Below are positions 1 to 64,000 of a DNA stretch of 64,000 bases, one piece after another. This stretch comes from Candidatus Uhrbacteria bacterium RIFCSPLOWO2_01_FULL_47_17 (GTDB taxonomy: Bacteria; Patescibacteriota; Patescibacteriia; UBA9934; GWF2-40-263). The stretch lies in the NCBI GenBank assembly GCA_001791305.1, contig MGEI01000003.1, positions 13,926-77,925 of the forward strand. Reading direction: 5' to 3'. The notes beneath the pieces were generated by a model. The model was not told the DNA's origin and did not search any database. It saw only the letters and a list, made by a program, of their open reading frames with translations. Within the stretch, counting starts at the first letter, position 1, and each line of letters opens with the position of its first letter. The translations under genes and the position numbers were made by a program.

Positions 1-965
1 TTCGCATGATGGCGGCTGTGCAGCCGTTCATCTCCGGTGCTATCTCGAAAACAGTAAACATGCCACACGAGGCGAGTGTTGAAGATATCGCAGAAGTGTA
101 CATGACCGGTTGGAAGCTCGGACTCAAGGCGATCGCGATTTATCGTGATGGTTCGAAGAGACAACAAGCGTTGACCACGTCGAAGGAATCAGATGCAAAG
201 AAACAAAATACAAAAGTTGCGGAAGCAAACGTTGAAACCCCACTTGTCGTGCCTGCGGTTTCTGCTTCCGTGCCTACCGTTACCGTCTCGGATGATCGTA
301 AAATGCGCCGTCGCAGAATGCCAGATGAACGTCGTGCGATTACGCACAAGTTTCAGATCGGCAATCATCAAGGATTTATTACCGTTGGATTGTATGATGA
401 CGGCACGCCGGGCGAAGTGTTCATCACGATGTCAAAAGAAGGAAGTGTCATCAGTGGACTCATGGATTCATTTGCAACGTCTATTTCGATTGGTCTCCAA
501 TACGGAGTGCCCCTCGAAGTTCTCGTAAACAAATTCGTTCACATGCGATTTGAACCTTCCGGATTTACCTCAAACCCACAAATCCGCATTGCAAAATCCA
601 TCACCGATTACATGTTCCGTTGGCTCGCGCTCAAGTTTCTTCCTCGGGAGTCACAGATCGCGCTTGGCATTCAAGTTGGTGAAGAAAGCATGACGGAAGC
701 GACAAACGTTGGGGAGAAGGCGGATGTTATAGGCGGGGTGCCCTCACCCCGCGTTGAAACGGTTTTGGAAGCGCAGCCGGAATTATTTTCCGTCAAAGCA
801 AAAGACGCCACATACCCACTCGGACAATGGGCACACAAAACACTTACATCGACATTCGACAATCAATCAGACGCCCCCGCCTGTGATTCCTGTGGATCCA
901 TGATGGTGCGCAACGCTGCGTGTTATAAGTGTTTGAACTGCGGAGCAACATCGGGTTGTAGTTGA
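1..965 (+). CDS. nrdJ: Class II (adenosylcobalamin-dependent) ribonucleotide reductase, C-terminal portion; 5' end lies outside the window
   Basis: ORF open to the left edge; conserved block KTVNMP...[20 protein letters not shown] typical of B12-dependent RNR; C-terminal CDSC...CYKCLNCG zinc ribbon. Confidence 0.8.
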
Positions 966-1007
966 TGTCTGTCAGTGCAAGGAGTTCGACGACGAAGCAA
1001 TCTTTTC

Positions 1008-1040
1008 GAACGAGAAACAGAGACCGTCATGGTCTCTGTT
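1008..1040 (+). terminator. Rho-independent terminator after nrdJ (hairpin CAGAGACCgtcatGGTCTCTG plus T-run)
   Basis: Perfect 8-bp stem and T-run read directly; near-identical copy at 2118-2150. Confidence 0.5.
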
Positions 1041-1090
1041 TTTGTTTGACGCGACACATTGTGGGTGTTATATTTTTTATGGAATCAAAC

Positions 1091-1453
1091 ATGGAGGATT
1101 TCATGGAAAAGCAACATGTTACGGTTGATGATATGGTTGTAACGCCATTTGATGTACATGAAAGAGATTTTCTTCATGAATTGAATCTTCTCCAGCTTCA
1201 TCGAATGATTCATTTTACAGAACCGTTTCTTTGGTTGGTGACTTTTCTTTGCTCGTCCATGCTTGTTTTTCTGTTCTTTCTATTCTTTCAGAATGACGAT
1301 TTTTATCATCGTTGTATTTTTGCCGTGTTGCTTTTAGGTTTCATGCCGCTTCCAGTAGGCTGTATGCAACAACTGCGAATGCATTTCCGGATAAAACACC
1401 ATGTGAAAGAACAGATCGATGCGTGCGGTATCTCAATCGACCAACTTCTCTGA
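1091..1453 (+). CDS. Small hydrophobic protein (predicted membrane), function unknown
   Basis: ORF 962..1453 trimmed to first ATG after the nrdJ terminator; Phe/Leu-rich predicted TM segments; no recognisable domain. Confidence 0.35.
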   Translation: MEDFMEKQHVTVDDMVVTPFDVHERDFLHELNLLQLHRMIHFTEPFLWLVTFLCSSMLVFLFFLFFQNDDFYHRCIFAVLLLGFMPLPVGCMQQLRMHFRIKHHVKEQIDACGISIDQLL

Positions 1454-1475
1454 ACCCACTCTGGGTTTTTTTATC

Positions 1476-1504
1476 TTGACATCATGAACGCGTCGCGTTA
1501 CTAT
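1476..1504 (+). promoter_or_regulatory. Sigma70-like promoter TTGACA-N17-TACTAT upstream of higB
   Basis: Consensus -35 and near-consensus -10 with 17-nt spacer, 24 nt upstream of the higB ATG. Confidence 0.45.
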
Positions 1505-1527
1505 GGCGTTAGCCCTTTCATCACTCT

Positions 1528-1809
1528 ATGATTCAAAGTTTTTCTGACAAAGAAGCAAAAAAGATTTTCGAACGAGAATATTCTGCAAAACTTCCAACAG
1601 ATATTCAGAGAATCATTTTACGCAAACTCCTCATGTTACACGCAGCGAACTCAATCAATGACTTACGTGTTCCACCTGGAAATCGTTTAGAACGATTGAA
1701 AGGAAATCGCAAAGATGAGCACAGTATCCGAATTAATCAACAATGGAGAATCTGTTTTGTTTGGACGGAAGGTTGTGCTCATAGCGTTCTTATTCAGGAC
1801 TATCACTAA
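1528..1809 (+). CDS. higB: HigB toxin (RelE/ParE superfamily, plasmid-maintenance killer)
   Basis: 93 aa; IQSFSDKEAKKIF...LRVPPGNRLERLKGNRKDEHSIRINQQWRICFVW matches the HigB family signature; followed by an HTH antitoxin. Confidence 0.85.
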   Translation: MIQSFSDKEAKKIFEREYSAKLPTDIQRIILRKLLMLHAANSINDLRVPPGNRLERLKGNRKDEHSIRINQQWRICFVWTEGCAHSVLIQDYH

Positions 1810-1819
1810 CATTTATTCT

Positions 1820-2116
1820 ATGAAAAAAATTTCCATTATTCATCCAGGAGAAATTCTCTTAGAGGAATTTTTGAATCCTCTCAAGTTGTCCCAGTATCGT
1901 GTTGCAAAAGATTTGAGTGTTCCACCGCGACGCTTAAATGAAATCGTTCGAGGACAACGTGCAATCTCGGCAGACACCGCATTGCGATTGGGAAGATATT
2001 TTAAAATGTCTCCCGAATTTTGGATGAATCTCCAAAGTCAATACGATTTAGAAAAACAACATGCTCTTCTTGGAAAAAGACTTGAGCGTGAGGTTTTACA
2101 ATCCGCGTTTGCGTAA
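1820..2116 (+). CDS. higA: HigA antitoxin, XRE-family HTH
   Basis: MKKISIIHPGEILLEEFLNPLKLSQYRVAKDLSVPPRRLNEIVRGQRAISADTALRL is a typical HigA HTH; ATG at 1820, in frame with ORF 1715..2116. Confidence 0.8.
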   Translation: MKKISIIHPGEILLEEFLNPLKLSQYRVAKDLSVPPRRLNEIVRGQRAISADTALRLGRYFKMSPEFWMNLQSQYDLEKQHALLGKRLEREVLQSAFA

Positions 2117-2117
2117 T

Positions 2118-2150
2118 AAAAAACAGAGACCCTCGCGGTCTCTGTTTTTT
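2118..2150. terminator. Bidirectional rho-independent terminator (CAGAGACCctcgcGGTCTCTG flanked by A/T runs)
   Basis: Hairpin with A-run 5' and T-run 3'; sits between convergent higA and the minus-strand gene at 2166..2684. Confidence 0.5.
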
Positions 2151-2165
2151 GTTGCACAAAAAAAC

Positions 2166-2684
2166 TCACGACGCGTTGTCGTGAGAGAAGTGGGTGAGCT
2201 TGAATGCGCGCCAGCGAGTGACGGCACTTGCTTTGAGTTCGCTTGCGAGGCGCCAGGCGGTCGACGCTTTCGCGTAGGCGACAACTTTGTGTTTCCAGAT
2301 CGTGAAGCGGTCATAGACGAAGGCGAACCAGGCGAGTTGTAGGAGGGTCGGTTTCGTGAGCGTGAACAGGCGCGCGACGATGGCGGTGCCGATGATCTTT
2401 GCTATCACGATAATCGCGAGACCAAGCATCGCGTGATCGCTTGCGATCAGCTTGAGTGCGAAGAGTTTGATGGGGAACAGGGTTGCTCCCGGAATGGCAA
2501 ACACCACGAGGGCGGGATACGGCGGAAGTTTGACGATCAGTCGCTCGATGTGGCGAAAGATCGGGAGCTTTGCGAATCGAGACGCAAGTCGCTGTAGCGG
2601 TTCCCAGCCCCATTCTTCGAACAAGATGATGAGAGCGATGATCCAGGACGCGATCGTCTTTACGGCTTTGAGCAATGTTTTCAA
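2166..2684 (-). CDS. Hypothetical integral membrane protein
   Basis: 172 aa with several hydrophobic helices; TTG start preceded by an AGGAG SD; overlapping Arg-rich ORF 2311..2742 judged a shadow. Confidence 0.45.
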   Translation of the reverse strand: MKTLLKAVKTIASWIIALIILFEEWGWEPLQRLASRFAKLPIFRHIERLIVKLPPYPALVVFAIPGATLFPIKLFALKLIASDHAMLGLAIIVIAKIIGTAIVARLFTLTKPTLLQLAWFAFVYDRFTIWKHKVVAYAKASTAWRLASELKASAVTRWRAFKLTHFSHDNAS

Positions 2685-2824
2685 GGTTCACTCCTGTGCG
2701 TCGAGAAACATCGACCAAGAAGAATAGCGCATTTTTGGTCATGCGTCAATGGATTGACGGGATGGCTTTTTCGTGCTATCTTGTAGCGTTCACAGGCACA
2801 ATTTTGTGCAGTAGGGAGGTGAAC

Positions 2825-3946
2825 ATGTTTGGTCGTTTTGTGTTGATTCCTTGTGTTTTGCTCGCGATGGCGGGCTGTCATGCAAAGTTTTCACATACGC
2901 CCGCTGAATCGAGCAGCGATTCTCCGATGCTCGTGCAGATTGATATTCCTCCTGAGTCCACAAAGACGCAAGCGGATACTTGTGACCATCCGGTTCATGT
3001 GAGGAATATGGATTCGACCGATGAGGAAGAAGTTGCGATCGCCATAATGGAATATGCGGACGTTTCGTTGCATCACCCGTCGTGTTATTCCGAGACGGAT
3101 CGTTCGCATTTTGCTTTGCAACTTGCGCGTGCCTATGTGCGCGAGATGGTTGAAGAACAGCCGGGTGCATTGACTCATGAAATGCAATGGAAGAAGATCA
3201 GGTCGTTGTTCGCCTTGCAGCCTCAACTTCCTGTTGCGAAGACCGCGCTTGAGCTCATGGATCTGTATCAGTCGATCGACAGCGAATTGACGCGGACGTT
3301 TGTGGAGGCATACGCGCGATTGAGTGCGATTGAACCCACGAAAGAAATGGCTGAATCCATTCGACAGGTGAAAGAAGCGATCGTGCGTGAAGCGCTCGTG
3401 TTCACTTATCGCCATGAGGCTGATCAAAATCGTGAACTCGATGCCGTGATCGGCGCATATCCGTATGATCGCGTGCAAGATCGAATCGCGTTTGCAAAGT
3501 CGGTGATCGATGCGTTTGATTGGCAAGGTTTTCGTGCCATGCCGCGTACGTTTTTGGATGAGGTCGGCTTGAATTCCGCGGGTCGCACAGAAGTGCTTGT
3601 GTATCTCGTTGCACCAAATGTTGACGAGGACGAGGATTACGCAGATGCCCTCGATCGCCGCGCACAGACCTATGTGAACGCGGGGTATGACGTAACGGAA
3701 GTGAACGCGGCTGCCGTGACAGATTTGATCGAAAGCGATCAGTTCGCAGACGCACTTGCGTATGCGCACAAACATTACGACGAAGGACAGATCGGCAACC
3801 TTGAAACGCGGCTCATGAAAATCATGCGCTCGCGCGGCTGCTACTCCATCATGGAAAACCCAGACGGCCACAAATACCCGCTTTACGACTTCAAACGCGG
3901 CTGCGATGACCCCGTGGATGATGAAGAATCGGACGAAAACGAATAG
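2825..3946 (+). CDS. Lipoprotein, function unknown (acidic C-terminal tail)
   Basis: ATG at 2825 with GGGAGG SD; signal MFGRFVLIPCVLLAMAGC with lipobox; no known domain. Confidence 0.5.
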   Translation: MFGRFVLIPCVLLAMAGCHAKFSHTPAESSSDSPMLVQIDIPPESTKTQADTCDHPVHVRNMDSTDEEEVAIAIMEYADVSLHHPSCYSETDRSHFALQLARAYVREMVEEQPGALTHEMQWKKIRSLFALQPQLPVAKTALELMDLYQSIDSELTRTFVEAYARLSAIEPTKEMAESIRQVKEAIVREALVFTYRHEADQNRELDAVIGAYPYDRVQDRIAFAKSVIDAFDWQGFRAMPRTFLDEVGLNSAGRTEVLVYLVAPNVDEDEDYADALDRRAQTYVNAGYDVTEVNAAAVTDLIESDQFADALAYAHKHYDEGQIGNLETRLMKIMRSRGCYSIMENPDGHKYPLYDFKRGCDDPVDDEESDENE

Positions 3947-3970
3947 ACTCTCATATATTAGGAGGCAGAG

Positions 3971-5284
3971 ATGCGAGACATTCTTTCACATTGGCAGATT
4001 TTCGAAGCTGTAACAGATTTGCGTAACACAGGAAAGCAGATCTTTCTTGTGACAACGGGTTCAACAGGCGGTCTTCTCGAAGCCCTTTGGGGACCGTTTC
4101 ACGCATCGAATCAACTGTTCGGACATCGCTTCTGCTATGCGCAGGAGGATCTCGCCGAGTTTCTCGGATTCAAGCCGAAGAAGTTCTGCTCGGAAGAGAC
4201 TGCGGCGCAGATGGCCGCACACGCCTACTGGCACGGCATGGAACTCGCGGTTCGCCGCAGGATCGCTGTCCCGGATGTGATCGGCGTCGGAATGACCGCG
4301 GTCGTGTCGAGTGATCGGCATCATCGGGGCGAAGAGCGCGTGTGCATCGCCGTCCGAACGCGAGAGAGCTTTCACAAGTTCGAAGCAACGTTCGAAAAGT
4401 GTGCGGAGGATACCTCGCCCGAGGATCGATATGCCGCGCGCATCGAACAGTCGCAACTCGCGGATGTGATGACACTCAACGTCATCCTTGATGCGGGTGG
4501 AATCACACAAATTCCGTTTCCAAAGAAGTGTGCACGCAGTTTCGACTTCATCGATTTTTCTGACAAGACGATCGTCGAACAGCTCGTTCCTTCTTTCTGG
4601 GCAAGCACCGAGAGTGGTATGCACATGGAAGTCGGCGCGGCTGGATGGCTGAAGGGATGCGACGAGGCGACCGATCGGAGGATCGAAGCCGCGCTCGCGA
4701 ATCCGCCGATTTACGGACGTGTGTCCTGGGATGGTCGTGATGAATATCGCGAACCGAATCTCGAAACGGATCTCAAGAATGCCGTGCTACTTCCAGGTTC
4801 GTTCAATCCGCTTCACTACGGGCACATCGCCCTTGCACGAACGGTTGAGAAGATGACAGGGAAGCGTGTGATCTACGAGATCACGAACACGCATCCATTC
4901 AAGCCGACGCGAACGCACACAGAAATGATGCAGCGTGCGGATCAGTTCCAGTTCTTTGCACCCGTGATCCTTTCGGACGACGCGCCGCTTTTCATCGACA
5001 AGGCGCGCAGATACCCGGGTGTGCCCATGGTCATGGGCGCGGACGCGATGCAGGCATTGCTCGACGTTCGTTACTACGACAATAGTTTGCAAAAGCTCTT
5101 CGACGTCCTCGACGAATTCCGTCGCCTCGGCACGGTGTTCTACGTGAATGGTCGCGATGTGAAGGGCATGTTCCTCACCCGCGACGATGTCGCTGTTCCA
5201 AAACGATACGAAGATCTCTTCCTCACCGTCAGCGGACGCGAAGACATCTCGTCAACGCAATTGCGAAACAAGACTCAAGCGTAA
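3971..5284 (+). CDS. Two-domain NAD-salvage fusion: N-terminal CinA-C/PncC-like (NMN deamidase) domain plus C-terminal NadD-like nicotinate-nucleotide adenylyltransferase domain
   Basis: N-terminus LVTTGSTGGLLEAL...LGF...SEETAAQMA...IGVGMTAVVSS...RVCIAV resembles the PncC/CinA-C consensus; C-terminus GSFNPLHYGH (H/TxGH motif) and terminal ISSTQLR match NadD/NMNAT motifs. Confidence 0.55.
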   Translation: MRDILSHWQIFEAVTDLRNTGKQIFLVTTGSTGGLLEALWGPFHASNQLFGHRFCYAQEDLAEFLGFKPKKFCSEETAAQMAAHAYWHGMELAVRRRIAVPDVIGVGMTAVVSSDRHHRGEERVCIAVRTRESFHKFEATFEKCAEDTSPEDRYAARIEQSQLADVMTLNVILDAGGITQIPFPKKCARSFDFIDFSDKTIVEQLVPSFWASTESGMHMEVGAAGWLKGCDEATDRRIEAALANPPIYGRVSWDGRDEYREPNLETDLKNAVLLPGSFNPLHYGHIALARTVEKMTGKRVIYEITNTHPFKPTRTHTEMMQRADQFQFFAPVILSDDAPLFIDKARRYPGVPMVMGADAMQALLDVRYYDNSLQKLFDVLDEFRRLGTVFYVNGRDVKGMFLTRDDVAVPKRYEDLFLTVSGREDISSTQLRNKTQA

Positions 5285-5418
5285 CCACAACTCGGTTGCG
5301 CTTTTTTATTTGTGTATGCTAAGCTTTTTGTACAACTTTATTCCTTCTGCCACAGGTGATTCGTGGCAGCGTCCCCTGGAGAACAACCTCGCAGGGAGTT
5401 TGACGTATGGAGAAAAAG

Positions 5419-5565
5419 TGGATGAGTGATGGAGTGGAAGAGTGAAGGAAGAAAAACAGTTTTTGTTTTTTGTAACGACTTTCTCCCTGTCTCTCACATT
5501 CCAAAATAAAAAAGATGCTCCCTTCTATCACTCTTCCACTCTGTCTTATGTCTTTCTCTCTCCAC
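5419..5565. repeat. Imperfect long palindromic element, family D copy 1 (core GAGTGGAAGAGTGA in both arms), overlapping the uvrB start
   Basis: Left arm gatgagtgatggagtggaagagtgaagga, right arm cttctatcactcttccactctgtc, AT-rich loop; related copy at 18338-18520. Confidence 0.45.
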
Positions 5566-7575
5566 TCCAAATACAAACCTGCCGGCGACCAACCAAAAGC
5601 CATCGAGCAACTCGTGGCCGGTCTTCATGATGACAAAAAATTCCAGACGCTTCTTGGCGTAACCGGATCGGGAAAAACGTTTACGATGGCGAACGTGATC
5701 CAGCAAACACAGCGCCCAACGCTTGTCATCGCCCACAACAAAACGCTCGCCGCACAGCTCTGTAACGAGTTCCGCGAGTTTTTTCCGGACAACGTCGTTG
5801 AGTACTTTGTTTCGTATTACGATTACTACCAACCAGAAGCGTACATGCCACGAACGGATACGTATATCGAAAAAGAAGCGATGATCAACGAAGAAATCGA
5901 TCGTTTGCGTCACGCGGCAACACAAGCACTGCTTACACGTCGTGATGTGATTATCGTCGCGTCGGTTTCGTGTATCTACGGTTTGGGTTCTCCAAAGGAA
6001 TATGAAGAAACGGTTTTGCATTTGAAGGTCGGCCCGTCTGCTTCTCGAACCGACTTGATCCGACAACTGATCTCCATGCAGTTTGAACGCACAAACACAG
6101 ATCTCACACGCGGACACTTTCGCGCGAAGGGAGACATCCTCGAAGTCATGCCAACGAACGAAGAAATGATTTATCGTTTGGTGATGTCAGACGAATCGAT
6201 CGAGTCGATTCAACAACTTGATCCCGTGACGCGCAAGATTCTCGACACACGAACCGATCTTTGGATTTTTCCAGCAAAGCACTACGTCGTTTCGCAAGAA
6301 CGTAAATCGAGAGCGATCGGACAAATTCGACATGAACTCGCGGAGCAGCTGAAGAAATTTGAAGAGAACGGACAAGTACTCGAAGCCGAGCGGCTTTCTC
6401 GAAGAACGCGATACGACATCGAAATGATCGAACAGATCGGTTATTGCAACGGAATCGAGAACTACTCGAGATTTTTCGACGGCCGCGCACCGGGCGAGCC
6501 ACCATATACCCTCATGGATTATTTCCCAGAAGATTTTCTCACCCTCGTGGACGAGTCGCACGTCACCATTCCACAAATCGGCGGAATGTATGCGGGAGAC
6601 CAAGCGCGTAAGAACTCGCTCATCGATCACGGATTCCGTCTGCCAAGTGCGCGAGATAATCGTCCGCTGCAATTCGACGAGTTCGAAAAAAAGATCGGCC
6701 AAACGGTTTTCGTTAGCGCAACGCCGGGGCCGTATGAGAAAAAGCATTCGCAAAAAATTGTGGAACAGATTATTCGTCCGACGGGTCTCGTCGATCCGGT
6801 GATTACCGTTCGACCCGTAACAGAATCAGAAAAGAATAAAGGTCAGATCGAAGACTTGATCATGGAAATCGAAAAACGCGTCGCGCTTCATGAGCGAACG
6901 CTTGTGACGACGCTTACGAAGAAGATGGCGGAGGACCTCTCGGAGTTTCTCAAGCAAAAAAATATTGCGGTGCAGTATTTGCACTCGGGTGTTGATACGC
7001 TTGATCGCATTACGATCCTCTCGGATCTTCGAAGAGGGAAGTATGACGTCCTTGTCGGCGTGAACTTGCTTCGTGAGGGTCTCGATCTTCCGGAAGTTAC
7101 CCTTGTCGCGATTCTCGACGCAGATAAAGAAGGATTCTTGCGATCTGATACATCGATTATTCAAACGATCGGACGTGCGGCACGTCACGTGAAGGGAGAA
7201 GTTCTGCTCTACGCAGATCACATGACCGGTTCGCTCGCTCGCGCGATCGAGGAAACGGAACGACGCCGCACGTTGCAGATCGAATACAATACGAAACATA
7301 ACATTACGCCGGTGAGTATCGTGAAAGAGATTCATGACATTCGCGCGATGTTCGGCGAGCGTGATGAGAAATCGATCAAAGATATTTTGAAACTCGAACT
7401 CAAAGCCGATTCGCATGAGATTCAGGAAGTGATTAAAGAGAAAGAGGTGGAGATGCGCGAGGTGGCGAGAAAGTTGGACTTCGAGACGGCCGCGCTATTG
7501 CGAGATGAGGTGACTATGCTTCGCAAAGAACTCGAGAAAAAGTCGACGGTGCCGAAGAGGGTGAAGAAAAAATAA
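5548..7575 (+). CDS. uvrB: Excinuclease ABC subunit B
   Basis: Strong UvrB sequence: [15 protein letters not shown], Walker A GVTGSGKT, helicase motifs, C-terminal UVR coiled coil; ATG at 5548 ([16 protein letters not shown]). Confidence 0.93.
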
Positions 7576-7581
7576 ACTTTT

Positions 7582-10308
7582 ATGCAAGACAAAATTATCG
7601 TGCGGGGTGCGCGCGAGCACAATTTGAAAAATATCAATGTTGAGATGCCTCGCAACAAGCTTGTGTGTATCACAGGTGTTTCGGGTTCTGGGAAATCTTC
7701 GCTTGCGTTTGATACGATTTTTGCCGAGGGGCAACGCCGATATGTCGAATCGCTCTCGGCGTACGCGCGACAGTTTCTCGGACAAATGGAAAAACCCGAT
7801 GTCGATGATATTGAAGGTTTGTCGCCGGCAATTTCCATCGACCAAAAGGCTCACTCGAGTAACCCTCGTTCTACCGTGGCAACCATCACGGAGATTTATG
7901 ATTATTTGCGTGTGTTGTATGCGCGTGTTGGAAAGCCGCATTGTCCAAAATGTGGAGAGCAAATTCAGAAATTGACGAATGAGGAGATGGTGGATGTTGT
8001 TTTGGGAAAGGTTGGAGAGGAAATGAAAGGATCGCTGAAAATTCTCGCGCCTGTCGTCGTCGGAAGAAAAGGGGAGTACTACCAGTTGCTTTATGATTTG
8101 TATAACGCCGGATTCGCGCGTGTGCGCATCGACGGAAAAGAATATCGACTCGATGAGAAGATTGAACTTGCGCGCTATCAACAGCACACCATCGAGGTTG
8201 TGGTCGACACGATACCGGTGGTGGAGTTACTCGAGACCTCATCTTCGAGTGCGACCCCTCTCCCCCCGCCCTCTCCCTCGAAGGGAGAGGGGGCTCGGAA
8301 GGAAACGCGTCAGCGTTTGGCGGAGGCACTCGAAACGGCTGTCGAAAAAGGGAATGATGTTGCGACGATTGTGTATCCAGATAAATCCGAACAAATGCTT
8401 TCGGCAAAGTTTTCGTGTCCGAATGATGGGTTTTCGTTTCCAGAAATCGAACCGCGCCTCTTCTCGTTCAACTCACCTTATGGTGCCTGTCAGGCATGTA
8501 CCGGACTCGGAACGGTCGAATTGTTTTCGGAAGAATTGTGTGAGACATGTCACGGCGCGCGTCTGCGATCGGAAGCGCTTCATGTTTGGCTGCCGGGGGT
8601 GGGGAAGGGCGGAAAGGTTGTAGGGGTGCCCTTTGCCTGCCACCCGCAGCATTTGCGTAGGGTGGTGGGTACCCATGCAGGGAAAAAAAAGAAAACACCC
8701 GTTGCACCGATCGAATACACGGAATCAGACGAGCTGATTCCGATGGCCGAAAAGAAAGGGGTTTCGATCGTGGACATTACGAATATGTCCATCGACGAAG
8801 CGGTTTTGTATTTCAAGACGATCGATGTTTCAGAAAAAGATTTGGAGATTGCGGGTTCTGTTTTGCGCGAGATTGAAAATCGTTTGAAGTTCATGCTCGA
8901 CGTGGGCTTACATTATTTGTCTCTCGATCGTCGCGCAGGCACGCTCTCGGGTGGCGAAGCACAGCGCATTCGACTCGCCTCGCAGGTTGGCTCTCGACTT
9001 GTAGGCGCGATGTACGTTCTCGACGAGCCAACGATCGGACTTCATCAACGTGATAATGACAAGCTCATCAAGACGCTTGAGAATTTGCGCGATCTCGGGA
9101 ACACGGTGATTGTGGTTGAGCATGATGAAGACACAATCATGGCGTCCGACTACATGATCGAGATCGGTCCGGGCGCGGGAGTGCACGGCGGATATGTTGT
9201 GGCTGCGGGTGAAACGCCTGCGATTTTCGAAGACAAGAAGTCGCTCACAGCGGCGTATCTTCGAGGAGATCAAAAAATCGAAGTTCCGGCACAACGTCGC
9301 CAAAATGACGGCGGATCGATTCGTCTCAAGGGCGCAACACAAAATAATTTGAAAAACATTGATGTAGAATTTCCGTTGCGCAAGTTTGTGTGTGTGACGG
9401 GTGTTTCTGGTTCGGGAAAATCAACACTCGCGTACGACACGATGTACAAGACCATCTCGAAACGACTTTATGGAGGATCGCAAACGCCAGGGAAGCACAA
9501 AGCACTCCTCGGACTCGAGTACATCGACAAAGCGATCTTGATCGATCAGGACGCGATTGGTCGCACATCACGATCGAATCCGGCGACGTATACCGGAGCG
9601 TGGGCACCGATTCGTGAGCTGTACGCCGAAACCGCGGAAGCAAAATTCCGTGGATATAAAGTTGGGCGATTTAGTTTTAATCGCCCTGGCGGACGATGTG
9701 AACATTGTGAGGGACACGGACTCATTTCCATCGAAATGCATTTTCTTCCAACGGTGTACGTGACGTGTGATATTTGTAAGGGGAAGCGCTTTGATCGCGA
9801 GACACTCGAGATCACGTTCAAAGAAAAGAACATTCACGATGTTCTCGAAATGACGATCGAAGAAGCGACGGTGTTCTTCAAAGAGATTCCTTACATCTAC
9901 GACAAACTCGCGTCGCTGAACGACGTCGGTCTCTCGTATGTTAAACTCGGCCAACCTGCGCCTACGCTCTCCGGTGGAGAAGCACAGCGTGTGAAACTCG
10001 CGACGGAACTTTCGAAGCGCCAGACGGGACGAACATTGTATCTCTTCGATGAACCAACGACAGGTCTCCACTTCGCCGATGTAAAAAAATTGCTCGAAGT
10101 GATGCACTCACTTGTCGACAAAGGAAACTCGGTTATCGTCATCGAACACAACCTCGACGTAATCAAAACCGCAGACTGGATCATCGACATGGGCCCCGAA
10201 GGGGGAGACAAAGGCGGAACGGTTGTGTACGCCGGCACGCCGGAGGAAGTGGCGAGACACAAGGGAAGTCACACGGGGGAGTATTTGAAACGGGTGTTGC
10301 GTTCGTAG
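7582..10308 (+). CDS. uvrA: Excinuclease ABC subunit A (carries two in-frame repeat-element insertions)
   Basis: 908 aa; twin ABC ATPase domains ([14 protein letters not shown]..., [12 protein letters not shown]..., second [14 protein letters not shown]...), zinc-finger Cys pairs. Confidence 0.95.
8255..8295. repeat. Palindromic GC-rich element family A, in-frame inside uvrA (encodes ...[17 protein letters not shown]...)
   Basis: cccctctccccccgccctctccctcgaagggagagggggct; reverse-complement copy inside cysS at 30621-30660. Confidence 0.6.
8620..8678. repeat. Palindromic element family B, in-frame inside uvrA (encodes ...[22 protein letters not shown]...)
   Basis: gtaggggtgccctttgcctgccacccgcagcatttgcgtagggtggtgggtacccatgc; shorter copy gggtacgtaggggtgccctttatgggtacccatgcc at 41153-41188. 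Confidence 0.5.
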
Positions 10309-10385
10309 AGGAGGGTCGTGACCCTCATGCGTAGACGAACAAACCTGTTGCGAGAAAAATAGAAATAGAGGAAAATGAGAGACAT

Positions 10386-11630
10386 ATGAAACGTCTCTCA
10401 TTTTTTGGTGTTGCGGTTGCGATTATCATTCTCTCCGCTCTCGGAATTTGGTTCGCGACCCGTCCCACGCCCGCGCCGTCCACATCCACTCCCGCCGCCA
10501 TCTCTCCTGCCGTGCCGGCCGATGCGCCCGCAACCGCATCACTCCTCGTGACGCCCATCGTCGCGTCTGTTGCGATTGCACCTTCCACAAATCCTTCCAC
10601 ATTTCAACCCATTACGGTTCCAACACAAGTCATCTCCGGTGCGCGTGTGAAGACAGATGTGACCGGTCGTGCACTCGTTGAAGGAACAAATACAACCGTC
10701 CTCGATTCAAATAGCGAGATGACGATTGCCGTCCTCGATACGCAAAAAAATCAAACACGTTTACAGCTCGAAGCGGGACAAGTTTGGTCGCGCGTCAAAA
10801 AACTTTCAGATAAGGGTGAGTTTTATGAAATTGAAACACAACTTGCACGCGCTTCCGTTCGAGGGACTTCATTTGGGATGAAGAAGGCTGGTAATGTTAC
10901 AACTGTGTATGTTGTCGAAGGGGTGGTAAATTTTGGATCACTTCCACCGGAAGAAAATATAGGATTTGAATCGATCGATGTCGTTGCAGGAAAAAAGGCT
11001 GTACTCCATGACTGGGATCTAAAACCCGTTGTGAGTGACATCACAGACAAAGATCGTCAGGACGCATGGTATGTATTCAACAATCCAACCAAAGCAACAG
11101 CCGCGGAATTGAATGTGGAGACAAGTTCGCAAACGTTTTTGAATCCTCCCACGAATACATCATCTACCACGGAAACTTCCGTGCCTCCTCGAACTCCAAC
11201 ACAAGCTACGCAATCTCCCACAACTCCTCGATCACCAACGCAAACAGCACAACCGTCAGCAGCGGAACCAGCACAAGAACCAGCTTCGTCGAGTCAGGAA
11301 GTTCAGCCAACAACACCAAATCAAACAATCTCTCCCGCAACGCCGGATTCTCCCGAACTTCTTCTTTCATCCGTTTCACCAAGTTCGCTTGTTGCAAGAA
11401 CCGGAGGAACGCTTACTTTGAAAGGGGCGGGATTTCAGGATGCACAGGTATTTTCCGTTTTTATTGGAAATACGCGCATCACATCTTTTACCACGATCGA
11501 CAATTCGACGATTCGACTAACCGTAAAAGCGTTTCAATTTGAACCGGGTGAATATGATGTCACAGTTGCAGGGGCATCGAACGCAACGGCAACGATTTCT
11601 TCTGCGCTCCTGATCAAATCCCAACCATAA
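10386..11630 (+). CDS. Exported or membrane-anchored protein with FecR-like domain, Pro/Thr/Ser-rich linker and C-terminal IPT/TIG-like domain
   Basis: N-terminal TM/signal anchor; FecR-like block (…ASVRGTSFGMKK…VYVVEGVVNF); low-complexity PT linker; IPT-like C-terminus. Confidence 0.5.
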   Translation: MKRLSFFGVAVAIIILSALGIWFATRPTPAPSTSTPAAISPAVPADAPATASLLVTPIVASVAIAPSTNPSTFQPITVPTQVISGARVKTDVTGRALVEGTNTTVLDSNSEMTIAVLDTQKNQTRLQLEAGQVWSRVKKLSDKGEFYEIETQLARASVRGTSFGMKKAGNVTTVYVVEGVVNFGSLPPEENIGFESIDVVAGKKAVLHDWDLKPVVSDITDKDRQDAWYVFNNPTKATAAELNVETSSQTFLNPPTNTSSTTETSVPPRTPTQATQSPTTPRSPTQTAQPSAAEPAQEPASSSQEVQPTTPNQTISPATPDSPELLLSSVSPSSLVARTGGTLTLKGAGFQDAQVFSVFIGNTRITSFTTIDNSTIRLTVKAFQFEPGEYDVTVAGASNATATISSALLIKSQP

Positions 11631-11639
11631 TTTTTTTAC

Positions 11640-13553
11640 ATGCGACATTCAAAACAATGGGCACCATTTATCGCATTTGTTCTCTGCACTATTTTGATTG
11701 TAGAGATTCCATTTGCGTTTGGACTGTTTCACACCGTGCAAGAAAAAATGACCGACCGATTATTTTTGAATCGACCTCCATCGCAAGATGTCGTGATTGT
11801 GGCGATCGATGATGCGAGCCTTCTCGAAATTGGACAATGGCCGTGGCCACGTGTGGTGTTTGCAGAAGCGCTCGATCAACTCACAAAACATACGGATGAG
11901 AAACCGCGTGCCATTGGTGTGGATGTCAGTTTTTCGGAACCCTCGAGTATTGGTTCCGTTGATGATCAAGCGCTCGTACGGACATTGGAAGATGCACAGG
12001 CTCGCGGTGTTCCGATCATTCTGCCGATCGATGTTGGATCGAAGAACCAGTTGATCAGCCAACCCCTCGCACCATTTCTTCCATCCACAAAACAAGGATT
12101 TATCGACAGCCCGATTGATGGCGATGGAGTGGTGCGTCGTGCGGAAACGCGGCGCGGCGCATATCAAAGTTTTGCGCATGCGCTTATCGGAGGTGATGCG
12201 CCCGATGCGTATCGCATCGATTATCATGGAACAAATGGATTCGTAACCGTTCCATTCACGGATGTTTTACATGGCCGCATTCCGGCGCGGATTTTTGCAA
12301 ATAAGATTGTGCTGTTTGGAGCCACTGCACCAAACTTGCACGACTTCGTTGCGACTCCATTCAACCAAATGCCGGGCGTTACATTGAATGCAAATCAGGT
12401 TGAAACCTTACGCGAAGGGAAATTTTTTCATGATGTGGATCCTCGCATCATGTACGGGGTGCTGGCTCTCATCGTCCTTCTCACGTGTTTGATTGTGCGT
12501 TTTGCGAAACGCCTGCGCACGCTCGTGCTGAGTCTCGTCGTGATTTTTTTCGTCCTCATCATCGACGCATCCATTGCATTTGGGATGTACACCATCGTTC
12601 CGATCTTTTACGAACTCCTTGCGTTCGCGTTTTCGATCATCACCGCGCTTGCGTTCCATTACATCACTACCGCAAAAGAAAAAGCGTTCATCAAAAATAG
12701 TTTTCAGTATTATTTGACACCGCACGTGATTGATCAGATTTTGAAAGATCCGGAGAAACTGAAGCTTGGTGGAGAGAAACGCAACATGACGATTTTGTTT
12801 TCCGACATTCGTGGATTCACCACGATCTCGGAAGCCCTCACGCCAGAAGAACTCACACAGTTGTTGAACGACTATCTCACGGCGATGACCGATATCATCA
12901 TGGATGAAAACGGCGTAGTTGATAAATACATCGGCGACGCGGTTATGGCTTTCTGGGGCGCGCCGCTTGATAATGCGGCACACGCATCTGATGCATGTCG
13001 AAGTGCTGTCCTCATGATGAAGCGACTTCGAGAATTCAATGCGCAATCAAAAACTCCATTGAATATCGGTATTGGATTGAATACCGGTGACGTTGTTGTT
13101 GGAAACATGGGTTCGCGCAAGCGTTTTAACTACACGGTGATGGGGGATGAAGTGAATCTTGCATCGCGTCTCGAAAGTTTAACGAAGTACTATCGCGTGA
13201 GTATTCTCGTCACGGAGGCAACACGTGACGCGGCGGAGAAACAGAACGAGGGAACACAATTGCATTTTCGCGAACTGGATCTTGTGATTGTAAAAGGGAA
13301 AAAAGAACCAAAGAAAATTTTTGAGTTGATCGTCGATGAGCCAAGTGAGGTTCTTGATCAAGCGCTCGAGCATTTCCAATCGGGCCGCCTCGCATACGCA
13401 CAAGGAAACTGGGATGCAGCGATTTCCGCATTTCAAAAAGCCATCGCGCTTCATGACGATGGCCCTTCGCACTTGTTTATCGAGAGATGCGAGAAGTTGA
13501 AATTTCATCCACCCGAAGATTGGAATGGGGTGTATGCGTTTGAATCGAAATAA
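11640..13553 (+). CDS. CHASE2 sensor domain / class III adenylate-guanylate cyclase with C-terminal TPR-like region
   Basis: N-terminal TM plus CHASE2-like periplasmic region, TM cluster, cyclase catalytic block FSDIRGFTTISE...KYIGDAVMAFWGAP. Confidence 0.8.
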   Translation: MRHSKQWAPFIAFVLCTILIVEIPFAFGLFHTVQEKMTDRLFLNRPPSQDVVIVAIDDASLLEIGQWPWPRVVFAEALDQLTKHTDEKPRAIGVDVSFSEPSSIGSVDDQALVRTLEDAQARGVPIILPIDVGSKNQLISQPLAPFLPSTKQGFIDSPIDGDGVVRRAETRRGAYQSFAHALIGGDAPDAYRIDYHGTNGFVTVPFTDVLHGRIPARIFANKIVLFGATAPNLHDFVATPFNQMPGVTLNANQVETLREGKFFHDVDPRIMYGVLALIVLLTCLIVRFAKRLRTLVLSLVVIFFVLIIDASIAFGMYTIVPIFYELLAFAFSIITALAFHYITTAKEKAFIKNSFQYYLTPHVIDQILKDPEKLKLGGEKRNMTILFSDIRGFTTISEALTPEELTQLLNDYLTAMTDIIMDENGVVDKYIGDAVMAFWGAPLDNAAHASDACRSAVLMMKRLREFNAQSKTPLNIGIGLNTGDVVVGNMGSRKRFNYTVMGDEVNLASRLESLTKYYRVSILVTEATRDAAEKQNEGTQLHFRELDLVIVKGKKEPKKIFELIVDEPSEVLDQALEHFQSGRLAYAQGNWDAAISAFQKAIALHDDGPSHLFIERCEKLKFHPPEDWNGVYAFESK

Positions 13554-13555
13554 AT

Positions 13556-14074
13556 TTATTCAACAACCAGCGTCCCCACCATTCCCATCGCACGATGGTT
13601 ACCGATGTCGCAATAGAATGGATAAGAACCCGGGGTTGTTGGGACAACAAATTCAAATCCAGATCCGTCTTTCACGGGTACGTTCACTTTTGCTTCGTCA
13701 ATAACAAATGTGTGTGTTCCAACATTGCCACGGAAATCAACACGTAACTTTTCTCCAGGTTTTGCTTTAATGATTTTAGGTTCAAAAAAGAAATTTCCTG
13801 ATTTGAGATCAATTGTTCTGACGGAATTTCCCGCATTGAGTTTAACATCAATAATTGGAGTCCCTTCATCATCTCGTTCAATATTTTTTACCTCTTTTCC
13901 ATCTTTTCCAACGACAATACTCTGTTCCGATGTTGTTCCATCTGAGTTTATTGTTGTAAATGAAACTTCTGGTGCTGATGTTTGAACAGTGTCTTCATTT
14001 GTTTGAACCGGCGTTTTTGCACATCCGGCGCCAATGAATACGAAAATAGATAGGGCGAAAATGATTTTTTTCAT
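13556..14074 (-). CDS. Lipoprotein cupredoxin (type-1 blue copper protein, plastocyanin/azurin-like)
   Basis: Lipobox FIGAGC; C-terminal YPFYCDIGNHRAMGMVG with the Cys-His-Met copper ligands. Confidence 0.7.
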   Translation of the reverse strand: MKKIIFALSIFVFIGAGCAKTPVQTNEDTVQTSAPEVSFTTINSDGTTSEQSIVVGKDGKEVKNIERDDEGTPIIDVKLNAGNSVRTIDLKSGNFFFEPKIIKAKPGEKLRVDFRGNVGTHTFVIDEAKVNVPVKDGSGFEFVVPTTPGSYPFYCDIGNHRAMGMVGTLVVE

Positions 14075-14096
14075 AGAATATGGTTAAATTTGTTTC

Positions 14097-15398
14097 ATGA
14101 TAACAGATCCTATCAAAATAAAGAATGGAGCGCTACCCGACGGTCCTGGGGTGTATTTTTATTTTGATAAAGCAAATCAGCTGCTCTATGTCGGCAAAGC
14201 GACGTCGCTCAAGTCTCGAGTTGGCTCATATTTCTCGAATAAACGTCTCGATCCGCGCATTTCGGAAATGGTTTCGCATATCATCCGGATCGACTACATC
14301 GAAACACCATCGGTTCTCGAAGCCCTCGTCCTCGAGGCGAACCAAATCAAAGCAAAGAAACCGAAGTACAATATTCTCCAGCGCGATGACAAAAGTTATC
14401 TTTACTTGTGCATCACGAATGAGGATTTTCCGCGTCCCGTTTTTCTCCGCGGCCACGAACTCGAAAAGTTTGGTGTGAAGCCGTTCGACAAGGAACTCTC
14501 TCGAGAAGCAAAGAAAAAGTTTTTGCGTGTGTTCGGTCCCTACACAAGTGGCGTCTCGCTCAAGCGCGCCCTCGAGTTGATTCGCCCCATGATTACGTGG
14601 AGCATGTGCGAGCCCAATGCGAAACGCGCATGCTTCGACTATCAACTCAAAAAATGTCCTGGCGTTTGTGTTGGCGCCATCTCGAAAAAAGAATACCGAC
14701 ATACGATCAAACAACTCATCCAATTTTTTGAAGGAAAAAAGACAGCGATCGTGCGCGACATGACAAAGGAAATGAACGCGGCGTCTCGAGCATTGCGATT
14801 CGAGGCGGCGGCGTTACTCCGCAAAAAGATTTTCGCGCTCGAGCATATTCGCGATGTCGCGCTGCTTACAAAAGAAGATTACGCACTGCCTATCGAGAAG
14901 CTCTCGGGTGATACGATTGACTTCGATGGTCGCATTGAGGCATATGACAACTCGAACATATCCGGAACAAGTCCCGTTGCATCCATGACCGTGTTTCTCG
15001 ACGGCAAACCAGCAAAGCATCTCTATCGCAAATTCAAAATCAAAACGGTTGTTGGCGCGAATGATGTCGCGACCATGGAAGAAGTACTACGTCGACGCCT
15101 CGCTCGTCTCGGAACAAAAGGCTGGGAACGACCAGAAGTGATGATCATTGATGGGGGAGAGCCGCAAGTGAATCGCGTCCAAGAAGTTCTTGATGAGTTG
15201 CATCTCGAGATTCCGATCATCGGAATTGCAAAAGGATTCGACAGAAAACAAGATCGACTGGTGTTTGATCGCACAAACAAAGATTTGGCGCGTGCAGCCG
15301 TTCGCGGAAAAGAAATTTTCCAACGTGTACGAGATGAAGTACACCGATTCGCCATCACGTTTCATCGCGCTCGACGATCAAAAAACTTCCTCCCCTAA
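14097..15398 (+). CDS. uvrC: Excinuclease ABC subunit C, short form lacking the C-terminal (HhH)2 domain
   Basis: GIY-YIG (GVYFYFDKANQLLYVGKATSLKSRV), UVR domain (EAAALLRKKIFALEHI), RNase H-like endonuclease domain; 433 aa. Confidence 0.85.
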   Translation: MITDPIKIKNGALPDGPGVYFYFDKANQLLYVGKATSLKSRVGSYFSNKRLDPRISEMVSHIIRIDYIETPSVLEALVLEANQIKAKKPKYNILQRDDKSYLYLCITNEDFPRPVFLRGHELEKFGVKPFDKELSREAKKKFLRVFGPYTSGVSLKRALELIRPMITWSMCEPNAKRACFDYQLKKCPGVCVGAISKKEYRHTIKQLIQFFEGKKTAIVRDMTKEMNAASRALRFEAAALLRKKIFALEHIRDVALLTKEDYALPIEKLSGDTIDFDGRIEAYDNSNISGTSPVASMTVFLDGKPAKHLYRKFKIKTVVGANDVATMEEVLRRRLARLGTKGWERPEVMIIDGGEPQVNRVQEVLDELHLEIPIIGIAKGFDRKQDRLVFDRTNKDLARAAVRGKEIFQRVRDEVHRFAITFHRARRSKNFLP

Positions 15399-15430
15399 GA
15401 ATAAGATGATTTTTTTGGTACAATACAACC

Positions 15431-16486
15431 ATGCATTTCAAGGCTATCAAGCATTTTTTTGAAAAACACGAACGTCTGCTCATGCCAGCGACGTTGATTT
15501 TGGGTACGGCGGTTGATTTTGTGACGTTTCTCACGATTAACATTGAAGCAACGTTTTGGATTTTGGGCGTCTATTATTGTGTTGCCGCAGGGTGTATTTT
15601 TGTTTTGAATACACGTAAAGAAGAGCGTTTGCGGTTGCTCGCAAAATTTCTCATGCAATTCACGTTTGGTGCGCTGCTCAGTGCCTCGCTCGTCTTCTAC
15701 TGGTTCAGCGGCGCCATTTCCGTCAGCTGGCCGATCATGATTTTGCTCGCGCTGCTCATGGTTTCAAATGAAGTGTTCAAAGAATATTATTTGAAACCCA
15801 TCGTCCAAATCAGTGCGTTTTATTTTGTATCGTTTTCGCTTGCTGCACTCATGTTGCCGTACGCTCGTAATTCCTTAGACCCCATTTGGTTTGTTGTTGC
15901 TGGTGTCGCGAGTTTTCTTCTTGTGTGGGGACTCATGACGCTTCTTGGTCACGAGGCAAATAAAGTTCGAGACGCACACAAATACACATTCATGATCATG
16001 GTGAGTATTTTTCTGGGTGTACAGGTTTTGTATTTTACAAATGTCATTCCGCCCATTCCACTTTCACTTCGCGAGGCGGGAGTTTATCACAACATTGTGC
16101 GCGTTGGGGACACGTATAAATTACGTGCGGAGGAGCAGACGTTTTTTGAACGGCTTGATCCCATTCAAACCGTTCATCTCACAAAAAATGATCGCGTCTT
16201 TTTGTACTCATCCATTTTTGCTCCCCTACAGCTAAACACGCAAATTTTTCATCGCTGGCAATATTTTGATTCTGAGAAACGTCAGTGGATCGATTCATCT
16301 CGACACGGATTTTTTATTACCGGTGGACGACAAGGTGGGTTTCGCGGATATTCCTTAAAGATCAATCCAACGCCAGGAATTTGGCGTGTTCAAGTCGAAA
16401 CAACCCGCCGGCAAGTGCTCGGACGCATAAAGTTTCGCGTCGAAGTTGTGAGCGAAGAGCCAACGTTGGTTGAAATTGAGCGCTAA
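15431..16486 (+). CDS. Hypothetical polytopic membrane protein with a soluble C-terminal domain
   Basis: About 6 hydrophobic helices then a 130-aa C-terminal domain; no confident family assignment. Confidence 0.45.
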   Translation: MHFKAIKHFFEKHERLLMPATLILGTAVDFVTFLTINIEATFWILGVYYCVAAGCIFVLNTRKEERLRLLAKFLMQFTFGALLSASLVFYWFSGAISVSWPIMILLALLMVSNEVFKEYYLKPIVQISAFYFVSFSLAALMLPYARNSLDPIWFVVAGVASFLLVWGLMTLLGHEANKVRDAHKYTFMIMVSIFLGVQVLYFTNVIPPIPLSLREAGVYHNIVRVGDTYKLRAEEQTFFERLDPIQTVHLTKNDRVFLYSSIFAPLQLNTQIFHRWQYFDSEKRQWIDSSRHGFFITGGRQGGFRGYSLKINPTPGIWRVQVETTRRQVLGRIKFRVEVVSEEPTLVEIER

Positions 16487-16520
16487 GAATGATTGACAAA
16501 TCATTCTTTTTGCTTTACAT

Positions 16521-16617
16521 TGTGTCATTCCGACCGAGGAGTCTTCGAGGAGTGGAGGAATCCCGTAAACAAACGAGATTCCTCGGCTACGGTCGAACCT
16601 TCGCTCGGGATGACACA
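16521..16617. repeat. MITE-like palindromic element family C copy 1 (TIR GTGTCATYCCGASCGAGG)
   Basis: gtgtcattccgaccgaggag...cgctcgggatgacacag; reverse-orientation copy at 53914-54003. Confidence 0.5.
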
Positions 16618-16632
16618 GTCCACGGAGGAACC

Positions 16633-17070
16633 ATGAGTGTTCTGAAACGTCTCGCGGCAAATTTGGCTCTCGGTGATTTGCTTCAAGATTTACATCGTAC
16701 AATCGGTCCTTCGCGACCCGTGACAGTTTGGAAGCAAACATGTAGCCACAGCGATGTCGTGATTCGCGTGCATGATCGGAAGGATTTACCGGGTCACATT
16801 CTCGTGATCGCGATTGATTGCAATGGGGGCGTCAAAGAAGTTCTATGCTTCGACGAAGTTCCAGATCGCTGGGCGCTCTGGCATTGGCGGTGCCCCTCGA
16901 ACCCCGAGTTCAAAGGCGACATCCCGCCACTTCTCGACAGTGCCCGAACCCAACACTGGTTCGACCCAAACGAAATCTGTGACGACAACAGTTATTGCGA
17001 ACTCCGACCCGAATTCCGCCAGCGCCAACGCGGTGGCGGATTCGTACCGATCGGCGATCCGCTTGCGTAA
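16633..17070 (+). CDS. Hypothetical protein (Cys/Trp-containing, function unknown)
   Basis: ORF 16489..17070 trimmed to the ATG at 16633 with a GGAGGA SD; upstream part of the ORF is the family C repeat. Confidence 0.35.
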   Translation: MSVLKRLAANLALGDLLQDLHRTIGPSRPVTVWKQTCSHSDVVIRVHDRKDLPGHILVIAIDCNGGVKEVLCFDEVPDRWALWHWRCPSNPEFKGDIPPLLDSARTQHWFDPNEICDDNSYCELRPEFRQRQRGGGFVPIGDPLA

Positions 17071-17119
17071 GCTATTCTGAACCCATCACGGGTTCTTTTT
17101 TTGTCATGATTTTATTTTT

Positions 17120-17344
17120 ATGATACGTTTTATCTGTATGACACTTAAATTAATGAATGAAAAATTACAAAAATTGAATCGTCGTGTGCGCACACTTGAA
17201 CAAAAAGTGGAAGATCCACTTGCGTCCATGCCAAGTCGTGAGAAAACTCAAGCGGCATTCAAGGCAGCATATGGTATTTGGGCAAAGAATCCGCGAACGC
17301 CGGCTGATTTGAAACGATTACGTAAACGCCTCGGATACGATTAA
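17120..17344 (+). CDS. Putative antitoxin partner of the PIN toxin (small coiled-coil protein)
   Basis: 74-aa ORF ending 3 nt before the PIN gene; Lys/Arg-rich; start may be the internal ATG near 17138 or 17153. Confidence 0.4.
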   Translation: MIRFICMTLKLMNEKLQKLNRRVRTLEQKVEDPLASMPSREKTQAAFKAAYGIWAKNPRTPADLKRLRKRLGYD

Positions 17345-17347
17345 TCT

Positions 17348-17704
17348 ATGATGCGTGTTCTTTTGGATTCAAATATTTTGATTGGTGTCTTGAACGGCTT
17401 GATTGATTGGGATTCTTCCTCTGCTTCTGATCTGACTTTTGTTTCCACAATGTCTGTGATGGAGGTTTTTGCGTTCTCCGGATTATCTGAACAAGAAAAA
17501 AAGACGATCGACCTTATGCTGGGGAATGTTATTCTAACGCCAGTATCCTACTCCATCGCGAAACGTGCCGGAGAGCTCGCTCGAACCCGGCGAATCGGAA
17601 AGGCCGATCTTCTCATTGCTGCAACAGCGCTCGAACTCGGATTGCCGCTCATGACCCGCAATGTGAAAGATTTTAAAAAGATTCCAGGTTTGAAACTCAT
17701 TTAG
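17348..17704 (+). CDS. vapC: PIN-domain ribonuclease toxin (VapC-like)
   Basis: MRVLLDSNILIGVL...LLIAATALELGLPLMTRNVKDF has the PIN acidic residue pattern and size. Confidence 0.75.
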   Translation: MMRVLLDSNILIGVLNGLIDWDSSSASDLTFVSTMSVMEVFAFSGLSEQEKKTIDLMLGNVILTPVSYSIAKRAGELARTRRIGKADLLIAATALELGLPLMTRNVKDFKKIPGLKLI

Positions 17705-17777
17705 TTGGTTTTTTTAAAAGAGTTCTCGTCGAGGACTCTTTTTTGTCGGTTATCCACAGCTTGCGTGGAACTTTGTG

Positions 17778-17806
17778 TTGACCCGTGGTTCGGCGTGGTT
17801 TAAAAT
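17778..17806 (+). promoter_or_regulatory. mraZ promoter TTGACC-N17-TAAAAT embedded in three GTGG direct repeats (putative MraZ operator)
   Basis: cGTGGaactttgtgTTGACCcGTGGttcggcGTGGttTAAAAT; the last two GTGG are 10 bp apart, as known for MraZ binding repeats. Confidence 0.45.
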
Positions 17807-17897
17807 GGTTGCAAGTGGTACAGAGTGGGGATCGGATGAACATCCGGTGCTCGCTTTTTTTCTAAAAAATTAAGCCACCACTTAACCCGCATCTTCT

Positions 17898-18329
17898 GTG
17901 TTCATAGGCGAGTATAAACACAACTTAGATGACAAAGGCCGCCTTGCGATTCCTACAAAGTTTCGCGCGGACTTGTCGAAAGGTGCGGTCGTTACTCGAG
18001 GTCTCGACACGTCTCTTTTTCTGTTCCCCAAGGAGGAGTGGGATAAGCTTGCGGAAAAGCTCGCAAGTTTGCCCCTGGGGCAATCAAATTCACGCGCCTT
18101 CGCCCGACTCATGCTTGCGGGTGCCATGGACGTGGAGGTTGATAAACAGGGAAGAGTCATGTTACCGGAATATCTCCGAGTGTACGCAGGACTTCAAAAG
18201 TCAGTGATCATCGCCGGACTCTACACACGTCTCGAACTTTGGGACGAAGCCACTTGGAACGCGTATAAATCCAAGATGGAGGAGGATGCAGAGTCCGTCG
18301 CTGAACAACTGGGGGAGTTGGGCGTGTAA
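17898..18329 (+). CDS. mraZ: Transcriptional regulator MraZ
   Basis: GTG start; MFIGEYKHNLDDKGRLAIPTKFR...two DXXXR-type repeats; first gene of the dcw cluster. Confidence 0.85.
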   Translation: MFIGEYKHNLDDKGRLAIPTKFRADLSKGAVVTRGLDTSLFLFPKEEWDKLAEKLASLPLGQSNSRAFARLMLAGAMDVEVDKQGRVMLPEYLRVYAGLQKSVIIAGLYTRLELWDEATWNAYKSKMEEDAESVAEQLGELGV

Positions 18330-18337
18330 CTCGGAGG

Positions 18338-18520
18338 GCCGGGAGGGAAGAAAACAGAGTGATTGAGTGAATGAGTGGAAGAGTGAATGAAAGAAGGCAG
18401 CTATTTGTTTAATGAGACAAGAAACAAATATGTTTCACGTTTCAAAAATAGTTAATTGTTTTTCCACCATCACTCTTCCACTCCATCACTCTTTCACTTT
18501 GCCTTTCCTCCCCTCCCGGC
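18338..18520. repeat. Imperfect long palindromic element, family D copy 2 (GAGTGAA-type repeats), between mraZ and rsmH
   Basis: gccgggagggaag...gagtgattgagtgaatgagtggaagagtgaatgaaag ... ccaccatcactcttccactccatcactctttcac...cctcccggc, with nested AT-rich central hairpin. Confidence 0.45.
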
Positions 18521-18541
18521 TAATAAGTCTGACAAGAATAT

Positions 18542-19417
18542 ATGACCAAGATCCAACATATTCCTGTCTTACTTGAGGAGGTACTGACCTACCTTCGACC
18601 GGAGCCGAATCAGGTTTTTATTGACGGAACCGTGGGGCAGGGAGGACACGCAGATGCCATCGCATCTCGTATCCTTCCTGGGGGCCGTCTTCTCGCGATC
18701 GATCGTGATCCAGTGAATCTGGCGATCGCAAGCGAGCGTTTAGAGAATTACAGCGATCGAATCGTTTATGTAAACGATTCGTATGCCAATGTAACCGAGC
18801 TTGCACTCGAGCATGATTTCAATCAGGCAAACGGAATGCTTCTCGATTTGGGATATTCCAGTTTGCATATTGAAGATGCATCACGTGGATTTTCTTTTAT
18901 GAAAGAAGGTCCGCTTGATATGCGTTATGATCCAACGTCGGACGTAACCGCCGCAAATATCGTGCAGGAGTGGAGTGAAGAATCATTGGCGAAGATCTTT
19001 CGCATCTATGGCGAAGAAGTGCGTGCTGCGCAGATTGCGCGCGTGATCTGTGAATCTCGACGTCACACTGCAATCGACACAACTACCGATCTCGCGAATC
19101 TCGTGACGACGGTTGTCCATGCGCACGGACCGATTCATCCGGCAACGAAAGTGTTTCAAGCACTCAGAATTGCGGTGAATGATGAACTCGGCGAACTCGA
19201 ACGCGCGCTTCCGCAATGTGTGGATGTGCTTGCAAGTGGAGGACGCCTGGGAATCATTACGTTCCATTCGCTCGAAGATCGCATTGTCAAAAACTTTTTC
19301 AAGTCGTATCCCGGCTTGGAGATTGTGACGAAGCGTCCTGTTGCACCATCTCGAGAAGAGGTAAAAGCGAATCCTCGATCAAGAAGCGCAAAATTGCGCG
19401 TCGCAGTAAAAAAATAA
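18542..19417 (+). CDS. rsmH: 16S rRNA (cytosine1402-N4)-methyltransferase
   Basis: MTKIQHIPVLLEEVL...FIDGTVGQGGHA...FHSLEDRIVK are classic RsmH/MraW motifs. Confidence 0.9.
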   Translation: MTKIQHIPVLLEEVLTYLRPEPNQVFIDGTVGQGGHADAIASRILPGGRLLAIDRDPVNLAIASERLENYSDRIVYVNDSYANVTELALEHDFNQANGMLLDLGYSSLHIEDASRGFSFMKEGPLDMRYDPTSDVTAANIVQEWSEESLAKIFRIYGEEVRAAQIARVICESRRHTAIDTTTDLANLVTTVVHAHGPIHPATKVFQALRIAVNDELGELERALPQCVDVLASGGRLGIITFHSLEDRIVKNFFKSYPGLEIVTKRPVAPSREEVKANPRSRSAKLRVAVKK

Positions 19418-19439
19418 AAATAAAAATAGCCCCCACGCT

Positions 19440-19805
19440 ATGTCCCCATTTGCTCAAACATCTTTTGTTTCGCATACGTCTCGACCATTTCGCGTAAACG
19501 CGATTCCGCTTTGGATCACGACAAATGTCACACGTGTGAACATGGTTACATTTGCCGTGCTTATAATTGTTTGTCTTGCTTACATCGTTCAAGTCAACAA
19601 TACAGCATCTAAAGGCTATCAAATTCGCGATCTTGAAAATACAATCCATCATCTGACCGTTGCCAACCAACAATCCGAATTAGAAATTCGCGAAGCACAA
19701 TCGCTCAACACTATTCAGCGTTCGGTAAAAATGATCGGAATGGTTCCGGCAGAACAGGCGGTGTATGTGGATGCACGCGGAGGATCGGTGGCATTTGCGC
19801 AATAA
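19440..19805 (+). CDS. ftsL: Cell division protein FtsL/DivIC-like (single TM plus coiled coil)
   Basis: Position after rsmH; one TM helix (FAVLIIVCLAYIV) followed by a coiled-coil segment; weak sequence conservation expected. Confidence 0.45.
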   Translation: MSPFAQTSFVSHTSRPFRVNAIPLWITTNVTRVNMVTFAVLIIVCLAYIVQVNNTASKGYQIRDLENTIHHLTVANQQSELEIREAQSLNTIQRSVKMIGMVPAEQAVYVDARGGSVAFAQ

Positions 19806-19810
19806 ACGAA

Positions 19811-19850
19811 AAACGTAGGGGAGGCTCGCGAGCCTCCCCTACGTTTTTTT
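19811..19850. terminator. Bidirectional rho-independent terminator (GTAGGGGAGGCTCGcGAGCCTCCCCTAC plus T8)
   Basis: 13-bp perfect stem and T-run between convergent ftsL and the minus gene at 19850. Confidence 0.6.
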
Positions 19851-20692
19851 TAATTTCGCGTTTCTTCTTTGATTGGTGCGTTTGTCGCATCAACTCGCAG
19901 ACGTGCGGCCGTTTGTGGATCTGTTTCTGCAATGGATTGAACGAGTTGATTCAATTCTCGACGCATGGCATCTGCATTGAACATGGAATCATGGGGATCC
20001 CCAAGCGCAACGAGTATGAGCGGTTTCTCAGCGGTAATCTTTTTTCCGAATCCGTGTGCGCCAAGCGCAATTTGAATGGCGAGTTTTGTATTGTCGAGGG
20101 CTGGCTTGTACTGGTTTTCTGTTGGATCATCCTCATTCATGTCATGGAGCAATCGACGACTAATGACAAATCCGGGAGGCAGAATATCTTTTGATGCCGC
20201 TTGATTGAATTGGCCCGTGCCATCGTAATAAACAACACGCGCATAGTGGAATTCTTTTGGACGTGAAACTTTTTCAATGTGTCCGAGATAGGGAACTCCA
20301 AGCTGTGTGGCCATATCTTTTGCTTTTTGAATGGCAACTTCCTCAACACTTTTGTCTGTAATGCCATTTTCTTTGCAGTATTTTTCCGCCGCCCCGCAAC
20401 CCTCATGGCTTTTTACGCCTTTTATTCCCATGGCTTGTAAACGATCCACAAGGTTTGCTCGCTCTTCATCGGATAAAAGAATACCGCTTCCAGCAACGCG
20501 AAAAAGACCATTGTCTGTTCCTTCGTCAATGCAGCATAAACAAGATTCGCCTTTTTCGAACAATGTTTCCGCGCTCTCCACAGCAAGAAGCCCTTCGATG
20601 CCTTTTTCATACAATTCACGCATCTGTTTTTGTGACTCCATCCACTTGTTTTCCATGACGGCTTCTACGGATTCGTATTCGATATTCGGCAT
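19850..20692 (-). CDS. Hypothetical protein (Cys-containing, function unknown)
   Basis: 280 aa from MPNIEY...; CLCCIDEGT and SHEGCG Cys clusters; no family assigned. Confidence 0.4.
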   Translation of the reverse strand: MPNIEYESVEAVMENKWMESQKQMRELYEKGIEGLLAVESAETLFEKGESCLCCIDEGTDNGLFRVAGSGILLSDEERANLVDRLQAMGIKGVKSHEGCGAAEKYCKENGITDKSVEEVAIQKAKDMATQLGVPYLGHIEKVSRPKEFHYARVVYYDGTGQFNQAASKDILPPGFVISRRLLHDMNEDDPTENQYKPALDNTKLAIQIALGAHGFGKKITAEKPLILVALGDPHDSMFNADAMRRELNQLVQSIAETDPQTAARLRVDATNAPIKEETRN

Positions 20693-20830
20693 ATGGCAAG
20701 AGTATAGCAAATAGTTTGTGTGATCAAAAGGATAGACGTGTGATGGAATAAAATGTTGTTCGAATATTTATCCACAGTAGAGAAAAAACATACTTTGCAT
20801 TTCAAATTTATGTTATACTAGTGTCAATAA

Positions 20831-23800
20831 TTGAATAATTTTGTTCCATTTTTTATGTTTGATTCTTTTTTTGAAAGAAGTGTTCGACAAGCTTCAAAGA
20901 CCCTGAAGTTTTGTGCGACGCTTTTTTTCGTCGCTGCAACATTCTTGTGGAGTGTGTCACCACTCGGTTTGTTGTCGGCGCGTCCGGTGTTTGCGGCATC
21001 TGCCGTCACGGTGTCAAATGGCACCATTAACGCAAACTTTCCTGGTGCGCTTATTCAAGCAAGTTCGCCAGCAACGTCCATTGCAAAGGTCAGTGTTACC
21101 GCGTCAGCTGCGAGTAAAACACTCACTTCCGTCCAAGTAAACTTTTCTGGATCGGGATTTGCAACGTCTGACCTTTTGGATCTTGCAACAGACGACGCGT
21201 CCGGAGTCGCCTTATATAATGATGCGGGTGGAACACCCGGATCTTTTGATGGCACAGACGCGGTTGTCACCCTTGCAAGCGGTCCAGCATTTTCTGGAAC
21301 AAACCTTGTTTTGACGCCGGCAACTCCCGTTGCACTTACAAGCGGCACAGCCGTCATTTTTCACGTTGTTATCAAAACAGCTGCTGGAATTACCCATAAC
21401 GATGTTATTGATGCAACCGTTCCAATCAACGGAGTTGTGACTTCAGATGGCAACGGCCCAACATCTGCATTTGTGGTGAACAATTTGCGTGCAGATACCG
21501 CTGCGGCAACCATTCAAAGCGTTTCTGGTTTCGCAGGTTCTCCAACATTAACCGTCAAGTTTTCAAAGCCAGTTCAAAAAGTTGGTATCGGAAACTTGAG
21601 TTTTGTTGGTGCCGGTGATCCATTTACGTATGTTGATGGTGGTGGTGGTGCAACCGCTCAAACCATTGTTGCTGTTCAACATACAGCAGGACAAGATTTC
21701 GCCACAGTGAACATGTCTACAAATCTTGATGCGGAAGATGTAGATGGATCGCCAGCGACCCTTGCTGCAGGGACAAACAAAATTGCAGACATGGCAGGAA
21801 ACGCACTCGGGACTTCAACGGTAAACATTGGAAGTCCGCTTGGAATTTCAACCGCAAACGTTCAGCTTGCGACAGTTGCTGCTGTTTATGATGCAAACTC
21901 CACTCTTGTGACATTTGAAGCCGTTGGTGGAACCTCACCTTATAGCTTTACGGCAAACAGCGCTGGGGATACAACCATTCTTTCCAATTTAGGCCTTTCA
22001 CTTGCAACAAACGGAAAACTGACAGGAACTGTTGCAAACAGGACAGGAACACATCAAGTAAACATTAAAGTAACAGACAGTACAGGAACTCCACTTACCT
22101 CAACACGTCTTTACAACATTAACGTCGCAACGTCTGGTGGAGCTGTTCCGGCCATCTCAGGTTTGAATCCTGCAGGAGGAGCGCAAAGTGCTTCCGCATT
22201 ATCCATAACGTTAACAGGACTCAACACGTCGTTTACCGGAAGTTCACCCGCTTCTTCGGTTTCTATTGCGCTTCCTTCTGGAGCATCTGAACCAAACGGC
22301 ATTACAGTTGGTGCTATTACAGTAAATAGTGCGACTTCGATCACATTTCCGGTCACAATCGCAGCAAACGCAACAACAGGACCTCGTGATGTTCAAGTTA
22401 CAACCGGATCTCAAACCGTTACCATGCCAAATGGATTTAACGTGTTTGCAAGCGGCGCATCTGGACTCACCTTGTTGCTTCCATCGGACGCATCCACGGG
22501 AAATCCAATGCCACCAACATTTCAATTCAACCCATCAAGCCATGCAGATACAACCGGATATCTCATAACGGTTGCGACGACTTCCAGTTTTTCAACGGTC
22601 GCGTGGCAATACATCTTTCCAAAGCCAGCTGATGCTCAAAATTCAAATGGCAGCCATTGTTCTACAACAAACTGTAATTTGACCTATGGTGCGGGAAATT
22701 TTTCGATCATGCGCCAACCAACGGCTCTTTCTCCGGACACGGTCTATTACTGGAAGGTGAGTACCTATTCAGGAAACTTCATCTCGATCAATCCGGACAC
22801 ATCCGTTCCTCTTGAGACAACAACGGTCCGTTCATTCAGGACAACTGCTTCCGTGCTTGATGCCTCCGCACCAAACATCATGCATCGTCCTGCGTTTAGT
22901 GCAACCGCAAGTACAAACCTTGTGTTGTTTGCACGTATTACGGATGATAAGACAACCGTGAGTACAACTCCAGCGCTCAGTACAAAATTATTTCATTGCC
23001 AAGGAGCAGCTTGTACACCAACAACCCAAGTAATCGGCACCTCTGTCGGGTCTGGATATTTCAGTTTCACCATTCCTAGTAACGCGATTGGAATTGCTGG
23101 AACCATTACACGTTATTACTTGCAAGCAACAGACAGTACCAATACCGCCAACTTTAAAAAGGCAGACGCGTCGCCATTTCAGCTCACATCTGCGGCGGCA
23201 GGTGCTTTCTCGATCGCGGGAACCGTTAAAGATTCCACCAATACCTGTAGCGCTGAAATTCAAGGTGCAAAGGTTTTTGCAGAAGGAAGCGGATTTTACG
23301 CAACCACAGACGGAAGCTGTGCATTTACCATTTCCGGATTGCCAGCTGGAACCTATGATTTAGTTGCGGTCATGGATGATTTTGCTGACCGAATGATTTC
23401 AAGTATTCCTGCCGGATCAACAGCAATTCCATTTAAGCTTACGAATGGAGTAGCAGGTGGAGCAGGGGGAGATATCACAAAACCTCGCGTCAAATTTTCA
23501 GGTCCTATGGATGGCATGACAAATATGCCAGGAGGGGACACGAACTTTAAGGTTTCTGTTGTATTTGATAAGGCGATGAGTCAATCGTCCATCAACGCCA
23601 TGGACCTTACGGTCAACGAAGTAAATCTCACAACAGGAGCTCTTACAGACATCACAAGCACAAAAGGTTCTTGGACCTATTACAATTCAGCTCCTTCGCC
23701 AGCAGTGATGGGAATTCCAAATGAATCCAACATGGCTGTTTGGGCGTTTACGGGAGGAAACACATTTGGTGATAATAAAACCATTGCCGTTGTTGCAACT

Positions 23801-26800
23801 TCTGGTGTGACAGATACTGCTGGTAACGCCATTCAAGGAAACCAATCTGATGGAAGTTACGTCTTTACGTTCACCACGAGTTCAACCGCCACTTTTTCCG
23901 GAAATACGCTTACGGGTGGAACATTTGGTTCCGGTGCCTTTGTTGCTCCACGCGTAAATGGAATTTCACCTGCTCCTGGATCAATAGATGTTGCACGTAA
24001 CCGAAAAGTGGTTATTGATTTTTCCGTCCCTATGGCAGATGACGGAGGTGGGTACACATTGAAGAGTACGGTAAAACTGTTTTCCGTCTCAGGAACAACG
24101 GAAACAGATGTAAGCTCAACTGCCATTGATACAGTGACGCTCAACTCCGCAAAGACGAGCGCAACCGTTTCGCTTTTGAGCACGTTTAATACGGGTTTGT
24201 TTGCGGCAAGCACGAATTATCGTGTGAAGATCATGGGAACAGCAAAGGCTGCAAATGGAATGACACTCGCTCCGCCAGCAAGTGCGTCCACAACGGTCTC
24301 GTTCATGGGTGACTTCAAAACGAGTGCGACATCAGATACAGCTGCTCCAACCATTGTTGGAACATTTCCGGATACAGACGCAACGAGCGTTCCTGTGAAC
24401 GTTGGTGCGGTAAGTGTTGGATTTAGTAAAGACATGGATGTTTCCACACTGACATCAAGCAATATTTATCTTTCTGTCGGTTCAACAACTGTAAACGGAA
24501 CATTGGAATATCGTCCTCTTGAGCGCCAAGCGTACTTCTTACCAAAATCCGCATTGAGTGGCGCAACGACATACACATTAACGCTTTCAACGGGTGTGAA
24601 AGCAGCAAACGGAGTTGCTCTTGCATCAGCTGTAACGCGTTCCTTCACAACAGGGGTAGCGGATAGCACAGCGCCATCCATTTCCTTCATGAACGCAGAT
24701 GATTATTCCATCGCGATTACGTTCTCGGAGCCGATGAATGCCGCAAAAGCAACAGATACATTGAATTGGTCAACATCCGTCATTAATCCAGCCGTTTACA
24801 ATGTATTGAAATATGGAGCTGCAGGATTCAACGTAAGTTCAGCTGGAACAGCCGTTGCTTTGACGAGTGCTCAATTTAAGTATGACGCTGTTACAAACAC
24901 GGTCGTTATTTCTGGCTTGAGTTTGACTGCAGCAATCGGTCAAGAATTGTATGTGTCCATGGATATTTCTGGAACACCATCAAGTGGTGCACAAATCGCT
25001 CTTGATTTGTCCGGAAATGCGATTACATCTGCAGGAAACTCCTCACGTGCAACGTTGAAAAATAGCGCGACAACAAAAGGTGCGCTTGGACCAATGGCCT
25101 CTTCAACGGATGCGTCAACAACGGCTGGACAATTTATTCCAACCAACTTCTCAACCAACACCTTCGGTTTCGCTCCGCCAGTTGAAGTGAAGCCAATGAC
25201 AACAGGTGCGGGAAAAATAACAACATACGCTGCCCGTATCCCAATTTCCACTCAAATTGCAGCTGGCGGAACAGCTGTTCTGACATTTCCAGCTGGGTTT
25301 GATGTTTCTCTCGCAAGCCAAGATATCAATCACCCAATGCGTACAGACTTGAATGGTCCGGGCTCCGGAACGATTACATTTAGGTGTTTAACAAATGTTG
25401 CAGGTGGAAAATCTTGTGCATCAGGCGCAAACAGCGATGATACGGGCGCTGCTCAAGGTGGACTTGCCGATGACGGAGTTGTTGTAAACACAGCAGCCAG
25501 ATCTGTTACGGTTTATCTTTCCGCGGCAACAAACAGCACAGGACATGATTTTCTTGAGATTTTTCTTGCTGGAATCAAGAACTCAACTGTTCCAAAAGAT
25601 TCCTCAACATCTGGTTATACGGTTGACATTAAGACAAAGAGCTCAACAACGGTTCATGAGTCTTTGACCTCCGCACCATTCTACATTCAAGGTGTAACAG
25701 GAACCGCTTACACATTGACCGGAACCATCACAGCAACATCGAACGACCAAACGGGAACCATGAAGGTTTTCCTCATGTCTCCAATGACGGGTCCAATGGA
25801 AACAACCTCCGCAGATTTTGCTAGTGGTGCAACGGCAGCGTTTTCGTTCACAAACTTGTCAGCAGGGGACTACATGCTCATGACAGAGCAGTCGATTACG
25901 CTTGGAAACCGTGAGTATGCAGGAAAAACGTTTCCGGAACGCGTTGTCATCAGCGAAGCGGCAGATATTGCAAACAGTGGAGATAATGACGATACCATTC
26001 CTTACAACTTCACCCTTGCAAGTAACACAAGTGGAATTCCTGTCACCATCTCTATTGATGGACCTAGTGCAGAGCCGGTAGATGTTTTTGCGATGTCCCC
26101 TTCAGGATTCAAAGTCAAACAAGTTACGCTTGATTCAAATGCAGGTGCACAAAACGTCACTCTGTATGTTCCTGCTACAGGAACATATCAAATCGGTGTA
26201 GGTCCTCAGATGCCAAAAGGCATTATGAGTGGTCCGCCTCCTGCTCCGTCTTACTTACCACCACGTCCGATTGAAGTTAAAGCTACTGCAGGATCGCCTA
26301 ATACATTTGTGGAAAATAGCGGAACGGCAAATGATGGAACATTGGTCTTCACTCTCACAGCTTCAAACAAATCAATTAAAGGACTCGTTCAAGACGCTGC
26401 TGGAAAAGTGATGGCAAACGCTGAAGTTTTTGCCTACTCACCAAATGGCGGAATGGGAACACGCGCACAAGCAGATTTGGCAGGTGCGTTTACCTTGAAC
26501 GTTGTGGACGGAAGCTACATTGTTGGAGCATTCATTCCAGGTATGCCGCCTTCAAAGGAAGTTGCTGTGGCGGTTACTTCACATGCAACCACTTACCTGC
26601 TCATCAATGGCGCAACAACAGCCATCACACCAGCGGCAGCGGCAACATCGTTTATTCTCAAAGTTGCAAAGCCTGATTACACGATTTCAGGAACGGTGAC
26701 GGACGGAACAAACGTTATAACGGGCGCATCTATTTATGCTTACAGAACAGATGCTCCTGGACACGCCAACGCACAAACAGATTCTTCTGGAAATTACACA

Positions 26801-29518
26801 CTCTATGTGAGCACCGGAACATGGAAAGTTGGAGTATTCGTGCCACAATACGGACAACTCACAGAAAAAGACGTTGTGATTACAACAGCAAATGCGACAA
26901 GTCAAAATTTTGCTCCTTCTTCGACGGGAACATTCTATTCCGTATCAGGAACCGTGACATCAAACGGTGCTGCTGTTACGGGGGCATTCGTTCGTATCAT
27001 GGGAAATGCCACGTTTAATGAAGCTGTTACGGGAGTAGACGGAACCTACAGCGTGAAAGTCCCGTCTGGAAATGGATATGTCGTGCGCGCGTTTGTTCCT
27101 GGTGTAGGAGATACACCGGAACTCGCTGCCTTTAACGTGACGGCAGACGTAACAGGAAAAGATATCACCGTTGGAACATTGAATACAGTAACTTTCGTGC
27201 TTTCAACCGCCGCAACTGCCATGATTGAAGCGTTCACATCAGATGGACGAGGAAATCGTATTCAAATCAATAACACAACATCCGGAACGATGTCATTGCC
27301 AAACGGTGATTACACCATCCGCGCAAACATTCAGGGAGTAAACATTGGTCTCACAGATATCGCAGCGACCAGTGGATCAACAGTTTATAGCTCAACAACA
27401 GGAATCGTAACGGTGAACGGAGCAGAATCCCTTACCATTACCCTTCCAACACAAAGAACGATTACGGGAACCGTTCGTGATAGTGCAGGACTTTTGGCTG
27501 ATGCGTGGGTTGAAATCAGTAGTGCAACATCTGGAATCCGTTTTGGAACAAAGAGTGATGTAAATGGAGCCTTTACGCTTAAGGTGGCAGATTCAGCAAC
27601 CGCTTATCGTCTGAACGCCATGAAGCCAGGATATTTCCGTGAGCCAAGCTCCCTTACCGTCAATGGATCAGATCCAGCGGCACAGGTCCTCACGTTAACA
27701 TCCGCAACAACAACCATTACCGGTCAAGTTCTGGTTGGATCTAACCCTGTCGCAAACGCCTTCGTACGTGCGGAAAAACAAGGAGGTGGATTTGCAGGAA
27801 CACAGGCAGATGCAAGCGGAAATTATACGTTGTCTGTTACGTCCGGCGTTTGGAGTGTTTATGCTGTCGGTCAGGGATATGCAGAAAAAGCATTTGCTTC
27901 AAACCCAATTGACGTCACTGCTGGATCCGTCACAGGAAAAACTATTACGCTGTCAACGACCGTGACGCTTGATCCACCAAAATCGAAGTCCATTACGCCA
28001 TCCTCAGGAGGAACCTTAGAAGATACAACCGCAGGAATTTCCTTAAACATTCCAGCGAATGCCTTTGGTTCCGTTTCTGAGGCTGCATCACTTACTTCGA
28101 CAGAAACAAGCAACATCCGCCGAACAGATTCTGCAAGACCTGTTAAAGGAATTGAAATTAAAGCGACGGATTCAGACGGAAATGCGATTACAACATTGAA
28201 TAATGACGCGACCGTCGAAATGACGTTAACACAGGCTGAGCTTGCTGCAACGGCTTCTGACTCAGACGCATCCATCAACACGATGGCGGAAGTCGACAAG
28301 TTGCGTATGGCCTACTTTGACGAAACAACCGCGAACTGGGTGACTCTTGAAACGACAAGAACATGTGAAAACGCAAGTGGTGTCGTGATTACAGATGCAA
28401 CGGCATTAGACACTGCCGTAGAATTTACAGATAATTGTGCTGTACTCAAAATTGCTGCGCTCACAGATCACTTTTCTCTCTACGCCCCAGTTGTCTCAAC
28501 AAGTTCTGAAGCCCCATCAACTCCAAGTGGATTTGCAGGATCTTCAAATTCTACATCTTCCGTAAACTTGTCATGGACTGTCGTGTCGGATGCAACTTCA
28601 TATGATATTTATCGAAGTAGTTCATCAAGTGGAACATTCACACGTCTTGGAAGTGAACCAACAGTCAGTTCTGGATCAACGGTCACATATGCCGACACAG
28701 GTCTCACATCTAGCACAGCATATTATTACAAGATCACCTCATTAAATACTTCGGGCGAATCCGCTTCGTCGAGTGTGATTTCCGTCATAACAGTAGGCGC
28801 AAGTGGTGGAGGTGGTTCATCAGGTCCTGTCACCCTTCCATCAACAACTACAACGACTACGACAACAACAACCGTCGCACCAACGACAACAACACCTGTC
28901 GCAGCTGCACCAAAGGTTGCTGAGGTTGTAACGGTTAAAGCAAGTCCGGTTGCACAGTTGATTCAAAATCCCGCAAAGGCGAGTGAACTTATCGCTGCGC
29001 TTGGCCTTACAACCAAACCAGCAGACGAAAAGAAATATTCAGCTCTCATAAAGTCTGATGCTCTCGCATTCAAAGTGAAATTAACCGCTGAGCAACAGAC
29101 CACGATTACAAACTTCGTCACATACGGTGCCTCTGCCGAAACCGTAAAACTCGGTGCGGGTGAACGTCGTGCGGTCGTTCGTGATTATCTTGAGACCGTC
29201 GGACGCTCAGAAGTGATCTGGGAAGATGTCCAGCGCATGGCAACAGGTCAAAAATTAGTCAATCGCAATTTGGCAAAAGAACAAGCGCAAGTAAACCGTG
29301 TGCTCGCAAACTTTAAGCACATGGTTGGCCACGCGCCAAACTTTAAAGTGCCAGCAGAAGATATCGCTTGGAACACCATGATGTATCGCATCCGTTTTCC
29401 ACGTGATCTTACTGTAGAAAAACAAGGAATCGTAGAATTCAAAGGGCTCTACAAGCGCAATCCAAGCACACCAATGGAATGGTCCATTGTGCGCGCTCTC
29501 GGATACGCCTTGAAATAA
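20831..29518 (+). CDS. Giant secreted surface protein (2,895 aa) with Ig-like, CarboxypepD_reg/PEGA-like and FN3 repeats, poly-Thr linker and distinct C-terminal domain
   Basis: N-terminal signal peptide; Thr/Ser/Ala/Gly-rich beta-repeat modules; repeated GTVTDG...GNYTL motifs; FN3-like LSWTVVSDATSYDIYRSS...YYYKITSLN; TTTTTTTTTT linker. Confidence 0.7.
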   Translation: MNNFVPFFMFDSFFERSVRQASKTLKFCATLFFVAATFLWSVSPLGLLSARPVFAASAVTVSNGTINANFPGALIQASSPATSIAKVSVTASAASKTLTSVQVNFSGSGFATSDLLDLATDDASGVALYNDAGGTPGSFDGTDAVVTLASGPAFSGTNLVLTPATPVALTSGTAVIFHVVIKTAAGITHNDVIDATVPINGVVTSDGNGPTSAFVVNNLRADTAAATIQSVSGFAGSPTLTVKFSKPVQKVGIGNLSFVGAGDPFTYVDGGGGATAQTIVAVQHTAGQDFATVNMSTNLDAEDVDGSPATLAAGTNKIADMAGNALGTSTVNIGSPLGISTANVQLATVAAVYDANSTLVTFEAVGGTSPYSFTANSAGDTTILSNLGLSLATNGKLTGTVANRTGTHQVNIKVTDSTGTPLTSTRLYNINVATSGGAVPAISGLNPAGGAQSASALSITLTGLNTSFTGSSPASSVSIALPSGASEPNGITVGAITVNSATSITFPVTIAANATTGPRDVQVTTGSQTVTMPNGFNVFASGASGLTLLLPSDASTGNPMPPTFQFNPSSHADTTGYLITVATTSSFSTVAWQYIFPKPADAQNSNGSHCSTTNCNLTYGAGNFSIMRQPTALSPDTVYYWKVSTYSGNFISINPDTSVPLETTTVRSFRTTASVLDASAPNIMHRPAFSATASTNLVLFARITDDKTTVSTTPALSTKLFHCQGAACTPTTQVIGTSVGSGYFSFTIPSNAIGIAGTITRYYLQATDSTNTANFKKADASPFQLTSAAAGAFSIAGTVKDSTNTCSAEIQGAKVFAEGSGFYATTDGSCAFTISGLPAGTYDLVAVMDDFADRMISSIPAGSTAIPFKLTNGVAGGAGGDITKPRVKFSGPMDGMTNMPGGDTNFKVSVVFDKAMSQSSINAMDLTVNEVNLTTGALTDITSTKGSWTYYNSAPSPAVMGIPNESNMAVWAFTGGNTFGDNKTIAVVATSGVTDTAGNAIQGNQSDGSYVFTFTTSSTATFSGNTLTGGTFGSGAFVAPRVNGISPAPGSIDVARNRKVVIDFSVPMADDGGGYTLKSTVKLFSVSGTTETDVSSTAIDTVTLNSAKTSATVSLLSTFNTGLFAASTNYRVKIMGTAKAANGMTLAPPASASTTVSFMGDFKTSATSDTAAPTIVGTFPDTDATSVPVNVGAVSVGFSKDMDVSTLTSSNIYLSVGSTTVNGTLEYRPLERQAYFLPKSALSGATTYTLTLSTGVKAANGVALASAVTRSFTTGVADSTAPSISFMNADDYSIAITFSEPMNAAKATDTLNWSTSVINPAVYNVLKYGAAGFNVSSAGTAVALTSAQFKYDAVTNTVVISGLSLTAAIGQELYVSMDISGTPSSGAQIALDLSGNAITSAGNSSRATLKNSATTKGALGPMASSTDASTTAGQFIPTNFSTNTFGFAPPVEVKPMTTGAGKITTYAARIPISTQIAAGGTAVLTFPAGFDVSLASQDINHPMRTDLNGPGSGTITFRCLTNVAGGKSCASGANSDDTGAAQGGLADDGVVVNTAARSVTVYLSAATNSTGHDFLEIFLAGIKNSTVPKDSSTSGYTVDIKTKSSTTVHESLTSAPFYIQGVTGTAYTLTGTITATSNDQTGTMKVFLMSPMTGPMETTSADFASGATAAFSFTNLSAGDYMLMTEQSITLGNREYAGKTFPERVVISEAADIANSGDNDDTIPYNFTLASNTSGIPVTISIDGPSAEPVDVFAMSPSGFKVKQVTLDSNAGAQNVTLYVPATGTYQIGVGPQMPKGIMSGPPPAPSYLPPRPIEVKATAGSPNTFVENSGTANDGTLVFTLTASNKSIKGLVQDAAGKVMANAEVFAYSPNGGMGTRAQADLAGAFTLNVVDGSYIVGAFIPGMPPSKEVAVAVTSHATTYLLINGATTAITPAAAATSFILKVAKPDYTISGTVTDGTNVITGASIYAYRTDAPGHANAQTDSSGNYTLYVSTGTWKVGVFVPQYGQLTEKDVVITTANATSQNFAPSSTGTFYSVSGTVTSNGAAVTGAFVRIMGNATFNEAVTGVDGTYSVKVPSGNGYVVRAFVPGVGDTPELAAFNVTADVTGKDITVGTLNTVTFVLSTAATAMIEAFTSDGRGNRIQINNTTSGTMSLPNGDYTIRANIQGVNIGLTDIAATSGSTVYSSTTGIVTVNGAESLTITLPTQRTITGTVRDSAGLLADAWVEISSATSGIRFGTKSDVNGAFTLKVADSATAYRLNAMKPGYFREPSSLTVNGSDPAAQVLTLTSATTTITGQVLVGSNPVANAFVRAEKQGGGFAGTQADASGNYTLSVTSGVWSVYAVGQGYAEKAFASNPIDVTAGSVTGKTITLSTTVTLDPPKSKSITPSSGGTLEDTTAGISLNIPANAFGSVSEAASLTSTETSNIRRTDSARPVKGIEIKATDSDGNAITTLNNDATVEMTLTQAELAATASDSDASINTMAEVDKLRMAYFDETTANWVTLETTRTCENASGVVITDATALDTAVEFTDNCAVLKIAALTDHFSLYAPVVSTSSEAPSTPSGFAGSSNSTSSVNLSWTVVSDATSYDIYRSSSSSGTFTRLGSEPTVSSGSTVTYADTGLTSSTAYYYKITSLNTSGESASSSVISVITVGASGGGGSSGPVTLPSTTTTTTTTTTVAPTTTTPVAAAPKVAEVVTVKASPVAQLIQNPAKASELIAALGLTTKPADEKKYSALIKSDALAFKVKLTAEQQTTITNFVTYGASAETVKLGAGERRAVVRDYLETVGRSEVIWEDVQRMATGQKLVNRNLAKEQAQVNRVLANFKHMVGHAPNFKVPAEDIAWNTMMYRIRFPRDLTVEKQGIVEFKGLYKRNPSTPMEWSIVRALGYALK

Positions 29519-29586
29519 GGGAAAGAAAACATCTCGCCTCGGCGGGATGTTTTTTTCTCTGTGTCTCTCTGTTATACTTCTTTCGT

Positions 29587-30996
29587 ATGCAGCTCTATAA
29601 CACTCTCACCCGATCAAAACAGGAATTCAACCCAATTCAAAACAAACGCGTCGGTGTCTATTCCTGTGGCCCAACTGTGTATTGGTTTGCGCACATCGGA
29701 AACATGCGCGCGTTTCTGTTTGCGGATCTTTTGTGCCGGGCGCTTCGGATGAATGGGTACGCCGTCGAACAAATCATGAACATCACAGACGTTGGGCACC
29801 TCACAGATGATGCAGATGAAGGGGAAGACAAGATGATGGTTGCCATGAAACGGGAGGGAAAAACCGCGTATGACATAGCGGAATTTTACGCGCAAGCGTT
29901 TTTTAAGGACCTCGAGGCACTCAACATCACACCAGCTTCAAGATACCCTCGAGCAACGGAACACATTGCCGAGCAGATTGAAATGATCGAAGCACTCGAG
30001 AAAAACGGATTCACATATCAAACAAGTGATGGAATTTATTTCGATACCTCGAAGCTCGCAGATTACGGTCGACTCTCGGGACAGAAGTTGGATGAGAAAC
30101 AAGCAGGCTCTCGCGTCGACATGGGGGAGAAAAAAAATGCGACGGATTTTGCGTTGTGGAAATTTAGTCCCACAACAGGCTCGGGAAATACAAAAAGGCA
30201 AATGGAATGGGAATCTCCGTGGGGAATTGGTTTTCCTGGATGGCACATCGAGTGTTCAGCCATGTCGAAGAAATATCTTGGTGTGCCGTTTGATATTCAT
30301 ACAGGAGGGATCGATCACATCGCGGTTCATCATGAGAATGAAATTGCACAGACAGAGGGGGCGGAAGGGAAGCTTGAGGCGAATTATTGGATGCATAACG
30401 AGTTTATTACGGTTGATGGTGGCAAGATGTCGAAGTCGCTTGGAAATGTTTATACGATCGAGCAGCTTGTCGAAAAAGGCTTCGACCCGCTCGCGTTTCG
30501 ATATCTTTGTTTACAAGCGCACTACCGATCGAAGCTGAATTTTACTTGGGAGTCTCTCGAAGCTGCACAGAATGCACTGAATCGTCTTCGAAGTACTATC
30601 CGAGAATGGGACGCACCTCTAGCCCCCTCTCTCTTCGAGGGAGAGGGCGGGGGGAGAGGGATCGCGCTCGAAGCGCGCTTCTCCCAAGCGATCAATGACG
30701 ATTTGAATACACCCGAGGCTCTCTCAATCCTATGGCAACTCGTCGACTCCGACTATCCAACTTCCGCAAAAGCGGAATCACTCTTGAAATTTGATCAAAT
30801 TCTCGGTTTACACCTCGATCAGTTTATCGGGAAGTCCGTCGAGATTCCTCCCGAAGTACAGAAGCTTCTCGACGAGCGCGCGCATGCTCGCACAGAAAAG
30901 AACTGGAGTGAATCCGATCGTCTGCGCACAGAAATTGAGGAACGCGGATTTATCGTTGAGGATAAACCAGAAGGACAGAATGTGCGAGAAATGTGA
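29587..30996 (+). CDS. cysS: Cysteine--tRNA ligase (carries an in-frame family A element)
   Basis: CGPTVYWFAHIGNMRA (HIGH), KMSKSLGN (KMSKS), zinc Cys residues; ATG at 29587. Confidence 0.9.
   Translation: MQLYNTLTRSKQEFNPIQNKRVGVYSCGPTVYWFAHIGNMRAFLFADLLCRALRMNGYAVEQIMNITDVGHLTDDADEGEDKMMVAMKREGKTAYDIAEFYAQAFFKDLEALNITPASRYPRATEHIAEQIEMIEALEKNGFTYQTSDGIYFDTSKLADYGRLSGQKLDEKQAGSRVDMGEKKNATDFALWKFSPTTGSGNTKRQMEWESPWGIGFPGWHIECSAMSKKYLGVPFDIHTGGIDHIAVHHENEIAQTEGAEGKLEANYWMHNEFITVDGGKMSKSLGNVYTIEQLVEKGFDPLAFRYLCLQAHYRSKLNFTWESLEAAQNALNRLRSTIREWDAPLAPSLFEGEGGGRGIALEARFSQAINDDLNTPEALSILWQLVDSDYPTSAKAESLLKFDQILGLHLDQFIGKSVEIPPEVQKLLDERAHARTEKNWSESDRLRTEIEERGFIVEDKPEGQNVREM
30621..30660. repeat. 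Palindromic GC-rich element family A, inverted copy in-frame inside cysS (encodes ...[16 protein letters not shown]...)
   Basis: agccccctctctcttcgagggagagggcggggggagaggg is the reverse complement of the uvrA copy with 1-2 mismatches. Confidence 0.6.
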
Positions 30997-31011
30997 TACA
31001 ATATCTGTGTT

Positions 31012-31590
31012 ATGGATCCGATCCCTGCAGCAAAAAAAGAACAACCGAAAGAAGTTGTTCAGCCACAATCGGAAGGTGTTGTTGAACAACCATCCGCACC
31101 GGAAGTTTCTCCGGTTGTTGAGGTTGAGGGAAAAGGCGTAGAGGTGGCAGAGGTCACAGAGGCGACAGAGGCAGCAAAGACGGCAGAGGAAGTAAAAGAA
31201 CAAGAGCAGATGGTTGAGCAGCCGCAAGTTGTTGAACAAACACCTCCGTCACCACCGCCCACACCAGTCGTTGTCGCAAAACCTGTCAAAGATCGTTTCA
31301 CACAAGAGTTGGAAGAAGTCCTGGAAGAGGATTTGAAAGAACTGTACATGGCCATGCCGAAAGAAAAACAGGCGGAGTTTCGTCAGAAAGGCGAAGAAAC
31401 CCTTTCGGCCGTTCGTGAGCTTGTGCGCGCCGCACATGTCAATGTCAAAAAAATTTTTCAATTGATCCGCGACTGGCTTAAAATGATCCCAGGCGTGAAT
31501 CGTTATTTTCTTGAACAAGAGGCAAAAATAAAAACAGACAAAATTATTTTGGTCTCGGAAGAAGAAAAGAAACGTGGATCACAACTTTAA
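31012..31590 (+). CDS. Acidic Glu/Pro/Val-rich hypothetical protein
   Basis: Low-complexity acidic N-terminal half, helical C-terminal half; directly upstream of and overlapping the ATPase gene. Confidence 0.3.
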   Translation: MDPIPAAKKEQPKEVVQPQSEGVVEQPSAPEVSPVVEVEGKGVEVAEVTEATEAAKTAEEVKEQEQMVEQPQVVEQTPPSPPPTPVVVAKPVKDRFTQELEEVLEEDLKELYMAMPKEKQAEFRQKGEETLSAVRELVRAAHVNVKKIFQLIRDWLKMIPGVNRYFLEQEAKIKTDKIILVSEEEKKRGSQL

Positions 31591-34159
31591 TGTGATGCTT
31601 TTCGCCCTTGGCTTTGAAACCGAACAAGCAACCCCGCCTGTCGTGAGTGCCACGGCCGGATTTGATTTAACCTACGCATACATTATTTTTGCGTTCCTTG
31701 GTGTTGGGCTTGTGGTCGTGGCCGCCCTTTACGCGTACCGGTATTTTTTGCGCACCTTTACAAGAGTTCGCAGTAAAACATTTGAGAAAATCATTTTACA
31801 AGTGACGCTTCCAAAGTTTCGTCACGAAGAAGAAAGTCAACGCGGACCACAAAAAGAACAGGTGCATGAGGCGATTGCCGCTGCAGAAACGTTTTTTGCC
31901 GCGATTGGTGGACTCAAAGCCGAAAAAGGATTTCACGCATGGTTGCACGGCAGAAGCGACGAATTTTCGTTTGAGATTGTTGTGCAAAAAAAACTCATCA
32001 AGTTTTTTCTTGTGGCTCCGGCACGTCTGAAAGAATTTGCCGAGCAACAAATCAGTTCGGCATTTCCGTTTGCCCACGTTGAGGAGGTCGAAGATTATAA
32101 CATCTTTCATCCGCAAGGCACCATTCTTGGAAGTTATCTTGCGTTTAAACGCGAAAGCGCATTTCCGATCAAGACATACAAAAAGTTGGATAAAGACCCA
32201 TTGAACGCCCTCACAAACGTATTTTCAAAACTCCCAGAAGATGACGGAGCGGCGTTTCAGTTTATTGTGCGTTCTGCGCGAGCCACATGGCGCCAGCGCG
32301 GAATCCAAATCGCAAGCCGCATGCAACAAGGAATGAAAATGAGCGAAGCGATTGCGGGAAAGAAAGGGGGCTCGCAAGGATTGGTCGGTGAATTTGCAAC
32401 CTTGTCAGGAATCGCAAGTAAGCCAGAAGAATCCAAAGAGAAAAAAGAACACCGATTAGGTCCGCAAGAAGAAGAGGTGGTGAAAGGTCTCGAAGAGAAG
32501 GCAAGCAAAGCGGGAATGGATGTGTGTATTCGTTTGATTGCGTCATCCACAAACGCTCCCGCTGCACAAATGCTCATGCAAAACATGTTGAATGCGTTTT
32601 CGCAGTACAACATTTATGAGTACGGAAATTCGTTCGTGAAAGTTGTGCCGCCATCCGAAAAGAAGGTGGTGCAGAAATTTATTTATCGAACATTTGACCA
32701 TCGCAACAAACTCGTCATGAACTCGGAAGAGATGGCGAGCCTTTGGCATTTGCCGCTTGCGTGGACCGAAACTCCAAATATTCAGTGGCTCATTGCGCGT
32801 AGAGGTCCTGTTCCGTCCGGTGTTCCATCGGGTCCAGAAACGGGTGACATCCAACTTGGATACAATACGTATCGTGGAATCAAGACAGAAGTTTGGATGA
32901 AGTCACCAGATCGCTCCCGTCACATGTACATTATTGGAAAATCCGGTTCGGGTAAGTCTGAAACGATTGCACGTTTTGCGCTTGAAGATATTAACGCAGG
33001 ACACGGTGTTGCGGTTGTAGAGCCGCACGGCGACCTGATTGAACGCATCTTACAAAACATCCCACGCGAACGTATTGATGATGTGATTGTATTCAATCCA
33101 TCTGATTTAGAGCGCCCAATGTGTCTGAACATGCTTGAAGTCAAAGATGAAAGCATGAAAGACATGGCCGTTCAAGAAATGATCGCCATTTTCTATAAAT
33201 TATTTCCCCCAGAAATGATCGGTCCGATGTTTGAACATCATATGCGCAACGCCATGTTGACCTTGATGTCCGATCCAGAAAATCCCGGCTCGATCATTGA
33301 AATTCCCCGCATGTTTTCGGATGTGGATTTCCAGAATAAATGGCGTGCAAAAATTACAGATCCCGTCGTCATGTCTTACTGGGTGAATGAGGTTGATAAA
33401 ACGTCAGATTTTCACAAATCAGAAATGCTTGGATATTTGATTTCGAAAGTTGGACGATTTGTGGAAAATGAAATGATGCGCAACATCATTGGGCAACAAC
33501 GGAACAGTTTTGATTTTCGTGAGGTGATGGATAAAAAGAAAATCTTGCTTGTGAATTTATCCAAAGGAAAGACCGGAGACGTAAACTCAGAGTTGCTTGG
33601 ACTCATCATCGTATCGAAGTTGCAGATGGCCGCTCTTGGGCGTGCAGATATGGCAGAAGAAGATCGAAATGATTTTTATTTGTATATCGACGAGTTTCAA
33701 AATTTCATTACAGATTCGATCGCGACGATTTTGTCTGAGGCACGTAAATATCGATTGAACTTGATTATTGCTCACCAGTACGTCGGGCAGCTTGTCAAAA
33801 ACAATGATACAAAGATTAAAGACGCGGTGTTTGGAAACGTCGGAACCATGTTTGTTGCGCGTATCGGTCCAGAAGACGTGGAGGTGTTTGAAAAAATTTA
33901 TGCGCCAGATTTTTCGGGATACGATTTAATGAACTCGGACAAATTTACGTGGTACGTAAAAATGATTGTGAACAATGCGCAAGAAAAGCCGTTCACGATG
34001 AATATCTTTCAAGCGCCAAAGGGAGATAAAAAACTCGCAGAGGCGATTAAAGAATTATCCCGTCTGAAATACGGACGCAACAGACAAATCGTTCAAGAAG
34101 AAATTTTGGAAAGAACATCTTTGTTGCAGGGCGCGCCTCTTACAACAACAGATGCATAA
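31574..34159 (+). CDS. Membrane-anchored P-loop ATPase of the TraG/TraD/VirD4 (AAA_10) coupling-protein type
   Basis: N-terminal TM helix; Walker A IIGKSGSGKSE; Walker B YLYIDEFQNF; C-terminal AHQ motif; real start may be the ATG near 31595. Confidence 0.55.
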   Translation: MDHNFNVMLFALGFETEQATPPVVSATAGFDLTYAYIIFAFLGVGLVVVAALYAYRYFLRTFTRVRSKTFEKIILQVTLPKFRHEEESQRGPQKEQVHEAIAAAETFFAAIGGLKAEKGFHAWLHGRSDEFSFEIVVQKKLIKFFLVAPARLKEFAEQQISSAFPFAHVEEVEDYNIFHPQGTILGSYLAFKRESAFPIKTYKKLDKDPLNALTNVFSKLPEDDGAAFQFIVRSARATWRQRGIQIASRMQQGMKMSEAIAGKKGGSQGLVGEFATLSGIASKPEESKEKKEHRLGPQEEEVVKGLEEKASKAGMDVCIRLIASSTNAPAAQMLMQNMLNAFSQYNIYEYGNSFVKVVPPSEKKVVQKFIYRTFDHRNKLVMNSEEMASLWHLPLAWTETPNIQWLIARRGPVPSGVPSGPETGDIQLGYNTYRGIKTEVWMKSPDRSRHMYIIGKSGSGKSETIARFALEDINAGHGVAVVEPHGDLIERILQNIPRERIDDVIVFNPSDLERPMCLNMLEVKDESMKDMAVQEMIAIFYKLFPPEMIGPMFEHHMRNAMLTLMSDPENPGSIIEIPRMFSDVDFQNKWRAKITDPVVMSYWVNEVDKTSDFHKSEMLGYLISKVGRFVENEMMRNIIGQQRNSFDFREVMDKKKILLVNLSKGKTGDVNSELLGLIIVSKLQMAALGRADMAEEDRNDFYLYIDEFQNFITDSIATILSEARKYRLNLIIAHQYVGQLVKNNDTKIKDAVFGNVGTMFVARIGPEDVEVFEKIYAPDFSGYDLMNSDKFTWYVKMIVNNAQEKPFTMNIFQAPKGDKKLAEAIKELSRLKYGRNRQIVQEEILERTSLLQGAPLTTTDA

Positions 34160-34188
34160 AGGATGAATCAAAAACAAACACAAAACAT

Positions 34189-34806
34189 ATGAACGAAGAC
34201 GAATTCGAATTTGAACCAGACCCTTTCAAAATAGGCGGGGTTCCGAGACCCCGCGGAGAAGATCCAGATGTCCGATCAAAGCTTGCGCTTCAAATGTTGA
34301 AACAGGTTCAGCAATCCCTTGCGCATGTCATCCAGCTTTTGGAGGATGGAGACACCGCGCGCGCCACGCTCGGAATGGTGAATTTCGTTATGGGCAAAAA
34401 AGCGTTTGAGCAAACGCTGGAACGAGAAACGGGCGCGCGAACACATGAAGGTGTGTTTGACGGGATGTTTGTTGTCACGTCCGAGGGCGCGCGTCATCCT
34501 GTTCCAGAGAATTATGCGTCGAAATCAAAACTTGTCGAAGGGGACATGATGAAACTCATTGTGACGCCGGATGGACGACATGTGTATAAACAAATCGCCC
34601 CGGTTGAACGAAAGCGCATTGTGGGCGTTTTAGGTCAAGATATACTTACCAACACCCCCGTTGTCATGGTTCAAGATGTTGTGTATAAAGTTCTTCAAGC
34701 AAGCGTTTCGTATTTCAAAGCCGTTCCCGGTGATGAAGTCGTAATTCTCGTCCCGGGAAGCGGAAGATCCGTTTGGGCCGCTCTCGAACGTATTGTTTCC
34801 AAATAA
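34189..34806 (+). CDS. Hypothetical protein, possibly co-transcribed with the ATPase
   Basis: 205 aa, 30 nt downstream of the ATPase stop; no known domain. Confidence 0.35.
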   Translation: MNEDEFEFEPDPFKIGGVPRPRGEDPDVRSKLALQMLKQVQQSLAHVIQLLEDGDTARATLGMVNFVMGKKAFEQTLERETGARTHEGVFDGMFVVTSEGARHPVPENYASKSKLVEGDMMKLIVTPDGRHVYKQIAPVERKRIVGVLGQDILTNTPVVMVQDVVYKVLQASVSYFKAVPGDEVVILVPGSGRSVWAALERIVSK

Positions 34807-34818
34807 TGACATGAGTGT

Positions 34819-36462
34819 ATGTTGGCGTTGTATCGAACGTATCGTCCCGCTGTTTTTGCTGATGTCACGGGCCAAGAACACGTGACACAGACCATTCAGA
34901 ACCAGATTTTATCTGGTTCTGTTTCGCATGCGTATGTTTTTACGGGGCCGAGAGGGATCGGAAAAACAACCGTTGCGCGCCTTCTCGCAAAAGTGGTGAA
35001 TTGTGTTTCTCGAAACGGCACAGAACCGTGTAACACGTGTGAGGCATGTCTCTCCATCATAAGCGGAAAAGCTATGGATGTGTTTGAGATTGATGCTGCT
35101 TCGAACACCGATGTCGACAATGTGCGTGAGAATATCATTCGCAACGTGCGGTTCGCGCCGTCTGTGCTTACAAAAAAAGTGTACGTGATTGATGAGGTGC
35201 ACATGCTCTCAACGAGCGCATTCAATGCACTCCTAAAGACGCTCGAAGAACCGCCGGCACACGCTCTGTTCATTCTCGCCACAACAGAGATTCATAAAGT
35301 GCCGGCGACTATTTTGAGTCGCTGTCAGCGTTTTGATTTTAAAAAGATCTCGAGGGAAGCCATGGTGACACGTCTTGCCTCGATCGTGAAACAAGAAAAA
35401 CGAAAAGTGGATGAGGATGTTCTTGTTGGAATCGCAAAACATTCCGGTGGATCTGAGCGTGATGCGGAAAGCATGCTCGGTCAAATTTTGTCGCTCGACG
35501 AAGGAAAAATTACCATGGACATTGCCTCGCTCGTGCTTCCAATAACCACGGACGTGATTGTGAACGAATTCATCGACGCGCTCTCAGCGCGTGATGCCGC
35601 ATCCGCCATCAGACAACTCAATGCACACATTGAACAGGGGGTCGATCTTACGCATTTTCTTGATGATGTCATTTCAACCATGCGCGATCAACTACTCGCA
35701 TCCGTCGCAGATCGAAGCGCATCAGACCGCATGTCATTCTTGAATCACGCCATTGAACTTTTTCTCGCCGCACGCCGTCACATGAGAACAGATGAGATTC
35801 CACAGTTACCGGCGGAGCTCGCGATTGTAGAGTTGTGTATGGATGTGGATCGTAGGGGCGCGGTCTTGTGCCCGCCCTCGAATGTAAATTTTAAACAACA
35901 AGGGGTTGATTCGGGTCGAGTCATCGAGACCTCTGTTATGGGTGGGGTCACCAGACCTCACCACAATGCAATCGTTATCGAGAAGCCCATCGCCGAAAAA
36001 CCCATCGAAGAACCCCACGTCACCCTCGAACCCATCACCGAAACAGCCACCACCGTTCCTGTCATGGAAATGGTCGATCAGTTCGTCCTTGAGCCGGTTA
36101 CGATCGAACCATTCACAACAAGTGAACAAGTGTTTGACAGCGTCCCCGTCATCAGTGTTGATGAAGTCCGTCGCAAATGGCCGGAGGTGTTTGCGCAAGT
36201 CCAAGAGTGCAACGCATCGCTCCCACTCTTTTTGCAAGCGTGTGAAGTGAACAGTGTTGGAAATGATCTTGTTGAACTCGCGTTTGAATATGATTTGTAT
36301 GTGCAAACCGTGAACAAAGAAAAAAATCGCAAACTCGTCGAGAGCATTCTCGAACGTGTCCTCGGCAAAGCGGTAAAGATCCGCGCCGTGCTAGGTAAAG
36401 CAAAAGAGAAAGATGAAGTCGTCGCATCACTCGTGGATGCGTTTGGTGGGAGCACGGCATAA
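34819..36462 (+). CDS. dnaX: DNA polymerase III subunit gamma/tau
   Basis: LYRTYRPAVFADVTGQEHV, Walker A GPRGIGKTT, zinc Cys cluster CVSRNGTEPCNTCEAC, SRC motif. Confidence 0.9.
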   Translation: MLALYRTYRPAVFADVTGQEHVTQTIQNQILSGSVSHAYVFTGPRGIGKTTVARLLAKVVNCVSRNGTEPCNTCEACLSIISGKAMDVFEIDAASNTDVDNVRENIIRNVRFAPSVLTKKVYVIDEVHMLSTSAFNALLKTLEEPPAHALFILATTEIHKVPATILSRCQRFDFKKISREAMVTRLASIVKQEKRKVDEDVLVGIAKHSGGSERDAESMLGQILSLDEGKITMDIASLVLPITTDVIVNEFIDALSARDAASAIRQLNAHIEQGVDLTHFLDDVISTMRDQLLASVADRSASDRMSFLNHAIELFLAARRHMRTDEIPQLPAELAIVELCMDVDRRGAVLCPPSNVNFKQQGVDSGRVIETSVMGGVTRPHHNAIVIEKPIAEKPIEEPHVTLEPITETATTVPVMEMVDQFVLEPVTIEPFTTSEQVFDSVPVISVDEVRRKWPEVFAQVQECNASLPLFLQACEVNSVGNDLVELAFEYDLYVQTVNKEKNRKLVESILERVLGKAVKIRAVLGKAKEKDEVVASLVDAFGGSTA

Positions 36463-36497
36463 AGAAAAACACTCACCAAAAGGTGAGTGTTTTTCTT
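36461..36497. terminator. Bidirectional terminator hairpin (ACACTCACCaaaaGGTGAGTGT flanked by A/T runs) between dnaX and tRNA-Gln
   Basis: 9-bp perfect stem with flanking A and T runs. Confidence 0.5.
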
Positions 36498-36571
36498 TGG
36501 TTCCCGAGCAGGGATTCGAACCCCGATAAACAGATCCAGAATCTGTTGTCCTGCCGTTAGACGACTCGGGA
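36498..36571 (-). tRNA. tRNA-Gln (anticodon CUG), CCA encoded
   Basis: Manual fold of the reverse complement: acceptor TCCCGAG/CTCGGGA, D arm GTCT-AACGGCA-GGAC, anticodon stem ACAGA/TCTGT with loop TTCTGGA, T arm CGGGG-TTCGAAT-CCCTG, 74 nt. Confidence 0.75.
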
Positions 36572-36693
36572 AGGAATGAACGCGGAAAATATATCAATGA
36601 TTGTCGAAGGAGTCAATCGTGAATCGTTTCTTGACCTTTCGATTTTTTTCCCTTATGATCTCCTCTCGTTCCTTTCATGAGCGAGGAGGTTTC

Positions 36694-37389
36694 ATGAATC
36701 CATTGTTGATTCCGTATCCAGAGACGGTCGTTTTCATTCGTCATGCAGAATCCGAAGGGAACGTTCGTACACGAGAGGAACAACGTTGTTTTCCCGTTGG
36801 AACGAACGCGTACAAACTTTCGCCTCGTGGGCGAGAGCAGGCACGGATCACGGGAGAACGTGTTCGGGAGTTGTTTCCGAAACCGGATCGTGTGATCCGT
36901 TCGTATTATGCACGGACGAATGAGACGGCTCGCATCATCTATCCAGATCTTGAGATACGTGAGGATCCGCTTCTTGCAGAGCGTGATCGTGGTATTTGGA
37001 CGAATGCGACAGAGAAAGAGGTGTCGGTCTGTATGCCATGGGAAATTCGACGGCGTGATGAACAAGGCGTTTATCATTATCGCGCTTCCGGTGGCGAAAA
37101 CATTCCAGATGTTGAACGCCGGGTTCGTGAATTTCGTCGCAGTATTCGTTTTAACTATTCTGGCAAAACGATCGTCGTTGTCGGCCATTCGCAATGGATT
37201 CTGCTTTGGCAGAAGATTGTGCACGATTGGCCTATGGAAGAAACGATGCGCCGATTCATAGCCGGTGAATGGGTGGAAAATGCCTCAATCCTTATCTATC
37301 ACAACACCTGGAGCGAAGAATTCGGCAAGCACATTTTGACTCACGACCCCGAAACGGACTACGAAGTGCCATGGAAAGACAAACTCTGA
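36694..37389 (+). CDS. Histidine phosphatase superfamily protein (phosphoglycerate mutase-like; CobC-like role possible)
   Basis: FIRHAESEGN (RHG-type catalytic motif), later GHSQWI (His); ATG at 36694 with GAGGAGG SD. Confidence 0.65.
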   Translation: MNPLLIPYPETVVFIRHAESEGNVRTREEQRCFPVGTNAYKLSPRGREQARITGERVRELFPKPDRVIRSYYARTNETARIIYPDLEIREDPLLAERDRGIWTNATEKEVSVCMPWEIRRRDEQGVYHYRASGGENIPDVERRVREFRRSIRFNYSGKTIVVVGHSQWILLWQKIVHDWPMEETMRRFIAGEWVENASILIYHNTWSEEFGKHILTHDPETDYEVPWKDKL

Positions 37390-37471
37390 GCCATTCTCGG
37401 CTCTTTTTTATTTGGGTTGATCGATCCGCCCGTCTCCGATATACTTTTACCAAGCCTTTCTACTTCCCCCT

Positions 37472-37981
37472 ATGCCAAAACCAACCGGACTATTCATCGG
37501 CCGCTTTCAGCCACTTCACAATGGACACATGCTTGTGATTGAAGGGATGACCAAAGTTTGTGGCAAGATTTGGATTGGGATTGGGAGTTCGGAGAAGCAT
37601 CATGAGAAGGAAAATCCATTTACCGCTGCGGAGCGCCGAGAGATGTTGCAACGTGCGCTTCAGGATAAAAACTTGATCCCGATGTTTGATATCAACTTTG
37701 TGGAGCTTCCAGATGAAACGGATGATGTTGTGTGGCGCGACAAGGTTCTCGAGAAGACAGGAGTTGTTGATGTTGTGTGGACGGGAAATGATCAAACGGC
37801 TAAATGTTTCGAGGGTAAAGTTCCCGTAAAGCCCATTAAAGAAGTTCCTGGAATCTCGGCACATGAAATTCGTAAGATGATGGTAGAGGAAGATATGAAC
37901 TGGAAAAAGAAAGTTCCGAACGACGTTATGATGTTTATCGGAGAAATTGACGGTGTTGCACGAGTGAAAGCGTTGGAGTAA
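37472..37981 (+). CDS. nadM: Nicotinamide-nucleotide adenylyltransferase, archaeal/NadM type
   Basis: GLFIGRFQPLHNGH (H/TxGH), 169 aa, C-terminal SAHEIR-type motif. Confidence 0.8.
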   Translation: MPKPTGLFIGRFQPLHNGHMLVIEGMTKVCGKIWIGIGSSEKHHEKENPFTAAERREMLQRALQDKNLIPMFDINFVELPDETDDVVWRDKVLEKTGVVDVVWTGNDQTAKCFEGKVPVKPIKEVPGISAHEIRKMMVEEDMNWKKKVPNDVMMFIGEIDGVARVKALE

Positions 37982-38064
37982 TCCACGCTTTTTTGTTTGA
38001 CGTATTTTCCCCTTGTGATACCTTGCCACGTGGCGCGTTCGAGAGATTCGCGCATGAGGTTTAC

Positions 38065-39348
38065 ATGCCAGCAACGGTCGTTCTTGGTGCTCAGTGGGGC
38101 GATGAGGGGAAAGGGAAGATCATCGATGCACTTGCGGAAGACGCAGACGTCGTGGTTCGATTCCAAGGCGGAGCGAACGCGGGGCACACGATCGTGATTG
38201 GCGACAAGACCTACCCGATTCACTTGCTCCCGAGCGGAATTTTTCGCAAGGGCAAACTGAACTTGGTCGGGCCCGGCGTCGTGTTTGATCTTGCGGTTGG
38301 ATTGCAAGAACTCGAACTCGCAAACGAGTTCGGTTCGCGCGTCATGCTCGACGAGCAGACCCCTATTGTTCTTCCGATGCATCGACTGATTGATGCGGCA
38401 CGTGAAGTAGCGGCGGGGTCGTCGGCGATTGGGACAACCAAGCGCGGCATCGGTCCGGCGTACAGCGACTTCTGGCTGCGGCGATCTGTCACGTTCGACG
38501 ACCTGCGTTCACGCGAGAAGCTTGAAGCGGCGCTTAGTCAACAATACTGGAACGAGATGTTCGCCGTCGTTTCCATGCTCGGCGGCGCCAGCATTGATTT
38601 TCGTTCGCTCGGTATGCCATTCAATCCGCTTCATCGAGAAGACACGATTGACTGGTGTCTGAGCGCGGGCGAAGTCCTTGCGCTGCACATTAGTGACACG
38701 CGCGCGTGCGTTCACAATGCGCTCACACGAAACCAAAATGTGTTGTTCGAAGGCGCACAAGGCGTCATGCTCGATGCCTATCACGGCTCACGTCCGTACG
38801 TGACATCATCGCTTTGTACCGCCGCGGGCGTTTCGGCGTCGTTCGGTGTCTACACGTTCGACCGTGTGATCGGTGTCGCGAAAGCGTACACCACGCGCGT
38901 GGGCGCCGGGCCGTTTCCAACGGAACGTCTCGATACACAAGGGGAAGAACTGCGTCGTCGTGGTCATGAATTCGGAACGACAACAGGACGTCCACGTCGA
39001 TGCGGATGGCTGGATCTTCCGGCGCTTCGCTACGCGTGTCGTGTGGGCGGAATCACGGAACTTGTGATCACGAAGCTTGATATTCTGACTGATCACCCCC
39101 GTATTTTTGTCTGTGATGATTACGCAAACTTTGATGAGCACGCAACGCTCACACATTCCGTTTTGCAATCGGCTAAGACACGCTACCGACGCATGTGTGG
39201 TTGGAAAGAAGACTTGTCGATGCATGAGCATTTCAACGATTTGCCTCTCTCGGCACATATGTACATTGACTACATCGAAGTGGCCACCTACACAGCCGTT
39301 TCCGGCGTCGGTGTCGGCGCAGAACGCAATCAGATTCTCTGGCGTTAA
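38065..39348 (+). CDS. purA: Adenylosuccinate synthetase
   Basis: VVLGAQWGDEGKGKIID...RFQGGANAGHT, GIGPAYSD, TTGRPRRCGW are PurA signatures; ATG at 38065. Confidence 0.9.
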   Translation: MPATVVLGAQWGDEGKGKIIDALAEDADVVVRFQGGANAGHTIVIGDKTYPIHLLPSGIFRKGKLNLVGPGVVFDLAVGLQELELANEFGSRVMLDEQTPIVLPMHRLIDAAREVAAGSSAIGTTKRGIGPAYSDFWLRRSVTFDDLRSREKLEAALSQQYWNEMFAVVSMLGGASIDFRSLGMPFNPLHREDTIDWCLSAGEVLALHISDTRACVHNALTRNQNVLFEGAQGVMLDAYHGSRPYVTSSLCTAAGVSASFGVYTFDRVIGVAKAYTTRVGAGPFPTERLDTQGEELRRRGHEFGTTTGRPRRCGWLDLPALRYACRVGGITELVITKLDILTDHPRIFVCDDYANFDEHATLTHSVLQSAKTRYRRMCGWKEDLSMHEHFNDLPLSAHMYIDYIEVATYTAVSGVGVGAERNQILWR

Positions 39349-39410
39349 CCTAATCGATCAGAAATGGTCGATTTTTTTATTGTTCAAATCGTGTGCTATC
39401 ATAACCGCCT

Positions 39411-40391
39411 ATGGAAAAGAAATTCGTCTCCAATAAAGCGTTTCTCGTAAATCCGCAAGGGAAAATCTTGTTTGTTCGGCATACGGGCAAAAATCCGGAT
39501 GCGTGCTATGAACCACCGGGCGGGCGCATGGATGCAAATGAATCTTTGCTCGAGGGGCTTCAACGAGAATTGCGTGAGGAGCTTGGAATTGAAATCGAAC
39601 CATCAAAAGCGCGACCGTTCCACACGGACCATTGGCGATTTGAGGATGGTGATCAGGACGCAGTCGTTGGAATTTTTTACATTGTTCCGATCGGAGACGT
39701 TTCTGTTCAACTTTCGCATGAGCACACAGAACATGTCTGGATTGATCCGCGACAAGAAACAACGGTTCCTATGTTCGAGTCTCTCCGCCGCGCTCTCGAC
39801 GTGTATCGCGCGCATGAGGGAATTGTGATCGCAAACGATCGTGATCTCATCGGCCATCAAGGTTTCGGCCTCATTCAAGTGATCACCGGAAACGGAAAAG
39901 GGAAGACCACGTCCGCGACCGGACTTATGGTTCGCGCGGTTGGTGCCTCGAAAAAAGTTGGTGTTGTGTATTTCGACAAAGGCGGTGAGTCGCATTATTT
40001 TGAACGTGATGTTCTGCGCAACCTCGGTGTCGATCTTGTAGCAACCGGTCGAGACAGAATCGATCCCATCACAGGTCGATTTGATTTTTCGATTCAACAC
40101 GTCGATCGAGAGGAAGCCGCTCGCGGACTTCTCGAAGTTGAGCGCATGTTCGAAGCAGGCTACGACCTCATCATCATGGACGAGATCAACTCGACAACGG
40201 ATCTTGGAATGCTCGCCGCTGAGGATGTTCTCGCATTACTCGAGAAGAAGCCCGAGAAGACAGAGCTCGTGTTTACAGGACGAAACGCCCCGCAGGCATT
40301 CCGCGATCGCGCGCATCTCGTGAGCGAGGTTGGACTGAAGAAACATTATTTCTATTCTGGCGTGAAAGCGCGCGAGGGATTGGATTTTTAA
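39411..40391 (+). CDS. Fusion of an N-terminal Nudix hydrolase and a C-terminal ATP:cob(I)alamin adenosyltransferase (CobA/CobO/BtuR family)
   Basis: Nudix box GGRMDANESLLEGLQRELREELGIE; C-terminal GLIQVITGNGKGKTTSATGLMVRAVGASKKVGVVYFDKGG...DLIIMDE matches the CobA/BtuR P-loop family. Confidence 0.65.
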   Translation: MEKKFVSNKAFLVNPQGKILFVRHTGKNPDACYEPPGGRMDANESLLEGLQRELREELGIEIEPSKARPFHTDHWRFEDGDQDAVVGIFYIVPIGDVSVQLSHEHTEHVWIDPRQETTVPMFESLRRALDVYRAHEGIVIANDRDLIGHQGFGLIQVITGNGKGKTTSATGLMVRAVGASKKVGVVYFDKGGESHYFERDVLRNLGVDLVATGRDRIDPITGRFDFSIQHVDREEAARGLLEVERMFEAGYDLIIMDEINSTTDLGMLAAEDVLALLEKKPEKTELVFTGRNAPQAFRDRAHLVSEVGLKKHYFYSGVKAREGLDF

Positions 40392-40416
40392 AAACACCCA
40401 CACGGGTGTTTTTTTA

Positions 40417-41148
40417 TTATTGTTTATACCTCTTCACAAACCGTTTCAAAATTTCCATCGGTACGGTGATGTTCTCGCGTCTCACTTCATCCTTCACTTG
40501 TTCCGCTTGATCAAGAGGGAAGTAGCCAAGATGTTTGTAGATTTCAATACGCACGCACATTCCTTCGACATCGAGTTCTGGGTGAAATTGTGAGGCATAC
40601 ACATTTTGTCCCATACGGAACAGATGTGGTGGACAGTCTTTCGACGATGCGAGTAATGTTCCGCCTTCCGGAACTCGCGCCGCCGCCTCTTTGTGTCCAA
40701 CAAATCCGCGGAATTTTCGAGGAAGCCCTGCGAGCAGTGGATCGTATGTACCTTCTTCCGTCACGAACAGATCGACGGCGCCTGGTTTTTCATGAAAGTC
40801 ATGTGTGATTTCGACATCAAGTGCCTTTGTGAGAATCTCAAGTCCGTAGCAAATCGCAAAACACGGAAAATCTTTTTCAACCACTTCACGCATGAGCGGC
40901 ATGAACTTTTCTTCGGCCTGCTTTTGCACTTCCGTTTTTTTCTCATCCGGATCCCCTGGATTCCAAGGTCCTCCACCGATCATCACTGCCGAGTAGTCCT
41001 CGAAGTTCACCTCCGGCACACCGACTTGCTCAACACGCACGCGATGCACATCATCCGCCGAGAGTTCTCCGAATTTCAAAATCGCTTCATACTCACCATC
41101 TGATGCCGCGTCTTCTGGTCGAATCTGGAGAAGGAGAATGGGTTTCAT
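40417..41148 (-). CDS. Class I glutamine amidotransferase-like protein
   Basis: CFAICYGLE (nucleophile elbow Cys) and QFHPE (His-Glu) in GATase1 spacing. Confidence 0.55.
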   Translation of the reverse strand: MKPILLLQIRPEDAASDGEYEAILKFGELSADDVHRVRVEQVGVPEVNFEDYSAVMIGGGPWNPGDPDEKKTEVQKQAEEKFMPLMREVVEKDFPCFAICYGLEILTKALDVEITHDFHEKPGAVDLFVTEEGTYDPLLAGLPRKFRGFVGHKEAAARVPEGGTLLASSKDCPPHLFRMGQNVYASQFHPELDVEGMCVRIEIYKHLGYFPLDQAEQVKDEVRRENITVPMEILKRFVKRYKQ

Positions 41149-41152
41149 AGTC

Positions 41153-41188
41153 GGGTACGTAGGGGTGCCCTTTATGGGTACCCATGCC
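41153..41188. repeat. Palindromic element family B, short intergenic copy
   Basis: gggtacgtaggggtgccctttatgggtacccatgcc shares both termini with the uvrA copy at 8620-8678. Confidence 0.45.
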
Positions 41189-41195
41189 TATTCAT

Positions 41196-41942
41196 TTATT
41201 CAAACTGTAAATACATCGCGGCATGGTCGGAAACCTCGTCGGGGAGTACTTGAAACTTGTTCACGAGAATTTCAGGCGATACAAGCGTGTAGTCCGCAAA
41301 TTTTTCCGGCTTTGTGTAGAACGAGGTACGTGTTGAGGTGATGTTGTTCTCGCGGATCAGATTACGCAAGCCGAGCATCTCGAATTTTTTTAAACTTTCC
41401 GTTTCAGGAGTGAGATTAAAATCGCCGCATAACACAACGGGATTGTCGATTGACTTAATCAACTCAATAATGCGATCCGATTGTGCGAGTCGATCTGGAG
41501 TATCCGTTTTGCCCTGTCCGTTCCAAAGTCCATGAAAATTCATGATCGTCCGATTTCCCTGTGGAGTCTCAATCGTAACATATTGCACGTTGCGTGCATG
41601 CGTCCCAATATCTCCTTCCGGAAGATATCCTTTAAAGTGATGCACAAAGACTTCGCCTTCCTCGATAACAGACAAATCTTTTTTGATGAGCATCATGAGG
41701 CCATAATCATTCAAGACATGGGGACGGAAATACACAGCATGATTCGGAAGGAGAGCGGAAATTTCTTGCATGCCGCTTGTCATGACATGTGTTTGATCGA
41801 TCTTGTCCTTTAAGGATTCATACGGTGCTGACCAAATCTCTTGTAAACAAAACACATCCACATCTTTGTATGTTTCAAAAAACGCAAGCAGATTTTCTTT
41901 CCCGGCGCGTCCGCCCCAGGTGTTGAGAGAGATAAGTTTCAT
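41196..41942 (-). CDS. Endonuclease/exonuclease/phosphatase (EEP) family protein
   Basis: MKLISLNTWGG...DVFCLQE...GDFNLTPE...SDHAAMYL: EEP catalytic motifs. Confidence 0.6.
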   Translation of the reverse strand: MKLISLNTWGGRAGKENLLAFFETYKDVDVFCLQEIWSAPYESLKDKIDQTHVMTSGMQEISALLPNHAVYFRPHVLNDYGLMMLIKKDLSVIEEGEVFVHHFKGYLPEGDIGTHARNVQYVTIETPQGNRTIMNFHGLWNGQGKTDTPDRLAQSDRIIELIKSIDNPVVLCGDFNLTPETESLKKFEMLGLRNLIRENNITSTRTSFYTKPEKFADYTLVSPEILVNKFQVLPDEVSDHAAMYLQFE

Positions 41943-41943
41943 A

Positions 41944-43158
41944 TTACTTTCCAAGCGCATTTAATCTTGCCGCAAGATCGATGTTTTTTGGTGTTGTCAC
42001 AAGAAGGATTAAACTGATGACGCATGTGACAACACCAATGATGCCGATCGTTTGCAAATGTCCGAATGCGCCAGAGAGGGATCCCGCAAGGACCGGACCA
42101 ACAATAAAGCCAAGATTGGTAAATGAATCCTGAAGTAATTCAATATCCTGTTCTTTGTTTGGAACATCAGAGACGTAATCTGCATACGCGCCGCGAATGG
42201 CGGGCCAGGTAATGCCTGTACAGACCGCACAGAGAAAACTAAGAAAGATAAGCGCGAACGGATTGCGGACGACCAAAAAAAGCATCATGAGTGTGGAGCC
42301 AACGAGAAGGGTGACAAATGCAACGCGTTTTTTTGAACGCTTTCCAATAATTTCTCCAATGATCCAACCAACAATTAAAAGAGGAAGTTCATGGGCAAAA
42401 AGAAAGAGTCCATTAAATTCAAATGGCCACGATGTTGGAAGTTCAATAAGCGGAGCGATCATCCAATACGTGGATTCGATCATCATGAGCATGGTTGAGA
42501 CCAAAAAAACGGGAAACAAGATACTGACCATGTCTTTGTGAAGATGCATTTCGGAAAAAAACGTGACAAGATGTTTTTTTGTTTTGGGTGTGTGTTTTTC
42601 TGGAGAGATGCGTCTGAGAACAAGATAAAAAATAAACGCGATTCCAAGAAATCCCCAGGCAAAGTAAAAAAGACTTGCGTCTAAGGAATCCTTCATGAAG
42701 GTGCTTGCAAGGATTGGCGCGATCAAATATCCAAACGCAATAAATACATCCACAACTCCGGCGCTCGACGCATGTTCTTCTTTTGGTTGTGTGCGTCCAA
42801 TAAAATCGAGCGTTCCGCAATTATACAAATCGTAATAAATGCCCCAGACAATCATTCCAAGAAACAAAAGCGGCATCGATTGCCCTTTCCAAAGAATGAG
42901 TGGAAACGTGGCAGCCATGAGAAGCATGACCAAAAACATGCGCCGATAGGTTGCTTTCTTTAAAATGTGTGTAAGCAGAAAATCAAAGATAATTCCCGCA
43001 ATCGATGAGCTTCCAATAATAAGTCCCATCTGCGCTTCTGATAACCCGGCGCCCGTAATAATAAGCGGCACATGAAACATCATCATTCCATCAAAAATGA
43101 GGAAAAAGAATAACATGATGCATAAGACATAGAGCGAACGGTGTGTTTTTCCATACAT
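41944..43158 (-). CDS. MFS transporter
   Basis: 12 predicted TM segments, MFS-like loop motifs; start trimmed to MYGKTHRS. Confidence 0.65.
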   Translation of the reverse strand: MYGKTHRSLYVLCIMLFFFLIFDGMMMFHVPLIITGAGLSEAQMGLIIGSSSIAGIIFDFLLTHILKKATYRRMFLVMLLMAATFPLILWKGQSMPLLFLGMIVWGIYYDLYNCGTLDFIGRTQPKEEHASSAGVVDVFIAFGYLIAPILASTFMKDSLDASLFYFAWGFLGIAFIFYLVLRRISPEKHTPKTKKHLVTFFSEMHLHKDMVSILFPVFLVSTMLMMIESTYWMIAPLIELPTSWPFEFNGLFLFAHELPLLIVGWIIGEIIGKRSKKRVAFVTLLVGSTLMMLFLVVRNPFALIFLSFLCAVCTGITWPAIRGAYADYVSDVPNKEQDIELLQDSFTNLGFIVGPVLAGSLSGAFGHLQTIGIIGVVTCVISLILLVTTPKNIDLAARLNALGK

Positions 43159-43296
43159 TTTGACATGAGAAAAGACGTGATAGATATTTGGCACATGCGT
43201 GAATTTAAGAATTGCTCTCAGTATATCATGGTTTTTAAGGGGTTTTGGATTGTTTCGAAAAAGAAAAAACCCATCGCTGTTCGCGAGGGGTTGAGG

Positions 43297-44268
43297 TTAC
43301 CGACCCAGACTTCCGGGATCTTTCCAGCTGTCGTAATCCACATACGCGGCGAAGATGGGCGCCGTGACGCCGTTGCGGGTGATGGCGAGCAGGAACGGCT
43401 TGTCGATGATGAGCTTGTTGTCGTGTGGCGACATGCTGCGCGACACCATCATTTCGTCCGCCGCACGAGCGCGCGCGCCGGTTTCGTTCATCTTGAGCGT
43501 GGCCTGCTGCATCGCTTGCGCGATGACGGCATACATTCCATTGTCACCGGTTGTGTGGAGTCCCGGCAACCAGTCGAGCGACTGCTTGCATGCAAGGTCC
43601 ACTTTTGGAATCACGACCGTGCACGAGCGCGCGCTTTGCTGGGCGCCTTTGATCATGACGTCGACGAGATTGAGCAGATTGAGAACATCCACGGGCGGAC
43701 GTTCCGCTTCCATGATGTGCACGATGTCACCGGACTTGGTACTGAGCATGATGTGATGACCGACCATCTGAAGATGTTCGTTGATGGCGGTCGGTTCAAA
43801 CGGATCATTCTTCAGTTCGAATCCAGCAAAGTGCTGGCCGCCTGGAATGATGATCGGAGTATTTGTGCCCGCCTTCAGCCACTCGACAAGAACGTCGAGA
43901 ACGGCCGCGGTGGCGATCGCCCCGTCCGTGAGCGGATCGGTGATCTGAGCCTGCCAGCCATGCTTGCGCAGGAAGGCGATGTGATTCTCAATGCTGTCGG
44001 TCGCGTTCGCTTCGATTTCGGGCACACGCGAGAGATCACGCATACCCGGTCCGTACGTGTATTGGAGCCAAAGATTCTGAACCTCGTTTGTGGGCTTCCA
44101 CACGCGATTTTCGCCGAGCATGAGATCCACGGCCTTGAGAGCCGCGACGGTGGTCAGAGGGGAAGTGGCAAGACTGCTCACGATGTTTTCCTTTGAAAGA
44201 GGCCTTTCTGCGTCAAACCCACCTTGGGTAGGACGCGTGAGAATACCGCATTTTGGGGATTTTGTCAA
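43297..44268 (-). CDS. Serpin-family protein (compact; true start probably downstream of the annotated ATG)
   Basis: C-terminal hinge and strand s1C motifs KMNETGARARAADEMMVSRS...IIDKPFLLAITRNGVTAPIFAAYV; N-terminal NIVSSLATSP like serpin N.FSP.S; GC-elevated; a promoter-like 16-mer lies inside the first 45 nt of the ORF. Confidence 0.5.
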   Translation of the reverse strand: MTKSPKCGILTRPTQGGFDAERPLSKENIVSSLATSPLTTVAALKAVDLMLGENRVWKPTNEVQNLWLQYTYGPGMRDLSRVPEIEANATDSIENHIAFLRKHGWQAQITDPLTDGAIATAAVLDVLVEWLKAGTNTPIIIPGGQHFAGFELKNDPFEPTAINEHLQMVGHHIMLSTKSGDIVHIMEAERPPVDVLNLLNLVDVMIKGAQQSARSCTVVIPKVDLACKQSLDWLPGLHTTGDNGMYAVIAQAMQQATLKMNETGARARAADEMMVSRSMSPHDNKLIIDKPFLLAITRNGVTAPIFAAYVDYDSWKDPGSLGR

Positions 44269-44453
44269 TGGTTTGACGTTCTTTTTCTTTGTGTTACGAT
44301 GAATTCAGTATGAAATCCCTCGTAACGCAATCCGTTCGTCGCGGAGCCCCCATTTGATGGCTCATCTTTGCGTTTCATTCCTGAAAATCAAAAACGAGTC
44401 ATCAAGTTGATGGCTCGTTTTGTTTCTCGAAAGGGGAACGCGGAGAGTGTGTC

Positions 44454-44969
44454 ATGTCAAACAACAAGCGTCCGAGCATCAAAGACATTCCAGATCGCTG
44501 CTGGGATGAATTGTCTCAGAACCTTCTTCCCGAAAAGGCGATTCTGCATACGCGCACGACGCCGGATCAGCTGAAGCGTGTCTATGAGGATGGATACGCG
44601 GTCATTGAATTGCGCGATGAACAGATCGTCGGATTTTTCGCCGCATGGCCGGTCGCTGAAGGCTTTCATGAAGTCGGAACGGCTTGGGTTCGCCCAGATT
44701 TGCGCGGTCACGGCATCGGACACGATTTGTATCTTGCCATGAAAGCATTGCTTGAGGTGCAAGATCGTTTGATCTTTGGTGTGACCACAAACCCGATTTC
44801 GGTTCATCTTGGTCACTTGATGAACCTTACGTCGCACACGAATTGGCGCGATCCCATTCCCTGGGAACTCACCTGCGGCCGCTGCGATAAATATCCTGAC
44901 CATGAAAAACATGCATGTCCGATTCGTGACACGGAGTGTCGTCTGCGGGTGATGAAGCCCGTGTCCTGA
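44454..44969 (+). CDS. GNAT-family N-acetyltransferase with Cys/His-rich C-terminal tail
   Basis: VGFFAAWPV...VRPDLRGHGIGHDLYLAMKAL = GNAT motif A (R-G-x-G-x-G). Confidence 0.6.
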   Translation: MSNNKRPSIKDIPDRCWDELSQNLLPEKAILHTRTTPDQLKRVYEDGYAVIELRDEQIVGFFAAWPVAEGFHEVGTAWVRPDLRGHGIGHDLYLAMKALLEVQDRLIFGVTTNPISVHLGHLMNLTSHTNWRDPIPWELTCGRCDKYPDHEKHACPIRDTECRLRVMKPVS

Positions 44970-45033
44970 CTGTGATTTTTGATCACAGTCTTTTTTTGAC
45001 GTGTTTACTTCAAACGACTAAAATACGTGGCAT

Positions 45034-48000
45034 ATGCCAGATGGATCACATCCAGGATACTCCGGATATAATGAAAAAAAGGGTTACGGTATTCACACAG
45101 AGAAACCAAAACCTGTTGAAAACATTCGACCTCCGGAAAAAGATCCGAAGAATTTTTTTGATCGAAAACGAGACGAATGGATGAATGCAATGAATGATCG
45201 AAATCTCGCGTCAGATATTGCCCAATCGATTCGTTCTGTTCTCTTTGCGATTCCAGAGGGAAAAACTCCGCGTACGCAAGAAGAGACGCACACGTTATAT
45301 GAAGGAATTGAAACACTAGTCCGAAATAAAATGATCTCGATGCGTCTTTCAGGGCTCTATGGAGATGACTTACGTTTTGTCACGCTACCACCCTGGTATC
45401 GAAAAGATTTTTTTGAATTTATTGATCACAAAATCCCATCCCTGCTTTTGGATAATCCAAAACAAGATCTTGATTCGTTTGCCATACTTGAGTCTGTTGA
45501 TTATGTGAACGACAAGACGCGTTGGCAACAAGAACATCGAGACGTCATTCACTCAAGTGAGCGTCTGGCAAAATTTGCCGATGCTGTTTCTCAGATTTTT
45601 ATTAAGGGAGATTATACATTGAGATATTTTGTGAATGCGTTTGAAACGTCCTATGCGGCTCCGCGCAGGGCGTATGGCTTTCATCGAGATTGGGGTTGGA
45701 GAGACGGTGCACAACAAGAACGAGAAGATGCCTATGAAAAAGAGATGGTTCAATTTAATGAGCAGGTAAAAGATGATGCGCTTTTTGATGCAACCATAGA
45801 AACACTCAAACAAATCACGTTACAGAATGACTCTTATCAATCTGAGATGGATTACGAAGGTTTCATCAGGCTGACTCCTGAAGATCGTGTTGAATTTTTG
45901 AGTAAGGTGCCACAGTTTTCTGCTAAGGGGATCGGTGCATCTTTTCTTTTGAATCATCGCGCTTACTTTAAAAACGCAGACCCATCGAAAGAGGGATTTG
46001 CGATGTTTCAAACCCCAAAAGAAAAATATGAGTGGCTTGATCGATGTTTGAATGCGATGTTTAATGGATATAGTCAAAAAAATAATGAACTCGTTGGAAT
46101 GTTTGTAAAAGAGGCGCTCGCGAATCCTGTACGTGATAAGAAGAAACAAAGTGGCATTGGATCCGCACAGTTAAAAGGAATCGATCCACGCATGGCGAGC
46201 GAAATCGACGAAGACTTGGATGAGGATCAAGATGACTCTTCGCGTGAAGCGCGTGAAGCAAACAATTTGCAAAGGCGTGCAAAAGAATTCGTTCAAAAGG
46301 CAATGGTGTCCGCAATTGACAATGGGTACATGTCTTTTGATACGTTTTCTAAGATGGAGAAACTGCTCGGAGAAACAGGATTAAAAATGGCTCGTGAATT
46401 CGATCGAACAGCCATACAGGTGATAAAGGATGAAGATTTGGGAAGTGCGGTGGGTTATGTGAATGATAAAAAGTTTGGAAGATATCTTCCAAACACCCAT
46501 AAGCAATTTGTTGCACGTATCATTGAAAAAGTCGGGGTTGATGCTTGGATAAGTGAAAGTGTTGCAGCGAGCTTTTCTTCTTTTATTAACCGACCGGACG
46601 CAGAAGAACTGGCGCGTAAGTTGTCGGGAAAACTTTCAAACGCACAAGCACTTTATAAATATTTTCTTGATTCTTCCGAATCAAAGCCTTGGCAAAAGAA
46701 TCTCATGTCAGAGATGGAAGCCATGTATACATCTGCCGTGTTAAACCCACCACCGCCAAAATCGCGCGATTTTGGAACAAAAGAAACGTTTCTTGATGCG
46801 GATCCATATGAAAAGCACCCACATAAATATGGGGGCAGCAGCATGCGTTTGGGTGATGTGATGTCCGGAAAGAAAACACCGGAAGAAATCGGGCTTGATT
46901 TGAATCCTGAAAACGTGGAATTTTTGCGTGAAGCGAATCGTATTTTGGATGAAGAGCATCAAGCATTTTTGGGTGCGGTTGATAAAAGCGCCCTCATTCC
47001 GCCGGAAGACAAGATTGCCTACATGAATCCGAAGGAAAGTTTGGTGAAGATGAATGATGTGAAAGAGACCGTTCGCGCATTTCTTGCGCGTTACTTGGCT
47101 CAATCGGTCGTAAAGCGCACAGATCAATTGACATCAAAGACGTTTTCATCTGAAGCACTTCGCGTCTTGATTCATGATGGGTATGCAAATTTCTTGGATG
47201 TCTACGCAACCGACATTCCGCTTTACGATAAGCTGTACGAAGAATTTGATGCGCTTCGTGAAGCCGGACGTTCTCCGCTTGAGGTGTATCTTGGTCGTGA
47301 CGGCATTTATGCCTACATTGGACGCAAAGCGCAAGACGCAATGCGTAAAGCGGTTCTTGGAAAAGAAAAAGTAGAGGGATTGCGCGCGGAGGGTGAGGTC
47401 GTTACGATCGAACCAAAATATTTGGTCTATCCAAGTTATGTGCGCGATGAGGTTGCGACAGACACAAAAATAGAATATTTGAATTACAGTGGCGTCACAA
47501 AAGAATCCGATCCCCTTTTTTATGACACAGGGTTTTCAGGAAGTATCCCTCAACAAATCATGCAAATCATGGGATTTGATAAAGCTCAAATTGAAGAGCG
47601 CATTCGCCTCCTTTCGGCTCCAACGAATGCACGTCGTATGCGCGGAATTCCGGCCAATGCAACATCAGATGTGGTTGGAAAAATTGAAGGGAATGCAAAA
47701 TCGGAAGACACAGCAAGTGGACTTGTCAAAAACAAAGAGACGGGAAGGATCACGCATTCTGCGAGGCCCGCACGCCCCGAGGATCAATTTAAGTTTTCCT
47801 TGATTCGCCAAGCGATTGCGCGTCATTACCTCATTCAGGAAAAATTGCATTACAAAGTTCCAGAAAATACGATTCTTGATTCGGAAAAGTTTACCCTGCG
47901 TATTCGTTCAGAATATGCGGAGCAGTTACCAGATGCATTCAAAAACAACCCGATCCAATTTTTAGAAACACAAGGCACGCCGGAAGACGGAGCGGTCCTC

Positions 48001-48498
48001 ATGAAACTCAAAGATGGAACGGAAGTGATGGCGCGTCGTGTTGCGTGGACAAAAACCGAGCAGGCTCAAACGGAATACGCGATTTTGATTTCCGCCAAAA
48101 AAGCCGGCGTGCCCGCTGCCGAACCAGTTGGGTTTGTCACAGGAAAATCGAAAGAAGATGAGAGTGTGATTCTCTCAAAGAAAATTGAGGGAGTTCCGGG
48201 AAAGCGTTTTGAGAAAACATTACGTGAGTCTGGATACACAGAAGAAAAAATCGCGGAGCTCATGCGCGAGCTTCAGGGACAGATCGAAGCGGTGACGTCT
48301 TTGCTCAAACAAACATTAAACATTACGGGAAACTGGAAGGTGAATGACGTCGCCGTTCAGTTCAATGAAGAAACAGGTGTAATTGAGCGCGTGATTCCGC
48401 TCAAGTGGGAACAAGTAAAACGACGCGATGAGGAAAAAGAAAAACGCGTGAGGGAATTGATTAAAAAGCCTGAAAGAGCTGATTATTATGACAGATAA
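45034..48498 (+). CDS. Large orphan protein (1,154 aa), mostly helical, C-terminal region with weak protein-kinase-like fold features
   Basis: No signal peptide or TM helix; no confident domain; C-terminal ...KKAGVPAAEPVGFV...ILSKKIEGVPG...NITGNWKVNDVAVQF only loosely resembles the RIO/Kdo-kinase layout. Confidence 0.5.
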   Translation: MPDGSHPGYSGYNEKKGYGIHTEKPKPVENIRPPEKDPKNFFDRKRDEWMNAMNDRNLASDIAQSIRSVLFAIPEGKTPRTQEETHTLYEGIETLVRNKMISMRLSGLYGDDLRFVTLPPWYRKDFFEFIDHKIPSLLLDNPKQDLDSFAILESVDYVNDKTRWQQEHRDVIHSSERLAKFADAVSQIFIKGDYTLRYFVNAFETSYAAPRRAYGFHRDWGWRDGAQQEREDAYEKEMVQFNEQVKDDALFDATIETLKQITLQNDSYQSEMDYEGFIRLTPEDRVEFLSKVPQFSAKGIGASFLLNHRAYFKNADPSKEGFAMFQTPKEKYEWLDRCLNAMFNGYSQKNNELVGMFVKEALANPVRDKKKQSGIGSAQLKGIDPRMASEIDEDLDEDQDDSSREAREANNLQRRAKEFVQKAMVSAIDNGYMSFDTFSKMEKLLGETGLKMAREFDRTAIQVIKDEDLGSAVGYVNDKKFGRYLPNTHKQFVARIIEKVGVDAWISESVAASFSSFINRPDAEELARKLSGKLSNAQALYKYFLDSSESKPWQKNLMSEMEAMYTSAVLNPPPPKSRDFGTKETFLDADPYEKHPHKYGGSSMRLGDVMSGKKTPEEIGLDLNPENVEFLREANRILDEEHQAFLGAVDKSALIPPEDKIAYMNPKESLVKMNDVKETVRAFLARYLAQSVVKRTDQLTSKTFSSEALRVLIHDGYANFLDVYATDIPLYDKLYEEFDALREAGRSPLEVYLGRDGIYAYIGRKAQDAMRKAVLGKEKVEGLRAEGEVVTIEPKYLVYPSYVRDEVATDTKIEYLNYSGVTKESDPLFYDTGFSGSIPQQIMQIMGFDKAQIEERIRLLSAPTNARRMRGIPANATSDVVGKIEGNAKSEDTASGLVKNKETGRITHSARPARPEDQFKFSLIRQAIARHYLIQEKLHYKVPENTILDSEKFTLRIRSEYAEQLPDAFKNNPIQFLETQGTPEDGAVLMKLKDGTEVMARRVAWTKTEQAQTEYAILISAKKAGVPAAEPVGFVTGKSKEDESVILSKKIEGVPGKRFEKTLRESGYTEEKIAELMRELQGQIEAVTSLLKQTLNITGNWKVNDVAVQFNEETGVIERVIPLKWEQVKRRDEEKEKRVRELIKKPERADYYDR

Positions 48499-48537
48499 AA
48501 AAGATGAACCGGAAACGGTTCATCTTTTTATTTTCGA

Positions 48538-49077
48538 ATGTTATACTTCGTTCATATGTGGATCCTCTTTCTCTTCGGCTTCATCCTCCTCGCCTCCTTC
48601 GCCTACGCCGCAAACGCCGGCGCGCCTTGGGTTCCCACATGGAAAAAAGATTTTGAACGCATTGTAAAACTCGCGGATCTTAAACCTGGTGAAACATTCA
48701 TCGAACTTGGATGTGGAAACGGACGAGTGTGTCGTGCGGTTGCGGCGAGATCGAAGGGTGCGCATGTTATTGGCCTTGAGCTTTCACTGCTTCAAGTTTG
48801 GATCGCTTGGCTACAGTCGAGAATTAGCGGTCTCACGAACATCAAAATCAAACTCGGCAATGCATTTCACACAAACCTCTCGAGCGTCGATGTTGTTTAT
48901 ATGTTTCTTATGCCGGAGACGTACGAGAAGATTCGTCCCAAACTCGAAAAAGAACTAAAGCCTGGCGCACGGGTGATCACCTATGTGTGGCCAATTCCAG
49001 GATGGACGCCGGATGTTGTGGATGAAGCGGAAGGGAGTCAGAAGATTTATTTATTCATCAAAAAACCCAACGGATAA
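48538..49077 (+). CDS. Class I SAM-dependent methyltransferase (small, N-terminal TM or signal helix)
   Basis: FIELGCGNGR motif I; VVYMFLMPE motif. Confidence 0.6.
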   Translation: MLYFVHMWILFLFGFILLASFAYAANAGAPWVPTWKKDFERIVKLADLKPGETFIELGCGNGRVCRAVAARSKGAHVIGLELSLLQVWIAWLQSRISGLTNIKIKLGNAFHTNLSSVDVVYMFLMPETYEKIRPKLEKELKPGARVITYVWPIPGWTPDVVDEAEGSQKIYLFIKKPNG

Positions 49078-49096
49078 TCCGTTGGGTTTTCGTTTT
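49066..49096. terminator. Bidirectional terminator hairpin CCCAACGGAtaaTCCGTTGGG with flanking A/T runs
   Basis: 9-bp perfect stem; A6 upstream, T-run downstream; lies between the convergent methyltransferase and the minus gene. Confidence 0.5.
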
Positions 49097-50639
49097 ACTT
49101 TCCAAGCTCGATATTCTTTTTTCTCTTCAGCGCGCCAATAATTCCAAACGGAATCATGCGCTTCACAATCTCGAGCACTTCTTCGCCACTCATGCGCGTG
49201 GCCGGGGTGGTTCCTGGATTCACACCGCCGTTTTGAATGGTGTTTGCTGCGTCGTCGTAATACCACTCGTCGAGACCTTCGATGCGACCGGGGGACTGGA
49301 ACAATACGCGGTCAAATTTGATTCCTGTGTCTTTGCGTTTCGCCTCTTCTTTGCGCAGTGCCTCGACGACAGGTCGAAGATCAATGCTGCGAAGTTGTCG
49401 AGTAATAATATTTGTGTGTCCACTCGACGCGCGTCGTTGTACAACAAGATCCATTCGTTTGGCCGCGCGGAGGAATCCGGCAAGCGCAATGTTGTCTGTC
49501 TCGAGGTACGCGCATTTCAAATCCGCATTGCCTTGTTTTAGATCGAACTGGTTTGCTTTGCCTGTGTCGAGTAGTATCTGCCATTCGAGCGGGAGTTCTT
49601 CCGATCGTTTTGTTTCTTCGAGGACATGAAAATGGATGAGCGGGAGAATATAATCGAGCGTGCGTTTTGGATCATCTGGCAACGCGCGGTTTAAATTCAT
49701 CATGAGTCCGGAAAGTCCAAACGCGCGATCAAGCGGATCGTCGCTTATGGTTCCTTTACCCTCGAGGTCATCGCGTTTCGCCCAGGCGAGACATTTTTTG
49801 AGCGCGTTGTTTTGATCGATGCCGAGATACTTTGCGATGAGTGTCGATGCGCAATCTTCACGCTTACCTGATTCTGTGTTTGCAATATGGTGATCGAAGA
49901 GTCCGCCACCGAGGTCTATTGTGAGCACGCCTTCGGCCAGAAGTTGATCCGGATTTTTTCCTTCTGGAAGCGAAGACCAAAACAAAACAGGCGCGACATC
50001 AATTCCAGGAAACGCTTCTTTGCCGAAACGTGCGAGGATGTAGAGGGCGACACAAGTGTCCGCTTGGATTTTTGGAAAGATGACGACAGCCTCTACAGGA
50101 ATAGGTGCGTGTGTTTGTTTTGCGTTCGGATCGATAAAGGTTTGTTTCGCATCATCCCAAAACAGTTTCACAAATTTTTCACCCTCTTTTCCAACAAGCA
50201 CAAGACGCCCATTTACTGTGAGGGTAGGTACAAGGTCTGCTTCTTTTGGTTTACTACTCGTAAATGGATCGGCACCTCCGATCGACAAATGAAAATCTTT
50301 GTCGTTTTCTGGTAAAAGAAGCTGATCATCAAGAATAGTTTTTCGAACGGCATTCGATGGGTTCTCCTCAGTCAGGTTTGGAGTAAGATAGGTATATCCG
50401 TCGATCACGCCAAATCCATCAAACACAACAGAAGTTTGTGAAAGGGGAATGCCAAGTTTTTTTAACGCATCGGTGAGTTTATTTGAATCAACAGAATCAA
50501 AATACCCGAGCGTCATATGATGCTCCGGCATTTTCACACGTTTCTCTAACCCATTTTTTCGCCATTTCACAATCTGTGGATGCGCTTCAACGGTGTCGAA
50601 CGGAAAATTGTAACCAATCCATGCGGACTTTAATTGCAT
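49095..50639 (-). CDS. Two-domain protein: N-terminal 2H phosphoesterase (LigT-like, two H-x-T/S-x motifs) fused to an uncharacterised domain carrying a GGGLFDHH motif
   Basis: HHMTLGYF and FHLSIGGA about 90 aa apart = 2H superfamily signature; C-terminal 350 aa of unknown family with DLGGGLFDHH. Confidence 0.5.
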   Translation of the reverse strand: MQLKSAWIGYNFPFDTVEAHPQIVKWRKNGLEKRVKMPEHHMTLGYFDSVDSNKLTDALKKLGIPLSQTSVVFDGFGVIDGYTYLTPNLTEENPSNAVRKTILDDQLLLPENDKDFHLSIGGADPFTSSKPKEADLVPTLTVNGRLVLVGKEGEKFVKLFWDDAKQTFIDPNAKQTHAPIPVEAVVIFPKIQADTCVALYILARFGKEAFPGIDVAPVLFWSSLPEGKNPDQLLAEGVLTIDLGGGLFDHHIANTESGKREDCASTLIAKYLGIDQNNALKKCLAWAKRDDLEGKGTISDDPLDRAFGLSGLMMNLNRALPDDPKRTLDYILPLIHFHVLEETKRSEELPLEWQILLDTGKANQFDLKQGNADLKCAYLETDNIALAGFLRAAKRMDLVVQRRASSGHTNIITRQLRSIDLRPVVEALRKEEAKRKDTGIKFDRVLFQSPGRIEGLDEWYYDDAANTIQNGGVNPGTTPATRMSGEEVLEIVKRMIPFGIIGALKRKKNIELGK

Positions 50640-50780
50640 ATACGGCTAGTATACTCGATTAGAAATGGAGTGCCTAGATTATAAATGCAAAATTTTTCAA
50701 AAAGAAAACCCCGAGCTGTGAAGAAGGAAACGTCGAGCTACGCTCGGGATTCTTCTTCTTGCTCAGGGCAAGGGGGTCGC

Positions 50781-51347
50781 TTACGCCGCGGGCTGGGTGA
50801 GCTTCGCGCGGCGGGGCTTGCGGGCACCGCGGACGGGAGCGCGCAGGTAGGCGGCTTCGTCCATGATGATGATGTGCTGGTCGCGTTTCTTGTCGTTCGA
50901 CACGTGGGCGAAGTTGCCGTCCAGGTCGATCATGTGCGCGTACTCGCGGCCCTGGTAGTCGGACGCTTCCGTGTCGTGGATGATCACGTTGCACTCCGAA
51001 GGCTTCGTGCTCGGCCAGACGTTCATGTGGAAGCCGTAGTTGCAGGTTCCGTTGCCGTCGGCCTTGTGCCAGACACGCAATTTGATCTCGATGCGACCCG
51101 AGACCACACCGTCAGCGTTCGGCTGGAGGCCGTCGCGGAGATGGATGTCGACCTCGTTGATCTTCGTGTGGAGGAACTTGTTGCCGTCACGCTCGCCGGG
51201 GGCGAAATCGAGACCGACCACGTGCAGCGTGCCTTCGACCGTCTTGAGTGTGTAGACCCGCTTGCGCAGGACGCCTTCGACATTGTCGCGGTCGGCCGTC
51301 AGGGTGGCGATGAAACGTTCGAAAACACCGTTCGTCTGCAAGGACAT
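50781..51347 (-). CDS. Hypothetical protein encoded in a strongly GC-rich (about 63-65%) island; probable horizontally acquired gene
   Basis: ATG at 51347 with AGGAG SD; third-position GC bias very different from neighbours; long antisense shadow ORF on the plus strand. Confidence 0.4.
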   Translation of the reverse strand: MSLQTNGVFERFIATLTADRDNVEGVLRKRVYTLKTVEGTLHVVGLDFAPGERDGNKFLHTKINEVDIHLRDGLQPNADGVVSGRIEIKLRVWHKADGNGTCNYGFHMNVWPSTKPSECNVIIHDTEASDYQGREYAHMIDLDGNFAHVSNDKKRDQHIIIMDEAAYLRAPVRGARKPRRAKLTQPAA

Positions 51348-51652
51348 GGGGAACTCCTGAAAAGAGCACGCGGAGTGCTCGTTGGTGCATTGCATTTGCT
51401 TTGCACACGCTTGGGCTTCATCCAACCTAGGATTCGACCACTTCGCTCACGGCTTTACAAAGCCAGGAACGAAGAGGCCGCATCTCATGGTCGAGAACAC
51501 AATATACCATAAAAATGCACTTTTGTCAAGAGTTGAGCGAAGAAACTGCCCGTAAAATGGGCTTATTTCGTGAGTAGACAGAATTTCGTTATCGAGTATA
51601 ATCGCCAAAGAAGTAAAAAAATAAGGAGGAACTGCTCCAACGTAAAATACAT

Positions 51653-52093
51653 ATGAAAATCAGCGATCTTTTGGCCATGGAATTAGGTGAGAGTGTGAGT
51701 GTCGCAAATGAACCGTTTACAAAAATTGGACAAGCGGAAATTACGCTTGATGATGGGACCGCGATGTTTTGGTTGTATGACGATGAAGACAACATGTTGT
51801 CTGTCGCGCCAAAAGAAGACGAGATCGTTCTCTTTCATCAGATTACAGAAGAGATCGAACCGTCTGAAGTCATTCTTTTTCAAAACAAAGAATACGAATT
51901 TAGTTACGAAGACGCTGGAGTTGTGAAGCAGGTGGATGGCGATGCTCTGCTTGAGGAGGAAGATCGCAATGGATTCTCGGATTATCAATCCAAAGACGGA
52001 GAGACCCTTCGTGTGATCACAAATGAAAATTCGGGTGAGGCTGTTGCGTATTTCGGAAGAGTTGTCGCGGAAGATGACCTTTCAGAGATTTAA
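51653..52093 (+). CDS. Small acidic hypothetical protein
   Basis: 146 aa, pI very acidic; followed by a good terminator at about 52100-52140. Confidence 0.35.
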   Translation: MKISDLLAMELGESVSVANEPFTKIGQAEITLDDGTAMFWLYDDEDNMLSVAPKEDEIVLFHQITEEIEPSEVILFQNKEYEFSYEDAGVVKQVDGDALLEEEDRNGFSDYQSKDGETLRVITNENSGEAVAYFGRVVAEDDLSEI

Positions 52094-52154
52094 AAAGACA
52101 GGTAAAATACAGACGACGAACACGCGTCTGTATTTTTGTTTCGTGTCTTTTTTC

Positions 52155-53909
52155 ATGAAACCTCGCAAACAGTGGCAACAACAAACGGGGATAAAACGTG
52201 AGTGGCGCATGGATGCGTTGCGCTCGGTCTTTTTGTTGTTTGCCGTTCTCATCATCCTCAAATTATTTTTCATTCAAGTTGTGCAGCATGAAAATTATGC
52301 CGCGCTCGCAAACGGCCAGCATGAGATTTTTCAAAAGTTGTACCCAGAGCGCGGACAGGTGTTTGTGCATGATGGGGATTCCTTAACGCCCGTCATCACA
52401 AATCAACAGCTCGCATTTGTGTATGCAGATCCAAGATATGTGAAAGATCCAAACGCAACTGTGGAAGCTCTTTCGCCTCTTCTTTCATTTGATGATGAAC
52501 GTAAAGCACTTCTGAAAACAAAATTTGCAAACACGAAAGATCCTTATGAACCCATTCAGCGAGGAGTGACAAAAGAGACGCTCGATAAAATAAGCGCGTT
52601 AAAACTCCCGGGGATTTTCTTTCTCATGGAATCAACGCGTTTGTATCCGGAGGCAAACATGAGTGGTCAGATTTTGGGATTTTTGGGTTCGGATAAAGAA
52701 GGAAAACAAAAAGGACGTTACGGGATTGAAGGATATTTTGAAAAAGAACTTGCGGGGTCGCAAGGATTTTTGAAATCGGATCGCGACATTGCGGGAAATA
52801 TTATTGCGGTTGCGGATCGATCATTCACCCCCGCGCAACATGGATCAGACATTGTTCTGGCTCTCGACCGCACGATTCAATTTAAGGCATGTACGTTGCT
52901 TGCCGCGTCCGTAAAAAAACACGGAGCAGATGGAGGAAGTATCATTGTGGTGGAACCAAAAACGGGACGCATTCTTGCGATGTGCGGCGCACCAGACTTT
53001 GATCCAAACAAATTTGGAGAAACAAAAGATGCAAACGTTTTTAACAACCCAGCCATTTTCGGATCGTATGAACCGGGTTCCATTTTTAAACCCATCACGA
53101 TGGCGGCGGCAATAGACGTTGGTGCGGTTTCACCATCCACGTTATTTAATGATACGGGAGAGGCGATGGTAGAAGGTTGGCCAAAGCCCATCAGAAATGC
53201 GGAGAACAAAAAATACGGAATGGTTGATATGACGACCGTGCTTGAAGAATCCATTAACACCGGAATGATTTTTTCCATGCGACAAATGGGAGGAGATATT
53301 TTTGCGGACGCCGTCAAAAAATTTGGATTCGGAAAAAAGACCGGCGTGGAACTTGCAACGGAATCTGTGGGGGATATAAGTTCCATGGAAAAGAAATCCG
53401 AAATTTATCGCGCGACCGCGTCTTTTGGTCAAGGAATTTCCGTGACGCCGCTTCAAGTGGTGATGGCATATGCGGCGATTGCAAACGGAGGTGTGTTGAA
53501 AAAACCGTTGATCGTGGATGAAATTCGTGTCGCAGATGGAACGGTTGAAAAACGTTCTTCTCAAGATATTACGCAAGTGATGAGTCCAAAAACATCGCGT
53601 ATGTTAGGCGCCATGCTTGTTGCGGTGGTTGAAAACGGACACGGAAAGCGCGCGGGCGTGCCTGGATATTATATTGCGGGAAAAACGGGAACCGCACAGG
53701 TGGCAAGTGAAAGCGGAGGATATGAGTTAAACAACACCATCGGGTCATTTGCCGGATTCGGTCCTGTCGAAGATCCAAAATTCGCGATGATTGTACGTAT
53801 CGATAATCCACGAGATGTCATTTGGGCAGAATCCACCGCCGCCCCACTCTTTGGTGAAATGGCCAGATTTCTGTTACAGTATTTCAAAGTAGCACCGACG
53901 AGGAAATAA
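52155..53909 (+). CDS. ftsI: Penicillin-binding protein 2/3 (FtsI-type transpeptidase)
   Basis: N-terminal TM anchor, dimerisation domain, transpeptidase motifs SxxK-like (STFKPIT), SIN (SxN), KTGT. Confidence 0.85.
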   Translation: MKPRKQWQQQTGIKREWRMDALRSVFLLFAVLIILKLFFIQVVQHENYAALANGQHEIFQKLYPERGQVFVHDGDSLTPVITNQQLAFVYADPRYVKDPNATVEALSPLLSFDDERKALLKTKFANTKDPYEPIQRGVTKETLDKISALKLPGIFFLMESTRLYPEANMSGQILGFLGSDKEGKQKGRYGIEGYFEKELAGSQGFLKSDRDIAGNIIAVADRSFTPAQHGSDIVLALDRTIQFKACTLLAASVKKHGADGGSIIVVEPKTGRILAMCGAPDFDPNKFGETKDANVFNNPAIFGSYEPGSIFKPITMAAAIDVGAVSPSTLFNDTGEAMVEGWPKPIRNAENKKYGMVDMTTVLEESINTGMIFSMRQMGGDIFADAVKKFGFGKKTGVELATESVGDISSMEKKSEIYRATASFGQGISVTPLQVVMAYAAIANGGVLKKPLIVDEIRVADGTVEKRSSQDITQVMSPKTSRMLGAMLVAVVENGHGKRAGVPGYYIAGKTGTAQVASESGGYELNNTIGSFAGFGPVEDPKFAMIVRIDNPRDVIWAESTAAPLFGEMARFLLQYFKVAPTRK

Positions 53910-53913
53910 AATT

Positions 53914-54003
53914 GTGTCATCCCGAGCGGAGCCGAGGGATCTCACATTTATAAAACGCGAGATTTCTCCGTTCGTCGATGACTCCTCAGTCGGAATGACA
54001 CAG
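53914..54003. repeat. MITE-like palindromic element family C copy 2 (reverse orientation) between ftsI and murF
   Basis: gtgtcatcccgagcggagccgagggatc...ctcctcagtcggaatgacacag; aligns end-to-end with 16521-16617 in reverse complement. Confidence 0.5.
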
Positions 54004-54017
54004 ATGCCAAAAATATT

Positions 54018-55334
54018 ATGAAAAAAACTCTTGAAAAACTCCTCGCCAACAAAGCTCGCGCTTTCCTCGACAAGCACCACCCAATCATTATTGGCGTTAC
54101 TGGCTCCGTTGGGAAAACCTCGACGCGTCATGCGATCGCGACAATTCTTTCGGCGAAGTATTCGGTTGTGACCTCGATTGAGAATTACAATAATGAGCTT
54201 GGGTTACCTCTCTCGATTCTTGGCGAGAAGTCACCGGGAAAGAATGTGTTTGGATGGTTGAAGATTCTGTGTTCCTCGAAACGCAAAGCGGCGGAGGTGT
54301 ATGTGCTTGAATATGGCATTGATCATTCAGGTGACATGGATGCGCTTGTGGCGATTGCAAAACCATCGATTGCGGTGATGACCGCGCTCTCGCCAGTTCA
54401 TGTGGAATTTTTTTCATCGGTTGAACAACTCGGTGAAGAAAAGGCGAAACTGCTCGCAGCGGTTCCCTCGGACGGACTTGTTGTGTTGAATGCGGATGAC
54501 CCGAATGTTGTTGGACTCGGAAGCCATGCAGTTGCGCCAATTGTCACGTATGGGTTTCGAGAAACAGCGGATGTACACGCAACAGATTACGCGATCGAAA
54601 CGCGATCGGATTTTTCCTTCCAACCCGGCGAACAATTTTCGGAATTGCATGTGAATGTTCATGTATCGAATGCACGGGATGGTCATGACCATCCCCTACA
54701 ATCGATGGAATCGATTTTGATTACGCTTACGAATCAGCTTGGCAAAAGTGCAGTCAGTTCTGTGCTTGCGGCCATCGCTGTTGCGAAGCATCTCGAACTG
54801 TCCGATGATCAAATCCTCTCTAAACTTCCTGAACTCAAAAATGAACCCGGCCGCATGAATCCGATTCCGGGAATCAAAGGTTCACTCATTCTCGATTCAA
54901 CCTACAACGCCGCGCCTGCGTCCATGATGGCCGCTCTCTCGGTTTTGTCCGAGTTTCAGCCGGTCGAAAATGCAAAACGCATCGCGGTCCTCGGACACAT
55001 GGCAGAGCTTGGTGCGCAAACGGAACAAGAACACAGAATGGTCGGCATGCGTGCGGCGGAAGTGTGTGACCGATTGATTACGGTTGGAGAAGCGGCGCAT
55101 CATATTCGTCATGCCGCCATTGAAGCGGGAATGCCGGAAGAACATACGGCGGAATTTGCGCATCCCGTCGAGGCGGGACGATGGCTGGATCACGAAATCA
55201 AAAAAGGAGACATTGTGCTTGTAAAAGGTTCACAAAGCGCACGCATGGAAAAGGTTGTGAAAGATGTCATGGCCGAACCACTTCGAGCGCGGGAGTTGCT
55301 TGTGAGGCAGTCAAAGAAGTGGATCAAGTCATAA
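54018..55334 (+). CDS. murF: UDP-N-acetylmuramoyl-tripeptide--D-alanyl-D-alanine ligase
   Basis: IIGVTGSVGKTSTRH (P-loop), Mur ligase middle and C-terminal domain motifs. Confidence 0.85.
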   Translation: MKKTLEKLLANKARAFLDKHHPIIIGVTGSVGKTSTRHAIATILSAKYSVVTSIENYNNELGLPLSILGEKSPGKNVFGWLKILCSSKRKAAEVYVLEYGIDHSGDMDALVAIAKPSIAVMTALSPVHVEFFSSVEQLGEEKAKLLAAVPSDGLVVLNADDPNVVGLGSHAVAPIVTYGFRETADVHATDYAIETRSDFSFQPGEQFSELHVNVHVSNARDGHDHPLQSMESILITLTNQLGKSAVSSVLAAIAVAKHLELSDDQILSKLPELKNEPGRMNPIPGIKGSLILDSTYNAAPASMMAALSVLSEFQPVENAKRIAVLGHMAELGAQTEQEHRMVGMRAAEVCDRLITVGEAAHHIRHAAIEAGMPEEHTAEFAHPVEAGRWLDHEIKKGDIVLVKGSQSARMEKVVKDVMAEPLRARELLVRQSKKWIKS

Positions 55335-55417
55335 AGATGAATGGACGTCCCTCTCGACGTTCATTTTTTTTGCACAAAAAAATCACCCGTTCGCTATTGT
55401 GCTTTGGGTGAGTAAGG

Positions 55418-56122
55418 TTAGGCGGGAAATTCCGCGAGATCGGCTTTCGCAATCATGACGAGAATATGATAACGCACTGAGATTGTCTTGCGATCATATT
55501 CGTTTGTCGCTGGGTCGTAGTATGTCTCTGTCAGAGTTTTGAGTTCGTTTTGAATGTGTCTCACAACCGAGCGACGCTGTTTGTGTGTGAGACCTAAATC
55601 CTCATCCGAGAAACCTCCACGCGTTTTTGCTAGGCGAATTTCGTGAAGCTCCCAGACAAGAACGTCAATGGTTTTGGACAGATCTTTTATTTCGCGTAAA
55701 TGTTTGACGAACAAACGTCCATGTTCAAACCAGTACGCGCGTTCAAGAAGCTCGATAGTTCGTTCAGTGAGATTGAATTCAGCAAGGGTGAACTTGTAGC
55801 GTGTTGTCATGTTCTGAACAAATTTGAGGAGCGTTGGAGTCGACTCGATAAGAAACGTATTGCTTGTTGCACGCGCAACAGCGTCTTTGATTGCAAGGAT
55901 CGCTCCTTCTCGTTCAAGCTCCATAAGCTCATCTGTGGACGCGCCAAGTTGGCTTGGGGAAATGCGTCGCTTGAGCATTTGTTCTGTAAAAGACAATCCG
56001 ACACGACACACAATGTGTGGGTGCGGTTTTGCTGTACGAGCTATTTCGAGTTCCTCGCGAAGACATCGAATGATGGCTTCAATAGGAATCTGCTCATTAA
56101 GCAAAATAGGATCAAAGATCAT
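55418..56122 (-). CDS. Solitary hypothetical protein with a C-terminal R-x4-H (HEPN-like) motif
   Basis: 234 aa, helical; ...HKQRRSVVRHIQNE contains R-x4-H; flanked by terminators; no other domain recognised. Confidence 0.35.
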   Translation of the reverse strand: MIFDPILLNEQIPIEAIIRCLREELEIARTAKPHPHIVCRVGLSFTEQMLKRRISPSQLGASTDELMELEREGAILAIKDAVARATSNTFLIESTPTLLKFVQNMTTRYKFTLAEFNLTERTIELLERAYWFEHGRLFVKHLREIKDLSKTIDVLVWELHEIRLAKTRGGFSDEDLGLTHKQRRSVVRHIQNELKTLTETYYDPATNEYDRKTISVRYHILVMIAKADLAEFPA

Positions 56123-56272
56123 GTTGCCTCCGTTTTCAAAGAACGAGAGAGATGTTTAACACAAATAGAATGGGTACGTCAATGATCCCATATACGTTGA
56201 CGACAAGCATGTCTTTCGGTATTATTTCGCCAGTTCTTTCACTCTGATCACTAGCGCATCCTGGAGGATCTC

Positions 56273-56902
56273 ATGTCCATCACTGTTTCTCAGCACCCGA
56301 TCGTGCGCACTGCGCTTACGCATCTACGCGACAAAAAGACAACGCCGGAAGTGTTTCGCCGTGAATTGCATCGTCTGAGTCAGGTGCTCGCGGTGGATGC
56401 AACACAACATCTCGTGATCGATGGGTATTCCGTTCAAACCCCCCTTGCGAAAGCACCAGGGTTCGAGCTGAGTGGACAGCAAGCGTTGATCCCGATCATG
56501 CGTGCGGGTAGCGGCATGCTCGCTGCGTTTCTCGGTTTCCTGCCGAACGCATATGTCTGGCACATGACCATGTCGCGTAACGAGGAAACACTCGAGCCTG
56601 AGTTTCATGGAAGTAAAGTTCCCGCAAAGATCGCGCCGAACATCGACACGTGTTTCATTCTCGACCCCATGCTCGCAACGGGCGGCAGCGCGTGTCTCGC
56701 GATTGATTATGTGAAGAAGGCAGGTGCAGAACGCATCGTCTTTGTCGGTGTGCTCGGTGCACCAGAAGGCGCGGCGCGTTTGCAAAACGCACATCCGGAT
56801 GTCCCGATCATCATCGGTGCGATGGACGAACGTCTGAACGAACACGGGTACATCATGCCCGGTCTCGGTGACGCAGGCGATCGCTTGTTCCCGACAACAT
56901 AA
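56273..56902 (+). CDS. upp: Uracil phosphoribosyltransferase
   Basis: PRPP-binding FILDPMLATGGS and C-terminal YIMPGLGDAGDRLFPT. Confidence 0.9.
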   Translation: MSITVSQHPIVRTALTHLRDKKTTPEVFRRELHRLSQVLAVDATQHLVIDGYSVQTPLAKAPGFELSGQQALIPIMRAGSGMLAAFLGFLPNAYVWHMTMSRNEETLEPEFHGSKVPAKIAPNIDTCFILDPMLATGGSACLAIDYVKKAGAERIVFVGVLGAPEGAARLQNAHPDVPIIIGAMDERLNEHGYIMPGLGDAGDRLFPTT

Positions 56903-56964
56903 ACCTATCGCGTCTGAACGACTCGATTTTTTTTTGAAAGAAAAAACACACTCGAGTGAGTGTG

Positions 56965-57744
56965 TTAGAGATGCGAGTCGGCGAAAAGATCGATGGCGGA
57001 TGTGACGTAGCCCATGGCTTTTCCGTCGTGCATCGCATCTTCAGGCTGCGGAGTTCGAAGTCGACCTTCCGCATCGATGTTGATGTTCGGAAATTCTTTC
57101 ACGATTGGTGCGAGCAGATGGATGGTCTCTTGCGAGAGTCCACCCGCGACACCGGTTCCAAGATTTGGATGACGTGTGCGAACCGCGCGCAGGACCTCAA
57201 TCGCTCGCGCGGAATCCATCTCGAGACCATGTCCGCCCGAGAGGTCGAACAAAATGTCCGTGACGTGATCTTTGTACTCGTCCAGCCGTTCCGCAAGACG
57301 CTGCGGATTTTCGTCTACCTGTCTGAATGCCGTTGCTCCGATTTGGAGAACAACGCGCCGCATGCGCTTGGTCAGCATCGCTGTGGCGAGCTGATCTATG
57401 TTCGGCCACACCATGTTCAGTTGCACGCCGTCGCAAAACGGTCCCGCACGATCCATGAGTTGCATGAGCTGAACGTCGATCGTGTCGCGGTCATCGGTCG
57501 CGAAATGCGCGAGGTTGATCGCGAGCGGATCGTTCACAAAGCACGAAGCCAAGTCTTCAATGAGCGGCGTTCGCCCGGGCCACTTGTTTTGTTCACCACG
57601 GAGCGTTTTCGCACTCGCGAGCGCACCGACCATGAGATGATGATGAACTTGGAAGTGACCACGGATCGTCGCGAGCAGAAACTGTGCAAGATCATGATTT
57701 GCCTGGATAAATCCCGTCACACCAATGTAGGGTTGCGGACGCAC
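56965..57744 (-). CDS. TIM-barrel protein resembling phosphoribosylanthranilate isomerase (TrpF-like); function uncertain
   Basis: GTG start with AGGAG SD; CDGVQLNMVWP, ILFDLSGGHG, GVAGGLSQETIH resemble the TrpF phosphate-binding elements. Confidence 0.35.
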   Translation of the reverse strand: MRPQPYIGVTGFIQANHDLAQFLLATIRGHFQVHHHLMVGALASAKTLRGEQNKWPGRTPLIEDLASCFVNDPLAINLAHFATDDRDTIDVQLMQLMDRAGPFCDGVQLNMVWPNIDQLATAMLTKRMRRVVLQIGATAFRQVDENPQRLAERLDEYKDHVTDILFDLSGGHGLEMDSARAIEVLRAVRTRHPNLGTGVAGGLSQETIHLLAPIVKEFPNINIDAEGRLRTPQPEDAMHDGKAMGYVTSAIDLFADSHL

Positions 57745-57850
57745 GTGTTTCTCCTTTGTATGAGATCGACATTCCCGGTCGATCGGGGTCAAATGACAGC
57801 GATTTATAATATAAAAGAGCAGATTTGTCAATTTATGCTGTTTGATGAGA

Positions 57851-57886
57851 TTGACAATTGGCGGTTTTTTTGGTATTCTCACGCGT
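57851..57886 (+). promoter_or_regulatory. Promoter TTGACA-N17-TATTCT plus conserved downstream CACGCGTC, upstream of the TerC gene
   Basis: The 16-mer GGTATTCTCACGCGTC recurs (minus strand) at 44227-44242 with its own TTGACA 17 nt upstream. Confidence 0.4.
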
Positions 57887-57944
57887 CGATTTTGGAACGG
57901 TTCCAAGTTCGATAAAGTGTTCAATACAGGAGAAAAAAAGACAG

Positions 57945-58688
57945 ATGGTCGAAAACATCATTGCGTTTCTAACCCTCGTCCTACTTGAGGTGGTGCTCGG
58001 TTTCGACAACATCGTCATGGTCGCAATCAACGTGTCACGTTTGCCGGCCGCGCTTCAGAAGCGCGCTCGGACGATCGGCATGGCGGGTGCGCTCCTCATG
58101 CGCGTTGGGCTTCTGTGCACCATCAGTTGGGTGATGGGACTTGTACAACCAGTGTTCACGTTGTCGGATCACGCATTTTCCTGGCGTGACCTCATCTTGA
58201 TCATGGGTGGTTTGTTCCTCGTGTACAAAGCCTCGACAGAAGTCTTTCGTGAAGTCGAAGGAATGCACGAACATCATGTGCACGGCGAGGGTGCACCAGC
58301 GGTCAGCTTCAACCGTGTTCTCGTTGAGATCATGCTTCTCGATGCGATCTTTTCACTCGACTCGGTCATCACCGCGGTCGGCATGGCAAAGGAAATCAGC
58401 ATCATGATCGCGGCGGTTGTCGTGTCCATGATTGTCATGATCATATTCGCAAAGGTGATCGGTGATTTCATCCAGAAGCACACGAGTGTGAAAGTGCTCG
58501 CGCTTTCATTCCTCGTGCTCATCGGCGCCATGCTCATTGCAGAAGGTTGCGGCAAGCATGTGGAAAAGGGATACATCTATGGCCCCATGGCGTTTGCCTC
58601 ATTCGTCATCGGCCTCGAACTTCGCCGTCGCAGCAAAGCCGCAAAGCGCGGCGTCGTGACGCGAAATGAACGCACGCAACTTGCGTAA
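57945..58688 (+). CDS. TerC/Alx family integral membrane protein
   Basis: LEVVLGFDNIVMVAI and second DSVITAVGM repeat typical of TerC. Confidence 0.8.
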   Translation: MVENIIAFLTLVLLEVVLGFDNIVMVAINVSRLPAALQKRARTIGMAGALLMRVGLLCTISWVMGLVQPVFTLSDHAFSWRDLILIMGGLFLVYKASTEVFREVEGMHEHHVHGEGAPAVSFNRVLVEIMLLDAIFSLDSVITAVGMAKEISIMIAAVVVSMIVMIIFAKVIGDFIQKHTSVKVLALSFLVLIGAMLIAEGCGKHVEKGYIYGPMAFASFVIGLELRRRSKAAKRGVVTRNERTQLA

Positions 58689-58830
58689 CAACCGGCGCGA
58701 CGCGCCATGGAGAAAAAAAAGCTTTACCGGTCTGTAGAAACACAGCCGGTTTTTTTGTTTTGGACTTTCTGTTATGATTTCGTTGCAAAGCAGGGCGGGT
58801 CGTGACCCGCCCCTACACATACATATATTT

Positions 58831-59142
58831 ATGCAAAAACAAATCCAATGGGTCGACTTGATTGCTTGGGATCCTGTTCAAAAAAAGGGGACGATGTGTG
58901 CCCGTGTTTTGTTTCGTGATGAAAAGATTCAATTTCAAGGTGAACTCGCGCTTGTGAGTGAATTGAAAGATGGACTTACCACATATCCGGACGCGCAGTT
59001 GGTGTATCCGGAAGATGGAATGAAATTTTTGGAAGCGGTCGCCGCGTCGTTTCGCTCTCCCTCACTGCTTGCAACAGACATTCAGAGCGCAGATGAACCG
59101 TCGCCTTTTGGTGATCGTGCAATGACATTTAAACAGGAATAA
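58831..59142 (+). CDS. Small hypothetical protein, first gene of a two-gene operon with the atypical kinase
   Basis: 104 aa from the ATG at 58831; stop overlaps the kinase start (ATGA-type junction at 59142/59144). Confidence 0.3.
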   Translation: MQKQIQWVDLIAWDPVQKKGTMCARVLFRDEKIQFQGELALVSELKDGLTTYPDAQLVYPEDGMKFLEAVAASFRSPSLLATDIQSADEPSPFGDRAMTFKQE

Positions 59143-59143
59143 T

Positions 59144-60817
59144 ATGCAACGATCTGAATTCTCTGAAGGTCAACCACCGGAAATACCAAAACCAAAAGAG
59201 TCGAAAGAGCCTTCGATGGCTTCGTTTGTGCATGAGGCACTTGCGCATGAATGGAAGCAATTGAAATTTAATGCATTGATGTATGAAGATGTGGTTCAGA
59301 TGTTTGAAAACATTCGCGGTGTTTGTGAGGACAAATTCGTAAAGCTAGTTTTAGATAAAGAAGAACGCGCGGCAAAGCTGCGCGAGATTGCGGAGATTCT
59401 TTTAACAGACTTTACACGCATGTTGCCCGCTCGCGTGAATGCGGATTTATTTGATGTTGTCGCGGATATTTTTCCGGAAGTCAAAGAGGATGTGGCAGTT
59501 TTTGCGCTTTCAAATCTTCCAGAAACATCAGAATTTGCCAAGTGTCGATTTCGATTTATCCAAGGATTGTACCGTGGTGATCGAATAAAGTTTGTAAAGA
59601 TTTTTTCAGAACTTTCTTCATTGGAACGTCTCGAGGCAGTGCGTTTAGCATCCTCTATGGATCGCGAGCCTGTTTTTGTTTGGTATGAAAAAATGGGTAT
59701 GGAGCCGGATGATGCGACCGTTGCACAAATCATCGAAGATGATCCAAAAACCATTGTTGGATATGCAACCGTGCATAAACTCACGTCGAATCAAGTGAGA
59801 TCCATGCTTGAACAATTTGATTCCTTCACACAAGATTCCGCACGTCGTGCGCTGCAGATTCCATTGCGCTTTAGAGCGCATGAAAAAGAATTTGCCGAAG
59901 ACGAAGAGGACGAACCTCCACGACGCATGAAGGATGAGAACGAAGTGAGTCGTGAGTTTGCCATTGATGTTGAGCGCATGAAAGACCTCTCGAACAAGCT
60001 TGCAGACGCGATGATCCGTGCGTATCCAGAACGCGCGGAATATTTACGCGCAAAAAAAGAAAAAGAGGCAGTGTTGTTTGGCTCCATCGAACGCTATGGA
60101 GAACTTTCGAGTGGAATGAACAGTCCGTTGTTTGTGTATTTGAAAGACAAAGATCACACGCCTGCGGTTTATAAACCACAAAAGCGTGAAGCAAAAGGAT
60201 TGCGCGAAAACATTCCGGCGGGTTCATACGCGGCCCGCGAATGGCTCGCATATCAAATCGATCAAGCCTTACAAATTGGAACAACCCCTGTCACAATTTT
60301 GCGTGAAGGCGTGCTTGGAGTTGGTTCTGTGCAAGAATGGAAAGTAGGAAGAAATGCGTTTCGTGGGGATTATAAAAACAAACCAAACCCTGAACAGTTG
60401 GAGGATTTGGTGTTTGATGACGTGGTGAAACAAAACACGGATCGTCACGGACAAAATGTGATTATTGGGTTTGATGGTTCTGTGAACGGAATTGATCATG
60501 GATTAATTTACACAGAAGACGAACAATATTGGATCATCTGTTCACCTGGATATGAGTTTCGCGGCAAAGAGCCATCTGAGCGTGTGCAAAATCGCATTAA
60601 GCAATTTCGTGCGGCAGAGGAGGTGGGTACCATTTTACGCGAGTGTTTTGATGCCGCCCTCGGACGCGCGGCAAAACGCGCTTGGGGAAAATTTGAATAC
60701 GGAACCGAATTTTTATCGCCAACCTATCCAGAGCACAGCCCAAGGTTTCCGCTTACCATTCAACGCGCATCGTTATCCCAAAGGGAGCATGAGTTAAGAA
60801 GCGCGGGTAAAAAATGA
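59144..60817 (+). CDS. Atypical kinase with PI3K/PI4K/HipA-like catalytic core and helical N-terminal domain
   Basis: C-terminal ...AVYKPQ (Lys) ... NTDRHGQNVII (D-R-H-x-x-N catalytic loop) ... IDHG (DFG-equivalent); N-terminal 330 aa helical repeat. Confidence 0.5.
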   Translation: MQRSEFSEGQPPEIPKPKESKEPSMASFVHEALAHEWKQLKFNALMYEDVVQMFENIRGVCEDKFVKLVLDKEERAAKLREIAEILLTDFTRMLPARVNADLFDVVADIFPEVKEDVAVFALSNLPETSEFAKCRFRFIQGLYRGDRIKFVKIFSELSSLERLEAVRLASSMDREPVFVWYEKMGMEPDDATVAQIIEDDPKTIVGYATVHKLTSNQVRSMLEQFDSFTQDSARRALQIPLRFRAHEKEFAEDEEDEPPRRMKDENEVSREFAIDVERMKDLSNKLADAMIRAYPERAEYLRAKKEKEAVLFGSIERYGELSSGMNSPLFVYLKDKDHTPAVYKPQKREAKGLRENIPAGSYAAREWLAYQIDQALQIGTTPVTILREGVLGVGSVQEWKVGRNAFRGDYKNKPNPEQLEDLVFDDVVKQNTDRHGQNVIIGFDGSVNGIDHGLIYTEDEQYWIICSPGYEFRGKEPSERVQNRIKQFRAAEEVGTILRECFDAALGRAAKRAWGKFEYGTEFLSPTYPEHSPRFPLTIQRASLSQREHELRSAGKK

Positions 60818-60919
60818 TGGGGATACAAAAAGAGTTCAGTATTTACTGAACTCTTGATTCTTTTCTGATTTATTGTTACTCTTTTGCCGAAACACGTCAC
60901 ACCTACAAGTACATCGCGT

Positions 60920-61044
60920 GCATAAACTTCTAAAATTGGATGAGATTTTGTTCGGATGCGAGCACCGGAGTAAGCTGTGGAGATACTACTGCGTCGAGGA
61001 GCACAGCAGCCGAACAAAATATCGCCGATTTTAGAAGTTTATGC
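60920..61044. repeat. 125-bp element bounded by 20-bp inverted repeats (GCATAAACTTCTAAAATTGG / CCGATTTTAGAAGTTTATGC) abutting the 5' end of tRNA-Glu
   Basis: 19/20 IR match; nested second IR TTTTGTTCGG / CCGAACAAAA; right arm ends exactly where the tRNA begins. Confidence 0.4.
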
Positions 61045-61119
61045 GGCCTCATCGTCTAACGGTTAGGACAGCAGGTTCTCATCCTGTAAATCGGAGTTCG
61101 ATTCTCCGTGGGGTCACCA
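61045..61119 (+). tRNA. tRNA-Glu (anticodon CUC), CCA encoded
   Basis: Manual fold: acceptor GGCCTCA/TGGGGTC (2 G-U pairs), D arm GTCT-AACGGTTA-GGAC, anticodon stem GCAGG/CCTGT with loop TTCTCAT, T arm CGGAG-TTCGATT-CTCCG, 75 nt. Confidence 0.7.
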
Positions 61120-62623
61120 CAAGGGACTCGCCATCATGGCGGGTCTTTTGTTTTTGTAAAATGAGCGAAATTCTTGTAGTTCCAAAACCTTTTCCCTTAA
61201 AATACGGAATTCCTTCAGGAAAAATCAATTTTTGGAACTTAATTCTTCGTTCTCCTTGTAAGTCATTCCATTGTTGATCAAGATGCTCAACAAATTTGGT
61301 TGCATAAGTAATTGCGAATTCAACATCTAGTTGGTCAGTCTTGTAATCATTCATGGATACGCGGATTGTTGCCATTTCGTTTTCAATCTCAGATTTTCGT
61401 TCTTGATATACCTCTTTCGTATAAGATCCATCCTCAAACATCTCACAAATTCTTTTGCGCTTGGTTTCCAACACACCAAGTTGTTTTACGTATTTTGTTG
61501 CATCTGATTCAAAACTACCGCGTTCTTCTGCCCATCTATCAATTACGCTTTCTCGTAAAAGATCTAAGTGCTGTTTAGTCGGTTCTAATTCTTGCAGAAC
61601 TTTCATAAAGTCTCTTTCCACCGTTTCTTTTGAGAGTGATTTGTTTTGCATGGCACAATCTGGAGTGTAGCAATGATAATATCCGTACTGACCGCCAACT
61701 CCTCTCGATCGACTACCAGTGACAGTGTTGTTACATGCTCCGCATCGAAGAATCTTCTTTAATGGAAAAAGAGGATTAAAGCTTGATCGCGGTTGTTTCT
61801 TAATGCGTTTGCCTTTTCGGATTGCGATGATCTGATACATTTCATCTTCTGTGATCATCGCTGTGTGAAGACCTTTTATCTCTTCATCTTTCACCCATGG
61901 ATTCTGAATAATCCCGGCATAGTATTTCAAATACTGACCAAGCATCTTGTCGACCATTTGCTTTGTCGTTTTTCTATTACGTATTTTCTCTAAGCCTTCC
62001 TGTTTCAAGTAAGCACAAATTTCAGATAACTCGATCTCACCACGAGAGAATCTTTTTAATGCTCTCTGGAGAATAGGAAAAACAACCGGATCAATCCCAT
62101 CAGCTGTATTTTTCTTCTCTCCGTGCATCTTGGAACGATTACTCAAATAACCGAGCGGAGGCTTCCACGGCGTAATTCCTTGCCTTACACGCGCGATCAT
62201 TCCGTCAACGCTTCTTTGAGAGCGAACTGCGTTATCAAACTCTGCTGTTCCGGCCAGAATTGTTTCAAGAAACTTTTGCGAAGGATTGTTTCCAATAAGT
62301 TCCGTGACTGAATGAAGGGTCGTACCGTAATCTTGTAAGAGCTTGCGAATGCTGAAATGATCTTCCGTATTTCTTGCAAAGCGATCAACTTTTACAACAA
62401 CAAATGCATCTATCTTTCCTTTATTCTGATGACAGAATGCAAGTGCACGAAGAAACTCAGTTCGCTCAGACGATTTTGCAGACTCTCCCTCTTCTCGGAA
62501 GACCTTAAGAACTTCTAAACCTTTTTCCAGACAATACTGTCGACATTTTCTTTCTTGATCTTCAAGAGATGTACCATTAACCTGTTCATTTGAACTAACG
62601 CGTGTGTAAATAATTGCTTTCAT
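61079..62623 (-). CDS. Large serine recombinase (integrase) of an integrative element
   Basis: MKAIIYTRVSSNEQ resolvase-type catalytic Ser; recombinase domain; C-terminal Cys zinc ribbon/coiled coil; 3' end overlaps tRNA-Glu by about 40 nt. Confidence 0.85.
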   Translation of the reverse strand: MKAIIYTRVSSNEQVNGTSLEDQERKCRQYCLEKGLEVLKVFREEGESAKSSERTEFLRALAFCHQNKGKIDAFVVVKVDRFARNTEDHFSIRKLLQDYGTTLHSVTELIGNNPSQKFLETILAGTAEFDNAVRSQRSVDGMIARVRQGITPWKPPLGYLSNRSKMHGEKKNTADGIDPVVFPILQRALKRFSRGEIELSEICAYLKQEGLEKIRNRKTTKQMVDKMLGQYLKYYAGIIQNPWVKDEEIKGLHTAMITEDEMYQIIAIRKGKRIKKQPRSSFNPLFPLKKILRCGACNNTVTGSRSRGVGGQYGYYHCYTPDCAMQNKSLSKETVERDFMKVLQELEPTKQHLDLLRESVIDRWAEERGSFESDATKYVKQLGVLETKRKRICEMFEDGSYTKEVYQERKSEIENEMATIRVSMNDYKTDQLDVEFAITYATKFVEHLDQQWNDLQGERRIKFQKLIFPEGIPYFKGKGFGTTRISLILQKQKTRHDGESLVVTPRRIELRFTG

Positions 62624-62633
62624 ACGTTGATTC

Positions 62634-63773
62634 TTACATTTTGGTTTCGAAGAGGTTGATGTATTTTGAGAATACGAACATTCGATTTCTTTTGAATCCG
62701 GTTGTTTCCTTCAAAATCCCTAATTTTTCAAATTCAGTGAGTAAAGTAATTGCAGACGGTGTTGAAATATTCAACCACTGAACAACTTGCTTACTGTTTA
62801 CGATTGGTTGTGAATAAAGTTTATTTAAGAACTCACGCGCAACAGGTGCACGTTTTCCCATTTTCAGAATGCGTTTTTCAAGATCCTCACGCAGGTCGAT
62901 GATTTTTTGGAATGTTTCGACTCCACTTTTAGCCGTTTCTGCAACACCAACAAGAAAGAATCTGATCCAGTGTTCAATGTCATTTGATGTTCTTACATGT
63001 GTCAGTGCATCGTAGTATTTGCCTTTATTACGCTCAAAAAAATCCGATAAATACAACGTGGGCTTTTGAAGCAGGTTGTTATTCACTAAATAGAGCGTAA
63101 TCAAAAGACGACCGATACGTCCGTTTCCATCTAAGAAAGGGTGAATGGTTTCAAATTGATAATGACTGATCGCGACACGGATCAAATGTGGAACCTCAAT
63201 CTTTTTGTTGTGCCAAAACTTTTCCAGATCACTCATGAGTGCAGAAACTTCGGTTGGATGTGGTGGAATAAAGATAGCGTCTTTAAGTGTTGCACCCCCG
63301 ATCCAGTTTTGACTCGTTCGAATATCACCCGGCATTTTGTGCTTTCCCCTTACGCCTGAAAGAAGAATCTTGTGAGTGTCTTTTAAGAGCCTTGTTGAAA
63401 GAGGTGTCTTCGAGAGCTCCTTAATCGCTCCGTTCATCGCCTTGGTGTAATTTTGAACCTCTGACCAGTCATCACGACGTTCAGGATCAATCTCTTCTTC
63501 TGGCAACAACGCCTCATCCATGCCCGTTTTTGTTCCTTCAATGCGACTCGATGTTGTTGCTTCTTTAAGGACGTGCATTCTGATATAGAAATCAACGTCC
63601 GGAACGAAACGAGAAAATGCATTCAGTTCGGCAAGATGGCGTGTTGCTTCTTCGAGAAGAACGTCGATTCTTGGGTCGGTCCAGGAAAACGGATGATTAA
63701 CCGGAGTAGGACTAAAACTTTTGTACTTATCCTGTTGCTTATAGATTCCTGCTTTGAAGACATTGCTTTGCAT
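62634..63773 (-). CDS. Fic-family AMPylator (class II, N-terminal inhibitory motif) with C-terminal winged-helix region
   Basis: Canonical [12 protein letters not shown] Fic motif; upstream TSSRIEGT = (S/T)xxxE(G/N) inhibitory motif. Confidence 0.85.
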
Positions 63774-63864
63774 AAGAATTGAACTTTTAGTATGGATTCT
63801 CTTACTTAAAGTTTATCTACTAACTTTTATTATGTCAAATCATACTAAAAGTTACTTATCCGCT

Positions 63865-64000
63865 TATTTTCCTTCAATCATGCCTTTGTATCGCTGCTTT
63901 CGATAGTTCAAATCCAAACACACACGACAACCAATAATTTCGGAAATATAGTGCTTGAACAACACTCCAACTCGTCGTTTACATTGAGGACATTTGAACC
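63865..64000 (-). CDS. Partial gene, C-terminus of a zinc-ribbon (CPxC...CxxC) protein; continues beyond the window
   Basis: Frame translation ...FKCPQCKRRVGVLFKHYISEIIGCRVCLDLNYRKQRYKGMIEGK*; identity uncertain. Confidence 0.25.

What the first reader, a model, noticed from the sequence alone, without database searches (positions are those of the whole stretch)
3971..5284. Predicted bifunctional PncC-like NMN deamidase / NadD-like adenylyltransferase fusion (two consecutive NAD-salvage steps in one protein)
Residues 1-150 match the CinA-C/PncC consensus (LVTTGSTGGLLEAL, SEETAAQMA, IGVGMTAVVSS, RVCIAV). The last ~170 residues carry the NadD/NMNAT nucleotidyltransferase motifs GSFNPLHYGH and ISSTQLR. 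PncC makes NaMN from NMN and NadD adenylates NaMN, so a fusion would channel NMN to NaAD. I do not know this architecture as a described family. A 120-aa middle segment is unassigned.
Basis: partly seen in the sequence, partly recalled or inferred. Interest (0 to 1): 0.6.

Follow-up and report, generated by a model that had tools for sequence, protein, structure and literature searches.

The report
PncC-like domain fused to NMNAT-like adenylyltransferase
This gene encodes a member of a large, uncharacterised bacterial protein family that joins a look-alike of the NMN-deamidating enzyme PncC, which lacks that enzyme's essential catalytic lysine, to an adenylyltransferase domain resembling the NAD-making enzymes NadD/NMNAT, so the proposed "two NAD-salvage steps in one protein" is only half supported.

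Summary
It has an AGGAGG ribosome-binding site and a terminator-like hairpin. Both domain assignments hold. Residues 1-180 adopt the CinA-C/PncC fold (Foldseek E 1e-6). Residues 263-437 form an HxGH/ISSTxxR nucleotidyltransferase whose closest sequence and structure relatives are NadD and NMNAT, not PPAT, CitC or TagD.

The functional reading is only partly supported. A gap-free alignment to E. coli and Agrobacterium PncC puts Leu61 where the essential catalytic Lys sits. That position is never Lys in 195 family sequences. The Ser nucleophile position holds Thr/Ala/Ser. The phosphate-binding residues (Ser46, Tyr56, Arg157) are kept.

The C-domain forms its own clade: members score 150-236 bits, canonical NadD 27-58. 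It fails every NadD equivalog cut-off.

The architecture is common but uncharacterised, with more than 1,100 50%-identity clusters at E<=1e-30. It has no conserved gene neighbours. The C-domain also occurs alone. The same window encodes a NadM-type NMNAT.

Best reading: a pyridine-mononucleotide adenylyltransferase with a ligand-binding, probably non-deamidating PncC-like module.

The parts
3960..3965 (+). Ribosome-binding site AGGAGG, 6 nt upstream of the ATG
   Evidence: Read directly from the sequence
3971..5284 (+). Complete CDS, 437 aa, stop codon included
   Evidence: ORF list. An identical protein, P0001, and 80-63% identical homologues exist in public metagenomes.
3971..4510 (+). N-terminal CinA-C/PncC-fold domain (aa 1-180)
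   Evidence: Foldseek matches to CinA structures at E 1e-6 to 1e-4. Family profile against 2a9s/4ct8 at E about 1e-3. 30 of 52 relatives hit PF02464.
4055..4060 (+). Thr29-Gly30, at the positions of the PncC nucleophile Ser and the oxyanion-hole Cys (AtCinA S31-C32, E. coli S29-C30)
   Evidence: HMM alignment to 2a9s. Gap-free alignment to E. coli PncC. In the family, position 29 is T/A/S and position 30 is invariant G.
4100..4108 (+). His44-Ala45-Ser46, equivalent to PncC block P-II G(A/S)S, which binds the phosphate
   Evidence: Ser46 is invariant. Position 44 is Gly in more than 90% of the family and His in the window's clade.
4136..4153 (+). Tyr56...Leu61, equivalent to PncC block P-III YxNxxK. 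Tyr is kept and the catalytic Lys is replaced by Leu.
   Evidence: The role of the block is described in PMC3855486 and PMC5384747.
4295..4339 (+). Thr109 (equivalent to PncC T105) followed by the family-specific basic loop (S/T)DRx(K/R)(R/K)GxxR, aa 114-123
   Evidence: Column counts
4439..4441 (+). Arg157, invariant, equivalent to the PncC phosphate-binding R145
4511..4756 (+). Middle segment (aa 181-262): a clade-specific insertion plus a conserved N-terminal extension of the C-terminal module. Model confidence is lower here (pLDDT 57-80).
   Evidence: Alignment A1, model, stand-alone C-domain proteins that retain the extension
4757..5281 (+). C-terminal HIGH-type nucleotidyltransferase domain (aa 263-437), nearest to NadD/NMNAT
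   Evidence: PF01467 at 33.9 bits. Profile against the PDB: NMNAT1 1.6e-7, B. subtilis NadD 1.2e-6, S. aureus NadD aligned over its full length. The top 8 Foldseek matches of the domain model are all NadD/NMNAT.
4796..4825 (+). GSFNPLHYGH, the (H/T)xGH ATP-binding motif
   Evidence: G276 and H285 are invariant; S277, F278, N279, P280, H282 and G284 are kept in at least 90% of sequences.
5036..5077 (+). GAD...RYY (aa 356-369). Asp358 is invariant. Tyr368/Tyr369 align with the pyridine-stacking Trp of NMNAT1 (W169) and NadD.
   Evidence: HMM alignments to 1kku and 1kam. The stacking role of the Trp is from my own knowledge of the NMNAT/NadD structures.
5246..5266 (+). ISSTQLR, the second ATP-phosphate-binding motif of the superfamily
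   Evidence: S428 and R432 are invariant.
5277..5313 (+). Intrinsic-terminator-like hairpin (10-bp stem) followed by a T-run; ends the transcription unit before uvrB
   Evidence: This is a consensus scan; the number of sites found is not above the shuffled expectation.

Best explanation
The gene encodes a two-module enzyme from a large, uncharacterised bacterial family.

The C-terminal module is a HIGH-superfamily adenylyltransferase. I infer that it uses ATP, through the intact HxGH and ISSTxxR motifs, to adenylylate a ribonucleoside 5'-monophosphate carrying an aromatic base. The most likely substrate is a pyridine mononucleotide (NMN and/or NaMN), giving NAD or NaAD plus PPi.

The N-terminal module is a diverged PncC/CinA-C domain. 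It keeps the pocket residues that clamp the 5'-phosphate of NMN/NaMN (Ser46, Tyr56, Arg157, plus Thr109). It has lost the Ser/Lys catalytic dyad: Thr/Ala replaces the Ser, and Leu or another non-basic residue (Met, Phe, Thr, Gln and a few others) replaces the Lys. I therefore infer that it binds a mononucleotide without deamidating it. It would then serve as a substrate-capture or allosteric sensing module for the adenylyltransferase, not as a second catalytic step.

Shown: the folds, the motif states, the size of the family and its separation from NadD. Inferred: the substrate identity, the non-catalytic role of the N-domain and any coupling between the two sites.
For: N-domain fold. Foldseek matches CinA structures at E 1e-6 to 1e-4, and the family profile hits 2a9s and 4ct8.

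N-domain catalytic state. The HMM alignment to 2a9s keeps a constant register from residue 29 to 66, and so does a gap-free 43-residue alignment to E. coli PncC. They give S31->T29, C32->G30, S48->S46, Y58->Y56, K63->L61 and LG->LG. Position 61 is L/T/M/F/Q/I/Y in 52 sequences and L/M/F/T/Q/V/I/N in 143 further representatives, never K. Position 29 is Ala in 8/52 and 17/143. S46, Y56, G120 and R157 are invariant or nearly so. S31A and K63A abolish AtCinA activity without destabilising the protein (PMC5384747). CinA paralogues with changed active-site residues are inactive (PMC3855486).

C-domain. PF01467 is above its gathering score. The best PDB profile hits are human NMNAT1 at 1.6e-7 and B. 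subtilis NadD at 1.2e-6, S. aureus NadD aligns over its full length, and PPAT aligns only over the first ~60 residues. The top 8 Foldseek hits of the domain model are all NadD/NMNAT, with TMq 0.52-0.60. Tyr368/369 align to the pyridine-stacking Trp.

Module coupling. The fusion is found in Patescibacteria, Planctomycetota, Chloroflexota, Latescibacterota, Gemmatimonadota, Verrucomicrobiota, SAR86 and Alphaproteobacteria. It covers 1,129 clusters at E<=1e-30. The full-length model has pTM 0.88, which suggests a fixed arrangement of the two domains.
Against: No substrate has been tested, and the specificity of HIGH nucleotidyltransferases cannot be read reliably from sequence.

The C-domain fails every NadD/NMNAT equivalog cut-off. 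It resembles known structures only moderately (TM 0.5-0.6).

Gene neighbourhoods give no NAD-related support. Across 107 neighbours in 29 loci, no Pfam family occurs in more than 3 loci.

The same genome already has a NadM-type NMNAT, so a second NMN adenylyltransferase is not obviously needed.

The N-domain carries a family-specific basic loop (R116, K/R118, R119, R123). This loop could mean a different, more highly phosphorylated ligand, or a replacement catalytic base.

Thr29 could in principle act as a nucleophile in the roughly 85% of members that have Thr or Ser.

The C-domain also exists without the N-domain, so the N-domain is dispensable for its core activity.
Confidence: 0.5

Rival explanations
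1. This is a true bifunctional enzyme: the N-domain deamidates NMN to NaMN using a non-canonical catalytic set, such as Thr29 with a base from the R116/K118/R119 loop or from the partner subunit, and the C-domain adenylylates NaMN to NaAD.
For: Both domains belong to the right superfamilies. The NMN phosphate clamp and Thr109 (equivalent to T105) are kept. Thr or Ser is present at the nucleophile position in about 85% of members. Fusing consecutive steps makes metabolic sense. JGI pipelines label some members 'PncC'.
Against: The Lys that acts as general base in both proposed PncC mechanisms is absent from all 195 sequences examined, and K63A is inactive (PMC5384747). Position 29 is Ala in 25 of 195 sequences. 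The PncC GPxGG ribose loop and Glu30 are lost. The window protein does not reach PF02464 even at E<=10. No NadE, which would be needed to turn NaAD into NAD, was seen in the 64-kb window, although that is weak evidence. A NadM-type NMNAT that would use NMN directly is present.
Confidence: 0.15
2. The family acts outside pyridine-nucleotide metabolism. The C-domain adenylylates, or transfers another NMP to, a different phosphorylated metabolite. The repurposed CinA-like pocket binds that metabolite or a polyphosphorylated ligand.
For: The C-domain is a clade of its own: 150-236 bits for members against 27-58 for NadD. It falls below all equivalog cut-offs and has weak hits to PPAT and RibF-like models. 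The N-domain has gained several conserved Arg/Lys residues. In L004 and L005 the gene directly precedes UbiD-UbiA-UbiX-PHP, UbiX lies 4 kb away in L014 and L015, and a PNPOx-like flavoprotein gene sits directly upstream in L007.
Against: The best full-length sequence and structure matches are consistently NadD/NMNAT. An aromatic residue sits at the pyridine-stacking position. The N-domain's only known relatives bind NMN/NaMN. The UbiD/UbiX association is limited to a few related contigs and is not seen across 29 loci.
Confidence: 0.25
3. The protein is mainly regulatory or a decayed remnant: a nucleotide-binding protein with no significant catalysis in either domain.
For: Inactive CinA paralogues are common (YdeJ, YfaY, fungal CinA; PMC3855486). 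No operon context links the gene to a pathway.
Against: The catalytic motifs of the C-domain are invariant or nearly so across phyla: G276, H285, K311, R322, K344, D358, R395, S428 and R432. The family is under clear purifying selection across more than 1,000 clusters. The gene is intact, with an RBS and a terminator-like site, and it is retained in a small CPR-type genome.
Confidence: 0.08

Closest known systems
PncC / CinA-C NMN deamidase (E. coli YgaD/PncC, Agrobacterium AtCinA 2a9s, T. thermophilus CinA 4ct8; Pfam PF02464)
   Same: Same fold. Same phosphate-binding residues (G/A-S block, Tyr, Arg) and Thr of block P-VI. Conserved MA..A helix and Gly120.
   Different: The Ser/Lys dyad is not conserved (Thr/Ala and Leu). 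Glu30 and the GPxGG loop are lost, and there is a new basic loop. The protein is below Pfam detection on its own. The domain is fused C-terminally to a nucleotidyltransferase, not N-terminally to a COG1058/MocF domain.
Catalytically inactive CinA paralogues (E. coli YdeJ and YfaY, fungal CinA; PMC3855486)
   Same: CinA-fold proteins with changed active-site residues. Fungal CinA likewise keeps the Tyr but not the Lys.
   Different: YdeJ and YfaY have lost the phosphate-binding blocks P-II and P-VIII. This family keeps them strictly, which argues that ligand binding is retained. None of those paralogues is described as fused to an adenylyltransferase.
NadD (NaMN adenylyltransferase) and eukaryotic NMNAT1-3
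   Same: HxGH and ISSTxxR motifs, a Lys in the position of the PPHK motif, GxD followed by an aromatic residue, and Arg of the RpG motif. Best sequence and fold matches.
   Different: Only 14-20% identity. Scores 27.8 bits against the 112-bit TIGR00482 cut-off. Forms a separate clade. Has a conserved ~40-aa N-terminal extension and usually a PncC-like domain.
Multidomain NAD enzymes: CinA (COG1058 ADP-ribose pyrophosphatase + PncC), NadM-Nudix, NadR
   Same: Fusion of two NAD-metabolite-handling modules in one polypeptide.
   Different: The domain combination is different. In those proteins both modules are catalytically competent. Here the PncC-like module lacks its known catalytic base.
NadM-type (archaeal) NMNAT, encoded elsewhere in this window at 37472-37981
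   Same: HIGH-superfamily adenylyltransferase of NAD metabolism.
   Different: It is a single 169-aa domain with a GRFQPLHNGH motif and passes its NCBIfam cut-off (129 against 127 bits). The fusion's C-domain profile scores it at only 15.6 bits, so the two are not close paralogues.

Membership tests
PncC / NMN deamidase (CinA-C, PF02464) | Match to Pfam PF02464 above threshold | tested here: not met
   No hit for residues 1-269 even at E<=10, and none for the full protein. 30 of 52 relatives give weak hits, best 4.7e-6.
PncC / NMN deamidase (CinA-C, PF02464) | CinA-C three-dimensional fold | tested here: met
   Foldseek against the PDB: 21 CinA chains at E<=1e-3, best 1.3e-6, TM on the target up to 0.69, from a model with pLDDT 89.8.
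PncC / NMN deamidase (CinA-C, PF02464) | Block P-I AESCTGG with the nucleophile Ser (AtCinA S31, E. coli S29) | tested here: not met
   The aligned residue is Thr29. In the family it is T40/A8/S4 and T116/A17/S9/N1. Glu30 is also not conserved. Alignments.
PncC / NMN deamidase (CinA-C, PF02464) | Block P-III YxNxxK with the general-base Lys (AtCinA K63, TtCinA K301) | tested here: not met
   Tyr56 is conserved, but the Lys position is Leu61. It is never Lys in 52 + 143 sequences. The register is fixed by flanking GxS, Y and LG anchors without gaps.
PncC / NMN deamidase (CinA-C, PF02464) | 5'-phosphate clamp: G46/S48, Y58, R145 | tested here: met
   S46 and R157 are invariant and Y56 is 51/52 and 142/143. 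Position 44 is Gly in more than 90% of sequences but His in the window protein.
PncC / NMN deamidase (CinA-C, PF02464) | Block P-VI (S/T)G(I/V)AGPxGG | tested here: not met
   Only the leading Thr109 is kept. The rest is TAxVx(T/S)DR. Block definition from PMC3855486.
PncC / NMN deamidase (CinA-C, PF02464) | NMN to NaMN + NH3 activity | not testable with these tools
   Needs an enzyme assay.
NadD / NMNAT (NaMN/NMN adenylyltransferase) | (H/T)xGH and ISSTxxR ATP-binding motifs | tested here: met
   GSFNPLHYGH at 276-285 and ISSTQLR at 426-432. G276, H285, S428 and R432 are invariant; H282, G284 and S427 are kept in at least 90% of sequences.
NadD / NMNAT (NaMN/NMN adenylyltransferase) | Score above the curated equivalog cut-off (TIGR00482, PRK00071 models) | tested here: not met
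   TIGR00482 gives 27.8 bits against 112.45. All PRK00071 sub-models score 15-26 bits against cut-offs of 150-329, and the matches cover only about 50 residues.
NadD / NMNAT (NaMN/NMN adenylyltransferase) | Closest solved structures are NadD/NMNAT over the whole domain | tested here: met
   The top 8 Foldseek hits of the C-domain model are NadD/NMNAT, with 179-196 aligned columns and TMq 0.52-0.60. The profile aligns to S. aureus NadD over 8-173/2-162.
NadD / NMNAT (NaMN/NMN adenylyltransferase) | Aromatic residue at the pyridine-stacking position after the GxD motif | tested here: inconclusive
   Tyr369 aligns to NMNAT1 W169, and Arg367/Tyr368 align to the B. subtilis NadD W-Y pair. At this level of identity the register is uncertain by 1-2 residues.
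NadD / NMNAT (NaMN/NMN adenylyltransferase) | Adenylylation of NaMN or NMN | not testable with these tools
   Needs an enzyme assay or complementation.
Pfam PF01467 CTP_transf_like (HIGH nucleotidyltransferase superfamily) | Match above the gathering score | tested here: met
   33.9 bits against 21, residues 273-433 covering profile positions 1-132 of 133. 51 of 52 relatives also match.
PPAT / CoaD (phosphopantetheine adenylyltransferase) | Equivalog score and full-length alignment | tested here: not met
   TIGR01510 gives 19.1 bits against 103.3. PDB profile matches to PPAT cover only the first ~60 residues, and PPAT structures rank below NadD/NMNAT.
Known anti-phage defence or phage protein families | Match to PADLOC or PHROGs models | tested here: not met
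   No hit in PADLOC at E<=0.01 or in PHROGs at E<=0.01.

The most novel reading that the evidence does not exclude
The family is an unrecognised class of bacterial pyridine-nucleotide (or related dinucleotide) adenylyltransferase. In it, a PncC domain that has lost its catalytic dyad but kept its mononucleotide pocket has been repurposed as a built-in NMN/NaMN sensor or substrate-delivery module. That would be a pseudo-enzyme controlling NAD synthesis. Alternatively, the pair could make a non-canonical dinucleotide. Either would add a new node to bacterial NAD homeostasis in many uncultivated phyla, including CPR bacteria.
Probability: 0.25. Interest if true: 0.65.

Novelty: new variant of a known kind. 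Interest (0 to 1): 0.45.

Why it matters
NAD salvage enzymes are well mapped in model bacteria. This two-domain family is widespread: Patescibacteria, Planctomycetota, Chloroflexota, Latescibacterota, Verrucomicrobiota, SAR86 and others, with more than 1,100 clusters at 50% identity. It has no curated model, and I found no published characterisation.

Automated pipelines already label some members 'PncC' or 'PPAT'. The residue analysis here shows the PncC label is probably wrong.

If the C-domain is a genuine NMN/NaMN adenylyltransferase, it is a distinct clade that metabolic reconstructions of uncultivated bacteria currently miss. If the N-domain is a dead-enzyme sensor, it would resemble the dead Nudix domain of the NrtR regulators (from my own knowledge), where an NAD-metabolite pocket has been turned into a regulatory module.

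For the scan itself, the lesson is that motif-level resemblance gave the right folds but not the catalytic state.

Tried and rejected
**Gene neighbourhood.**
- I fetched 71 loci from GTDB genomes plus metagenome contigs.
- All-against-all BLAST clustering of neighbours found no conserved partner.
- A pooled Pfam scan of 107 flanking proteins from 29 loci gave a maximum of 3 loci per family.

**UbiD-UbiA-UbiX-PHP link.** It is seen downstream in L004 and L005. tblastn shows it only in those two related contigs, with UbiX alone nearby in L014 and L015. I rejected it as general context and kept it as an unexplained note.

**Defence or phage origin.** No PADLOC hit and no PHROGs hit.

**Split genes as Rosetta-stone evidence.** L080 has a single in-frame TAA in the linker. 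L034 has two overlapping ORFs in different frames. Either could be an assembly error, so I gave them little weight.

**NAD genes nearby.**
- I looked for NadM or canonical PncC near family genes in the other loci and found none.
- I looked for NadE, PncA and PncB in the window and saw none among the roughly 35 ORFs scanned.
- A 64-kb window cannot show that these genes are absent from the genome.

**Literature.** Searches for a described PncC-NadD/NMNAT fusion found nothing.
Full report
**1. The observation**

The window contains an ATG-initiated ORF at 3971-5284 (+) of 437 aa. An AGGAGG sequence lies 6 nt upstream of the start. A 10-bp-stem hairpin with a T-run at 5277-5303 overlaps the stop codon. 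That scan matches a consensus only, and the number of sites found is not above the shuffled expectation.

An identical protein and homologues at 80-63% identity exist in public metagenomes. More distant named relatives come from Candidatus Uhrbacteria, Planctomycetia and Latescibacteria.

The window has the gene content of a small CPR/Patescibacteria chromosome. It carries the C-terminus of a class II RNR, HigB/HigA, UvrB, UvrA, UvrC, MraW, CysS, DnaX, a PBP and a Mur ligase. The order RNR ... gene ... UvrB is shared with an Uhrbacteria contig (L001).

**2. Domain assignments**

*C-terminal domain.* Pfam finds only PF01467 (CTP_transf_like), at 33.9 bits against a gathering score of 21, over residues 273-433. 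NCBIfam gives sub-threshold hits led by NadD models: TIGR00482 at 27.8 bits against a 112-bit cut-off. Weaker hits go to PPAT and RibF-like models.

*N-terminal domain.* On its own, the N-terminal 269 aa hits nothing in Pfam even at E<=10. A 52-sequence family alignment (A1) changes this:
- 51 of 52 members hit PF01467, and 30 of 52 hit PF02464 (CinA) at E<=0.1, best 4.7e-6.
- The N-domain profile (A2) hits Agrobacterium CinA 2a9s (E 1.1e-3) and T. thermophilus CinA (E 1.7e-3) in the PDB.

*Structure models.* An AlphaFold2 model of the whole protein is confident (pLDDT 89.8, pTM 0.88). Its 21 best PDB matches are all CinA-family structures, at E 1.3e-6 to 2.7e-4 with target TM up to 0.69.

A separate model of residues 262-437 (pLDDT 91.6) has NadD or NMNAT as its eight best matches: B. 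anthracis, E. faecium, M. abscessus and M. tuberculosis NadD, and human NMNAT1, with TMq 0.52-0.60. ATP sulfurylase, pantothenate synthetase and PPAT rank lower.

The C-domain profile (A3) scores human NMNAT1 best, at 1.6e-7 in two stretches that include GAD...W...ISSTxxR. B. subtilis NadD follows at 1.2e-6, and S. aureus NadD aligns over its full length. PPAT aligns only over the first ~60 residues.

Neither of its stated refutation conditions is met.

**3. The catalytic state of the PncC-like domain**

Published work defines the PncC active site as follows:
- Ser31 and Lys63 (AtCinA numbering) form the catalytic dyad. S31A and K63A are inactive without loss of stability.
- The backbone of Gly46/Ser48, together with Tyr58 and Arg145, binds the phosphate.
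- Thr105/Gly106 contact the amide (PMC5384747).
- Lys301 of the Thermus enzyme is "absolutely conserved" and is the general base in the alternative mechanism too (PMC4246079).
- The conserved blocks are AESCTGG, G(A/S)S, YxNxxK, (S/T)G(I/V)AGPxGG, KPVGTV and RxxVR. Inactive paralogues (YdeJ, YfaY, fungal CinA) differ in them (PMC3855486).

The HMM alignment of the family to 2a9s runs without gaps from the P-I block to the LG that follows P-III. The same register holds in a gap-free 43-residue comparison with the real E. coli PncC sequence, fetched from NC_000913. It gives:

| PncC (AtCinA) | Window protein |
|---|---|
| S31 | Thr29 |
| C32 | Gly30 |
| G46-x-S48 | His44-Ala45-Ser46 |
| Y58 | Tyr56 |
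| K63 | Leu61 |
| G68 | Gly66 |

Across the 52 aligned relatives:
- Position 61 is L26/T9/M6/F5/Q3/I2/Y1.
- Position 29 is T40/A8/S4.
- G30, S46 and R157 are invariant. Y56 is 51/52 and T109 is 46/52.

Across 143 further representatives, each from a different 50%-identity cluster:
- Position 61 is L105/M17/F8/T5/Q3/V2/I2/N1.
- Position 29 is T116/A17/S9/N1.
- G30, G120 and R157 are invariant.

So the general-base Lys is absent from all 195 sequences. The nucleophile position cannot be a nucleophile in about 13% of them. The phosphate clamp is strictly kept. This is the opposite pattern to YdeJ and YfaY, which lost the phosphate-binding blocks.

The PncC GPxGG loop is replaced by a family-specific basic loop, (S/T)DRx(K/R)(R/K)GxxR. 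My inference is that the domain still binds a 5'-phosphorylated nucleotide but is not a canonical NMN deamidase. A novel catalytic arrangement cannot be excluded by computation.

**4. The C-terminal domain as a clade**

An HMM of the family's C-domain scores members at 150-236 bits. It scores the canonical NadD genes recovered in the same genome scan at only 27-58 bits.

Invariant residues are G276, H285, K311, R322, K344, G356, D358, R395, S428 and R432. By position they mirror the NadD/NMNAT motifs: HxGH, the Lys of PPHK, GxD, the Arg of RpG and SxxxxR. That mapping rests partly on my own knowledge of those families.

Tyr369 aligns with Trp169 of NMNAT1, and Arg367/Tyr368 align with the W-Y pair of B. 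subtilis NadD. In the solved structures this Trp stacks on the pyridine ring (my own knowledge).

This supports an adenylyltransferase acting on a mononucleotide with an aromatic base. It does not prove the substrate is NMN or NaMN.

**5. Distribution and architecture**

A full HMMER scan of 1.84 billion cluster representatives with the N-domain profile returns 3,831 proteins at E<=1e-3, 2,806 at E<=1e-10 and 1,129 at E<=1e-30. Most of the best hits are 370-440 aa long. Of the 143 new top representatives, 90 carry the C-domain at more than 100 bits. Most of the rest are shorter than a full two-domain protein, and a few are full length.

In GTDB genomes the two-domain gene occurs in Dehalococcoidia, other Chloroflexota (Promineifilum, Ardenticatenia), Planctomycetota, Latescibacterota, Gemmatimonadota, Verrucomicrobiota, SAR86 and an alphaproteobacterium.

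Stand-alone C-domain genes of about 190-200 aa keep the ~40-aa N-terminal extension. They occur in Oscillochloris fontis, Zavarzinella formosa and other planctomycetes, with no N-domain within 10 kb.

Two apparent split genes were seen, L034 and L080. L080 is split by a single in-frame TAA. They may be assembly artefacts.

The architecture is thus common, and the C-domain can function without the N-domain.

**6. Context**

No neighbour is conserved. BLAST clustering of flanking ORFs found only lineage-level synteny. A pooled Pfam scan of 107 neighbours from 29 loci found 118 families, none in more than 3 loci and none NAD-related among the listed top 25.

The UbiD-UbiA-UbiX-PHP cluster immediately downstream in L004 and L005 is restricted to those related contigs. 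There are no PADLOC or PHROGs hits.

In the window, the upstream ORF (2675-3946) is an unannotated protein with a lipobox-like N-terminus. It is not conserved next to homologues.

One point matters for interpretation. The window also encodes a NadM-type NMN adenylyltransferase at 37472-37981, with motif GRFQPLHNGH and NF002243 at 129 bits against a cut-off of 127. This organism therefore already has an enzyme predicted to convert NMN directly to NAD. That weakens the rationale that NMN must be deamidated before adenylylation.

**7. Interpretation**

*Best explanation (confidence about 0.5).* This is a family-specific NMNAT/NadD-like adenylyltransferase. Its PncC-derived N-domain binds a (pyridine) mononucleotide but does not deamidate it, and acts as a capture or sensing module.

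*Rivals.*
- A genuine deamidase with a non-canonical catalytic set (about 0.15).
- A non-pyridine substrate (about 0.25).
- A non-catalytic protein (about 0.08).

The steps shown are the ORF, the folds, the motif states, the clade separation, the distribution and the lack of conserved context. The steps inferred are the substrate identity, the role of the N-domain and any communication between the two sites.

**8. Novelty and verdict**

I found no paper describing this fusion. PMC3855486 notes only that CinA is "occasionally fused with other domains", which it did not analyse. No NCBIfam model covers the family.

It is a new variant built from two known kinds of domain, not a new kind of system. 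It is abundant in databases, where some members are auto-labelled PncC or PPAT.

Interest is moderate (0.45). It is a good target for NAD-metabolism biochemistry and for correcting annotations.

Noticed in passing
window 37472-37981 (+): A 169-aa archaeal/NadM-type NMN adenylyltransferase (GRFQPLHNGH; NF002243 at 129 bits against a cut-off of 127). This small CPR-type genome therefore carries two NMNAT-like enzymes. The gene is flanked by a histidine-phosphatase (CobC-like, weak match) at 36601-37389 and what looks, from reading its translation, like adenylosuccinate synthetase (PurA) at 37993-39348; that ORF was not scanned against any library.
   Followed up: partly
window 39411-40391 (+): A 326-aa fusion of an N-terminal Nudix hydrolase domain with a CobA/CobO-type cob(I)yrinic acid a,c-diamide adenosyltransferase (NF004637 at 138 bits, below its cut-off). 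This is an unusual pairing, two genes downstream of the NadM-type NMNAT.
   Followed up: no
window 1528-1809 and 1817-2116 (+): A HigB-like toxin (PF05015, 78 bits) followed by an HTH_3 antitoxin-like protein: a type II toxin-antitoxin pair between the RNR gene and the finding.
   Followed up: no
window 20831-29518 (+): A giant 2,895-aa ORF with repeated CarboxypepD_reg and Big_5 Ig-like domains, probably a surface protein. Large ORFs at 45034-48498 (1,154 aa), 49095-50639 and 59144-60817 have no Pfam match at E<=1e-5.
   Followed up: no
window 61079-63773 (-), GC 0.40-0.43: A serine recombinase (Resolvase + Zn_ribbon_recom) next to a Fic/DOC protein, in the lowest-GC part of the window. This may be the edge of an integrated mobile element. 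A T4SS coupling-protein-like ORF lies at 31574-34159.
   Followed up: no
L004 8158-11841 and L005 8157-12875: In two related metagenomic contigs, the family gene is immediately followed on the same strand by UbiD, UbiA, UbiX (flavin prenyltransferase) and a PHP phosphoesterase. UbiX also lies about 4 kb away in L014 and L015. The pattern is not seen in the other loci.
   Followed up: partly
L080 82-1212; L034 9505-10480: Apparent split versions of the fusion. L080 has one in-frame TAA in the inter-domain linker, with a 170-aa N-domain gene and a 198-aa C-domain gene called. L034 has overlapping N-domain and C-domain ORFs in different frames. These may be real splits or assembly errors.
   Followed up: partly
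L024, L029, L030, L031, L033 (around position 10000 in most; 1425-2030 in L031): Stand-alone C-domain genes of this clade (about 190-200 aa, 170-186 bits to the family C-domain HMM) in Oscillochloris fontis, Zavarzinella formosa and other planctomycetes. No PncC-like domain lies within 10 kb.
   Followed up: partly
window 2675-3946 (+): A 423-aa ORF ending 25 nt before the finding, with a lipobox-like N-terminus (LAMAGC) and an acidic C-terminal tail. It has no Pfam, NCBIfam or PADLOC match and is not conserved next to homologues of the finding.
   Followed up: partly

Follow-up and report, generated by a model that had tools for sequence, protein, structure and literature searches.

The window is a 64,000-nt stretch of DNA from a Candidatus Uhrbacteria (CPR), an uncultured groundwater bacterium with ~47% GC. 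It contains two genes that carry copies of the same short repeat. The uvrA gene (positions 7582–10308, + strand) encodes a 908 aa protein that matches UvrA structures 2r6f/9gxk in a PDB phmmer search with E = 0 and has the Pfam UvrA_inter and ABC domains. The cysS gene (29587–30996, + strand) encodes a 469 aa protein with PDB matches to CysS (3sp1/1li5) and the Pfam domains tRNA-synt_1e, DALR_2 and CysS_C; it carries the name cysteine--tRNA ligase, Ca. Uhrbacteria RIFCSPHIGHO2_02_FULL_47_44. Pfam and PDB searches show that both ORFs are full length, with intact flanking frames. A serine recombinase at the right end of the window is part of an unrelated integrated element with Fic and Prim-Pol.

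A repeat search of the window shows that uvrA and cysS share a 53-nt tract that is 94% identical when one copy is reverse-complemented. Copy 1 is at positions 8243–8295 (+ strand); its sense strand is the C-rich Y-Y-R version and it encodes 17 residues in UvrA. Copy 2, at 30621–30673 (- strand), is inverted with respect to copy 1, has the G-rich Y-R-R version as its sense strand and encodes 17 residues in CysS. The 23-nt core, CCCTCTCCCTCGAAGGGAGAGGG, is found at 8269–8291 with no mismatches, and its reverse complement at 30625–30647 with one mismatch. The expectation for core matches with up to 3 mismatches is 0.00 in 100 dinucleotide-preserving shuffles of the window, i.e., none is expected by chance. 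The original prediction described a palindromic element of ~40 bp that lies in frame in uvrA and, inverted, in cysS. Both sequences are present where it had placed them, the 53-nt pair is in frame within two long ORFs, and the peptides quoted for UvrA and CysS agree with the ORF translations and frames. The repeat pair stands, but the extent does not, as the tract is 13 nt longer on the Y-arm side. The observation is thereby confirmed and is larger than first described.

An identical UvrA protein is encoded on 17 contigs examined and an identical CysS protein on 24, from independent ENA, NCBI and JGI assemblies. Within the 90% UvrA cluster, every full-length member has 908 aa. There are two copies in total in ~83 kb of genome (the window with the L370 and L368 flanks), so that the idea of a repeat family in this genome is based on this pair.

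The uvrA insert lies inside the Pfam UvrA_inter domain, and the cysS insert is between tRNA-synt_1e and DALR_2. The UvrA segment is a gap in the PDB alignment, and in the AlphaFold2 model residues 219–236 have pLDDT values < 50. The CysS insert is modeled by AlphaFold2 as a coil (339–357) between two helices, with pLDDT values of 58–71. The remainder of the UvrA and CysS models is confident. In these models, both segments are low-confidence coil loops that are compatible with the fold. According to the models, the inserts occupy permissive, disordered surface loops, in the UvrB-interaction domain of UvrA and in the CysS linker that leads from the catalytic/stem-contact part to the anticodon-binding helices.

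The element is stop-free in all six frames, and an insertion of 3n length therefore keeps the frame. The frames used are +2 in uvrA, -1 in cysS and -2 in yebC on L142, i.e., three genes use three frames and have different predicted peptides. Both predicted loop peptides are rich in P, S, G and E.

Three-arm architecture of the repeat

The element had been described as a palindrome. The arm-rule test shows instead that it is a three-armed unit (Y-R-R or Y-Y-R), CCCTCTCCC-loop-GGGAGAGGG-CGGG-GGGAGAGGG, in which a hairpin is joined to a mirror third arm. The general unit consists of a 9-nt pyrimidine arm, a loop of 3–5 nt, a complementary 9-nt purine arm, a linker of 3–4 nt and a mirrored second purine arm. 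In uvrA (+ strand), the third, Hoogsteen-type arm Y1 (CCCTCTCCC, 8256–8264) is followed by the linker CCCG (8265–8268), the Watson-Crick arm Y2 (CCCTCTCCC, 8269–8277), the loop TCGAA (8278–8282), arm R (GGGAGAGGG, 8283–8291) and a conserved tail, GGCT (8292–8295). The Watson-Crick and mirror relations both hold at 9/9 positions. The cysS three-arm core (30625–30660, + strand) begins with the Y arm CCCTCTCTC (30625–30633), which has one C to T change. This is followed by the loop TTCGA, arm R1 (GGGAGAGGG, 30639–30647), the linker CGGG and arm R2 (GGGAGAGGG, 30652–30660), and the arm rule gives 8/9 Watson-Crick and 9/9 mirror positions. The combined Watson-Crick and mirror score of the window copies is reached by none of 500 shuffles. 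The loop TCGAA is not restricted to this lineage.

A canonical G-quadruplex (G4) motif, GGGAGAGGGCGGGGGGAGAGGG, is present at 30639–30660 (+ strand) and 8255–8277 (- strand). It has four tracts of at least three G residues, loops of 1–7 nt and an adjoining complementary C-arm. The uvrA and cysS sites are the only matches in the 64 kb to a G4 pattern and to a relaxed TMECO pattern (see below). The mirror relation of the two G-arms would permit purine-motif triads, G*G-C together with A*A-T or T*A-T; the third arm is a perfect GGGAGAGGG, and the C-rich strand could thus also form a perfect pyrimidine-type triplex. In secondary structure modeling by ViennaRNA, limited to hairpins, three of the four strands folded as RNA (both G-rich strands and the C-rich uvrA strand) reach -28 to -31 kcal/mol; the values as DNA are -9.5 to -14.6 kcal/mol. 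These energies are no better than those of dinucleotide shuffles (z = -0.3 to -1.2), since the C-rich half pairs with the G-rich half under any shuffling, and fold energy is therefore not usable as evidence.

Class membership and comparison with known repeats

By sequence, both copies belong to the BoxC / PIT / TMECO class of intrastrand-triplex (also G-quadruplex-hairpin) motifs. This class was described in E. coli and other Proteobacteria (Holder et al. 2015, PMC4666352; earlier Bachellier, Hoyne & Maher, cited there). The published TMECO consensus is CCCTCNCCC-N3-6-GGGNGAGGG-N3-GGGNGAGGG (PMC4666352). On its reverse strand the uvrA copy reads CCCTCTCCC / GGGAGAGGG / GGGAGAGGG and fits the one C-arm and two G-arms; cysS fits likewise, with the one C to T change in the C-arm. 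Loop 1, at 5 nt, falls within N3-6. Loop 2 (CGGG) is 4 nt vs N3, such that the strict pattern is missed by one base: a strict search finds nothing in the window, and one that allows a loop 2 of 2–5 nt finds exactly two sites. A copy from a related lineage, L244, which holds the element at the same uvrA site, has a loop 2 of 3 nt and fits the strict pattern, and the E. coli entC-fepB copy from strain A35 has 4 nt. The N3 thus looks like a search setting and not a family boundary.

A blastn search with a 57-nt segment gives 11,415 matches with 84–90% identity over query positions ~6–48, spread over 3,818 of 5,426 E. coli genomes. No annotated feature lies beneath the E. coli matches, one of which is in the entC-fepB spacer. 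So close a similarity to E. coli copies across phylum boundaries is a point against the explanation preferred below. Among the matches listed, a 22-nt two-arm stretch is found verbatim in Pseudomonas, Acidovorax, Legionella, Acidobacteria, Actinomycetota and others, and the generic hairpin is among the matches listed from viral and metagenome contigs. The 22-mer matches in genome contigs span many phyla, and the three scans together (generic hairpin in viral contigs, 22-mer in genome contigs, hairpin with loop in metagenome contigs) establish that the motif is ubiquitous. The same hairpin is in frame in chorismate synthase (AroC), PyrK, dihydroorotase, a DEAD helicase and YebC on unrelated metagenome contigs, which contradicts the earlier view that in-frame elements of this kind are rare outside Rickettsia.

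The window copies share with the published BoxC/PIT/TMECO repeats the three-arm layout and nearly the same arms (CCCTCTCCC / GGGAGAGGG / GGG(A/T)GAGGG), the identity to E. coli being 84–90% over ~40 nt. In both cases the repeats are dispersed, in either orientation, without a known mobilising gene. The differences are in location and host. All of the E. coli K-12 copies (23/23) are intergenic and published copies are described as "always intergenic" (PMC4666352), whereas the window copies are both inside ORFs and in frame; intergenic location is not in the sequence definition. The host here is a CPR bacterium, outside the 262 proteobacterial genomes surveyed (PMC4666352). The HPG1/HPG2 "G-quadruplex-hairpin-duplex switch" motifs of E. 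coli (Kaplan et al. 2016, PMC5100583) represent loci of the triplex motif seen from the G4 side, and the fepB-entC and hrpB-mrcB spacers are in both lists. The window copies likewise have the pattern of canonical G3+N1-7 G4 motifs beside a complementary C-arm, but they are inside ORFs, whereas "none within" ORFs is reported for HPG1/HPG2 (PMC5100583). The repeated potential G4 sequences of Methanomicrobiaceae (PMC8044849) are also interspersed and G-rich, adjoin a complementary C-arm and have an antiparallel third strand; a hairpin/triplex/G4 transition may occur in these as in the window element. Their arms, however, are of the GGGGAGGGGG type, the C-arm is on the other side and they are mostly non-coding (PMC8044849).

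The element was initially likened to the Rickettsia palindromic elements (RPEs). The likeness in behaviour holds, i.e., copies are in frame in unrelated housekeeping genes, are lineage-specific, lie in loops and are compatible with the host protein fold, but the identity does not. RPEs are ~150 bp, comprise ten families and encode a conserved peptide (PMC10969869), whereas the unit here is 30–53 nt, uses three frames in three genes, has a three-arm layout and belongs to a pan-bacterial class found across phyla. The element is RPE-like in behaviour and is not an RPE. REPs lie outside genes, differ largely from species to species in sequence and are associated with a RAYT gene. The window copies resemble REP/REPIN sequences as short GC-rich hairpin repeats dispersed in bacterial genomes, but they are genic and conserved in sequence across phyla, and no RAYT was seen among the called genes in ~83 kb. 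The intragenic enterobacterial repeats of Delihas belong to the RU/ERIC elements and were rejected as a match to BoxC. For CPR/Patescibacteria, a literature search on palindromic elements gave only general CPR papers. With respect to the searched literature, which has intergenic copies only, two aspects are new: the presence of the element in frame in essential genes, and its recurrence, with three arm families at one cysS position.

Filled and empty alleles in relatives

UvrA relatives at ~90–94% protein identity and CysS relatives at 80–85% do not have the segments. In protein alignments, UvrA relatives P0003–P0009 read AEL-ASAP-KETRQ at the insert site, and CysS relatives P0124, P0125, P0127, P0129 and P0130 have 10 residues fewer. 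The segments are therefore lineage-specific, in agreement with the insertion originally proposed.

A MAFFT alignment of four uvrA genes shows that the whole uvrA segment (8230–8298, + strand) replaces 12 nt (GCGAGCGCGCCG, "ASAP") of the empty relatives. This is a net gain of 57 nt over the empty L246 and L373 and of 21 nt over the filled L244. In cysS, an alignment shows a 30-column gap in the empty L372, L365 and L246 vs the filled window, L363 and L364. The stretch absent from the empty alleles is approximately at 30624–30653 (+ strand, ~30 nt), with a placement that depends on the alignment. One empty cysS relative has 84% DNA identity to two of the filled alleles. Between filled and empty alleles there is neither a duplicated flank nor a terminal inverted repeat (TIR) beyond the internal arms.

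The 29-nt sequence from Y2 through loop, arm R and tail is exactly the same in the window and L244, while the uvrA genes are 84% identical. The probability of a 29-nt identity at this background is ~0.006 (0.84^29), and the identity could mean selection on DNA or RNA structure and not neutrality. When uvrA of the window is compared with that of L244 in sliding windows, no recombination tract appears around the element, and NJ trees do not distinguish a single ancestral insertion followed by losses from repeated independent gains. The cysS alleles show three arm families (CCCTCTCCC, CCCCTCCTT and CTCCCCCTT) at exactly one nucleotide position, each with an additional 30 nt. The three families obey the same three-arm rule, have the same orientation and are situated just 5' of the native RGG.

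The 13-nt extension in uvrA, CTTCGAGTGCGAC (cf. CTTCGAGYGCGAY; positions 8243–8255, + strand), is common only to the uvrA and cysS copies and is absent from the L244 copy at the orthologous site, the L142 copy and the E. coli copies. The corresponding ATCGCGCTCGAAG (30661–30673, + strand), within the 53-nt tract, aligns with native cysS codons: it reads G-I-A-L-E vs G-I-D-D-I-E and V-C-A-D-F-E in relatives. Since these 13 nt beyond the core look like native cysS, copying by templating and not by transposition is suggested. The alignment indicates that the uvrA extension is probably derived from cysS and was carried along in templated copying, and the direction of copying would then be from cysS to uvrA.

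Origin and spread of the inserts

The explanation preferred here, with a probability of about 0.68, is that BoxC/PIT/TMECO-class repeats were inserted at the DNA level into permissive loops of uvrA and cysS in a frame-neutral manner, with the peptide as a passenger and with templated spread. The properties on which it builds are directly supported: what the element is and how it is constructed, the class to which its sequence assigns it, the lack of the segments in close relatives, the position in loops and the neutrality with respect to frame. The copies would have entered the genome of the Candidatus Uhrbacteria lineage as DNA. An insertion of 3n length would simply add a Pro/Ser/Gly/Glu-rich loop, and frameshifting or badly placed insertions in essential genes would be removed by selection. 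The predicted peptide would be a passenger with no function of its own. Spread or renewal may occur by ectopic gene conversion or by template switching at the hairpin, without a dedicated transposase. The same loops may have been struck repeatedly because few places tolerate such DNA, and the site before the native RGG possibly favours insertion. The element is most likely tolerated selfish or recombinogenic DNA. An Rfam search of the whole window finds two tRNAs only and nothing at the elements. No transposase-family Pfam hit adjoins either copy; that no mobilising enzyme or mechanism was found counts against this explanation, as do the low number of copies (two in ~83 kb) and the 29-nt identity with L244.

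A functional nucleic-acid switch under selection, in which toggling between hairpin, triplex and G4 forms tunes uvrA/cysS transcription, replication-fork passage or translation at the cost of the peptide, is unlikely. It is consistent with the two sites being the only canonical G4 motifs in 64 kb, with the 29 nt shared with L244 against the 84% gene background, with the three-arm rule being kept by all three arm families at one cysS site, and with the stable RNA hairpins of three of the four strands folded. In-vitro triplex formation and G4-hairpin switching have also been published for E. coli copies (PMC4666352, PMC5100583). However, close relatives are without the element, the fold energies are not above those of shuffles, and the opposite orientation means that the uvrA and cysS mRNAs carry different strands. 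Triplex motifs in E. coli have been linked to local instability, and neither promoter or terminator activity nor an in-vivo triplex signal was found in published tests (PMC4666352). Promoter and terminator scans around both sites in the window show nothing at the elements either, and a terminator was rejected as the scan is empty at both sites. For RPEs, a trans-acting transposase is the mechanism commonly assumed. A non-autonomous transposable element of the REP/REPIN-RAYT, IS200/IS605-type ssDNA hairpin or MITE kind, with a transposase supplied in trans by the genome or a phage, is distinctly unlikely here. Dispersed hairpins across phyla, viral contigs included, the clean 30-nt units at one cysS nucleotide position and the integrated element at the right end of the window would fit such an origin. 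Neither site, however, has TIRs or target-site duplications, and a MITE was rejected on the absence of both, beyond the internal arms, in the filled/empty comparison. The called genes in ~83 kb (L001, L366, L368, L370) give no Y1/RAYT or IS200-type Pfam hit, a link to mobile elements was not found in the literature (PMC4666352), and the shared 13-nt non-element flank fits templated copying better.

It is very improbable that the inserts represent a protein-level feature, i.e., a Pro/Gly linker selected independently in both enzymes with the DNA likeness as a by-product. Both segments are flexible, in loops and of suitable composition, yet the peptides differ and come from opposite strands and different frames of one 94% identical sequence. 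A convergent linker was rejected on the strands and frames; in addition, the same DNA is intergenic in E. coli and many other genomes. Sequencing and assembly of GC-rich hairpins are difficult and the source is a metagenome-assembled genome, such that a mis-assembly, a chimeric join at the repeat or a sequencing error may be considered. The probability of such an artefact is close to negligible, and it was rejected on the identical proteins from independent assemblies, the intact, full-length reading frames and the presence of the element at the same uvrA site in a related lineage.

A broader proposal, that three-arm units are, throughout Bacteria, a class of insertional DNA that is defined by structure, remains active and prefers a certain kind of target, is tentative and rather doubtful. 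If true, it would imply a site-seeking, possibly repair- or replication-templated insertion that generates or replaces units, and loops of essential proteins in streamlined CPR genomes would repeatedly receive such units and give rise to new peptide loops. Arm families that differ in sequence but have the same geometry at one codon position provide natural "covariation" evidence that it is the three-arm structure that propagates. If the hotspot reading is wrong, the element is simply another tolerated selfish repeat. The filled and empty allele pairs provide material for testing the insertion mechanism. For 25 years, work on the BoxC/triplex/G4 motif has treated it as an intergenic curiosity; the in-frame copies in UvrA, CysS, AroC, PyrK and YebC add to this, in that a very widespread intergenic-type element can also lodge in flexible protein loops. 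For annotation, it should be considered that a Pro/Ser/Gly/Glu-rich loop in a CPR housekeeping protein can originate from a repeat.

The uvrA and cysS elements and their class

The element lies at positions 8243–8295 in uvrA and, inverted, at 30621–30673 in cysS; a repeat finder gives a 53-nt match between the two tracts with 94% complementarity. The sequences quoted in the original prediction are present in both genes where it placed them, and the repeat pair is real, but the similarity extends 13 nt further than was reported. A search of the window for the 23-nt core CCCTCTCCCTCGAAGGGAGAGGG, with up to 3 mismatches, shows it only at 8269–8291 and, on the opposite strand, at 30625–30647; the number of core matches expected by chance is 0.00 (100 dinucleotide-preserving shuffles). 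Both copies are within long ORFs that represent full-length UvrA and CysS, as determined by PDB sequence search and Pfam. The host is a CPR/Patescibacteria bacterium from the Rifle aquifer with a GC content of ~47%. Among the contigs read, which are from independent assemblies, an identical UvrA is found on 17 and an identical CysS on 24, and every full-length member of the 90% UvrA cluster has 908 residues. Both segments are thus real and fixed in the species, and an artefact is practically out of the question.

The element had been termed palindromic, but it is more than a plain palindrome. A 9-bp hairpin is followed by a further purine arm, the mirror image of the one in the hairpin, i.e., the G-rich strand reads CCCTCTCCC-TTCGA-GGGAGAGGG-CGGG-GGGAGAGGG. 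The uvrA copy has 9/9 Watson-Crick pairs and 9/9 mirror positions; the cysS copy, with a single C>T change in the pyrimidine arm, has 8/9 and 9/9, respectively. None of 500 shuffles reached the arm scores of either copy, and the ~83 kb of genome read contain no other pyrimidine/purine hairpin of 8 bp or more. Most of the matches listed from other genomes have a conserved (A/G)GC tail after the last arm. On its G-rich strand the element also forms a canonical G-quadruplex motif by sequence, and the 64 kb contain no others besides these two. The C-rich version is in the sense strand of uvrA, and the G-rich version in that of cysS. In both copies the G-rich strand, and in uvrA also the C-rich strand, is predicted to form an RNA hairpin of -28 to -31 kcal/mol. 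These energies are not better than those of same-composition shuffles, so fold energy carries no weight as evidence. Rfam, promoter and terminator scans show nothing at either element site.

Exactly this motif was described by Holder et al. 2015 (PMC4666352); formerly known as BoxC or 'potential intrastrand triplex' (PIT), it was renamed TMECO. The consensus is CCCTCNCCC-N3-6-GGGNGAGGG-N3-GGGNGAGGG, with 3,610 copies in 262 proteobacterial genomes (PMC4666352). The isolated strand forms a stable triplex in vitro, with none detected in vivo; the motif has no promoter or terminator activity, an association with mobile elements was not found, local genomic instability is associated with it, and in E. 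coli K-12 it is 'always located intergenically' (PMC4666352). In Kaplan et al. 2016 (PMC5100583) these loci are presented as a G-quadruplex-hairpin-duplex switch, with 'none within' ORFs, and a related archaeal repeat has been reported (PMC8044849).

The 57-nt uvrA segment matches E. coli by blastn at 11,415 places in 3,818 of 5,426 complete genomes, with 84–90% identity over ~40 nt and no annotated feature beneath; one match that was inspected lies in the entC-fepB spacer, a published TMECO locus. The window copies miss the strict published pattern solely through the second loop, which has 4 bases in place of 3. Since this loop is 3 nt in the copy at the same uvrA site of a relative (L244) and 4 nt in an E. 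coli copy, the window element belongs, by sequence and architecture, to the BoxC/PIT/TMECO class. The bare hairpin CCCTCTCCC-N3-7-GGGAGAGGG has a third arm in most of the matches listed from viral contigs, either CCCTC(A/T)CCCC upstream or GGGG(T/A)GAGGG downstream. The 22-mer CCCTCTCCCCCCGCCCTCTCCC, which comprises two arms and the linker of the window element, was searched in species-representative genomes. Among the matches listed it is always followed by the purine arm; Pseudomonas nitroreducens and P. citronellolis account for dozens of them, and others are from Acidovorax, Legionella, Cupriavidus, Cellvibrio, Acidobacteria, Actinomycetota, Nitrospirae and Polyangiales.

In the P. nitroreducens and P. 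citronellolis loci (L127–L243) a conserved tail (...GGGAGAGGGAGCTATCCGTGCCGGCTGA...) is present after the three-arm unit, and unit plus tail occur in several copies per genome among the matches listed. This suggests that they are part of a longer composite repeat there.

Insertion loops, reading frame and recurrence

The segments had been proposed to be lineage-specific insertions in surface loops, and alignments and AlphaFold2 models agree. UvrA relatives P0003–P0009 (~90–94% identity over aligned columns) have AEL-ASAP-KETRQRL at the site, without the segment, and the P0002 lineage has a longer sequence of its own that differs from both the window and the ASAP type. At the DNA level, the window uvrA exceeds the empty alleles on contigs L246 and L373 by 57 nt and L244 by 21 nt. 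CysS relatives at 80–85% identity lack 10 residues, and in the cysS DNA alignment L372, L365 and L246 share a clean gap of 30 nt. When aligned with the Geobacillus UvrA structure, the segment replaces ~5 residues at a strand-helix junction in the UvrB-interaction domain, and Pfam UvrA_inter is interrupted at residue 213. In the AlphaFold2 models, made from 118–120 homologues, UvrA residues 219–236 have pLDDT <50 and the rest is confident; CysS residues 339–357 are a coil between helices 321–338 and 358–370, with block means of 71 and 58 in an otherwise confident model.

UvrA has a second hypervariable loop with pLDDT <50 (window 8602–8742, residues ~341–387). There the relative P0009 has SSSCHPERSEGSLPVSRDSSVVGLPQNDI, which resembles a further small, widespread family of repeats, and what the window has at this place may be a decayed copy.

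The 53-nt tract has no stop codon in any of the six frames, so maintenance of the reading frame needs only a length of 3n. The element is read in three frames in three genes, i.e., +2 in uvrA, -1 in cysS and -2 in yebC on L142. Insertions of other lengths would be removed by selection on essential genes. At positions 285–335 of contig L142 (DATEAE010000171.1), yebC contains this element variant in frame, with loop and 4-nt linker as in the window. The contig is labelled 'Candidatus Nanoarchaeia archaeon' yet has a bacterial-type yebC-ruvC, and was probably mis-binned from a CPR bacterium.

The hairpin with the TCGAA loop is found on metagenome contigs of 37–74% GC among the matches listed. In-frame elements among these are in chorismate synthase (Pfam profile covered 1–327), two PyrK-type proteins, the C-terminal end of a dihydroorotase and an HRQ1/MrfA-type helicase. 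Within Uhrbacteria, these same loops are filled repeatedly. At the cysS site itself, relatives have two further arm families that obey the same rule, CCCCTCCTT-AATG-AAGGAGGGG-TTG-GGGGTGGTC in L363 and CTCCCCCTT-GCA-AAGGGGGAG-TTG-GAGGGGGTC in L364 (Watson-Crick 9/9, mirror 8/9, 0/500 shuffles). Both match the window copy in orientation and, to the nucleotide, in position, each adding exactly 30 nt; L372 is empty there despite 84% DNA identity to both. Another CysS loop of L365 (P0125) has a Y-Y-R unit of a fourth family, KAPSPTLPLAGEGERS. The UvrA loop has 12 residues in 65/120 relatives and is longer in ~30; many of the longer loops resemble hairpin-repeat peptides, e.g., LPLLAKEGTGG, LLPLPRGGREG, VILSERQRVEGS and GLQPA..RRLKPAAT. 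Filled and empty alleles are interspersed in NJ trees of both genes, and the same trees fit either repeated gain or gain with replacement and precise loss.

The CysS loop that has the Y-Y-R unit in L365 (residues ~195–205, window 30160–30200) is a second variable one; it has only PTTGSGNTK in the window and other repeat-like peptides in P0124, P0128 and P0139.

The proposed resemblance to Rickettsia palindromic elements (RPEs) holds in that this is an in-frame, lineage-specific repeat within loops of housekeeping proteins, but the element is not an RPE: RPEs are ~150 bp with a family-specific peptide (PMC10969869), whereas the shared tract here is 53 nt. In contrast to the published BoxC/PIT/TMECO motifs, the window copies are genic and in frame, the host is a CPR bacterium, the third arm is a perfect mirror, the second loop is 4 nt, and different arm families recur at one site. 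A limited literature search found no report of in-frame copies of the class or of such elements in CPR bacteria. The reading of a hotspot with structure-defined insertion is the part worth pursuing.

Relation between the two copies

The tract shared by uvrA and cysS includes 13 nt, CTTCGAGYGCGAY, outside the three arms. Neither the L244 copy at this uvrA site nor the copies in L142 and E. coli have them. In cysS they align with native codons of relatives (window GGG ATC GCG CTC GAA, L365 GGA ATT GAT GAC ATC GAA, L364 GTC TGC GCG GAC TTC GAA). The simplest reading, with the direction inferred from these alignments, is that the cysS locus was the template from which the copy in uvrA was remade, as element plus short flank; copying from uvrA to cysS is possible. 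The route may have been ectopic gene conversion or template switching. Either would have been anchored on an element that uvrA already carried, since the window and L244 share an odd 'LLE' junction. Such re-templating fits the published link between these motifs and local rearrangement. It would also be one explanation for the 29 nt of the element that are identical between the window and L244 in genes with 84% identity (chance ~0.006, 0.84^29).

Selection on structure is an alternative explanation of the 29-nt identity; as an account of the copies as a whole, a selected hairpin, triplex or G-quadruplex switch is unlikely. Transposase-driven mobility of the REP/RAYT or MITE type is quite unlikely, as there are no TIRs or TSDs at the sites and no candidate gene in the 83 kb read, a small part of the genome. 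A convergent protein linker is highly improbable; a protein-level origin of the similarity is ruled out by the different frames of the one stop-free tract. We favor, with a probability of about 0.7, tolerated selfish or recombinogenic DNA whose peptide would be translated as a passenger, presumably without function.

Other repeats and features in the window

Positions 16521–16565 and 53958–54002 form a 45-nt inverted pair with 84% complementarity (TGTGTCATTCCGACCGAGGAGTCTTCGAGGAGTGGAGGAATC...), which looks like a different small dispersed repeat. One copy is just after a DUF2914 gene, in the start of a doubtful 193-aa ORF, and the other is in the ftsI-murF spacer. A purine-rich repeat of 63–68 nt (GAGTGGAAGAGTGAA...) is at 5402–5477, 18343–18410 and 18438–18500, with copies 71–81% similar, direct and inverted, located 5' of uvrB and in the mraZ-rsmH interval. 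Two pairs of similar hairpins, each with a GC stem and a T run after it, are at 1009–1048 and 2119–2154 (AAACAGAGACC....GGTCTCTGTTTTT) and at 729–758 and 34231–34260 (GGCGGGGT....ACCCCGC); these are probably intrinsic terminators with common sequence.

Directly 5' of cysS is a 2,895-aa ORF (20831–29518) that contains CarboxypepD_reg and Big_5 repeats and probably encodes a giant surface protein. The syntenic region of L246 lacks this ORF; there, cysS comes after rsmH and a small ORF. A tRNA gene (61045–61116) abuts a serine recombinase (61079–62623, minus strand). The region from here on (61045–64000 and positions 1–10000 of contig L368) has Fic, Prim-Pol, DUF5659 and many small ORFs without Pfam matches, with GC down to 0.41, and is probably an integrated phage or mobile element.

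Follow-up and report, generated by a model that had tools for sequence, protein, structure and literature searches.

Rickettsia palindromic elements (RPEs), the subject of work by Ogata et al. in 2000, are said to be selfish palindromic repeats that lie in frame in essential genes and are tolerated in surface loops. RPE-1 elements are about 100-150 bp long. In Escherichia coli, the Y1 HUH enzyme TnpA_REP (RayT; PDB 4ER8) recognises a GTAG foot together with an imperfect hairpin on single-stranded DNA. The cut-and-rejoin model for E. coli TnpA_REP and the IS200/IS605 transposases is summarised by Quentin et al. (2018, BMC Genomics 19:475; PMC6006769), in whose classification TnpA_REP subclass 2.4 is equivalent to RAYT group 4 of Bertels. 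The REPs of this subclass are of the canonical long type, their stems beginning at the foot with three G-C pairs in a row, and they occur together with 'double-foot' GTAG...CTAC variants; the subclass is patchily distributed across phyla, and its enzymes carry REP-coded peptides right after the HUH motif (PMC6006769).

The superfamily of GTAG-tagged repetitive extragenic palindromes (REPs) was defined by Di Nocera, De Gregorio and Rocco (2013, BMC Genomics 14:522; PMC3733652) in a survey that distinguished 24 numbered families in eight phyla, Patescibacteria not among them, and that classed the short RPE-4 and RPE-6 as CGTC-tagged. The mark of the superfamily is a 5' GT[AG]G tetranucleotide at the foot of the hairpin. 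These repeats have stems mostly of 6-9 bp with frequent G.T pairs, the TAG of the tag can serve as a stop codon, and they are found singly, as dimers, and in variants whose stems have changed in a compensatory way (PMC3733652). Intragenic, in-frame copies are concentrated in uvrA, uvrB, uvrD, polA, recBCD, dnaE2, and tRNA-synthetase genes, and uvrA genes with two separate REP inserts are known from Thioalkalivibrio and Opitutus terrae (PMC3733652).

The window analysed here, the whole 64-kb stretch of Uhrbacteria DNA, carries two copies of a palindromic element, family B, that is probably a GTAG-tagged REP of the subclass 2.4 type, a unit moved by a Y1 HUH enzyme (RayT), with the copy in uvrA as a survivor. 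Since it bears the GTAG tag, the element can be placed in the known REP/RayT class, for which uvrA and uvrB insertions are documented (PMC3733652). The long copy, a putative GTAG-tagged REP composite of 59 nt, occupies 8620..8678 on the plus strand in frame in uvrA, where translation gives a peptide starting at codon 347 (position 8620) of an intact 908-aa ORF. The short copy (41159..41187, plus strand) is intergenic and consists of a single canonical REP unit, GTAG-GGGTGCCC-TTTAT-GGGTACCC, with an ATGC tail. The region around it (41153-41188) falls within a 47-nt spacer between two minus-strand genes, one for a class-I GATase (40417..41148) and one for an Exo_endo_phos protein (41196..41960); the copy is antisense to both, 8 nt beyond the stop of the upstream gene and 10 nt ahead of the ATG of the next. 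Within the 64 kb, the 15-mer head GTAGGGGTGCCCTTT and the 12-mer tail GGGTACCCATGC each occur exactly twice, in the two family B copies only, and the pattern GTAGGGGTGCCCTTTN{2,32}GGGTACCCATGC has 2 matches in the window against 0.00 expected from 100 dinucleotide-preserving shuffles. A preliminary description of this DNA had proposed a repeated palindromic element with one copy in frame in uvrA, quoting sequences at 8620-8678, 41153-41188, and 731-752. All three are present exactly as quoted, and the proposal stands for the first two, which have exact termini in common and both fold as hairpins.

The outer stem of both copies is formed by GGGTGCCC and GGGTACCC, 8 bp including one G.T pair, with GTAG directly before it at the foot of the stem-loop and three G-C pairs (GGG...CCC) at the stem base; the 3' TGC of the element is able to pair with the GTA of the head. 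Written as single-stranded DNA, the top strand of the unit is GTAGGGGTGCCCYTTRTGGGTACCC. REPs are imperfect palindromes of 20-40 bp whose stems measure 6-13 bp. The short copy fits this format, being 25 nt long (29 nt if the tail is counted) with a stem of 8 bp and a loop of 5 nt, and the 59-nt copy, longer than the 20-40 bp range, is read as a composite or dimer of the kind allowed in the GTAG-REP superfamily. Both copies are predicted to form hairpins as RNA, and the hairpin folds better on the plus strand because the G.T pair turns into A.C on the complement. For the short copy, predicted RNA energies (56 nt, 41145-41200) are -22.6 kcal/mol on the plus strand and -13.7 kcal/mol on the minus strand, and DNA energies (41159-41187) are -7.1 and -5.4 kcal/mol; the corresponding values for the long copy are -35.1 and -22.6 kcal/mol as RNA (81 nt, 8610-8690) and -13.8 and -11.0 kcal/mol as DNA (8620-8678). 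An Rfam scan of the window at the gathering score returned two tRNAs only and no family B match. The terminator scan was empty at 41153-41188, the short copy has no T run, and a terminator role for it was rejected; the long copy lies inside an ORF, and family B lacks the features of an intrinsic terminator.

The two copies differ in their interior, where the long one has 32 nt in place of AT. Nested in this interior is a further hairpin, GCCACCC...GGGTGGT, and GTAGGG recurs there at 8657. A BLAST search against all available DNA found no relatives of it, an 18-nt interior match in L086, in a coding stretch that translates there to DVVVGTHAL, being read as a coincidence, and the exact pair of family B termini had no match in the JGI metagenomes. 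In the preliminary description, the short copy had been taken for an internally deleted version of the long one. The same order of events belongs to an explanation by a MITE- or RPE-like element, with the 59-nt uvrA copy as the full-length form and the intergenic copy of 29-36 nt as its deletion product, and the fact that the termini are exactly alike and only the interior differs is in its favour. When a genome collection was scanned with the pattern GTAGGGGTGCCCN{5,35}GGGTACCC, however, 130 of 135 matches among those listed had the 25-nt form GTAGGGGTGCCC-5nt-GGGTACCC, and the 32-nt interior was found in none of them. Apart from the hairpin arms, the copies also have no terminal inverted repeats, nor are they flanked by direct repeats that would mark a target-site duplication, and the second GTAGGG head in the interior fits a tandem or nested composite better. 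A MITE is 70-300 bp long, has inverted repeats of 15-30 bp at its termini, and duplicates its target site, whereas the copies here measure 29 and 59 nt, with 8-bp arms and no direct repeat, and this identification was rejected. We therefore consider the deletion scenario very unlikely. Because of the match counts, the short form is, on sequence grounds, the canonical unit and the 59-nt uvrA copy a putative derived composite, which might consist of two GTAG-headed pieces in tandem or of one unit with a nested hairpin. Nor does the hairpin in nrdJ at 731-752, previously listed as a weak relative of family B, belong here: it has only GGGGTGCCC in common, carries an ATAG head, has its own twin at 34231-34260, and represents a different hairpin family without a net insertion relative to the locus L004.

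Family B is accompanied by further GTAG units. The window has 8 occurrences of the heptamer GTAGGGG where 1.05 are expected, a count attained by 0 of 100 shuffles, and seven of the eight sites, both family B copies included, head a GC-rich hairpin. A perfect stem of at least 7 bp follows 5 of the 6 sites outside family B, compared with 4.8% of control NNNGGGG sites. The 64 kb contain two family B copies plus five other GTAGGGG-headed hairpins. Among the other GTAG units, GTAGAGGAGGGTCGTGACCCTCATGC (10305..10330, plus strand) provides the uvrA stop codon with its own TAG (10306-10308), and the uvrA stop in L002 carries an orthologous unit. The unit GTAGGGGCGCGGTCTTGTGCCCGCCC (35852..35877, plus strand) lies in the reading frame of dnaX, where it falls in the linker joining the ATPase domains to DnaX_C; GTAGGGGATGGTCATGACCATCCC (54676..54699, minus strand) is antisense within the gene for a Mur ligase, in the stretch that separates the M and C domains; and GTAGGGGCGGGTCACGACCCGCCC (58793..58816, minus strand) is found either at the 5' end of ORF 58774-59142 or immediately upstream of it. 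Between convergent genes at 19815..19842, and assigned to neither strand, there is a 'double-foot' REP, GTAGGGGAGGCTCGCGAGCCTCCCCTAC, a perfect GTAG...CTAC palindrome flanked by A and T runs, and 19808-19849 is terminator-like on both strands. Such double-foot units coexist with canonical ones both in the window, at 19815-19842, and in L002, at 1096. Of the six other units, five have the same GGG...CCC stem foot as the two family B copies, and the one at 10305 is degenerate there (AGG...TCA). While the intergenic family B copy is extragenic as the name REP implies, the copy in uvrA is not, nor are the units in dnaX and the Mur ligase gene, and the intragenic units lie between Pfam domains, in linkers. 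Their location does not exclude REP membership, because intragenic exceptions have been published, notably in uvrA and uvrB.

The unit is widespread in other genomes, where it was matched at more than 118 loci, a lower bound, against about 1 expected by chance at a 5-nt gap (estimated from the collection size). Among the matches listed, the commonest 5-nt loops are CTTGT, CTCGT, TTCAT, TTAAT, and TTTAT, and the phyla represented are Cyanobacteria, Planctomycetes, Chloroflexota, Desulfobacterota, Campylobacterota, Thermotogota, Bacteroidota, and Patescibacteria. The hosts in these listed matches include Chamaesiphon (with numerous copies, frequently arranged in inverted doublets), Fimbriiglobus, Chloroflexota/Dehalococcoidia, Desulfobacterota, Sulfurovum, Ectothiorhodospiraceae, Thermotogaceae, Bacteroidota, Saccharibacteria, and another Patescibacteria MAG. 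Behind the GTAGGGG head, the matched loci contain 65 distinct stems that pair perfectly (Watson-Crick or G.U), with similar loops and against a control rate of about 5%; so many different perfect stems behind a fixed head point to compensatory stem change.

The same matches connect the unit to a candidate enzyme. Among the matches listed, seven loci have the unit within or adjoining a member of a single ORF family; five of the seven ORFs score above the Pfam cut-off for Y1_Tnp (IS200-like, PF01797), and two of the seven loci are from Patescibacteria (L041, Saccharibacteria, and L104). This ORF family has about 8000 detectable homologs, many of which bear the JGI name 'REP element-mobilizing transposase RayT' and whose named hosts include Candidatus Portnoybacteria and Patescibacteria. 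In the alignment of these RayT proteins, the HUH motif MPNHxHGI is followed directly by VG[AV]PLVG[AT]...GQPQGIAPT, and the peptides VG[AV]PLVG[AT] and GQPQGIAPT are coded by the forward and the reverse GTAG unit. Thus, a strand-specific GTAG hairpin is repeated in the window, and the same unit is tied to RayT genes elsewhere, CPR genomes included. Even with matches up to E<=10 allowed, two local profiles and an approximate E. coli RayT query detected no RayT gene in the window (64 kb) or across some 84 kb of loci from sibling species.

The uvrA gene (7582..10308, plus strand) is an intact ORF of 908 aa that keeps its conserved motifs and takes its TAG stop from a GTAG unit. By its UvrA homologs, the organism falls near Candidatus Uhrbacteria within the Patescibacteria. 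Its family B copy lies in a lineage-specific variable loop, residues 340-392 (8599..8757, plus strand), delimited by structure and homolog alignments: residues 339 and 393 both align to chain residue 443 of the solved UvrA 2R6F, placing the loop as an insertion relative to that structure, and the stretch between ALHVWLP and SIVDIT is hypervariable among UvrA homologs. UvrA orthologs at 89-93% identity do not have the B-coded peptide in the protein alignment, and the DNA alignment agrees; the family B copy is absent from siblings. Compared with L004 and L002, the window uvrA is net 36 nt longer in the DNA alignment, with the flanks GAAGGGCGGAAAGG and AAAAAGAAAACACC common to all of them. Since the surrounding low-complexity linker differs too, the event is a replacement within that linker, and there is no empty site such as a clean insertion would show. 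An AlphaFold2 model of UvrA built on a 27-sequence alignment was poor (mean pLDDT 63, pTM 0.40), showing the B loop as coil with pLDDT below 50, the family A stretch likewise as low-confidence coil, and some conserved parts at similarly low confidence; on this modelling, the loop that hosts the B copy is probably disordered. The family A element (8243-8295) also lies inside uvrA, about 330-430 bp upstream of the B copy, and UvrA does accommodate two different elements, as noted previously.

In siblings, the UvrA hot spot is a GGAAAGG-rich, tandem-like linker. This is compatible with an origin of the uvrA segment by local evolution of a low-complexity Gly/Lys/Val linker that came to resemble the intergenic hairpin by chance, or with a chimera made at a repeat during assembly. 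Between the family B copies, though, 27 bases are exactly the same, for which the chance expectation is 0.00, an ENA assembly contig under a separate name (L001) has the identical uvrA copy, and the uvrA ORF is intact with its conserved motifs; we find either origin hardly credible.

The same UvrA loop is occupied differently in related lineages. In L005 it holds another GTAG hairpin, GTAGGGGCTGGTCTCGTGCCAGCCC, whose start is closer by 18 nt to the conserved upstream flank (TGGYTGCC) than that of the B copy in the window. At the protein level, P0009 has an unrelated palindromic-element peptide in this loop (CHPERSEGS...GLPQNDI), and its near-twin P0007, with only 2 residue differences outside the loop, is without it. 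One UvrA loop thus holds three different elements across sibling species. UvrB offers a parallel: at one site, L005 carries a B-type unit coding VGVPLVGT and L002 carries a double-foot unit, and there is no unit at that site in the window, L004, or L006. Because L002 and L005 have the same flank downstream of the site, the sequences suggest in-place turnover of elements in UvrB. That different hairpins repeatedly occupy, and replace one another in, the same loops of UvrA and UvrB among sibling Uhrbacteria is the most useful lead to come from the locus.

Such turnover also bears on a role for the hairpins as signals. Under this alternative, family B would be a structural RNA or DNA signal selected in place, such as an mRNA stabiliser, a processing site, an attenuator, or a protein-binding site, and the likeness between copies would stem from function or gene conversion. 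The G.T pairs do give the hairpin strand specificity, the sibling unit at 19808-19849 resembles a bidirectional terminator, and many REPs act as RNA, as argued by Di Nocera et al. (PMC3733652). The intergenic B copy, however, is antisense to both of its neighbours, forms only a weak hairpin on that strand, and has no T run, and a signal placed in a variable protein loop, absent or replaced by other elements in siblings, is hard to motivate. We judge selection in place to be distinctly improbable as the general explanation. Co-option of individual copies is compatible with the REP/RayT reading, and 19808-19849, for example, may serve as a terminator.

If family B is a RayT-mobilised REP, its functional unit would be the hairpin of 25-29 nt, GTAG-GGGTGCCC-loop-GGGTACCC. 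On the model of E. coli TnpA_REP and the IS200/IS605 transposases, a Y1 HUH enzyme (RayT), either encoded elsewhere in the genome or now lost, would recognise the GTAG foot with its hairpin in single-stranded DNA and would cut and rejoin the DNA there, spreading or exchanging units. Copies landing in genes would persist only in permissive disordered loops or inter-domain linkers, in frame and without the TAG acting as a stop. The uvrA copy would be one such survivor, in the lineage-specific loop after zinc module 2. Mobilisation by RayT in this Uhrbacteria genome, the order of events, and the neutrality of the insert for UvrA function are what we infer from these comparisons, and we know of no CPR organism in which RayT-driven REP transposition has been directly demonstrated.

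A bolder possibility, which we hold to be rather unlikely, is that an active RayT/REP system in Patescibacteria is repeatedly rewriting the same surface loops in proteins of nucleotide-excision repair and replication (UvrA, UvrB, DnaX), such that siblings differ mainly in the occupant of the loop. REP turnover would then be a general source of lineage-specific insertions in CPR proteins, and the bias toward repair genes would reflect biology, such as hairpin or single-stranded DNA exposure and an interplay with repair proteins, as opposed to mere tolerance.

Searching the available literature for repetitive extragenic palindromes together with Patescibacteria yielded no relevant paper. REPs inside uvrA and uvrB are already known from other phyla (PMC3733652); what is added here is the host lineage and the occupation of a UvrA or UvrB loop by different elements in sibling species. 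The GTAG-REPs, and by association RayT subclass 2.4, are extended to Patescibacteria, and the published and still unexplained preference of REPs for uvrA, uvrB, and replication genes gains a clear further case. For annotation and for alignments of CPR proteins, the odd 20-residue segment of UvrA finds its explanation in a selfish hairpin repeat and not in a functional domain. With three elements in one loop across siblings, insertion, turnover, and tolerance become open to study with population metagenomes.

Compared with the known systems, family B resembles the RPEs in being a selfish palindrome tolerated in frame in surface loops, in effect the same way of working, and differs in its tag (GTAG, not CGTC), in the greater length of RPE-1, and in its unrelated host and apparently unrelated sequence. 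With the E. coli REP/BIME system it has the GTAG foot and hairpin in common, and the mechanistic model proposed for family B is borrowed from there; the E. coli repeats, unlike those described here, belong to subclass 2.2, with longer, bulged stems and extragenic copies. The likeness to the subclass 2.4 REPs (PMC6006769) extends to the three G-C foot pairs, the double-foot units, the RayT peptides coded by REPs, and the patchy spread over phyla, all recovered with the B unit, the difference being that the window has no RayT gene, so that here we infer the link to a cognate enzyme. In relation to the GTAG-REPs (PMC3733652), family B departs in its host, an Uhrbacteria-like member of the Patescibacteria, and in a uvrA copy that is apparently a 59-nt composite with a unique interior, and it agrees in every published trait considered, among them the GTAG tag at the foot, the 8-bp stem, the G.T pair, the use of TAG as a stop codon, the intragenic copies in uvrA and uvrB, and the presence of two elements in one uvrA gene.

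Of the window's seven GTAG units (REP hairpins headed by GTAG), five have the trinucleotide TGC just beyond the stem at the 3' end, at 8676-8678, 41185-41187, 10328-10330, 54676-54678 (minus strand) and 58793-58795 (minus strand). With one wobble, each of these terminal TGCs could base-pair to the head's GTA, an arrangement that resembles a degenerate "double foot" (GTAG...CTAC). The window also holds a REP with the double foot itself, at 19808-19849, which sits between convergent genes with A5 and T8 runs at its flanks; both of its strands score as terminators.

GTAG units are also found inside the genes for RayT, the Y1 transposase linked to REPs. Our protein alignment of RayT (A2) places two in-frame GTAG units, one forward and one reverse, directly 3' of the HUH motif in the genes at L041 (Saccharibacteria), L052, L057, L034 and L104 (Patescibacteria), with stems that vary among the orthologs (VGVPLVGT, VGAPLVGA, VGATLVVA and VGAGLVPA). 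In-frame GTAG units following the HUH motif have already been published for RayT of subclass 2.4 (PMC6006769). A Desulfobacteraceae contig carries three units of family B, the GTAG-tagged family with a copy in uvrA, spaced about 380 nt apart with identical flanks (L114, 5906-6691). Among the matches listed, the Chamaesiphon B units (L023, L025, L045, L061 and others) often occur as inverted doublets with about 10 nt between the two units, a REPIN-like arrangement.

We observed two different GTAG REP variants at one site of UvrB in two sibling species (L002, 1069-1167; L005, 491-574). The two variants have the downstream flank AACCGAT in common, and the same site is empty in three other siblings; this looks like turnover of REPs in place. 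Peptides of the palindromic-element type, CHPERSEGS...GLPQNDI and VILSAAKDL, fill the UvrA hot spot of the ortholog P0009 and, in L002 and L005, a second hot spot of UvrB. These peptides look like the same kind of element as a third palindromic family in the window, a 45-nt inverted pair (16521-16565 and 53958-54002) that is 84% complementary.

Family A is likewise palindromic, with two 53-nt window copies that are 94% complementary: one in-frame in uvrA (8243-8295, residues about 218-241) and the other in cysS, in inverted orientation, where it separates the catalytic domain from the DALR domain (30621-30673). The uvrA segment is missing from most UvrA orthologs and partly present in P0002. 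The preliminary description had also counted a hairpin in nrdJ (731-752) as a weaker relative of family B; it belongs instead to a separate, ATAG-headed family, ATAGGCGGGGT-N5-ACCCCGCG, whose two window copies (729-758 and its twin at 34231-34260) are 80% alike. The nrdJ copy lies in a variable linker, with no net insertion relative to the sibling locus L004.

Other repeats in the window include purine-rich, GAGTGAATGAGTGGAAGAGTGA-like sequences arranged both directly and inverted (5402-5477, 5503-5541, 18343-18410 and 18438-18501), located in front of uvrB and between mraZ and the gene that follows it. Twin hairpins at 1009-1048 and 2108-2160, 85-86% alike, have a common GAGACC...GGTCTC stem followed by T runs and may be terminators of one shared type.

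In zinc module 2 of the window UvrA (8488-8553, residues 303-324), only 13 residues separate the two Cys pairs, and the protein therefore lacks the insertion domain of roughly 120 residues present in the UvrA of 2R6F.
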